Positions 1 to 32,000 of a stretch of 32,000 nt of DNA are shown in pieces. Position 1 is the stretch's first letter; every line of letters begins with the position of its first letter. Source of the stretch: Bellilinea caldifistulae (lineage in GTDB: Bacteria; Chloroflexota; Anaerolineae; Anaerolineales; Anaerolineaceae); contig NZ_LGHJ01000029.1 in NCBI RefSeq assembly GCF_001306055.1, forward strand, positions 44,683 through 76,682. The letters are read 5' to 3'. The position numbers and the translations under genes are program-made. The notes under the pieces were generated by a model that saw only the letters and a program-made list of their open reading frames with translations, was not told the origin of the DNA and did no database searches.

Positions 1-491
1 GTCGTTCTGGTGGAACTGAATTATTCGGTATCGTTGAAATTGGTGAAGAACATGGTGGAATGTGCTTTGGAGACGGGATTCAGTACACTACCGGCTGCAC
101 TTTCGGAAAAGGAAATATTCAAAAACAACCTGTGGGAAAACTGGCTTTTACCCTGATCGAAAAAGATACCAACCGTGCGGTTCGAGTAGTTTTTACCAGT
201 GCATTGCAAAAACAAATTGCTGCCTCAGCTTTTATGCAAAAACGAGCAGCTGGTATCCCGCCAAATGAGATTCCTCTTGAAGAACAAATGGAATTGGTTA
301 ATCTGGTTTGGGACGCCCCCGAAGAACAAATCCTGAAAATCGGTGAGATTTATGAGTATCCAGGTAATTGGCTGCCCGAAGTAATGGGGTTTCGCCCGTG
401 TGATTCTTGTGGTGAATTGACTGCGCTTGCATACTTAAGAGTTGATGGCAACCATCATGTGTGCATTCCCTGCTCTGGCTACGGCAGATAA
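1..491 (+). CDS. FmdE-family (formylmethanofuran dehydrogenase subunit E-like) protein with C-terminal Zn-ribbon; 5' end lies outside the window
   Basis: The reading frame is open from nt 3. It carries the FmdE-type core CFGDGIQYTTGCTFGKGN and a C-terminal CDSCGE...CIPCSG four-Cys ribbon. Stop is TAA at 489-491. Confidence 0.8.
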   Translation, partial: RSGGTELFGIVEIGEEHGGMCFGDGIQYTTGCTFGKGNIQKQPVGKLAFTLIEKDTNRAVRVVFTSALQKQIAASAFMQKRAAGIPPNEIPLEEQMELVNLVWDAPEEQILKIGEIYEYPGNWLPEVMGFRPCDSCGELTALAYLRVDGNHHVCIPCSGYGR

Positions 492-495
492 CTCC

Positions 496-1248
496 ATGTC
501 ATTTCAAATCTACTTGATCAGCGCAATTCTGGTATTTGTATTTTCAGGATTGCTTGCAATGGCGGGACTTGGAGCAGCCTTTCTCTTTGTTCCTCTTTTC
601 TATTACCTGGGAGTACCTCTGGAACAGGCAACTTCAACCGCTTTATTTTTGAATGTAATCAGCCTTCTGTTTGCAACAATCAACTACTGGCGCAGCGGGC
701 TGGTTAATCTCAAGGTCGGTTTACCAATTCTAATCACCGCCGTTTTATTCGCTCCTCTAGGTGCGCGACTGACTTCCATAACCAACAAAACCGTGTTACT
801 TGGTTTGTTTGCCGGATTCTTGATTTTTGCTGGCAGTATGATGCTTTTTTACCGCCCGGCTCATTCCACAAACCCCATATCCAATAATAACCTCCTGTTT
901 TTTAGCACCCTGACCGGGGGATTCGCTGGTTTTTTGGGTGGACTGTTAGGGGTGGGTGGGGGTAATTTTGTACTGCCCTTTTTGAATTGGATTGGGTTAG
1001 AAGCAAAAATTGCCTCTGCCACAACCGCACTCGTGGTTGTGGCCTCTTCATTCTCAGGGTTTTTGGGCCATGCCACAATGCAAAATATCAATCCGGTTTT
1101 TATCAGCCTTACAGCCATCACTGCCGCCGGCGGCTCAATCCTTGGTTCCTATCTGATGAAAAACCGGCTCACGAATACACAACTCAAAAAAATAATTGGG
1201 ATCATCCTTTGGATAGTAGCCATCAAAATCATCGTAGATCTGTTTTAA
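496..1248 (+). CDS. TauE/SafE (DUF81) family anion-exporter-like membrane protein, paralog 1
   Basis: Polytopic hydrophobic protein with Gly-rich helices typical of TauE/SafE (GGFAGFLGGLLGVGGG). The ATG at 496 lies 4 nt after the FmdE stop. An in-frame ATG at 442 would overlap FmdE, so the start is uncertain. Confidence 0.8.
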   Translation: MSFQIYLISAILVFVFSGLLAMAGLGAAFLFVPLFYYLGVPLEQATSTALFLNVISLLFATINYWRSGLVNLKVGLPILITAVLFAPLGARLTSITNKTVLLGLFAGFLIFAGSMMLFYRPAHSTNPISNNNLLFFSTLTGGFAGFLGGLLGVGGGNFVLPFLNWIGLEAKIASATTALVVVASSFSGFLGHATMQNINPVFISLTAITAAGGSILGSYLMKNRLTNTQLKKIIGIILWIVAIKIIVDLF

Positions 1249-1258
1249 GGAGGAAAAC

Positions 1259-1999
1259 ATGGAAACAACTATTTGGATCGTCATCGGCCTTGGAATACTG
1301 TCCCTGATCAGTGGGATGCTCGGATTGGGGGTAGCGTTTGCTGCCTCGCCGTTTTTATCCTTTTTTATGACCGATTTCGTTCATCAAGTGCAACCCCTCA
1401 CCCTCTTATTGAACGGTTTAACCGCCTTATTTGCAACTTTTGGGTTTGCAAGAAGTGGTTTCGTGGATTGGAAAAAAGCCATTACACTGGCTGTTGTGAC
1501 CACCTTGTCCGCACCCATCGGCTCTTTGTTGGCACAAATCATCCCACAGACCATCATTTTGGTGATTTATTTCGCCGCAGTAATATTTTTAGCCTATTCT
1601 CTCTTTCGGCCGGTTAAAAAAGAACAGCGAACTGGTGAAAATTTTAGACTCGCACTGATATTAGCCATTCCAATTTCGATTTTAGCAGGCTTTCTAGGGG
1701 TGGGTCCAGGTTTTTTATTGATGCCCACTTTGATCATTGTAGGATTTGAGCCTAAAAAAGCAGCCGGTATCAATGCTTTTGCCGTAACCCCACCCTCTTT
1801 TTCTGCCTTGATTCCTCATCTCGCGAACGCGAGTTGGGATTTGAATTTAACCCTCATTTTGCTGGTAGTTGGAACCGCGTTTGCCTTCACAGGCGCACGC
1901 ATCACCAGCCGTTTTGTGCCTCCGGCGCGACTCAAACAAATATTTGGCATCGTCATCGTAATTATGACAGCCTATAAATTATTTACTCTGCTGGCTTGA
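1259..1999 (+). CDS. TauE/SafE (DUF81) family membrane protein, paralog 2
   Basis: Second polytopic TauE-like protein (LAGFLGVGPGFLLMP). A strong SD, AAGGAGG at 1247-1253, overlaps the stop of paralog 1. The gap between the two genes is 10 nt. Confidence 0.85.
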   Translation: METTIWIVIGLGILSLISGMLGLGVAFAASPFLSFFMTDFVHQVQPLTLLLNGLTALFATFGFARSGFVDWKKAITLAVVTTLSAPIGSLLAQIIPQTIILVIYFAAVIFLAYSLFRPVKKEQRTGENFRLALILAIPISILAGFLGVGPGFLLMPTLIIVGFEPKKAAGINAFAVTPPSFSALIPHLANASWDLNLTLILLVVGTAFAFTGARITSRFVPPARLKQIFGIVIVIMTAYKLFTLLA

Positions 2000-2010
2000 A
2001 GCCATCGCCT

Positions 2011-2256
2011 TCAAAGGGATCGCTGATTTCGATAGGTCAGCAGCGTAGAAAGCAAAATCACAAAAAAGTACACACTTACCAACAGGGCAGCAATCGCAAT
2101 CCCTTTGGCATGCAAGTTCATCAGAATCAGGGAAACTACAACTCCAACCAGCGGGACCGCTACACAGGTTGCAGTCAGTACTTTCCTCTGAACCCGGCGC
2201 AGCAGCCAGCAAGCTACACAGCCAATTGCCCACAAAGCAACAATTACGTAAAACAT
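2011..2256 (-). CDS. small hypothetical membrane protein (81 aa, about 3 TM helices)
   Basis: ATG at 2254-2256 is preceded by GGAGG (plus-strand cctcc at 2262-2266). The product MFYVIVALWAIGCVACWLL... is very hydrophobic. A near-consensus promoter lies just upstream. The overlapping ORFs in other frames have unconvincing composition. Confidence 0.55.
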   Translation of the reverse strand: MFYVIVALWAIGCVACWLLRRVQRKVLTATCVAVPLVGVVVSLILMNLHAKGIAIAALLVSVYFFVILLSTLLTYRNQRSL

Positions 2257-2285
2257 GGCGACCTCCGCCGGCACTGGTTTGATAG

Positions 2286-2313
2286 ATTATCTTTGTGAAA
2301 TCTTAATTGTCAA
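2286..2313 (-). promoter_or_regulatory. sigma70-like promoter for the small membrane protein (TTGACA-16 nt-GATAAT on minus strand)
   Basis: The minus strand reads TTGACA (2313-2308), a 16-nt spacer, then GATAAT (2291-2286). This sits about 30 nt upstream of the ATG at 2256. Confidence 0.45.
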
Positions 2314-2417
2314 TTATTATTGAAATCCAGTACCATATTTATTATACAAAAGTTATGCGATCATGGATAGTATCCAAATTCACAAATCTTCATGATGACT
2401 ACACCTAGTTAAGATAA

Positions 2418-2452
2418 AATTGGGTGCCTCAAATAGTTTGAGACACCCAATT
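2418..2452 (-). terminator. intrinsic terminator downstream of the CBS/ACT gene
   Basis: Arms of 16 nt (aattgggtgcctcaaa / tttgagacacccaatt) flank a 3-nt loop. The single imperfect position is a G-U wobble on the minus transcript and a C-A mismatch on the plus transcript. The minus transcript continues AUUUUAUCUU. Confidence 0.6.
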
Positions 2453-2478
2453 ATGCTGTTTGACTTTATCCAAAACCC

Positions 2479-3132
2479 TTAAGCCAAGCCGGTCTCGCGG
2501 ATATCTACGATCCTTTCAACGATTGGAGAAACCGCTTTCTTCAGATCCTCCAATTTAACCCCATTGACCTTGATGGTTACAATTTGAGTTTCAACTCTTT
2601 CGCCAAGCATGGTACCTAAACCGACCACATTGCCGCCCAAATTATAAATCACACCAGAAAGCTGATGGAGCTTGCCGGGTTGATCCAACAATTCCACCGT
2701 CAACCGTACTCCAGATTTTCTTGCCCCAAGCATTTCTAAAAGGATATTGAACAGGTCTGTTTCGGTGATGATACCTACCAGACTCTCGCCACGCATGACC
2801 GGGAGCCCGCCAATCTTGTTGTCCGCCATGATTCGAGCAGCCTCTTCAATCGGGCAGTCTTCCTGCGTCACAATCACATTTTTGGTCATCACCCGTTCAA
2901 CAGTGATCTTACTCAGCAAATAATTGATTTCCCAGACACTCAGAGTGGTTGCCTCGGAAGGTTGAGCATTCATCAAATCGGTGTTGGTAACAATTCCAAT
3001 CAATTTTCCGCGTTTATCAACAACCGGGTAACGGCGGACTTTGTCTTTGCGCATCCTTGCCAGGGCGTCCTGAACCGGCACATCTGGCTCAATCGTCAAT
3101 ACAGGGGTTGACATTCGCTCACCGACTAACAT
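2479..3132 (-). CDS. CBS-pair plus ACT domain protein (AcuB-like ligand-sensing protein)
   Basis: Two CBS repeats (MSTPVLTIEPDVPVQDAL...VVDKRGKLIGIVTNTDL and MTKNVIVTQEDCPIEEAA...VMRGESLVGIITETDL) are followed by an ACT-like tail. ATG at 3130-3132 follows AAGGAG. The longer ORF begins at a TTG at 3156. Confidence 0.8.
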   Translation of the reverse strand: MLVGERMSTPVLTIEPDVPVQDALARMRKDKVRRYPVVDKRGKLIGIVTNTDLMNAQPSEATTLSVWEINYLLSKITVERVMTKNVIVTQEDCPIEEAARIMADNKIGGLPVMRGESLVGIITETDLFNILLEMLGARKSGVRLTVELLDQPGKLHQLSGVIYNLGGNVVGLGTMLGERVETQIVTIKVNGVKLEDLKKAVSPIVERIVDIRETGLA

Positions 3133-3220
3133 AGGGCTTTTCTCCTTAGTACTCAAAATTCAACATCTTTATTCTATCAAATACTGAGCATTGTGCGGGT
3201 CTCTTTATTCTCGTAATTTT

Positions 3221-4804
3221 TTAAGCATCTTCAGGTTCAAGCCGGAACGGATCAACATCCGGAATACCCGGCTTAACAAAATTTCGAATTGGTACATAGA
3301 GTAAGGCCCCAAGGGCAATAAATGCCAATGCTAACCAGAGTGAATTAAGCCCCTCTTCAACCAGCTGACTGTAAATAGCCAGAAAAATCACCATTGAAGG
3401 ACCCAGAGTTGCCAGGAACAACCCGGCATATCCACCCGGTATTTTTTTGCGGGGCACTTCTGGTTTCGAAAACCGCAATTTCCATAACGCCAGAAACTGC
3501 ACGAACAACACCATCATGTTTAAGAACACATCCACAACCACAAGAAAGGCAAATGGCTGCAACGAAAAGATTGAATAAATGACACCGCAAAGAAGGATGG
3601 AAACATACGGTGTACCGAATTTTGGGTGAACTTTTGTTAGAAAAGTTGGCATCATCCCATCTTCAGCCATTGCAAATGGAACTCTTGTTCCACCCAAACC
3701 ATTCCCAATAAATAAGCCAATCATGCTTAGGATTGCCGAAATCGTGACCAGTAACCCTAAAACACTGGCAAGCGGGCTGTTCTTCACACCGGTCATTTTA
3801 TCTGCAATCGCGTGGGCAATATCTGGGAACTCCCATCCCACTGAAGCCCGTGGATCAACCCCCCATTCAACCAGCGTATCTTCGCTAATGCCGTATTCCG
3901 CCATCAGTGCACCAATACCAGCCCCGACTTCGGGTTCTTCCTGCCCCCATAAATGGTATTTTCCATCCTCACCAGCCCCACCAAACAATCCGGCTGTGAC
4001 CGGTAATGAATATGTGGCAATAGCCGCAATCAAAACCAGCACCATTGCAATCGGATAAGTCCGTTTTGGATTAACAATTTCATCACCCGCCGCGGTAGGA
4101 AGTTCCCATCCCATAAAATTCCACATGACCACAAATAACCCCACACTGAGGGCACCGGTAATGGTTTCTCCTTCGGGTAAAAGCGGGATCGAGAGCGTGG
4201 TTCCTCCCTTAATCCATTGGTAGATTCCCAGCCCGGACATCAGGATTAAAGGGATAATCATGATTACTCCGAGACCATTTGCGGTCATGCCGGCAAGTCT
4301 TGCTCCCCGAATATTCAAACCGGTAATGATCCAGATCAAGACCAATGCGACCAGCCATGATAAAACCCACGCCGGTATTTCAATGCCATTGATTACCGTC
4401 CCGGTACGGAGGATTGGTATAAAATAGCCCAGATAATAAGCCGCTAAAACAGGGTAAATGGCCACGTCCACCCATGAAACTACCCAATTCATCCACCCTG
4501 CCATAAAACCGGCAAAAGGGCCAAATGCTTGCTTCACCCAATGATAATACCCTCCCTCGACCGGCATCATTGAGGTCATTTCGCGTACCATCAACATGTT
4601 GGGAATACTGAAAATCAGGGGTGTCAAAACAATCAAAATCAAAGCCATACCGGGTCCAGATAAGCCAACCAACGGTTCTATCCCAAAGGCGCCTCCACAA
4701 ACCGTAAAATAAATCAAACCAAATAAAGGCAAGAGAGTTAATTCACGTTTTAGTTTGCGGGCTTCCTGTTGAATATTTTCTCCTTTGCTGTGAACAATCG
4801 CCAT
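3221..4804 (-). CDS. APC-superfamily amino acid/polyamine permease
   Basis: 527-aa polytopic protein with an N-terminal FGLIYFTVCGGAFGIEP motif typical of APC permeases. SD GGGAGG lies 5 nt before the ATG. Confidence 0.85.
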   Translation of the reverse strand: MAIVHSKGENIQQEARKLKRELTLLPLFGLIYFTVCGGAFGIEPLVGLSGPGMALILIVLTPLIFSIPNMLMVREMTSMMPVEGGYYHWVKQAFGPFAGFMAGWMNWVVSWVDVAIYPVLAAYYLGYFIPILRTGTVINGIEIPAWVLSWLVALVLIWIITGLNIRGARLAGMTANGLGVIMIIPLILMSGLGIYQWIKGGTTLSIPLLPEGETITGALSVGLFVVMWNFMGWELPTAAGDEIVNPKRTYPIAMVLVLIAAIATYSLPVTAGLFGGAGEDGKYHLWGQEEPEVGAGIGALMAEYGISEDTLVEWGVDPRASVGWEFPDIAHAIADKMTGVKNSPLASVLGLLVTISAILSMIGLFIGNGLGGTRVPFAMAEDGMMPTFLTKVHPKFGTPYVSILLCGVIYSIFSLQPFAFLVVVDVFLNMMVLFVQFLALWKLRFSKPEVPRKKIPGGYAGLFLATLGPSMVIFLAIYSQLVEEGLNSLWLALAFIALGALLYVPIRNFVKPGIPDVDPFRLEPEDA

Positions 4805-4896
4805 TTCGACCTCCCGAAGAGTGAGTAAATAAGATAAATTCTATAAGAAATTATTTATGGCGGTTGTCTTTTTCCTGCATTTGAAAAATCACTTCT

Positions 4897-5718
4897 TCAG
4901 GCAGATTCCAGTTCAGCTCCGCATAATTTACAAAAACGGGCATCTTGATCGTGACCATGCTGATTGCAATTAGGGCAAACCCGATTCAAGCGTCGGCGGC
5001 GCTGTTTTTCTTTCCCTAATTCAATGGTTACAATCCCCGATGGCACTGCTATCAGACCATAACCCAAAATCATCAAAAAAGCCGCCAGGGCTTGACCCAA
5101 GGGTGTTAAGGGAGTTATATCACCATAGCCAACGGTGGTAACGGTTACAATCGCCCAATAAACGCTCCGCGGAATACTGGTATAACCGGCTTGCGGCCCT
5201 TCAATGAGATACATTAACGAACCCACAATTAACACAACGGTTAAAACGATTGTGAGGAATACCAGAATCCGCCTCCAGCTGGATTGAATTGCACTTCGTA
5301 AGACTTCTATTTCTTCAACGTATTCCATCAGTTTCAAAATTCTGAAGATGCGCAGCACCCGCAGAACTCGAATCACAATCAAGAAACGGCTTTCAGGAAA
5401 AATAAGGCTGACATAGGTGGGCAATATTGCCATTAAATCAATCAACCCATAAAAACTGCGCGCATAATATCCGGCATTTGGTGAACTGTAAAGCCGAAGA
5501 ATGTATTCGATCGTGAACAAAATGGTGAATAACCATTCCAGAACATACAGGTGATAGCCAAAACGGGCCGAAATATCCGCCATGCTGTCGGCCATTACAG
5601 CAGCCACACTGGCTAAAATCAGAAGGATCAGAATAACATCAAATGCCCGTCCCTCCCAGGTATCATGCTCAAATATGATTTGATACAACCTTTTTTGTAG
5701 CGAATTTCTCTTACTCAT
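4897..5718 (-). CDS. voltage-sensor-type (6TM) potassium channel with C-terminal zinc ribbon
   Basis: K+ selectivity filter TVTTVGYGD. S4-like arginine ladder RVLRVLRIFRILKL. C-terminal CPNC...x13...CKLC ribbon. Confidence 0.85.
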   Translation of the reverse strand: MSKRNSLQKRLYQIIFEHDTWEGRAFDVILILLILASVAAVMADSMADISARFGYHLYVLEWLFTILFTIEYILRLYSSPNAGYYARSFYGLIDLMAILPTYVSLIFPESRFLIVIRVLRVLRIFRILKLMEYVEEIEVLRSAIQSSWRRILVFLTIVLTVVLIVGSLMYLIEGPQAGYTSIPRSVYWAIVTVTTVGYGDITPLTPLGQALAAFLMILGYGLIAVPSGIVTIELGKEKQRRRRLNRVCPNCNQHGHDQDARFCKLCGAELESA

Positions 5719-5799
5719 TTTTCCCGGATCGCATTTCGGTTAATAATGGCTTATAATACCACTTCATTTGTCCTAGGATAAGTCTTTCAAGGTAATTGA

Positions 5800-6352
5800 A
5801 TGACCAACCAGAAGAATTTATATTTTTGTATTTCGATCCTCTGGTACTTAACCGCCCTCGTTCTTATCCTCAGTTCACTGGGCTGCAGCCAGAGCAGTAC
5901 GGATTCCATTCAACCTACCGGTTTGGTCGTCAAATTCGATTGTATTCCCCTACCGCAAGAACCTCAAAATGCAAAAGTCGTATCCATTATTGATGGCGAC
6001 ACGATTAAAATTGAAATTGACCGTCAAAAAGTAAATGTTCGTTACATCGGCATCAATTCGCCCGAATTGGATTCAAATGAAAGAGAGCTCGCCGAGGAAG
6101 CACTGCAATTCAACGCCGGTCTTGTGGAAAACCAAATTGTAACGCTTTTATCGGGACACTTCCGATACCGACCGCTTCGGCCGATTGCTGCGATATGTAT
6201 TCATGGACGATGTGTTTGTAAATTACGAACTAATCCGAATGGGATATGCCCGACAGAGAGATTATCCACCGGACAGTGCTTGCAAAGACCTTTTCATCAA
6301 AGCCCAACAGGAAGCTATCGCCATGCGACGTGGAATTTGGAAAACTCAATAG
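5800..6352 (+). pseudogene. thermonuclease (staphylococcal nuclease/SNase family), secreted or lipoprotein-like, interrupted by a +1 frameshift near 6143-6155
   Basis: Frame 1 gives a hydrophobic leader ending LGCSQ and SNase motifs (IIDGDTIKI, VRYIGINSPE). After about 6155 frame 1 becomes Arg/Cys-rich junk. Frame 2 (stop 6350-6352) reads DTSDTDRFGRLLRYVFMDDVFVNYELIRMGYARQRDYPPDSACKDLFIKAQQEAIAMRRGIWKTQ, the canonical SNase C-terminus. Total length is 553 nt, not a multiple of 3. Confidence 0.8.
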
Positions 6353-6364
6353 CAACTATTGGTC

Positions 6365-7429
6365 ATGACCGAGATTTTTAGATTAGACCCCTTCAACCCG
6401 GATCCAAATATCATCCATAAAGCTGCGCAAATCATTCAAGCAGGAGGTTTAGTAGCATTCCCAACCGAAACCGTTTACGGTCTGGGGGCAAATGCATTCA
6501 ATAGCCACGCCGTTCAGCGGATATTCCTCGCAAAAGGGCGGCCGGCTAATGATCCGTTGATTGTCCACATTCAAAACAAAGACTGGCTGGATAAAATAGT
6601 CAATAACCGCCCCCCAAAAACCGATTTATTGGTCAACCGGTTCTGGCCGGGTCCACTGACATTAATTTTTCCCCGAAAGTCGGAGATTCCTTTGAATGTC
6701 ACCGCCGGTGGAAACAATGTCGCAGTGAGAGCACCTTCTCACCCGGTGGCTCAAGCGCTCCTCGCCGCCAGTGGACTGCCCATCGCGGCCCCATCGGCCA
6801 ATCGTTTCGGTCACACCAGCCCTACTCAGGCCAGCCACGTTTTGGATGACCTCAGCGGACGTATTGACCTGGTGTTGGATGGAGGGGAATGCCCCATCGG
6901 CCTGGAGTCCACGGTTCTCGACCTCACTCAAGACCCCCCGGTGATCCTGAGACCGGGAGGCGTTCCTCGCGAAGAAATTGAGCAATTAATTGGAAAAGTT
7001 CGCCTCGCCACAAAAGACAAGAGTAAAGAAACCGAGGAAGCCCTACCTTCACCGGGCTTAATGGAGCGGCATTACTCGCCCCATTCCACCCTGATCCTCG
7101 TCGAAAACATAACCGGCAATCGCGAAATTGCCATAAAAAAAATTCTTGATCATGTCTCTCAGGTTCAACAAATTACCCGAAAATCCATTGGTATTTTGAC
7201 GGTCAGTGAAGAAACCCACTATTACGAATCGGTACAAGATTTGGAGGTAATATCGCTGGGATCCTTGAATAACCTTCAAGAAATTGGGCGCAATTTGTTC
7301 GCTGGTATGCGTACCCTTGAGCAGGCAGGAGTTGAGATTATCCTCACCACCGACTTTGGAGAGCAAGGATTGGGTCTTGCCATCCGAGATCGCTTGCGAA
7401 GGGCTGCCAGCCAGATCATACGCGTCTAG
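6365..7429 (+). CDS. tsaC: L-threonylcarbamoyladenylate synthase (Sua5/YwlC-type TsaC with C-terminal Sua5 domain)
   Basis: YrdC-fold motifs GGLVAFPTETVYGLGANA, KGRPANDPLIVHI and SANRFGHTSPT, plus a C-terminal extension of about 140 aa. The ATG at 6365 is preferred over the TTG at 6359. Confidence 0.9.
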   Translation: MTEIFRLDPFNPDPNIIHKAAQIIQAGGLVAFPTETVYGLGANAFNSHAVQRIFLAKGRPANDPLIVHIQNKDWLDKIVNNRPPKTDLLVNRFWPGPLTLIFPRKSEIPLNVTAGGNNVAVRAPSHPVAQALLAASGLPIAAPSANRFGHTSPTQASHVLDDLSGRIDLVLDGGECPIGLESTVLDLTQDPPVILRPGGVPREEIEQLIGKVRLATKDKSKETEEALPSPGLMERHYSPHSTLILVENITGNREIAIKKILDHVSQVQQITRKSIGILTVSEETHYYESVQDLEVISLGSLNNLQEIGRNLFAGMRTLEQAGVEIILTTDFGEQGLGLAIRDRLRRAASQIIRV

Positions 7430-7450
7430 TTTTCCCCTTAAAACACAAAA

Positions 7451-7477
7451 CAAGGCCGGTTGTCCAGGCCGGTCTTG
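7451..7477. terminator. GC-rich hairpin, possible terminator (T-rich tail only on the minus-strand side)
   Basis: caaggccgg / ccggtcttg forms a 9-bp stem with one non-Watson-Crick position. The minus transcript continues UUGUUUUGUGUUUU. The plus transcript continues CUUUGCUG, which is weak. Confidence 0.4.
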
Positions 7478-7596
7478 CTTTGCTGAAGGAGGAAAAATTT
7501 TTCTCTGGAGGATTACTTACTCAAAGGATAATCCTCCAAACTCAATTCAGGATCGGCCATCATTCCAATATTGACCTCCCCGAAGGAATGGTTCTT

Positions 7597-7644
7597 AAAA
7601 TAGACAATCGGCCAGTTAGAGTAACTGGCCGATTGTCTATTTTT
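7597..7644. terminator. bidirectional intrinsic terminator between tsaC and the protease gene
   Basis: Perfect 22-bp inverted repeat aaaatagacaatcggccagtta / taactggccgattgtctatttt with a 3-nt loop (gag). An A4 run on one side and a T4 run on the other give a U-tract on either strand. Confidence 0.8.
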
Positions 7645-7658
7645 ACTGTGCTTATGGG

Positions 7659-10247
7659 TTAAGGCCGGTCAATTTCAAAGAGGGGCGAAGTCCATGTTTC
7701 CCAATGAGCAGGGTTATTTGGATCTCCCAGTGCTTTGAGGACGGAAATTTTTACATAGTAAATGCCATCCGGCACTTCAAACACACTGGAACCCGCGTAA
7801 GTAAATCCATCAAATGGCATGGCGAAGAAACCGGTAGCAGAGCTGTTCCGTGGCAGGTATGAGTCGTCATACGCATTATACCAGTAGCGGTCCGGCCCCT
7901 TTTCCATCTTCTGATAGACTTCCATCTTGAATCTGCGAGATTGATGGTCGAAATGAACCAGGAAGTAAGGAATGTCATCATCCTCCATAGAAAACCACCA
8001 ATCAAAATCACCAAGTTTGTAAAAGCTGCCTTCAAAGAGCACTGACAGCCATGGGAAGCCATAAACCGTCGGTTCCAATACTCGAATGGACTGGTAATCA
8101 CCAATAAAACCAGCATAAGGTACCCGATTTACTTTCCCATCTTCCGAGGTCAAGACGATATAACCGCCATATTGGCCGTTGAGTGGAGCAACCGGCGGTG
8201 TGATGGTTACATTTACCCGTGCTTTGCTCTTCGGGGCAACTTTTATTTCATTGGTGCTGAAAGCCACTGATGCAAAATTTGCATTGAATGAGGGGGTGAA
8301 TGTGTTTCCATGAGTACCCAATGCAGGTTGATGCGATAGGCTGAATGTAACCGTCGTATTTCCCTCGTTGGCAACTGTAATCGTCCTGACCGCCGGGCCG
8401 GTTTCACTCTCACCCAACGCCAGTTTGGAAGGTTCAACCCTCACCGTAGAAAGGATGGCTTGTGGAATATCCAGCATGCCTGCCCCTTGGCGATGGACAT
8501 TATCCAGAAAGCCCAACCCTGGATTTCCCCACCACACTGCTGGATCAGCTGTATTTTGGAAAATCGTTCTTACCACCCCAGCGGGCAAATTGGGACGTGC
8601 CTGCAAAAGAAGAGCAGCTGCCCCAGCCACATGAGGGGAAGCCATCGAAGTTCCACTCAGGGTTGCATAACCACCTTGCTCAAGCGGGTAGGTGGAGTAA
8701 ATCAACCCGCCCGGAGCCCCAATATCTGGTTTTACGTTAAGATCAGGGGATAAGCCGTACGAGCTAAAAGAAGAGATCAAACCTCCGGTTGGATTAGGGA
8801 ATGAGTCTTGTTGTGCTGTCCAGGTCAGGAATACCTCACCGCTTGCGAGCCGCGAATCGATAAGAGCACCTTCGGTATTGGAAATCGTAACCACCGGAAT
8901 GGTAATTGCGGGCGTACCTGCCACGGTTGCGCTGAATCTGCCGGCAGTGTTGTTATAAATGACCACTCCGATCGCACCGGCATTCATGGCATTCAACGAT
9001 TTTACATGGAAAGTACAACCACCCCGGCGAATGAGGGCAATTTTTCCATCCAGACTATTCGCAGGAAGGGCAGAACAGGCATCTGCATTGGAAGCCACTG
9101 TTCCCGTCCGTGCCATGGGGAAGGTGCCCGAAGTGGGGGGTTCTGGAGCAGAAGAAGCAACTCCGAAGCCAATCGGAGTATCATCCGGGCTGATCAAGAA
9201 CAACCTCAGAAAGATTTCGGTGTTGTCGAAGGAAGCCACCCCAATCACCTGATTGCCTAACCCCGGCGCACCAGCGGAATACACCCCATTAGCGCCGCTA
9301 TTACCAATCGAAGCCACCACAACCATGCCACGTTTGACCAACCGATCGGCTGCCTGGGCAGTAGGGTATTGCGGCCACTGGAATGCAGACCCAATGCTCA
9401 TATTCAGAACCTGCATACCGTCATCCAAAGCCCGTTCCATTGCCATCAGCATTATATCGGCAGTCGTGGATCCCTCGCAACCAAACACTCGATATGCCCC
9501 AAACATCACATCCGGCGCAACGCCCTTAATCGCACCGTTTGCCCCAATGATACCGGCTACATGAGTACCATGTCCATTGCAATCATCGGGAATAGGATCC
9601 GGTTGAGGCACGGGATTGTAAGTGGGGCTGGTTGAATCGGCATTGAAAGCATCACCCACGAAGTCATATCCGGTAAAGACCCGGCAACCTGGCCCAAAAC
9701 AGCCGCCCAGGTCAGGATGATCAAAGTCAACACCTGTATCCATTACCGCAACTTTGACCCCTTTGCCGGTAAAGCCCAGCTCGCTCTGAGCAATATCTGC
9801 GCCGGTCATAGCCAAAGCGCTGACCAGTTCCGGGCTGGGATTTTCAACCGGTTCTGGTAAGGTGTAGGTTTCAACCGGGTAAATTGCTTTCACGCCCGGA
9901 ATGCGGAATAATTTTGGCAGCTCAGCAGGGCTGATTTCAATAGCGATGCCATTCCACAGTTTATCGTAGGCAAATCTTTCGCTAAACTCCAACCCGGCTC
10001 GTTCTGCCTTCACCCGAAAGGATTGTTTTTCGGCCTGGATTGTGGTTAGACGTCCACCATCAGCCGTGGGTAAACCATTGAATTCAACAAACCACAGATG
10101 CGGGGTTTCATCAACCATTGCACCGGTTTCGGTGGAATATACCGGAAACAATGGCTCTACCGTTCCATCGTCTGCGATTGCAGGTGAAATCATGGTAAAT
10201 AACATGACCACAATCAACAACCCTGGAAAGAAAAATTTTCTGAACAT
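7659..10247 (-). CDS. secreted subtilisin-like serine protease (peptidase S8) with PA-domain insert and C-terminal beta-sandwich domains
   Basis: Signal peptide MFRKFFFPGLLIVVMLFTMISPAIA. Catalytic triad motifs VAVMDTGVD, HGTHVAGIIG and SGTSMASPHVAGAAALL. PA-like insert GKIALIRRGGCTFHVKSLNAMNAGAIGVVIYNN. SD GGAGG lies before the ATG. Confidence 0.93.
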   Translation of the reverse strand: MFRKFFFPGLLIVVMLFTMISPAIADDGTVEPLFPVYSTETGAMVDETPHLWFVEFNGLPTADGGRLTTIQAEKQSFRVKAERAGLEFSERFAYDKLWNGIAIEISPAELPKLFRIPGVKAIYPVETYTLPEPVENPSPELVSALAMTGADIAQSELGFTGKGVKVAVMDTGVDFDHPDLGGCFGPGCRVFTGYDFVGDAFNADSTSPTYNPVPQPDPIPDDCNGHGTHVAGIIGANGAIKGVAPDVMFGAYRVFGCEGSTTADIMLMAMERALDDGMQVLNMSIGSAFQWPQYPTAQAADRLVKRGMVVVASIGNSGANGVYSAGAPGLGNQVIGVASFDNTEIFLRLFLISPDDTPIGFGVASSAPEPPTSGTFPMARTGTVASNADACSALPANSLDGKIALIRRGGCTFHVKSLNAMNAGAIGVVIYNNTAGRFSATVAGTPAITIPVVTISNTEGALIDSRLASGEVFLTWTAQQDSFPNPTGGLISSFSSYGLSPDLNVKPDIGAPGGLIYSTYPLEQGGYATLSGTSMASPHVAGAAALLLQARPNLPAGVVRTIFQNTADPAVWWGNPGLGFLDNVHRQGAGMLDIPQAILSTVRVEPSKLALGESETGPAVRTITVANEGNTTVTFSLSHQPALGTHGNTFTPSFNANFASVAFSTNEIKVAPKSKARVNVTITPPVAPLNGQYGGYIVLTSEDGKVNRVPYAGFIGDYQSIRVLEPTVYGFPWLSVLFEGSFYKLGDFDWWFSMEDDDIPYFLVHFDHQSRRFKMEVYQKMEKGPDRYWYNAYDDSYLPRNSSATGFFAMPFDGFTYAGSSVFEVPDGIYYVKISVLKALGDPNNPAHWETWTSPLFEIDRP

Positions 10248-10336
10248 TGTTCCTCCTGCAGCAAAAATTATTTTTTAAGAAGGGATTTCTTGGGGAAATC
10301 TGAATTTGTCGGGTTGAATCACCTCCCTTTCTTCTT

Positions 10337-10445
10337 CACAAAACAAGACTGCCTGAGTATGGGTATACTTTCGGCAGTCTGGCGATCTGATTATCTCAGA
10401 CCCATAACTTTGCGCCCTCATCTCGCGATGAGTTTGCCATTTTCG
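10337..10445 (-). promoter_or_regulatory. candidate c-di-GMP-I (GEMM-I) riboswitch aptamer plus intrinsic-terminator expression platform in the protease leader
   Basis: Minus-strand RNA reads GGCAAAC-UCAUC-GCGA-GAUGA-G-GGCGCAAAG-UUAUG-GGUCUGA-GAUAA-UCAGAUC-GCCAGACUGCC. This matches the remembered GEMM-I core of the Vc2 RNA: GGCAAAC, a stem, a GNRA loop, the stem again, GACGCAAAGC, a second hairpin, then a GC-N-R-G-R-Y-U-R-CC segment. Next comes the hairpin AGACUGCC-GAA-AGUAU-ACCC-AUACU-CA-GGCAGUCU followed by UGUUUUGUG. The 5' arm of that hairpin overlaps the 3' conserved aptamer segment. Confidence 0.6.
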
Positions 10446-10484
10446 GGTATTTAATTGGTGGATATTTATTTATTATCTTTATTC

Positions 10485-10512
10485 ATTTTACATTAATTAT
10501 CAATAAATACAA
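10485..10512 (-). promoter_or_regulatory. putative promoter of the riboswitch-protease transcript (TTGTAT-16 nt-TAAAAT on minus strand)
   Basis: The minus strand reads TTGTAT (10512-10507), a 16-nt spacer, then TAAAAT (10490-10485), in an AT-rich block about 35 nt upstream of the aptamer. Confidence 0.35.
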
Positions 10513-10598
10513 GTCTTAATTGTCGAAATCTTAAATCAACAATTCCAAACCAGTATAATCCTGTCTTCAACTCCCCCTTGTTGATTGCTTGTTTATTC

Positions 10599-11999
10599 TT
10601 ACCTAATGAATTCAGCTGGCATAATAGGTATCACCTTTCGTTCAATTCTGGCCTCCTCGGCCGCAAAAGCCAGCATGTGGCTGAATAAAGCCTCACGGGC
10701 AGCTCGCTTCGCCGTATCCGGGTAGCCCCCCTCCCTTATGTGGGCAACAAACTCTCTCATCAACTGATTGTCTCCCCCCCCATGTCCCTCCCCCGCTGGC
10801 GGACTGGTATCCAGGTAAAGTTTCTTTCGGGTGCGGTGTTCCTCGACAGTTAACCATCCGCCACCATTCCCCAATACGCCCATCAACCTTCCCCTCGTTC
10901 CTTCAATTCTGGTTGATCGGTGTTCCACATGAGAATGACCGTGCATGGTCAATGTCACTGTTGTGCCTTTCTCAAATTGCATGCTGACCACTTGATGATC
11001 TACCACATCGTTATCACAATGGTAAACACATCTTCCGTAAGGACCGTTTCGGATGGCTTCCTCGATTTTTTGGGGTGTCGGGTCTTGAGCGAGAACCGTC
11101 AAAGGCCAGCCCTTATATTCGGTAATCTGTTTAAGAAATGGAAAAAGGGTAGAGAAAGTCTGCACCACCCCGGGATTTTTTATCCACGTTCCAATAATTG
11201 CTTTATGAAAAGAGTTCGTACAGGTTTCACGGTATGAGTACCAGAAAGGCAGCATTTCGAGGTAAATATGAATTGCAGAGTAAGGACACTCCTTCTCAAT
11301 TGGACAACCATCCACACAGCGTTCGGGAGTGTTGACTGGGGCTTTATCTGGGCGAAAATGAGTCAATTCCCCTTTGCTGCTCAGCATGATCGGCCATTGG
11401 CCCAGTACCCAAGGTAAAATATCCAGATCATGGCAGCATTTCGCCAGAATCATCGGGCTGGATTGGCGACTGCTCCTCCAATTTCCCCTCACGTAAGAAT
11501 GAGCCATGTGCCAGAAGGAAACATTCTCGCGGTGATCTACATCAATAATTTCACCCAACACACCCGATTGAACAATCTCGCGCATTTTCCGGGCATATTG
11601 GGTATAACGCAGAACATGACAGATATGCAATTGCCGTTGAGTCCTTTCACTCACCTCAACCAGTTGCTTACATTCCTCCAAGGTGGTTGCCATCGGTTTT
11701 TCAAGCAAGACATGATAGCCTTTATTCATTGCGGCAATTGCCGGTTGGGTGTGCAACCAATCCTGAGTCGCGATAATTGCGGCATCCGCCAGTTGTGGCT
11801 GTTCCATCAACCCTTCCCAGCTTTCATAACACCTTTCTTCAGGGATGGCATGAACGGTAGAAAATTTTCGTCGGCGCTCTTCATTTGGCTCGGCAACGGC
11901 TACAAACTTTAGTTGATCGGGATACCTTAAAGCATAGGGAGCATAGGCTTCTGCCCCGCGCTGACCCGCCCCAATTAAAATGGCTCGTACTGGCTTCAT
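10599..11999 (-). CDS. Gfo/Idh/MocA-family NAD(P)-dependent oxidoreductase, long form with Cys-rich insertion
   Basis: N-terminal Rossmann motif RAILIGAGQRG, then EKPMA. C-terminal GEGHGGGDNQLMREF. ATG at 11997-11999 is preceded by AAGGAGAAG. The longer ORF start at 12050 lacks an SD. Confidence 0.85.
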   Translation of the reverse strand: MKPVRAILIGAGQRGAEAYAPYALRYPDQLKFVAVAEPNEERRRKFSTVHAIPEERCYESWEGLMEQPQLADAAIIATQDWLHTQPAIAAMNKGYHVLLEKPMATTLEECKQLVEVSERTQRQLHICHVLRYTQYARKMREIVQSGVLGEIIDVDHRENVSFWHMAHSYVRGNWRSSRQSSPMILAKCCHDLDILPWVLGQWPIMLSSKGELTHFRPDKAPVNTPERCVDGCPIEKECPYSAIHIYLEMLPFWYSYRETCTNSFHKAIIGTWIKNPGVVQTFSTLFPFLKQITEYKGWPLTVLAQDPTPQKIEEAIRNGPYGRCVYHCDNDVVDHQVVSMQFEKGTTVTLTMHGHSHVEHRSTRIEGTRGRLMGVLGNGGGWLTVEEHRTRKKLYLDTSPPAGEGHGGGDNQLMREFVAHIREGGYPDTAKRAAREALFSHMLAFAAEEARIERKVIPIMPAEFIR

Positions 12000-12134
12000 A
12001 GCGGCTTCTCCTTGAATGATTGAAGAAATTCTAGCACAACCTTTTACCAAAAAAGTTTCATCCCGACGAAGTATGTAATCGGATTCGAGAATAAAATAGG
12101 TGTATATCGTTTACAAAAAAAGGAGCAACCATCC

Positions 12135-12455
12135 ATGTCTGAAATTTCTGCACCCACCGAAGTTGAATTTAATGATTTATACCACCGTCCTCAGCGCATG
12201 ATTCGTGTTGCCAATTGGGCTAACACGCTCTCTTGGGTGGTATTGGTTGTAGTCGGTTTGTTTTTGGTGTTTTTTGTCAGCGCAATTTATGTAACCATCA
12301 CTCAATCATCCAATCTGTTTATCGAATTAATTCCCACCCTTGTTCAGGCATTCTTGATTTTGATACCAGGTTTGTTTTTATTCGTGACACTTCAAGCCGT
12401 CTCCGAAGGCATTTATATCCTGATGGATATCGAGGAAAACACCAGAGGTAAATGA
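12135..12455 (+). CDS. hypothetical small membrane protein (106 aa, 2 TM)
   Basis: SD GGAG lies about 10 nt upstream of the ATG. Two long hydrophobic helices. No family recognised. Confidence 0.55.
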   Translation: MSEISAPTEVEFNDLYHRPQRMIRVANWANTLSWVVLVVVGLFLVFFVSAIYVTITQSSNLFIELIPTLVQAFLILIPGLFLFVTLQAVSEGIYILMDIEENTRGK

Positions 12456-12460
12456 ATTCA

Positions 12461-14311
12461 TCACAGCACAGCATCACCATATTTTTGTTCAACCAGATCC
12501 TTCAATCCCAACTCTTCTAACTTCCAGAGGAAAGGATAACCGCTCATTCTATCCCATCCGCTGTACCGATAATATTCTTCCAGCATGGTTGAGAGATCCG
12601 GAATGTTGCCTTCCTGGCCGCCGTCCAGAAGAGGTTGGAGGAGCAATCTGGGTAATCTTTCGTTTTCCGGTTTCCAGCCCAATTTCAGGTTATAAAGCCG
12701 CTTCATGTTCCACGCCCGCTCCCCGGCTTTGAGCATGGTTGTCATGTCCCAATCCCAACCCATTGCTGCATTAAGCAACTCTAAAATTTCGCCCGGTGAA
12801 ACAACCGCAAAATAGCAGGTCGTCAGGCTGTTGCACACCGTCCGCCAGTGTTGATGACGAGCAACCTGTTCTCCTTTACCCACAGGACTGAATCGGTCGG
12901 TAAAACCGATTCCGATCTCATCCACCGTACCGCCCAAACCAACATTGAAGTAATCACTCTGGTTATGGCATGCTCCGCGCGGTGAGGTCACATAAGCCAG
13001 CGCCTGCCCGGAAAAAGCCCGCGGGTCGTGCATTGCCACATCCAACCCATTCACTTGAACGGCTAAATCTTCATCACCGTAGGCCGTGGCCAGCGCTTTA
13101 CTGCCTTGAGCAAGCAAATTGCCTAAACCCTCTTTGGTTGCCATTTGCCTAAGCAGGGAAAAACAGGGCTCAGGATCTCCCCAGCGAAGTACTAGCCCAC
13201 CGCTATCCTTTGTGGTCAATTTACCTTGGCCATAAAGCAAATAAGCCAGGGCAATCACATTCCCAGCCGTAATTGTATCCATTCCCAATCGATCACACAG
13301 ATCACCCAGCGCAGTGATCGCCGCCAGATCATCCACCATCAATTGGGAACCGAAGGAGCAAATGGTTTCATACTCCGGTCCCTTCACAACCCCATTGGTT
13401 GGAAAACTTCCCTGCTCAATTTCCACTTCACGCCCGCAAGAAATCACACAACCCTGACAGGCCGTTGTCCCTCTTAAGATCGTTTCAGCCATGGTCGCCC
13501 CGCTGATCTTGTCGGCTCCTTCAAATCTGGCCGCAGTCCAGTATTTTTGGGGCATATCTCCAAGGTATTGCAGATACTCCGCACCTCCCGAAGTCCCGGT
13601 GGAGCGGAGCACTGCCGTCATATTCTGTTCGAGCAGTCGTTTGTTGGAAGCCACCCTTAACTTACGATATTCCTCATCACGCTCCATCACCAATCGTTGA
13701 GTACCCCGCACAGCTACCGCTTTCAATTTTTTGGAGCCCATTAGGGCTCCCATACCGGTGCGTGCAGCCAGCCTCCCATGGTCAGAAAGAATGCCGGCAA
13801 ACGGAACAAGATTTTCTCCTGCCAGACCAATGCAGGCAACCTTTACCTGTGGTATTCCGACTTCCCGGCGAATAATCTCCTGAGTCTGGTATGTATCTGC
13901 CTTTCCCCATAAATGCTCGGCAGAGCGAATTTCGATTTGATCATTGTAAATCCAGAGATAAACCGGCCGATCTGATACGCCCTCAATCCATAAAAAATCA
14001 ATCCCGGCAAAACGCAGTTCCGGCCCCACAAATCCGCCTATGTTGGATTCTCCCCACCAGCCCGTTTGCGGTGAACGCCCGCAAATCGTAAAACGCCCGG
14101 TGGTTGGCCCGGCAGTACCGGTCAGCGGACCGGTGGCAAACAACAATGGACTGCCCGGGTCAAGCGGTGAACGATTCACATCCAGCCGATCCCACAAAAG
14201 CCTGGCTGCCAAACCCGACGCCCCAATGAAACCCTCAATCCATTCAGGAGGAATTTGCTCTCTCCGAATCTGGCCATTGCTCAGATTGATTTTGACCATT
14301 TTTCCATACAT
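12461..14311 (-). CDS. aor: aldehyde:ferredoxin oxidoreductase (tungstopterin AOR family)
   Basis: AOR N-terminal MYGKMVKINLSNG...IGASGLAARLLW. The 4Fe-4S ligand motif CQGCVISC plus the later RGACHNQ. GMDTITAGNVIA. ATG at 14309-14311 is preceded by AAGGAGAG, which overlaps the ADH stop. Confidence 0.9.
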   Translation of the reverse strand: MYGKMVKINLSNGQIRREQIPPEWIEGFIGASGLAARLLWDRLDVNRSPLDPGSPLLFATGPLTGTAGPTTGRFTICGRSPQTGWWGESNIGGFVGPELRFAGIDFLWIEGVSDRPVYLWIYNDQIEIRSAEHLWGKADTYQTQEIIRREVGIPQVKVACIGLAGENLVPFAGILSDHGRLAARTGMGALMGSKKLKAVAVRGTQRLVMERDEEYRKLRVASNKRLLEQNMTAVLRSTGTSGGAEYLQYLGDMPQKYWTAARFEGADKISGATMAETILRGTTACQGCVISCGREVEIEQGSFPTNGVVKGPEYETICSFGSQLMVDDLAAITALGDLCDRLGMDTITAGNVIALAYLLYGQGKLTTKDSGGLVLRWGDPEPCFSLLRQMATKEGLGNLLAQGSKALATAYGDEDLAVQVNGLDVAMHDPRAFSGQALAYVTSPRGACHNQSDYFNVGLGGTVDEIGIGFTDRFSPVGKGEQVARHQHWRTVCNSLTTCYFAVVSPGEILELLNAAMGWDWDMTTMLKAGERAWNMKRLYNLKLGWKPENERLPRLLLQPLLDGGQEGNIPDLSTMLEEYYRYSGWDRMSGYPFLWKLEELGLKDLVEQKYGDAVL

Positions 14312-14324
14312 AGATGTGCTCTCC

Positions 14325-15488
14325 TTAGAAATCAATCGTTTTTCCCTCAAAAGCATATTGAAACAACCATCGCAGTTCCTGATCATCCGGAATTCGGGTG
14401 GACATAATCGTTTGGGTATCATTTAAGGCATTTTCCACTAAAAGTTCCATTTCGGCTTCCAGAGCCGCTCGGTCAATTCCCAAATCGGCAATACATAGAG
14501 GTTGATTGAGATCTTCCTCCAGTTTCCGTACCCTGGATGCCAAAATTGCAGCAGCTTGCTTTTCGTTTTCAGCGGGCAACCCAATAAACCGGCTGAGTTC
14601 CAGATAGCGGGTGCCGCCTTCGGGTGAGTTTGCACAAAACTCGATTGTATAAGGCAAAAACAAAGACACCGCTCTGCCATGAGGCACATGAAAAACCGCT
14701 CCTAAAGCATGTCCCAGCCCATGTGCCAGGGCTGCCATTGAGTTGCCGAACCCCAGCCTGGCAATCGTCGCGGCGTAGTGCATCTTCTCTCTGGCAGCTT
14801 GATCTCCAAAATAGGCTCTGGGTAAGTACTCAAAAACCATTTTTGCAGCATATACGCACAATCCATCGGTAAAGTCATTATGATAGGTTGAAGTGAATCC
14901 TTCAATGGCGTGGGTCAGCGCATCCAAGCCGGTATCAGCCGAGATTCGGGCTGGCAAGTCTCTAATCAGCTGTGGGTCTATAATGGCAATGTCCGGAACA
15001 ACCTCGCGACTACCCAGCCCCAGTTTCCGCCGCGACTGGTGATCAGACAGGACAACTGCCCAGGTAACCTCGGCCCCGGTGCCGGATGTTGTGGGGATTG
15101 CCACTAAACGGGCTTTTTGGCGCAAGCCATAAAATTCGATCGGGTTAATCGCGTCCGGTTGGACATCCGGCCGGGCATACAAAACCCACATTCCTTTGGC
15201 GGCATCAATGACCGAGCCTCCTCCAATGGCTATAATCCAATCTGGCTGAAAATCGAACATTCGTTGTGCCCCGCGTTTCACCGTCTCCAGGTCTGGATCG
15301 GGTTGCACCTCATCGAATATATCCATCTGCATGCCGGTATTCTTCAATTGCTCGAAAACCAATTGCACCAGACCCAGGCGGTTCAGGGTCACATCGGAAA
15401 CAATCATGGCTTTTGAACCGGTCAAAGAAGCCAGATGAGAAAGAGCATCTTCACCAAATACAATGAGCGGCGAGGAAAAATACCACAT
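14325..15488 (-). CDS. iron-containing (group III) alcohol dehydrogenase
   Basis: GGGSVIDAAKG nucleotide motif. Metal-ligand histidines in HAIEGF and HGLGHALGAVFHVPHG. SD GGGAGG lies upstream. Confidence 0.9.
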   Translation of the reverse strand: MWYFSSPLIVFGEDALSHLASLTGSKAMIVSDVTLNRLGLVQLVFEQLKNTGMQMDIFDEVQPDPDLETVKRGAQRMFDFQPDWIIAIGGGSVIDAAKGMWVLYARPDVQPDAINPIEFYGLRQKARLVAIPTTSGTGAEVTWAVVLSDHQSRRKLGLGSREVVPDIAIIDPQLIRDLPARISADTGLDALTHAIEGFTSTYHNDFTDGLCVYAAKMVFEYLPRAYFGDQAAREKMHYAATIARLGFGNSMAALAHGLGHALGAVFHVPHGRAVSLFLPYTIEFCANSPEGGTRYLELSRFIGLPAENEKQAAAILASRVRKLEEDLNQPLCIADLGIDRAALEAEMELLVENALNDTQTIMSTRIPDDQELRWLFQYAFEGKTIDF

Positions 15489-15593
15489 ATCGGATAACCT
15501 CCCATTCCATCCTAAAGGTTTTGTGATTAATCATACTTTCGATTAGAAAGATTCACCAGAAATTTTTATAAGAAAGTTATAAAACAATATTCA

Positions 15594-15622
15594 TTGATTT
15601 ATTCGATGAAAATATTCATAAT
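15594..15622 (+). promoter_or_regulatory. putative promoter of the orphan secreted protein gene (TTGATT-17 nt-CATAAT)
   Basis: TTGATT at 15594-15599, a 17-nt spacer, then CATAAT at 15617-15622, about 50 nt upstream of the ATG at 15671. Confidence 0.35.
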
Positions 15623-15670
15623 ACTAAGAGCGGCGGAATACAAGAGTAAAGTCTTCTTAAGGAGAAAATA

Positions 15671-16831
15671 ATGAATAAACCATGGCATCATATCGTGGGT
15701 TCAATCCTGATAACCCTCATCGCAATTGGATTACTCCAATTTTCAAACCACTCAGTAGTAGCAAGCAGTGGTGGAATTCCAACCAACATTGTTTTTGTCA
15801 AAAAGGATGCAAATACCTCGTTTGACCGACAGTGGAATTGGACAATTACCAAAACCGGCGATCAAACTTCTCTGACATTAGCCCCTGGTCAGTCTGTCCC
15901 GGTAAATTATACCGTCACCGTTCAGTCGGTCGCGGTTGATAGCAATTGGAAGGTCACCGGCAGTATATCGTTTCAAAACACTGCAAGTGAGCCAGCGACC
16001 ATCACTGCCGTGACGGACGTAATCAGTGGCGGGATTGTTGCCAGTGTTGACTGCGGTACAACGTTTCCCTTTACATTGCCAGCCGGGTATACAAAAGTTT
16101 GCACTTATCAAGCCACATTGCCAGATGGAAGTAGCCGTACCAATACCGCAACCGTGGAAACCAGCGGGAATGTGCCAGGAAGTTCTTTCACAATTCCATT
16201 TTCATTTGGAAATCCCAACAATGAAGTAGATGAGTGCATCACTGTCGAAGATGACCAGATTGGATCATTAGGTGTCGTCTGCGCTGGGGAATCACCCAAA
16301 ACATTCAACTATACTTTGAACGTGGGTGGTTCGGAACAATGTGGGCTTTACCAATTCGCCAATGTTGCCTCTTTCGTCAGCAATGATAGTGGTAAAAAAG
16401 GCAGCGCAAAATATGTGGTGAACTTTGATATTCCTTGTACTGAAGCCTGCACCCTCACCCCCGGTTACTGGAAAACACACTCAAAATACGGCCCTGCCCC
16501 TTACGATTCGACCTGGGCTTTGCTGGGAGAGGATAACGCCTTCTTCTTGAGCGGGCAAACTAATTATCAGGTGCTTTGGACATCACCTTCAGGTGGTAAC
16601 GCCTATTACATACTCGCCCACGCCTATCTCGCCGCCAAACTGAATGTTCTTAATGGCGCTTCCACCACCGCTAGCGTTGATGCGGCTTTAGCCTTTGCCG
16701 AGTCCTTTTTCAGCACCTACAGCCCAACCTCTACCCTTAGCAGGTCGGTACGTAATACGGCTATTTCACAGGCAGGAATACTCGATAACTACAACAATGG
16801 GTTAATCGGCCCCGGTCATTGCGGCAAGTAA
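15671..16831 (+). CDS. secreted or membrane-anchored hypothetical protein: N-terminal beta-sandwich-like region plus C-terminal PGYWKTH module
   Basis: SD AAGGAG. N-terminal anchor/signal GSILITLIAIGLL. Ser/Thr/Val-rich strand-like repeats (NWTITKTGDQ..., NWKVTGSISFQNT...). Cys-containing C-terminal module CTLTPGYWKTHSKYGP...AYYILAHAYLAAKLN. No family named with confidence. Confidence 0.65.
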   Translation: MNKPWHHIVGSILITLIAIGLLQFSNHSVVASSGGIPTNIVFVKKDANTSFDRQWNWTITKTGDQTSLTLAPGQSVPVNYTVTVQSVAVDSNWKVTGSISFQNTASEPATITAVTDVISGGIVASVDCGTTFPFTLPAGYTKVCTYQATLPDGSSRTNTATVETSGNVPGSSFTIPFSFGNPNNEVDECITVEDDQIGSLGVVCAGESPKTFNYTLNVGGSEQCGLYQFANVASFVSNDSGKKGSAKYVVNFDIPCTEACTLTPGYWKTHSKYGPAPYDSTWALLGEDNAFFLSGQTNYQVLWTSPSGGNAYYILAHAYLAAKLNVLNGASTTASVDAALAFAESFFSTYSPTSTLSRSVRNTAISQAGILDNYNNGLIGPGHCGK

Positions 16832-16848
16832 ATTACAATTCTTAAATT

Positions 16849-16892
16849 AAAAATACAGGCCCCAGAAAAGTTTCCGAGGCCCGTATTTTTTT
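16849..16892. terminator. probable bidirectional terminator between convergent genes
   Basis: aaaaatacaggcc...ggcccgtattttttt forms a 9-bp stem with one position that is G-U on the minus transcript. It is flanked by A5 and T7 runs. The loop is large (16 nt). Confidence 0.45.
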
Positions 16893-17298
16893 AAAGCGGG
16901 AACTCTGTGGGTATCCGGGTACACGATTCGACCAGTTCTTTGGCGGCCCGAACATTTTTCATCACCATTGCCATATTACCGGTGAGTTTCAACTGGCCAG
17001 TCATCATCGCCTGCATCGGATCAAGTTGTTTGGTCATAACCTTCTTCCAGACACTCACCGGCCCTTTCAGTTGAAAAGCCGGTTTTAATCCATCCAGTTT
17101 TTCAACCTTGAACGCGTTTCGGCACTCGCCATGCCACAAATCCATATAAAGCGTAACTGTTTCCGTAAGCATTCCACCCGGCTCAATGATAAAATAAAAA
17201 TCCCCCTCCCAATTTTTGGCTGCTTCTTTGTAGGATTGGCTCTGATTTAAATCCTGCATCATTGCCTTGATCCATTCATCCGAAGGAAAACGAAACAT
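16891..17298 (-). CDS. SCP2 (sterol carrier protein 2-like) domain protein
   Basis: Typical SCP2 C-terminus DPMQAMMTGQLKLTGNMAMVMK. Length is 135 aa. GGAGG lies 7 nt before the ATG. Confidence 0.75.
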   Translation of the reverse strand: MFRFPSDEWIKAMMQDLNQSQSYKEAAKNWEGDFYFIIEPGGMLTETVTLYMDLWHGECRNAFKVEKLDGLKPAFQLKGPVSVWKKVMTKQLDPMQAMMTGQLKLTGNMAMVMKNVRAAKELVESCTRIPTEFPL

Positions 17299-17382
17299 CT
17301 ACACACCTCCATGAATTTTGTATGATGGTAAAAATTATAACTTCATCTAAAAATGACTGTGCCATTAAATCGGAGGATAAAA

Positions 17383-18432
17383 ATGAGCTCATACCGCACC
17401 CTTCAATGGGATGATCGAACGAACACCCTTGTGCTTTTAGATCAGCGTTTCCTGCCCCATCGTATTCAATTTGTGACTTGTGGGGATGAGCAGCAAACTG
17501 CCGAAGCTATTCGAAATATGACCATCCGCGGTGCGCCGGCGATTGGTGCGGCAGCCGCTTTTGGGCTGGCGCTGGCAGCCTTCCGCTGCACCAGCTCAAA
17601 CCCTCAAGAAATTCGCGAACGAATCGAAAACGCCGCTCGTCAATTGGCATCCGCGAGACCAACTGCGGTCAATTTGCAATGGGCATTAACAAGAGTATTG
17701 AACAAACTCGCCACTGCGGAAGGAAATCCGGAAGACTTGCGCAAGCTCATTCTCGAAGAAGCCATCCAGATTGCAGAAGAAGATGTGCAAATCAACAAAA
17801 AAATCGGTTTGAATGCTCTACAAATCCTTCCGGAAGAAATCAATTTCATTCATCACTGTAACACCGGCGCCTTAGCCACAGTTGATTATGGTACCGCACT
17901 GGGCATCATCCGAACTGCCCATGAACATGGGCGCAAAGTATTTGTCTTCGTAGATGAAACCCGCCCACGCCTTCAGGGAGCAAAATTGACCGCCTGGGAA
18001 CTTCAACAGTTAGGGATCCCATTCAAGGTCATTGTGGACGGTGCTTCCGGCTTTGTGATGAAGCGTTTTCGAATTGACGCAGTCGTAGTCGGTTGCGACC
18101 GCGTGGCTGCCAATGGCGATACGGCCAACAAAATTGGTACCTACAACCTTGCCCTGGCTGCCAAAGCCCATGGCGTTCCTTTTTATGTTGCCTGTCCCAC
18201 ATCCACCATTGACCTGAGAATCACCTCCGGTGACCAGATTCCCATCGAAGAACGGGAAGCGGAAGAAATCACCCATCTGGAAGGTACGCCAATTTGCCCG
18301 CAGGGAACTGCCGTTTTCAACCCGGCTTTTGATGTTACCCCAGCAGAATTGATCACTGCCATCATTACCGAAAATGGCGTTTGTTACCCGCCATTTATCC
18401 ATTCATTAAGTGGGGTTGTTCATCCCGCGTGA
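17383..18432 (+). CDS. mtnA: S-methyl-5-thioribose-1-phosphate isomerase (eIF-2B alpha/beta/delta-like family)
   Basis: Motifs IRGAPAIGAAAAFG, HCNTGALAT, VDETRPRLQGAKLTAWEL and DRVAANGDTANKIGTY. ATG at 17383 follows GGAGG. The ORF track start at 17353 has no SD. Confidence 0.88.
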   Translation: MSSYRTLQWDDRTNTLVLLDQRFLPHRIQFVTCGDEQQTAEAIRNMTIRGAPAIGAAAAFGLALAAFRCTSSNPQEIRERIENAARQLASARPTAVNLQWALTRVLNKLATAEGNPEDLRKLILEEAIQIAEEDVQINKKIGLNALQILPEEINFIHHCNTGALATVDYGTALGIIRTAHEHGRKVFVFVDETRPRLQGAKLTAWELQQLGIPFKVIVDGASGFVMKRFRIDAVVVGCDRVAANGDTANKIGTYNLALAAKAHGVPFYVACPTSTIDLRITSGDQIPIEEREAEEITHLEGTPICPQGTAVFNPAFDVTPAELITAIITENGVCYPPFIHSLSGVVHPA

Positions 18433-19694
18433 TTGATCCCGTAAATTTCGGTCAACAGCGCCTTCAGGTGCATTTCCAATACCGAAAACGAATAATGCTT
18501 CCGGGCAACCCGGTAATTTACCCGGCACATTTCCTGGGCATATTCTGCATCCTTTAGGGCACGCCGTGCCTGTTGAATGGATTGCTCGGTAATAAAACCA
18601 TCAAACTCAATGACCTGAAAACCTTTGGGTTTAATGTCAATCTCGTAGATGGAATAGCGATTAACCACAATCGGGCGGTGGAAGTAAATTGCTTCCAGAA
18701 AGGCGTTGCCAAATCCTTCTATTTCAGAAGGATAAGTGACCAGATCAGCATGAGGGTAAACATCGTAGAGCGTGTAAATCTTGCGTCCATCGGGTGTTCT
18801 TCCGCGTTTTTCTTGAATAATATCCGAAACGAATAATGTATTGACCCCCATCCGCTTCGCATAATCCCTCACCCGATGTTCGTACTCTCTGCCTTCATCC
18901 CCGGCTGCGTGAGAGATCACCAGGCGAGCAGGAATATCCAGACGGGAAACCAGCTCAATCGCATGTTCAATCCCCTTGCGTTGAACCACACGGGTTGGCT
19001 GAAGGATTAATTTCTCGCCCTCATCAAGCCCCAAATCCTTTCGAAGAGATTGAGCATATTCATCCAGAGGGGGTGGCGGGGTTTCAAAATCCATCACATT
19101 CGGCACGATTCGGCAGGAGGCCCCAGTCCTTAAGCTCAATTGTTGTCCAGCAACAGAATTGATGACCACGTGTTTTACGCTGGGAAAAGCCGGGGGGAAA
19201 GCCATCGTCAGATAATCCCAGACACAATTGACAAGAAACCGCTTGCGCTCCCAGTACATATCATGGTGATGGGCAATCACCGGGAATCCGGTTTCTGCAA
19301 TGAACTCAGAAATTGCCATGCCCAGCGGAATATTGACCGGGATAGAGAGGGCATTTTCTGATACCAACAGATCAATTTCAAAGTGTTTGACAAATTTCTG
19401 GAGGTGATCCTTGAAATAGGCCTTGTATTCCTGGATTTTTCGGGTTAATTGCGGAGACCGAATGGTTTGGTTGAAAGCCTCTTCATGGAGGGCTTCCATC
19501 TCCGGATGATGAAAAAACAAATTGGGTACCACATAACTGACCTCAGCCGGCCGGTCACACAAACCGGCAAAATAATAACAGGAATGTCCCAATTTTTTAA
19601 AAACAACAGCCCACTTTTCAGTTTCAAGGCTGACTCCATCCGTACCCGCAAATCGTGTCGAAACAAATCCAATCCTTAACGAAGAGTTTTTCAT
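18420..19694 (-). CDS. GT-B fold retaining glycosyltransferase (GT4-like), last gene of the glucosylglycerate-type operon
   Basis: EX7E signature EGFGNAFLEA. N-terminal RIGFVSTRFAGTDGVSLE. ATG at 19692-19694 follows AAGGAG, 16 nt after the GH13_18 stop. Confidence 0.8.
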   Translation of the reverse strand: MKNSSLRIGFVSTRFAGTDGVSLETEKWAVVFKKLGHSCYYFAGLCDRPAEVSYVVPNLFFHHPEMEALHEEAFNQTIRSPQLTRKIQEYKAYFKDHLQKFVKHFEIDLLVSENALSIPVNIPLGMAISEFIAETGFPVIAHHHDMYWERKRFLVNCVWDYLTMAFPPAFPSVKHVVINSVAGQQLSLRTGASCRIVPNVMDFETPPPPLDEYAQSLRKDLGLDEGEKLILQPTRVVQRKGIEHAIELVSRLDIPARLVISHAAGDEGREYEHRVRDYAKRMGVNTLFVSDIIQEKRGRTPDGRKIYTLYDVYPHADLVTYPSEIEGFGNAFLEAIYFHRPIVVNRYSIYEIDIKPKGFQVIEFDGFITEQSIQQARRALKDAEYAQEMCRVNYRVARKHYSFSVLEMHLKALLTEIYGINHAG

Positions 19695-19710
19695 GGGGGA
19701 TAACTCCTTT

Positions 19711-21447
19711 CTATGAAGCACTCTGAACCAACCAACGGTGTTGATAGGGTGAGAGTTGAACCAACCGAGTAAACTCTTCCTCCCTTGAAGAAAGCAAATC
19801 CTTCCACCGGTTTATGGAATCCGGCAACTCAACAAACACCTCATCTTTTGAAAAATTGTGTACACAGAACACAGCCCGGTTAGATCGAGGATCCAGACGG
19901 ATTAAGCCAAAAATCCGCTCATCCACCAAACTCACTTTCTGCTCGGCAAGGGGGTGAAACGCCGCTTCTTTTCGTCTCACGCTCAACATTCGGTTTAAAC
20001 CACTCCAGATTTTTGCTCGTCTGCCCGCCGGATTCTCAATTTCAGCAAGCACTTCCTCAGCAGCTAGTTTTTGTCGGTTGATGGTGCGGTTTGCCCCGGT
20101 CAGATTGACTCCTTCTTTCCAGCCCCTGGAACCAATCATCGAATGCACATAAATTGCCGGTAAACCTTTCATGGAAAGCAATACAGCATGCGCGGTGAGA
20201 AAACGACCAATCATCTCTTCTTCTGTAAGTGGAGATTCGGGATCTCCCATGGCATCAAAAAAATTCACATTTAATTCGTATGGAGAGCGGCTTCCATCCG
20301 GATTTGCTTTGTAACTGACCAGTCCCCCTAATTTTTGAATACGTGTAACCAGTTGGTCAATTTCCGTGTCGGTCAAAATTCCCCGCACTGGATTGATTCC
20401 AACGCCATCGTGCGAGGCAAGAAAGTTAAAAAAGGCGGTCTGATCAGATGGTGTTTGAAGATCACTTGCCCAGCGGGTCAAATAGCGGGTGTTTTGGGTT
20501 TGAACAGTATGGAGAACCAGAGGAGGTAGAGCAAAATTGTAAACCATGTGGGCTTCGTTCATCCCATCACCGAAGTAAGAAACATTCTCCTGATGAGGAA
20601 CATTGGTTTCGGTGATGATCTTTGCATATGGGGCAACTTCACTCAATAGACATCGCCAGAACTGGATAATCCAATGAGTTTGGGGTAAATGAATGCAGGT
20701 TGTACCAATTTCCTTCCACAAGTAAGCAATCGCATCCAAACGGATAAACTGTGCCCCATAGCGGACATAATCCAAAAGTACCCCGGTCATTTTTTGAAAG
20801 ACCTTCGGGTTAGAATAATTTAAATCCACCTGATCGGCGCTAAATGTCGTCCAAACGTGTATGATCCCGTCTTTACTCTGAAATTCGGTCAACAATGGCA
20901 ACGCCCGCGGACGAACCACCCATTTCAACCGTTCATCACTGGGATCTGCAGTGATGTAAAAGTCCTGATACTGTGGATCACCCGATAAAAATCTTTGGAA
21001 CCATTCATGACTGACCGAGGTGTGATTCACCACCGCATCAAACATCAATCGAAAGTTTTTGGAAAGATCTCGAATATCCTGCCAATCCCCAAAATCCGGA
21101 TGGACCGATAAATAATCTGCAACGGAAAAACCATCATCCGATGTGTAAGGGTAAAACGGGAGAAGATGAATGGAGGAGATATTCGGATAAAACAAGCGTA
21201 GGGCAACATCCAGCAATGTTTTCAGCGGTTTTTCTCCTCCACGCCGAAATTGATCGGCATAGGTTATCAAAACCGCATCCGACTGATCGAGGGGCAATGG
21301 CTGCGATTGCACCGCTAAAATTTGACGGGTATCTTCTGCCTTTTTGAGAATTTGCTCAAAACTATCCCAATCCGCATTCTCCGGGTAAATAGATCGAAAG
21401 AGCTCTTTTAGTTTTTCCTTCGTTATGTCTGATAATGGACTGATCAT
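19711..21447 (-). CDS. GH13 subfamily 18 disaccharide/glycoside phosphorylase (sucrose-phosphorylase-like, long YcjM/glucosylglycerate-phosphorylase-like form)
   Basis: GH13 catalytic motifs FIRLDAIAYLWK (nucleophile Asp), ITETNVPH (acid/base Glu) and FLASHDGVG. Also LITYADQF and LLPFYPYTSDDGFSVADY. At 578 aa it is longer than classical sucrose phosphorylases. The ATG overlaps the upstream stop (ATGA at 21444-21447). Confidence 0.85.
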   Translation of the reverse strand: MISPLSDITKEKLKELFRSIYPENADWDSFEQILKKAEDTRQILAVQSQPLPLDQSDAVLITYADQFRRGGEKPLKTLLDVALRLFYPNISSIHLLPFYPYTSDDGFSVADYLSVHPDFGDWQDIRDLSKNFRLMFDAVVNHTSVSHEWFQRFLSGDPQYQDFYITADPSDERLKWVVRPRALPLLTEFQSKDGIIHVWTTFSADQVDLNYSNPKVFQKMTGVLLDYVRYGAQFIRLDAIAYLWKEIGTTCIHLPQTHWIIQFWRCLLSEVAPYAKIITETNVPHQENVSYFGDGMNEAHMVYNFALPPLVLHTVQTQNTRYLTRWASDLQTPSDQTAFFNFLASHDGVGINPVRGILTDTEIDQLVTRIQKLGGLVSYKANPDGSRSPYELNVNFFDAMGDPESPLTEEEMIGRFLTAHAVLLSMKGLPAIYVHSMIGSRGWKEGVNLTGANRTINRQKLAAEEVLAEIENPAGRRAKIWSGLNRMLSVRRKEAAFHPLAEQKVSLVDERIFGLIRLDPRSNRAVFCVHNFSKDEVFVELPDSINRWKDLLSSREEEFTRLVQLSPYQHRWLVQSAS

Positions 21448-22031
21448 TTTCCTTTTCCATTCAAATCTGGCGGCCAAAAAATAATTTTCGGATCAGCATT
21501 TTCAGGGATCATCTCGAACGCTTTTGAAAACGGCATTCCTAAAGATGCAACAATCAGCGTTGCAATCGCCAATCCATGCGAAACAATTAATATCCTTTCC
21601 CCCGGATGACGGGCGGCAATTTCATCCACACAGGATTTCACCCTTTCCGCTACTTCTTTCAGACTTTCACCTCCCGGCGGGCGGCTTTCGAGTGGATTTT
21701 CCCTGCGGTCTTCAAAAAAATCCGCATACCGTTCGCGAATTACGCTGAATAACTGTCCTTCCCACTCGCCTTGATGAATTTCTCGCAGGCGCGGATCAAC
21801 TTTTACCTCCCTCTCATCAGCAAGAATTTTTGCCGTCGAGAAGGCTCGCTGCAGGTCACTGGAATAAATCGCCGCAAATTTTACATCGCTTATCTTTCTC
21901 GCTAAATCGCGCGCCTGCCTGATTCCAATTTCGTTCAAAGGTCTATCAGCCTGCCCCTGATAACGTCCCTCAACATTCCAATCCGTTTGACCATGTCTCA
22001 CCAACCATAACTCGGTTTTCTTCCCTTGCAT
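21444..22031 (-). CDS. histidine-phosphatase superfamily (phosphoglycerate-mutase-like) protein; candidate glucosyl-3-phosphoglycerate phosphatase
   Basis: RHG motif LWLVRHGQTDWN and second catalytic His in IVSHGLAI. Its position directly after the GpgS domain gene supports the role, which is inferred. Confidence 0.8.
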   Translation of the reverse strand: MQGKKTELWLVRHGQTDWNVEGRYQGQADRPLNEIGIRQARDLARKISDVKFAAIYSSDLQRAFSTAKILADEREVKVDPRLREIHQGEWEGQLFSVIRERYADFFEDRRENPLESRPPGGESLKEVAERVKSCVDEIAARHPGERILIVSHGLAIATLIVASLGMPFSKAFEMIPENADPKIIFWPPDLNGKGK

Positions 22032-22037
22032 AAAACC

Positions 22038-23873
22038 CTACCCCGTGATTTCAGTTTCTTTGTTCAGGTAAAATTTAGCTCGATATTCAGGCAGTGTAAT
22101 CATCGGTGGACGATCCTGCTCAATAATTTCCTTAACTTCCAGATAGTAATTGCCGCCTTCGTATTGAACAATTTTCATTGAACGGTTGATGTCTTCAAAC
22201 AAAGGCTGCTTAAAGCGTTCTTCCAGTTTTTTCAATACCGCCTGGATGATCACAAAGGACATTTTACTCAAAGCCGTCAGGCTTTGATTGTGGTGGATTC
22301 GCTCCAACAAATCCACCTGCGCAATTGCCGAAAGACCAAATTTTTCAAAAACATCAATCAATAAACCGGTCTCCACGCCATATCCGGTAAAAAAGGTCAG
22401 GGTTTCCAGCACCTTTCGCCTGCCTCCGTACTCTCCAGAAAGCGGCTGAATCACCCCCGAAAGTTCCGGGTAAAAAAGGTTGAGCAATGGCCTGGCGGTC
22501 AGTTCGGTTACCCTTCCCCCACCGGTTGATTGAACCCTACGGCCAGTTTTCAACGGCCTTTGATAAAAACCTTTCACAAAATGAATGTTCTTATTTAACA
22601 ACAACGGGCCAACCACCCCATAAACAAATCGAGGGTGAATATTGACGATATCCGAATCGATCCAGATAATAATGTCACTACTGGTCACATACAAACTCTT
22701 CCACAGGGCTTCCCCTTTTCCCTCTCTGGCCCCATACTGAGGCAGCACCTGCTGATGGATGTAAACCGGTATTCCAAGGGATTCGGCAATTTCTCTGGTT
22801 CGATCAGTGGAGTTTGAATCCATCAGTACAATCTCGTCCAGAAGTGGATATTTCTCAACCAGCGATTTCCGAATAGTGCCGATCACATTTCCGACCGTTT
22901 CCTCCTCATTCAAGGCAGGTAATGCAAGGCTAATCGTCAACCCCTGTTCCTCTTTCAAACGGACAAGATCGGCAATATGATCGAACTCGCTGGCGTGAAA
23001 GGTGTTTTCGGCAAACCATTTATCCACCAGAATGGAGATGGCTTTAGAACCAATCGTTTCTTTTTTCCAATCATCTTCACGGCGTGGAATTTCCTGTTGG
23101 GACTTAACCACAACGACATCCCGTCCAACCTCATCCAGCAATTGATCGGCTATTTTTCCCAAACTTTCCTGCCGCTCGACTCCTGCTTCGGCAATGCCCA
23201 CGATGGTAATATCGGAGTGGCGGGAAAGTTCTAAAATATCCTGATGAGGATTGCTCGATGCTTTTCGTTGATAATTGACCTCAGGCAAATTAGGTAAAAT
23301 TCTTGAAATACCCAACAACGGCGCTTCGACAACTTCTGCACTGGTTTCGGGTAAGAAGAGATGGACTGCGTTTAACTCCGACCGCCGCATGGCAAGGGCT
23401 AATCTGAGGGATAACTGGGCATGCGGCCCACCGCGCAAGGGTATGCCAATTTTAGGCTGGAGTTTTGTGAAGTTGCCATGGATGATGGCAACGTTAGCAT
23501 TGATCCGTTTAATCCCTTCGGCAAGATTTGGCTGATGCTTGGGTAGCGTAGCCCAATCCAGTATCACCAGATCCGTTCGATGCTCCTGAAGATACGAATT
23601 AATCCCATCCCAAATGTCATAGGTGACGCTTACCCCAATCTGAGCGTCAATATGGTGAGCACGAATGTAGTCGTACAGACATTTTCGTAATTTTCTCGCC
23701 CTTGCATTCCCCGCCGAAAGAGAAAGGGAGGAGTCAACATCCACAATACCCAGCAGGGTAAGAGTGGTTTCACTGAGCAAGTTACAGAAATTGATGATAT
23801 TTTTGTGAAGCGATTCATCAAAAACCGGTACAACCAGTCTTCGGAATGGCCGAAAAATTCTTTGAGAGTACAT
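22038..23873 (-). CDS. gpgS: fusion protein: tandem universal-stress-protein (USP)-like N-terminal region plus glucosyl-3-phosphoglycerate synthase (GT81) domain
   Basis: The C-terminal half carries GpgS hallmarks LALPALNEEETVG, DSNSTDRT, GKGEALW, WIDSDI and GGGRVTELTARPLLNLFYPELSGVIQPLSGEYGG. The N-terminal 280 aa or so show two USP-like alpha/beta units (RLVVPV...LVILDW; IGIPLRGGPH...VVVVKS). ATG at 23873 follows GAGGTGA. Confidence 0.85.
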   Translation of the reverse strand: MYSQRIFRPFRRLVVPVFDESLHKNIINFCNLLSETTLTLLGIVDVDSSLSLSAGNARARKLRKCLYDYIRAHHIDAQIGVSVTYDIWDGINSYLQEHRTDLVILDWATLPKHQPNLAEGIKRINANVAIIHGNFTKLQPKIGIPLRGGPHAQLSLRLALAMRRSELNAVHLFLPETSAEVVEAPLLGISRILPNLPEVNYQRKASSNPHQDILELSRHSDITIVGIAEAGVERQESLGKIADQLLDEVGRDVVVVKSQQEIPRREDDWKKETIGSKAISILVDKWFAENTFHASEFDHIADLVRLKEEQGLTISLALPALNEEETVGNVIGTIRKSLVEKYPLLDEIVLMDSNSTDRTREIAESLGIPVYIHQQVLPQYGAREGKGEALWKSLYVTSSDIIIWIDSDIVNIHPRFVYGVVGPLLLNKNIHFVKGFYQRPLKTGRRVQSTGGGRVTELTARPLLNLFYPELSGVIQPLSGEYGGRRKVLETLTFFTGYGVETGLLIDVFEKFGLSAIAQVDLLERIHHNQSLTALSKMSFVIIQAVLKKLEERFKQPLFEDINRSMKIVQYEGGNYYLEVKEIIEQDRPPMITLPEYRAKFYLNKETEITG

Positions 23874-23882
23874 CAACTCACC

Positions 23883-25121
23883 TCAACCTTGATTTTGGAG
23901 AACATCCCTGATTAAGGGTGCGATTTTACGGGTATAAATCGCCTCCCAGGTAAATTCCTTCTTCACTTTTGACCGAAAAGAGTACACCGGGTCTTTGTTT
24001 AATGATTCTCCAATCCTTTTAGCCACAATTTCCGGAGAATCTTTTAGAGAAAACAAATTGGCATAACCATCCGCCAGTGCCCGCAACGGCGCAATATCAC
24101 TACAAAAGATTAATAAACGGCTCAGACCAGCTTCCAGGACGGGTATACCAAAGCCCTCCTCTTTGCTGGTCAATAACAAAACATCCGCCATACGATAGAA
24201 AGAACCGATCCACTCCTCCGAAATGCCGTTGGGGAAATATTCGGCCAGGAAGAAAACCTGGTTCTCCAAATCCAGCAGTCTTCTCAGTTCAATGAGCTCT
24301 TTCAGATATTGCTCGTTGGTCGGATTATGAGCACCTGTTGGGCCGGTCACCACCAGTTTCACCCCGGGAAAGTGGTGTTTAAGACTGGCGATAATGTGCA
24401 AGCCCATTTCAAGATTCTTTCTGCGGGTCACCCGAATTGGCATCAGGACAAACGGTTCAGCCGAAAGGAAATGATGCTGGCTTACAAATTGGTACAAATC
24501 GTCCGTCAACCCAATCAAGTTCTTCTGGTTGATGCCCCCCGGAATGACCTTGACCTTGTCCTGCTCGATCCCGGTCAAATGCACCATTTCCTGCTTTCGA
24601 GCCTCAGAAACCACTACATGGGTTACACCTTCCCAGGCAATTTTGCACAAATTCCATGGATAAGCCGAATACAACTCACCATTGTACTGACTCGCTGTCC
24701 ACGCAAAGTCATGATGCCACAAAATTACCGCTAATTTTTCCGGTCTGGAGGAAATCAGGCGGTAGAGAGCGGCCGTCAAAGCCAGATTTTTATGCTGCGA
24801 AGCAACGTTATGCGCAATCAACAATCTTGCATCGGCGAGAACTTCAACCAGCCAGTTGAAAATTTGACCGGCTATATCCTCGAAATTCAAAGGAACTTGA
24901 CCCTGGTCAAGGTGTTTTTTTAATTCAAGAATTTGGGGATCGCGCGAATCCAGCAGCGGATTTGCCTTCACTTTAATGTGAGGATGCCACGAATTTCCCC
25001 TGCCACATAAGATTTCAACATCGTAACCAAAATTGGACAGACATTCAGCCTGACTGGCCATCACATTTTCTACGCCACCGATAATTGGCGGAGCAGAATA
25101 ATGTAAAAACGCAACTTTCAT
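23883..25121 (-). CDS. GT4 retaining glycosyltransferase, first gene of the operon
   Basis: N-terminal MKVAFLHYSAPPIIGGVENV and EX7E signature EGFGIPVLEA. SD GGGAGAA lies before the ATG. Confidence 0.85.
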   Translation of the reverse strand: MKVAFLHYSAPPIIGGVENVMASQAECLSNFGYDVEILCGRGNSWHPHIKVKANPLLDSRDPQILELKKHLDQGQVPLNFEDIAGQIFNWLVEVLADARLLIAHNVASQHKNLALTAALYRLISSRPEKLAVILWHHDFAWTASQYNGELYSAYPWNLCKIAWEGVTHVVVSEARKQEMVHLTGIEQDKVKVIPGGINQKNLIGLTDDLYQFVSQHHFLSAEPFVLMPIRVTRRKNLEMGLHIIASLKHHFPGVKLVVTGPTGAHNPTNEQYLKELIELRRLLDLENQVFFLAEYFPNGISEEWIGSFYRMADVLLLTSKEEGFGIPVLEAGLSRLLIFCSDIAPLRALADGYANLFSLKDSPEIVAKRIGESLNKDPVYSFRSKVKKEFTWEAIYTRKIAPLIRDVLQNQG

Positions 25122-25284
25122 CCATTTCTCCCAGAATCGTAATTTCCTTTGTCGAAAATTGTTCTAAAAGATTGTAACACATGCAATTTTGGTTTTTTCG
25201 CAAATTATTAGACAAATCAAAGGAATTTTTGGAGAGGGTGATGTACAATCAAAAATGGATTACTTTGATAAAAGAGGCATAAAA

Positions 25285-26439
25285 ATGAATTTTGAATGGA
25301 CACAGGAACAGGATGACCTGTATCATCAAGCAATTGAATTTGCTCAAAAAAGAATGAATCAAAACCTGATCGATGAAGATCGCAATCAGGTCTTTTCAAA
25401 AGAAAAATGGCAGGCCTGCGCCGATTTGGGACTGCTGGGGATGATTATTCCAGAACAATATGGCGGTTTGGGACTGGATGCGCTTACGGTAGCACGTGTA
25501 TTAGAAGGTTTTGGCTACGGCAGCAAAGACACCAGTATCTTTCTCTCAATTGGTGCCCACATTTGGGCTGTTGAGATGCCCTTGCTTCTCTTTGGTAGCG
25601 AAGAGTTAAAGCAAAAATACCTGCCAAAATTAATCTCTGGAGAATGGGTTGGTGCTCATGCAATCTCCGAACCCGCTGCCGGATCGGATGCAATGTCCAT
25701 GTCCACCACAGCTGTCAAAGACGGTGATGATTTTATCCTCAACGGAAGTAAAACTTTCGTCACCAATGCACCGGTGGCGGATTTCTTCATCACATTCGCG
25801 ACAATCAATAAAAAATACGGTTTTGCAGGTGTGACTTGTTTTGCTGTGGAAGGCGATATACCCGGTGTTTCAGTTGAATCACACATGGAAAAACTGGGGT
25901 CAAGAACATCCCCCATGGCCGATGTCATCTTCCGCGACGCCCGCATTCCCGCCACCAATGTGATTGGAAGTCCCAGCAGCGGGTCGAGAGTGTTTTCTCG
26001 CATCATGTTTTGGGAACGGGCGCTCATCCTCGCTCCTTTTCTGGGCGCAATGCAACGCCAAATTGAAGATTGCGTGCGTTACGCCAATGAACGAGTACAG
26101 TTTGGCAAGCCCATATCTGCCTATCAGGCAATTTCCGGTAAAATCGTGGATATGCAGGTACGCCTTGAATCAGCCCGCCTGCTGATTTACAAAGCCGCAT
26201 GGGAATTGGAACATGGCGATCCAACGATGCCCGCTTCGATTGCAAAACTTGTCACCAGCGAAGCCGCTGTACAGACCTTTTTAGACGCGATTCAAGTCTT
26301 TGGCGGTTATGGTTATACAACAGACTTTGAAATTGAACGACATCTGCGTGATGCAATTGGTACAAAGATTTACTCCGGCACCAGTGAAATGCAAAAGATG
26401 ATCATTGCCACCACTCTCGGTTTGAAAACCCAGGGATGA
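25285..26439 (+). CDS. acyl-CoA dehydrogenase family flavoprotein
   Basis: ACAD motifs GAHAISEPAAGSD, FVTNAP and FGGYGYT. The YEGT position reads YSGT. A Glu sits in WERAL at the position I remember as the IVD/LCAD-type catalytic base. The ATG at 25285 gives 384 aa. Confidence 0.88.
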   Translation: MNFEWTQEQDDLYHQAIEFAQKRMNQNLIDEDRNQVFSKEKWQACADLGLLGMIIPEQYGGLGLDALTVARVLEGFGYGSKDTSIFLSIGAHIWAVEMPLLLFGSEELKQKYLPKLISGEWVGAHAISEPAAGSDAMSMSTTAVKDGDDFILNGSKTFVTNAPVADFFITFATINKKYGFAGVTCFAVEGDIPGVSVESHMEKLGSRTSPMADVIFRDARIPATNVIGSPSSGSRVFSRIMFWERALILAPFLGAMQRQIEDCVRYANERVQFGKPISAYQAISGKIVDMQVRLESARLLIYKAAWELEHGDPTMPASIAKLVTSEAAVQTFLDAIQVFGGYGYTTDFEIERHLRDAIGTKIYSGTSEMQKMIIATTLGLKTQG

Positions 26440-26442
26440 AAA

Positions 26443-26775
26443 ATGCTTGATAAAGAAGTAACCACAACAATAGAATTACTGTATTTTGAGGATTGCCCGA
26501 ACTGGCGAAAAGGTTTGGAACTTTTCCAAAAAGTACTGGACGACTTGGCAATCGGTCAGGAAATTCACCTGATCAGAGTCGAGACCGAGGAAGAGGCCCA
26601 AAGTCGGAAATTCGCCGGTTCGCCCTCGTTCTTAATCAATGGGCAAGACCTTTTTCCGAACCAGCAGGCCAATTACTTTTTAGGCTGTCGTGTTTACCCC
26701 ACGAAGGCGGGTTTTCGCGGCGTTCCCGAGTATGATGCCCTTCGTTCAGCAGTTCGACAAGCATTGGGGTTATGA
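26443..26775 (+). CDS. small thioredoxin-fold protein with a single Cys (YFEDCPNW ... GSPSFLINGQD)
   Basis: The ATG lies 3 nt after the ACAD stop. The motif pattern resembles small thioredoxin/glutaredoxin-fold proteins that lack the CxxC pair. Confidence 0.6.
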   Translation: MLDKEVTTTIELLYFEDCPNWRKGLELFQKVLDDLAIGQEIHLIRVETEEEAQSRKFAGSPSFLINGQDLFPNQQANYFLGCRVYPTKAGFRGVPEYDALRSAVRQALGL

Positions 26776-27861
26776 AAAGTTCACTACCTTATCAATCACC
26801 CTGAGCGCTTCTTCCATCAAGGTCATGTTTGCCTGACTGCCCATATGTCCGAGGCGGAAAATTTTTCCAGCCAATGGGCCGTAGGAGCCGCCAACGACCA
26901 GTCCCATTTCGCGAAAACGACGATCCAATTCCTCCCACGAAAATTTTTCCGGGATATGAACCGCCGTGACGGTAGGTGAAGGTACCGCATTCTCTGCCGG
27001 AAATAATCGCAATCCCATCTCTTGCAGTTCCTTTCGGCAATAATCGGCAACCATTTCGTGGCGTTTGAACACCTCAGCCAGCCCTTCGTCCAAAATCAGT
27101 CTCAGCGCCTGATGCACCGCCGCAACCCCATGCCAGTTTGGGGTGTACGGAAAGTAAAATTTTTCCTGAGCATCCCAAAAAGGCAACAAGGCATCATATC
27201 CCACGTAGCCGACCTGTTTGATGATTTTCCACGCAGCCTCACTGACGGTGACAAACGCGGCCAAAGGTGGTGCGGAAAATACCTTTTGTGAACCGCCCAA
27301 ACACAGGTCTATCGCCCATTCATCGGTCTTGACCGGTGTCCCGCCCAGGCTTGCTACTGCATCAACGTAGAATAAAGGCACTTCATATTGTTGCTTGAGA
27401 AGACCAATTTTCTCTAGCGGATTGAGGGTGCCGGAAGGTGTTTCACAGTGGACAGCCGTGATCATCTTCGGGCGAAAAGTTTTAATCAGTCTTTCAATCG
27501 CATCCCAATCCTGAAAAGTCTGGTTATAAGCCACCCCGTAAACCTTTACATCTGCCCCAATGGAAGCAGCCATCTCTGCAATTCCATAGCCAAACACGCC
27601 GCTGGCAAGTGCAAGAACCCGGTCTCCCGGCAGAAGTGTACTTTTCAAGGCCCCCCACAAGGCAATCATTCCTTCTCCGGTATGGATCACAACCCGATTC
27701 TTTGTTTCATACACAACCCGTAACAGATTTTCAGTTTGGTTGTATAAATCCAGAAATTCTCGTTCCAGATCCGCAGATGGGTAATCCCGATTCATCGCAT
27801 CCAGGACAATTTGAGGAACGCTAGTTGGGCCGGGCACCATGGGTATGGGATAAAGATTCAT
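26770..27861 (-). CDS. class V PLP-dependent aminotransferase (serine-pyruvate/alanine-glyoxylate aminotransferase-like)
   Basis: N-terminal IPMVPGPTSVP. PLP-lysine motif GGSQKVFSAPP. The C-terminal FRLGHMG motif is typical of the AGXT family. Confidence 0.85.
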   Translation of the reverse strand: MNLYPIPMVPGPTSVPQIVLDAMNRDYPSADLEREFLDLYNQTENLLRVVYETKNRVVIHTGEGMIALWGALKSTLLPGDRVLALASGVFGYGIAEMAASIGADVKVYGVAYNQTFQDWDAIERLIKTFRPKMITAVHCETPSGTLNPLEKIGLLKQQYEVPLFYVDAVASLGGTPVKTDEWAIDLCLGGSQKVFSAPPLAAFVTVSEAAWKIIKQVGYVGYDALLPFWDAQEKFYFPYTPNWHGVAAVHQALRLILDEGLAEVFKRHEMVADYCRKELQEMGLRLFPAENAVPSPTVTAVHIPEKFSWEELDRRFREMGLVVGGSYGPLAGKIFRLGHMGSQANMTLMEEALRVIDKVVNFS

Positions 27862-27986
27862 AAGTCAAACCACTTCCTTAAGTCAAAGTCAGATCAACCC
27901 AATTATCTCACAAACTACCAGAACCAAAAGTGATTATAATTTGTTGCGGTATAATCAAACTCAACAACCCCTTCAGGAGTAAACCT

Positions 27987-29210
27987 TTGAAAACCAGCGT
28001 TGTTGATCGTTTTATCCGCTATGCGAAAATTCACACCGAATCCGATCCGGCTTCGGAAAGCTTCCCCAGCACCAGCCGGCAGTTAAATCTGGCAAAACTG
28101 CTAGTTGAAGAATTGAAACAAGTAGGGCTGGTAGATATTTCGCTGGATGAAAACGGCTATGTGATGGCAACCCTTCCCGCCAATGTTGAGAATGCACCCA
28201 CGATTGGATTCATCGCTCATATGGACACCAATCCGGATATGACCGGTGAAAATGTCAATCCCCAAATCGTCCATTATCAAGGCGGAGATATTATCCTCAA
28301 CCCGGAGAAAAACATCGTTCTTTCTCCCCAGGATTTTCCCGTACTGAATAACTACATCGGACAAACCCTGATTACGACCGATGGAAACACTTTACTGGGC
28401 GCGGACGACAAAGCCGGCATCGCCGAGATAATGGCAGCCGTCGAATACCTCGTCCAACATCCGGAAATCCCCCATGCTGCCATCCGGGTCGGTTTTACGC
28501 CAGACGAAGAAATTGGGCGAGGGGCCGACCGATTCGATGTCCAGAAGTTCAACGCCGATTTCGCCTATACCATGGACGGTGGGGAAATTGGCGAACTGCA
28601 ATATGAGAATTTCAACGCTGCCAATGCAAAAATATTCATTCAGGGACGGAATGTCCACCCCGGTACTGCCAAAAACCAGATGATTAACGCCTTGCAAATC
28701 GCCATCAATTTGCACCAGATGTTACCACCCCACCTGAGGCCGGAACACACTGATCATTACGAAGGATTTTTTCACCTGACCCACATTCAAGGAAGTGTTG
28801 ATTCCGCTGAGATGCGCTACATCATCCGTGAACATGACCGCCAAAGATTTGAAGAAATGAAAGCCCTATTGCTCCGGGCTATTCAATTCCAGAACGAACT
28901 TTACGGATCAGAGCGGATCAAGATTGATTTACGGGATAGTTACTACAACATGAAGGAAAAAATTCTGCCGGTAATGCACATCATTGAGCTTGCAAAACAA
29001 GCCATGCTGGATGTGGGAGTTACCCCCATCATCCGCCCGGTGCGCGGCGGTACTGACGGGGCAAGGTTATCCTACATGGGATTACCCTGCCCAAATATCT
29101 TCAATGGCGGGCATAACTATCATGGCCGGTACGAGTTTATCCCGGTTGAATCAATGGAGAAAGCCGTTCAAGTCATCGTGCGAATCGCAGAACTTGCCAT
29201 CCAGGATTGA
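27987..29210 (+). CDS. pepT: peptidase T (tripeptide aminopeptidase, M20B)
   Basis: VVDRFIRYAKIHTESD, IAHMDT, LGADDKAGIAEIM, GFTPDEEIG and GGTDGA. A TTG start at 27987 lies 7 nt after AGGAG and gives 407 aa. The GTG at 27930 adds a non-conserved leader. Confidence 0.9.
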   Translation: MKTSVVDRFIRYAKIHTESDPASESFPSTSRQLNLAKLLVEELKQVGLVDISLDENGYVMATLPANVENAPTIGFIAHMDTNPDMTGENVNPQIVHYQGGDIILNPEKNIVLSPQDFPVLNNYIGQTLITTDGNTLLGADDKAGIAEIMAAVEYLVQHPEIPHAAIRVGFTPDEEIGRGADRFDVQKFNADFAYTMDGGEIGELQYENFNAANAKIFIQGRNVHPGTAKNQMINALQIAINLHQMLPPHLRPEHTDHYEGFFHLTHIQGSVDSAEMRYIIREHDRQRFEEMKALLLRAIQFQNELYGSERIKIDLRDSYYNMKEKILPVMHIIELAKQAMLDVGVTPIIRPVRGGTDGARLSYMGLPCPNIFNGGHNYHGRYEFIPVESMEKAVQVIVRIAELAIQD

Positions 29211-31154
29211 TCAGGAGACGACTTTTAGCCAAACAAACTGATAGGGTTCCAGCATCAAAGCATTGATTGTGGAATATGGCTGACTGCTAACCAGATCAAC
29301 GAAGTGATAGCCCAACCCATGCAAACGAATTTCATTCCCATCAATGATTTGGGGCTGTTCGCTGAAATTGCAAATGGCTAACACCCGTTCATTTCGTTTT
29401 TGACGCACATAAGAAAACAGGTGCTTCGACCTCAGACTGAGAATTTCAGTTTCCGCCCCGCCAAAGGCACTGATTGCTTTTCGCAATTCAATTAATTTTC
29501 TCAAGCGGGTGTACAACTTTCCTTCCAGAGTTGTCTCGTCAAACCGCCGGTTGTATTTCTCCCAGTCAGCAAATGGACGGTGCACCCAACGTGAATCGCG
29601 CACTTTTGCCGGGTCTTCACGATAGCGATAATCGTTTAAGGTGGCCACTTCATCCCCAAGATAAATTAACGGGATGCCGCCTATGGATAGAATCACACTG
29701 TGGATGAGGATAATCCGCCGCAAAGCCAACTCAACTTCTCGCTCAGTTTCCTCGTAAATCGCCTTTTCCAATCCCGCCAAAGAAGCACAAGTGCCAGAAA
29801 TTCTTGCATCACCAGTGCGGGGATTTTCCTGAAACGGCAAACCCCGCGCAAAACTTCCAGGAAACTTACCGGTATAGAAATCATTCAAAAAACGGCGATG
29901 GTCAAAGCCGTTGATGCCCAACTGAGCCGCATCCTCATCTGAAAAAGTCCATCCGATATCGTCGTGACAGCGCACATAATTCACCCAGGCACAATCCGGA
30001 TGAATCTTAAACCGTTCCTGCATCGAAAACGTGAGCAAATCGGTCTGGCGGGTTGCCAGTGTATTCCACAGCAAAGCCATCAACAAAGGATTGTAAGAAA
30101 TCTGGCATTCTTTGGGGTGGATATAACGCACCACCTCATCGGGATGAACGATTGCCTCGGATTTAAAAATCAATGAGGGAGCTGAAATCCGGGCTATTGA
30201 ATTAAAAGCCTGGATTAGAAGATGGGCTTCTGGCAGGTTTTCACAATTTGTTCCCATTTGTTTCCAGAGAAAGGCAACCGCATCCAGACGCAGGACTTCG
30301 ACGCCTGCATTTGCCAGGAAGAGCATTTCCTCAGCCATACGGTTGAAGACCACCGGATTGGAATAATTCAGATCCCATTGATTGGAATGAAAAGTCGTCC
30401 AGACCCATTTACCCATATCTGGAAAATAAGTAAATGCACCTGGATGCTCTTCGGGAAAAATTTCCCGCAAGGTGCGTTCATAGGCATCCGGCATGGTGCG
30501 GTCGTCGAACATATAATAATAAGCCTGATACTCCGGATCTCCCGCCCGAGCCTTTAGCGCCCACTCATGTTCGTTAGAGGTGTGGTTAAACACAAAATCC
30601 AGCACCAGACTGATTCCCTCTTTGCGCAACTGTTGTGCCAGTTCAGATAATTCCCCCATGCTCCCAATGGCTGGATTGACTTCACGGTAACTGGAAATTG
30701 CATATCCACCGTCATTTTCCCCTTCCGGACAGCGGAACAATGGCATCAGATGCAGGTAAGTCAATCCCAATTCCTTAAAATAGGGAATTTTCTGCTGGAT
30801 ACCCTTCAAGTTTCCAGCGAATAAATCCACGTAGCACACACCGCCAAGCATCTGATTCGACTGGAACCAATCCGGATGATTTTCACGATCCGCATCCAGT
30901 AATTTCAATTCAGGGTTACGCTGAGTCCAGTAAACAGCAAGGACCTCCAGCAATTCTTCAATGTGATAAAAGAAATCATAATGCGTCCCGTATAGATGAT
31001 GAAGAATTCGAAAAAGATCTTCAAAATTCCGGCTCAGGCGGCTTTCAAACTTTTGCCAATCCTCTGAATGACCGGCAATGTAATCGGCAAACCGCGTCCT
31101 GAGACGCGGTTGAAGCCGATCCAGAGTCCGTTTCGCTTCTCTGGAAAGATCCAT
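29211..31154 (-). CDS. amylosucrase (GH13 subfamily 4 sucrose glucosyltransferase)
   Basis: [80 protein letters not shown] and [10 protein letters not shown]. Confidence 0.88.
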
Positions 31155-31174
31155 GAACCCGATTCCTTTCTAAG

Positions 31175-31891
31175 TTATCCTTTTACAGAACCTGCCATTA
31201 AACCGCGTACGAAATAGCGTTGTAAGGCAAAGAAAACGGTCAACGGCAAAATCATGCTGACAAAAGCACCGGATGTAAGCAAATGCCAGTCCTGCCCTTT
31301 CTCTCCAACCATGGCTGCCAGCGCACTGGTAACAACCCGGTTTTGATCGCCAAGAAAGACCAGAGCCACCAGATAGTCATTCCAAACCCACAAGAACTGG
31401 AAAATGGCAAAGGATGCCAGGGCAGGGATGGATAAGGGCAGAATCAGGCGGGTAAAAATAGTGAAGTGCGAAGCCCCGTCAATAAAAGCCGATTCGAGAA
31501 TATCACGCGGGAGAGAACCGATGTAATTGAACAAGAGATACACTGCCAGCGGCAATCCGAATCCGGTATGTGCCAGCCACATAGCGAGGTATGTGCCGTT
31601 TAAATTCAATTGAGTGTAATCTCTCAAGATTGGCACCAATGCAATTTGCAGGGGAACAACCAGCAAAGCAACCACCAGTGTAAATAACAATTTTCTGCCG
31701 GGAAAGTTAAGCCACGCGAACCCATACGCCGCAAATGCAGCAATCAAAATGGGGATGATCGTCGAAGGAACCGCAACCGCGATTGAATTGAGAAAGGCAC
31801 CCCCCAGGTTATTGCCCTTTCGGGTAATTTCATTCCCGGATGCGTCCCGAAAACGAATCTCCTTTCCGCTTAAGAGATTGTTGAAAAACAA
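31175..31891 (-). CDS. carbohydrate ABC transporter permease (MalG/SugB-like); 5' end unresolved
   Basis: EAA-loop region ESAFIDGASHFTIFTRLILPLSIPAL. The C-terminal RGLMAGSVKG motif is typical of sugar ABC permeases. Only 5 TM helices are encoded after the TTG at 31891. The adjacent frame stays open to the window edge. Confidence 0.75.
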   Translation of the reverse strand: MFFNNLLSGKEIRFRDASGNEITRKGNNLGGAFLNSIAVAVPSTIIPILIAAFAAYGFAWLNFPGRKLLFTLVVALLVVPLQIALVPILRDYTQLNLNGTYLAMWLAHTGFGLPLAVYLLFNYIGSLPRDILESAFIDGASHFTIFTRLILPLSIPALASFAIFQFLWVWNDYLVALVFLGDQNRVVTSALAAMVGEKGQDWHLLTSGAFVSMILPLTVFFALQRYFVRGLMAGSVKG

Positions 31892-32000
31892 ACAACTGGG
31901 ATTGACGAAAAGGGGAAAACCTTAATACAATCGAACCAAACCACTTTGGAGATCAGCGGGATGGAAAAGCAGCGTTTCGAAGAAACCGGCAAAGGATCAT

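Follow-up and report, generated by a model that had tools for sequence, protein, structure and literature searches.

A conserved five-gene operon of Bellilinea caldifistulae with a predicted role in making and recycling a hexosyl-glucosylglycerate

What product is expected of an operon that combines a synthase of glucosyl-3-phosphoglycerate (GpgS) with a phosphatase, a phosphorylase and two retaining glycosyltransferases of family GT4? Five such genes, G1 to G5, lie co-directionally on the minus strand from position 25121 to 18420 of the window, by which we mean the whole analysed stretch of 32,000 nucleotides from Bellilinea caldifistulae. Our preferred reading, to which we assign a probability of roughly 0.6, is that the operon makes and recycles a hexosyl-glucosylglycerate of the mannosylglucosylglycerate (MGG) type. 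If so, the product would be a sugar-acid compound with a glucosylglycerate (GG) core that protects against stress, and the operon would be a variant, predicted from sequence, of the known GG/MGG pathway. As a preliminary description of this DNA had remarked, the five-gene composition matches no described pathway that we found in the searched literature, which also yielded no report on the solutes of Bellilinea or any Anaerolineae.

Table 1. Features of the operon, in window positions
Feature	Position	Strand	Basis
G1, retaining GT4 glycosyltransferase, 412 aa	23883..25121	-	Pfam, motifs, fold
G2, tandem USP + GT81 GpgS, 611 aa	23873-22038	-	ORF and domain matches
G2 N-terminal ~280 aa, diverged tandem universal-stress-protein (USP) domain	23034..23873	-	orthologue and profile matches
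G2 C-terminal ~330 aa, GT81 GpgS domain	22038..23033	-	NCBIfam and PDB
G3, histidine-phosphatase superfamily, branch 1, 195 aa	21444..22031	-	PF00300, motifs
G4, GH13_18 2-O-alpha-glucosylglycerate phosphorylase (GGaP), 578 aa	19711..21447	-	YcjM identity, motifs
G5, retaining GT4 glycosyltransferase, MggS-like family, 424 aa	18420..19694	-	NCBIfam, motifs, fold
Intergenic region upstream of G1, divergent	25122..25188	-	67 nt; direct reading

The gene arrangement follows from the listing of open reading frames and from direct reading of the minus strand. G1 and G2 are separated by 9 nucleotides (TGA-GGTGAGTTG-ATG) and G2 and G3 by 6 (TAG-GGTTTT-ATG), G3 and G4 overlap by 4 (ATGA), and the 16 nucleotides between G4 and G5 (TAG-AAAGGAGTTATCCCCC-ATG) include a perfect AAGGAG Shine-Dalgarno sequence. 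These junctions are exactly those given in the preliminary description, and its labels for the five products are confirmed by matches to GT4, USP::GpgS, His_Phos_1, GH13 and GT4. Between positions 16500 and 27000, terminator-like sites are not in excess (12, versus 12.0 in shuffled sequence), and neither are promoter-like sites (12 versus 13.4). In the region upstream of G1, GGGAGA resembles a Shine-Dalgarno sequence and TGTTACAAT, at about 25179-25171, an extended -10 element; this resemblance to the consensus marks the region as the probable operon promoter, at a level of promoter-scan signal not above that of shuffled sequence. A convergent MtnA-like gene downstream overlaps the G5 stop by 13 nucleotides, and a divergent acyl-CoA dehydrogenase gene lies upstream of the operon across the intergenic gap; both are unrelated to the operon.

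The operon is real and conserved. Related loci were retrieved through G5, which is therefore present in all of them by construction. The grouping goes beyond chance, since 7 other genome loci contain all five families together and 8 more contain four of the five. Among the 35 Chloroflexota-labelled loci obtained in this way, G1 is present in 25, G2 in 24, G4 in 21, G3 in 12 and a GH63 gene in 8. Within the Chloroflexota-labelled loci, gene order inside each of the blocks G1-G2(-G3) and G4-G5 is preserved while the blocks trade places. G2 directly follows G1 in Chloroflexota-type loci that have both on one strand, G3 is directly 3' of G2 in 11 related loci, and G4 and G5 are neighbours on one strand in 26. 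The two blocks are movable modules across Anaerolineae, often joined by a gene resembling GH63 glucosyl/mannosylglycerate hydrolases. In 6 loci this gene follows G5 as an insertion; among solved structures, the Thermus MG/GG hydrolase TTHA0978 is nearest to it, ahead of YgjK and mycobacterial GgH. Several Chloroflexota loci have osmoregulatory neighbours after the cluster, namely genes for a Na+/H+ exchanger and a c-di-AMP receptor.

The C-terminal domain of G2 matches the GpgS equivalog NF010496 with 383 bits (cutoff 262) over positions 5-306 of the 307 in the profile, and has a DSD (DxD) motif. As a member of this family, it would convert NDP-glucose and 3-phosphoglycerate into glucosyl-3-phosphoglycerate (GPG). 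Its matches in the PDB are Rubrobacter MpgS/GpgS (3F1Y, 257 bits) and mycobacterial GpgS (230-246 bits); because the nearest solved relative is a dual MpgS/GpgS, even the first sugar is uncertain. The N-terminal part has no Pfam match in the window protein itself. An orthologue with 53% identity over its full length has two stretches that match Usp (61 bits), and a profile of 20 orthologous N-termini matches the tandem-USP structures of Rv2623 (2JAX, E = 2.7e-8), 3CIS and MJ0577. The USP domain is present in 22 of the 24 Chloroflexota-labelled loci having G2; GpgS proteins of Desulfobacterales-type loci are without it and are 325-332 amino acids long. This part, fused to GpgS, presumably serves in regulation or sensing and would respond to stress or nucleotides. 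No description of a USP::GpgS fusion was found in the searched literature.

G4 shares 45% identity with E. coli YcjM over 568 amino acids (E = 2e-172) and carries the catalytic motifs RLDA, TETN and SHD. Both published GGaP signatures are present, TETN at residue 279 and the glutamate of loop A ('SPYE') at residue 389, instead of the sucrose-phosphorylase loop-A motif N(L/V)D(I/L/V)YQ, and the protein fails the sucrose-phosphorylase model TIGR03852 (191.6 bits, cutoff 334). Membership in the glucosylglycerate phosphorylase family, not that of sucrose phosphorylase, is strongly shown, and predicts the reversible reaction of GG and phosphate to alpha-glucose 1-phosphate (Glc1P) plus D-glycerate. 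G3 belongs to PF00300 (205.7 bits), with RHG at residue 12 and SHG at 151. Its closer relatives are PhoE (113 bits in the PDB), phosphoserine phosphatase and CobC; Rv2419c, the GpgP of M. tuberculosis (4PZ9, 80 bits), is more distant. Genomic context and the Rv2419c precedent lead us to presume that G3 would act as the 3-phosphatase for GPG and/or hexosyl-GPG; GPG, and weakly also MGPG, is a substrate of a histidine-phosphatase GpgP (PMC3240985).

G1 and G5 are homologues with 23% identity to each other, and both are GT-B enzymes in which the E-x7-E motif is intact. The best and sole strong family match of G5 in NCBIfam is MggS (NF041101), which is full-length (profile positions 2-429 of 431) and sub-threshold (243 bits, equivalog cutoff 640); ten diverse members of the G5 family score 185-279 bits. 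G5 has E-x7-E at residue 326, HHHD at 142 and R-x4-K at 235, its AlphaFold model (pLDDT 81) has a GT-B fold, and it is 100% identical to the NCBI entry 'glycosyltransferase [Bellilinea caldifistulae]'. G1 matches Glycos_transf_1 (59 bits) and Glyco_transf_4 (38 bits), and has E-x7-E at residue 322, HHD at 136 and R-x4-K at 230. Its top NCBIfam match also is MggS, at 52.6 bits and confined to the N-terminal half, and its AlphaFold model (pLDDT 91) is a GT-B fold closest to MshA and BshA at 15-18% identity. The G1 family is a sister GT4 family restricted to Chloroflexota, with an hhalign score of 240 to the G5 family and 187 to a rare GT-B family (f9) considered below. Some homologues of G1 and G5 carry the JGI name 'mannosylglucosylglycerate synthase'. 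Position and distant homology make G1 a candidate MggA-like hexosyltransferase, which would add a second hexose to GPG or GG, and G5 most likely interconverts GG and hexosyl-GG.

On our preferred reading, the operon would consist of module A (G1-G2-G3) and module B (G4-G5). Module A would produce hexosyl-GG through GPG. Module B could provide a second, non-phosphorylating entry, from Glc1P and glycerate to GG and then to hexosyl-GG, or it could recycle the solute, with the GH63 hydrolase added in many relatives. A GG core extended by GT4 enzymes to an MGG-like glycoside, with recycling by the GH13_18 enzyme, was the proposal of the preliminary description; it is favoured by all computational tests applied, namely the equivalog score of G2, the signatures and YcjM identity of G4, the full-length MggS match of G5, and GH63 in relatives.

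The neighbours of G5 in other genomes suggest that it may act in turnover besides, or in place of, synthesis. In other phyla, G5 at 55-62% identity adjoins G4, and G5-G4 pairs without GpgS occur in Desulfobacterales, Spirochaetes, Verrucomicrobia and one gammaproteobacterial MAG, with a PGM/PMM gene after the pair in four loci. G5-family domains are fused to GH63 (protein P0304) and GH125 (P0256). The P0304 locus includes LacI, an ABC sugar importer, GH130 and a second G5 orthologue, and P0256 adjoins genes for glucokinase, G6PD and 6PGD; these partners look catabolic in character. They favor a tentative alternative in which module A alone is biosynthetic and G5 and G4 are a degradative or salvage pair. 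G5 would take the outer hexose off hexosyl-GG, either reversibly to NDP-hexose (as in TreT) or phosphorolytically (as in some GT4 enzymes), and phosphorolysis of GG by G4 would follow, with both sugars regained in activated form. GGaP has indeed been regarded as a metabolic sink for GG (PMC7178133). However, the motifs of G5 are alike for a Leloir transferase and a phosphorylase. To our knowledge, neither an MGG phosphorylase nor a reversible MggS has been reported. This alternative also overlaps our preferred reading, in which G5 may run in either direction, and T. maritima MggS, the one protein of the wider family to have been characterised, is a synthase using GDP-mannose and GG, according to the account given in PMC3736172.

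A different arrangement is found in other non-Chloroflexota loci, where G5 adjoins the f9 family (470-530 amino acids), a HAD phosphatase and plain GpgS. A corresponding layout is known from R. baltica, in its mggS-homologue/mggB/SPase cluster and 530-aa MggA (PMC3736172). In another locus (L046), a second G5 paralogue flanks GGaP. A second GT-B enzyme thus accompanies G5 outside Chloroflexota, and within the Chloroflexota-labelled loci retrieved via G5, G1 and G5 occur together in 25 of 35 and in all 24 that have G2. Such co-occurrence is easier to explain if one product needs both enzymes, in which case G1 and G5 would act in series, not in parallel. They would then make a dihexosyl-glucosylglycerate (a trisaccharide glycerate, such as a glucosyl-glucosylglycerate or mannosyl-MGG type) or a short GG-primed oligosaccharide. 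The MggS homologue of R. baltica had no synthase activity and made no MGG from GG (PMC3736172), so the true acceptor of the family may differ. Nonetheless, serial action appears unlikely. In P. mobilis and R. baltica, MggA likewise occurs alongside an MggS homologue, but MGG alone is accumulated (PMC3736172); domain and family profiles and neighbour-gene look-up reveal no methyltransferase, acyltransferase or polymerising enzyme encoded in the operon; and the searched literature ties no gene to a trisaccharide glycerate.

It is quite improbable that the operon makes plain GG (or mannosylglycerate) while both GT4 enzymes belong to the synthesis of some unrelated glycoconjugate, for example a cell-envelope component, a polysaccharide or an MGLP-like primer. 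Most homologues are named only 'glycosyltransferase (involved in cell wall biosynthesis)' at NCBI/JGI, fold searches with both GT4 models yield generic GT4 enzymes only, and the G2 domain is equally close to dual MpgS/GpgS and to GpgS. However, the adjacency of G1 to G2 and of G4 to G5 survives many rearrangements and spans phyla, MggS is the sole strong family match of G5, and the closest structures, BshA and MshA, are GT4 enzymes with small-molecule acceptors. Moreover, domain profiles and neighbour-gene look-up reveal no genes for membrane, flippase, lipid-carrier or polymerase functions at the operon.

We reject, as scarcely credible, the sucrose-type module offered as an alternative in the preliminary description, with a sucrose-phosphate-synthase (SPS)-like GT4, a GH13_18 sucrose phosphorylase and a tie to amylosucrase: although an R. 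baltica homologue from a similar cluster phosphorolysed sucrose (PMC3736172) and SPS structures are among the generic fold matches of the GT4 enzymes, the motif and model tests on G4 contradict it, YcjM is without sucrose phosphorolysis (PMC7178133), and neither GT4 matches the SPS model in NCBIfam. Scores of G1 and G5 against trehalose- and glycogen-synthase models also are only 17-29 bits (cutoffs 302-775). An amylosucrase-like gene (29211-31154; 776 bits to 1G5A) is indeed present at a distance of about 4 kb, but four unrelated genes separate it from the operon and it was not found in the related loci.

Among known systems, Petrotoga mobilis has two routes to MGG, namely GpgS-MggA-MggB and Ggs-MggS (Fernandes et al. 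2010, summarised in PMC3736172). In that summary, as in Bellilinea, the gene for GpgS lies beside one for a GT4 hexosyltransferase (gpgS-mggA in Petrotoga, G1-G2 in Bellilinea), another, homologous GT4 is present (MggS and G5, respectively), and both systems include a phosphatase step; the Petrotoga product is a GG-derived diglycoside. In contrast to that system, GpgS here is of the actinobacterial GT81 type rather than the Petrotoga/Methanococcoides type (only 36 bits to NF040724) and bears a tandem USP, Ggs is absent, GGaP is within the operon, and G5 falls far under the MggS equivalog cutoff.

R. baltica makes MGG with GpgS, MggA and a HAD-type MggB, and its operon-like cluster places an MggS homologue with a GH13_18 phosphorylase and a phosphatase (PMC3736172), resembling the G5-G4 pairing here and in the Desulfobacterales, Spirochaetes and Verrucomicrobia loci. 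Unlike in R. baltica, the phosphatase here is of the histidine-phosphatase superfamily, G1 replaces the MggA-like f9 family, and the genes form one operon, whereas gpgS and mggA are scattered there. Sucrose was a substrate of the R. baltica SPase; G4, in contrast, has GGaP signatures.

The mycobacterial GG branch of MGLP synthesis, with GpgS Rv1208 (GT81), GpgP Rv2419c (histidine phosphatase) and GgH (GH63), shares with our operon the GpgS family and the phosphatase superfamily, and with related Chloroflexota clusters the GH63 hydrolase family. However, the mycobacterial genes are dispersed, the USP fusion, GGaP and an MggS-like GT4 are absent there, and GG is extended there to a methylated, acylated polysaccharide; the Bellilinea operon encodes no methyl- or acyltransferase. 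Known GGaPs, those of Meiothermus silvanus, Spirochaeta thermophila and E. coli (YcjM), resemble G4 in length class (578 versus 559 amino acids), (T/S)ETN motif and loop-A glutamate, and reportedly tend to adjoin GpgS and GpgP genes (PMC7178133). Whereas ycjM resides in an uptake and catabolic operon in E. coli, G4 is in an operon with biosynthetic genes and is paired with an MggS-like GT4.

Genes G1 to G5 encode, in order, a GT4 enzyme, a USP::GpgS fusion, a histidine phosphatase, a GH13_18 phosphorylase and a second GT4 enzyme. The preliminary description had placed them in one co-directional minus-strand operon in which 9 nt separate G1 from G2 and 6 nt G2 from G3, G3 and G4 overlap by 4 nt (ATGA), and 16 nt lie between G4 and G5. 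This layout is confirmed both by the listed ORFs and by reading the strand directly. A Shine-Dalgarno-like sequence precedes each gene. Both borders of the operon are formed by unrelated genes, namely a divergent acyl-CoA dehydrogenase gene located 67 nt upstream of G1, and a convergent MtnA-like (IF-2B family) gene whose 3' end overlaps that of G5 by 13 nt, leaving no space for a terminator between the two. Scans for consensus promoters and terminators returned counts equal to the shuffled-sequence expectation, and are therefore given no weight as evidence.

Coordinates of the operon, of other features in the window and of features in related loci (L numbers; each locus has its own coordinates)
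Feature	Located in	Coordinates	Strand	Product	Basis
G1, GT4	window	25121-23883	minus	412 aa	ORF listing and direct strand reading
G2, USP::GpgS	window	23873-22038	minus	611 aa	ORF listing and direct strand reading
G3, histidine phosphatase	window	22031-21444	minus	195 aa	ORF listing and direct strand reading
G4, GH13_18 phosphorylase	window	21447-19711	minus	578 aa	ORF listing and direct strand reading
G5, GT4	window	19694-18420	minus	424 aa	ORF listing and direct strand reading
MtnA-like (IF-2B family) gene	window	17353-18432	plus		
Amylosucrase homologue	window	29211-31154	minus		
ABC permease fragment	window	31175-31891			
c-di-GMP-I-GGC aptamer (RF03167)	window	10369-10447	minus		
S8 subtilase	window	10247-7659	minus	862 aa	
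Aldehyde:ferredoxin oxidoreductase and alcohol dehydrogenase tandem	window	12461-15488	minus	653 aa; 387 aa	
f9 gene	L073	8301-9707	minus		
f9 gene	L014	6677-8113	minus		
f9 gene	L076	2993-4585	plus		
f9 gene	L048	6830-8392	plus		
Locus with G5-paralogue::GH63 fusion	L087	655-12455		1039 aa (fusion)	
GH125::G5-like fusion	L088	710-3943		1077 aa	
GGaP gene between two G5 paralogues	L046	6979-11239			

Elsewhere in the window, a c-di-GMP-I-GGC riboswitch aptamer, which scores 69.4 bits and exceeds the gathering score of 59 (E = 1.2e-14), lies ~120 nt upstream of a secreted-type S8 subtilase gene with PA and Fn3-like domains, which suggests that this protease is under c-di-GMP control. A separate tandem of aldehyde:ferredoxin oxidoreductase and iron-containing alcohol dehydrogenase genes, whose longest ORFs overlap by ~98 nt, is probably an aldehyde/alcohol interconversion pair.

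The ~330 C-terminal residues of G2 form a GT81 domain of the GpgS family. They pass the GpgS equivalog model NF010496 with 383 bits, well over its cutoff of 262 (G2 residues 283-595; profile positions 5-306 of 307), score 230-257 bits against GT81 structures, and carry the DxD metal-binding motif of GT-A enzymes as DSD at domain residue 126, inside IWIDSDIVN. The closest solved relative is Rubrobacter MpgS, an enzyme of dual MPG/GPG activity (257 bits; GPG is glucosyl-3-phosphoglycerate), with mycobacterial GpgS close behind at 246 bits. The ~280 N-terminal residues of the window protein alone have no Pfam match, and three results identify them as a diverged tandem USP domain. An orthologue in another genome (L003), 53% identical over its full length, matches Usp with 61 bits in two stretches; its alignment with G2 spans the entire N-terminus; and a profile of 20 orthologous N-termini matches the tandem USPs 2JAX (Rv2623, E = 2.7e-8) and 3CIS, with values in the range of 3e-8 to 6e-8. 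By tblastn mapping, the USP region is present in 22 of the 24 Chloroflexota-labelled loci that carry G2. The searched literature does not describe a fusion of USP to GpgS, and this architecture suggests direct control by stress signals of the first committed step.

G3 matches PF00300 with 205.7 bits and carries the motifs RHG (residue 12) and SHG (residue 151), features that place it in branch 1 of the histidine-phosphatase superfamily. Its proposed likeness to the mycobacterial phosphatase GpgP (Rv2419c) thus holds at the level of the superfamily and not as a closer kinship, since G3 scores 80 bits against Rv2419c (4PZ9) and 113 and 109 bits against PhoE and phosphoserine phosphatase, respectively. 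Its top NCBIfam match, CobC, lies below the cutoff (155.6 versus 162.9 bits). Because G3 is no nearer to Rv2419c than to these other phosphatases, its substrate is inferred from context, and gene context is likewise the basis for regarding it as a candidate GpgP. Rv2419c itself dephosphorylates GPG and acts weakly on MPG and MGPG (PMC3240985).

The assignment of G4 as a GH13_18 glucosylglycerate phosphorylase (GGaP), also made in the preliminary description, is well supported by comparison with E. coli YcjM, to which G4 aligns over 568 aa with 45% identical and 63% positive positions (E = 2e-172). Signatures of GGaP are (T/S)ETN at beta-strand 5 and a loop-A Glu that replaces Gln (PMC7178133), and G4 has both, as TETN at 279 and SPYE at 389; the latter aligns with SPYE of YcjM and DIYQ of 7QQI. 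An alternative in which the operon is a sucrose module can be set aside. Loop A of G4 reads RSPYELN and lacks the sucrose-phosphorylase motif N(L/V)D(I/L/V)YQ, the sucrose-phosphorylase model TIGR03852 gives 191.6 bits, below its cutoff of 334.4, neither GT4 enzyme matches a sucrose-phosphate synthase (SPS) model, and the nearby amylosucrase gene is outside the conserved cluster. The product of that gene matches the Neisseria polysaccharea amylosucrase 1G5A with 776 bits; an ABC permease fragment adjoins it, and between it and the operon lie four genes of unrelated function.

G1 and G5 are intact retaining GT4 enzymes of an MggS/MggA-like group. The sole strong family match of G5 is MggS, whose equivalog model NF041101 aligns at positions 2-429 of 431 with 243 bits, under the cutoff of 640, and G5 is accordingly classed as an MggS homologue and not an equivalog. 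None of 10 diverse sequences scanned from the 150 G5-family representatives reaches 640 bits (range 185-279), and cluster look-ups for 10 further representatives gave no informative names. G1 matches NF041101 only in the N-terminal (acceptor) half, with 52.6 bits, and is 23% identical to G5. Glycos_transf_1 is matched with 59 bits by G1, which has both Pfam halves, and with 44 bits by G5. The E-x7-E motif is EGFGIPVLE in G1 and EGFGNAFLE in G5, and R-x4-K is found in both. Annotations of these genes are generic glycosyltransferases, although some JGI records read "mannosylglucosylglycerate synthase".

Structure models of both proteins adopt the GT-B fold (pLDDT 91 for G1 and 81 for G5), and their best fold matches are MshA, BshA and SPS (E ~1e-13 to 1e-16). 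These searches return generic GT4 enzymes only, and so confirm the fold and carry no information on acceptor or donor. The nearest solved relatives, MshA and BshA, are GT4 enzymes with small-molecule acceptors, at only 12-18% identity; matches to SPS and TreT fall in the same range and are not better. Clustering of the two enzymes with sucrose-phosphate, trehalose or glycogen synthases, which would have argued for a different pathway, was not observed: neither matches an SPS model, and scores of 17 bits for TreT and 24-29 bits for glgA_Coryne compare with cutoffs of 302-775. A role as cell-wall GT4 enzymes is rejected in view of the G1-G2 and G4-G5 adjacencies, the MggS match of G5, the small-molecule acceptors of the structural relatives and the lack of membrane, flippase, lipid-carrier and polymerase genes.

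Conservation of the operon in related genomes was assessed with 85 loci, which came from three separate searches for G5 homologues and from a 13-sequence alignment run once against species-representative genomes. These loci were retrieved via G5, and their gene content was mapped by tblastn. Relatives of G5 occur in more than 590 species-level genomes of several phyla. All five families are found together in 7 loci, and G4-G5-G1-G2 in 8 more, one of which belongs to a Bacteroidota-labelled MAG. Of the 35 loci labelled Chloroflexota, 25 contain G1, 24 G2, 21 G4, 12 G3 and 8 a GH63 gene. Two modules are apparent. G1-G2(-G3), or module A, is contiguous in nearly every locus with both G1 and G2, except for a Thermoflexales locus (L004/L005) with G2 on the opposite strand, and G4 and G5, or module B, are same-strand neighbours in 26 loci. 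Either block can come first, with A-B in Bellilinea and L007 and B-A being the commonest. The GH63 gene lies directly behind G5 in 6 loci. Among solved structures its product is closest to TTHA0978, the mannosyl/glucosylglycerate hydrolase of Thermus; YgjK and the mycobacterial GgH come next. Five loci (L019, L020, L025, L029 and L086) carry, downstream of G2 or G3, genes for a CitMHS transporter, an Na+/H+ exchanger, a conserved 121-aa protein with no Pfam match, and a c-di-AMP receptor (PF06153). The transporter, exchanger and receptor fit an osmoadaptive role, and hint at a larger osmoregulatory island in Chloroflexota relatives.

Outside Chloroflexota, G5 relatives with 55-62% identity are found in Desulfobacterales, Spirochaetes, Verrucomicrobia and one gammaproteobacterial MAG, where they stand alone, beside G4 or beside a rare GT-B family that we call f9. 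In four loci, a G5-G4 pair is followed by a 707-aa PGM/PMM gene. In a Verrucomicrobiia MAG (L046), a GGaP gene lies between two paralogues of G5, with identities to G5 of 49% and 58%, so that G5 has a second GT4 as companion even in a locus that lacks G1. Members of f9, about 400-530 aa long in seven loci, adjoin G5 relatives and have no Pfam match; all 120 matches listed of 396, mostly from Spirochaetes, are named "hypothetical protein". A plain GpgS gene is near f9 in L073 and L014, together with a HAD phosphatase gene in L073. This layout mirrors that of Rhodopirellula baltica, in which MggB, a HAD phosphatase of 324 aa, is encoded in an operon-like cluster together with an mggS homologue and a homologue of sucrose phosphorylase, and in which MggA, a rare enzyme of 530 aa, has its homologues in these same phyla (PMC3736172). 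Judged by its protein size, its rarity, the taxa that carry it and the HAD phosphatase nearby, f9 probably represents the MggA family of the R. baltica type, which public databases leave unannotated. Profile comparisons with hhalign (G1-G5, 240; G1-f9, 187, with a probability of 99.7%; G5-f9, 140) show that G1, G5 and f9 are all related.

We favour, with a probability of roughly 0.6, a pathway that makes and turns over a hexosyl-glucosylglycerate of the mannosylglucosylglycerate (MGG) type, with G5 working toward synthesis or toward turnover. In module A, the GT81 domain of G2 would make GPG, G1 would add a second hexose, and G3 would remove the phosphate. The position of G1 beside G2 corresponds to that of mggA beside gpgS in P. 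mobilis and in Coraliomargarita. In module B, G4 would connect glucosylglycerate (GG) with Glc1P and glycerate, and G5 would connect GG with hexosyl-GG. This module could serve as a non-phosphorylating entry or, equally, as a recycling route; an entry of this kind, in which GG made by a phosphorylase is extended by MggS, was hypothesised by Cunha et al. (PMC3736172).

The strongest rival holds that G5 is purely catabolic and that G5-G4 is a turnover pair. This is improbable, although several observations favour a turnover role for G5. One metagenomic locus (L087), which has the look of a gene set for taking up and degrading an MGG-like glycoside, encodes a fusion of a G5 paralogue to GH63 beside a LacI regulator, an ABC importer for sugars, GH130, a GT4 and, at 54% identity, a further G5 orthologue. 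Another G5-like domain is fused to GH125, an alpha-mannosidase family, next to genes for glucokinase, G6PD, 6PGD and ribose-5-phosphate isomerase, and the R. baltica MggS homologue had no synthase activity (PMC3736172). However, the Thermotoga MggS acted as a synthase in vitro (as cited in PMC3736172), and in the favoured hexosyl-GG pathway G5 may therefore work in either direction.

Somewhat less plausible still is a broader proposal in which the cluster makes an undescribed solute, such as a dihexosyl-GG or a hexosyl-GG with a non-mannose sugar, its synthesis gated by the tandem-USP sensor on GpgS. The G5 family would then be a reversible or phosphorolytic GT4 and not a simple MggS, and together with GGaP (and PGM/PMM elsewhere) would recover both sugars in activated form, thereby conserving energy. 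We are more doubtful again that G1 and G5 act sequentially to give a trisaccharide glycerate. A polysaccharide primer resembling that of mycobacterial methylglucose lipopolysaccharide, also suggested in the preliminary description, is rejected because the operon contains no methyl- or acyltransferase genes.

Anaerolineae are abundant filamentous bacteria of digesters, sediments and the subsurface. The searched literature contained no report of a compatible solute for Anaerolineae, no link between glucosylglycerate and Anaerolineae or Bellilinea, and nothing relevant on "glucosylglucosylglycerate" or newer MggS work; the operon offers a concrete, testable candidate solute pathway for this group. 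It also includes GGaP, an enzyme whose role in the cell is described as not yet confirmed. To our knowledge, the only characterised relative of the G5 family is the Thermotoga MggS, and knowing which reactions G1 and G5 catalyse, and in which direction, would settle what "MggS homologues" do. These two enzymes could also turn out to be new catalysts, of interest to biotechnology, for forming glycosides or for phosphorolysis.

Current understanding is not contradicted by the operon, which provides a clean system for the in vivo roles of MggS homologues and GGaP, and is best classed as a variant of known GG and MGG pathways that differs in five respects. Pieces that are scattered in Petrotoga, Rhodopirellula and mycobacteria are here combined in a single transcription unit, the GT81 GpgS carries a USP sensor, and GGaP is integrated. 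In addition, a histidine phosphatase stands in place of the HAD-type MggB of the known MGG pathway, and a Chloroflexota-specific GT4, G1, in place of its MggA.
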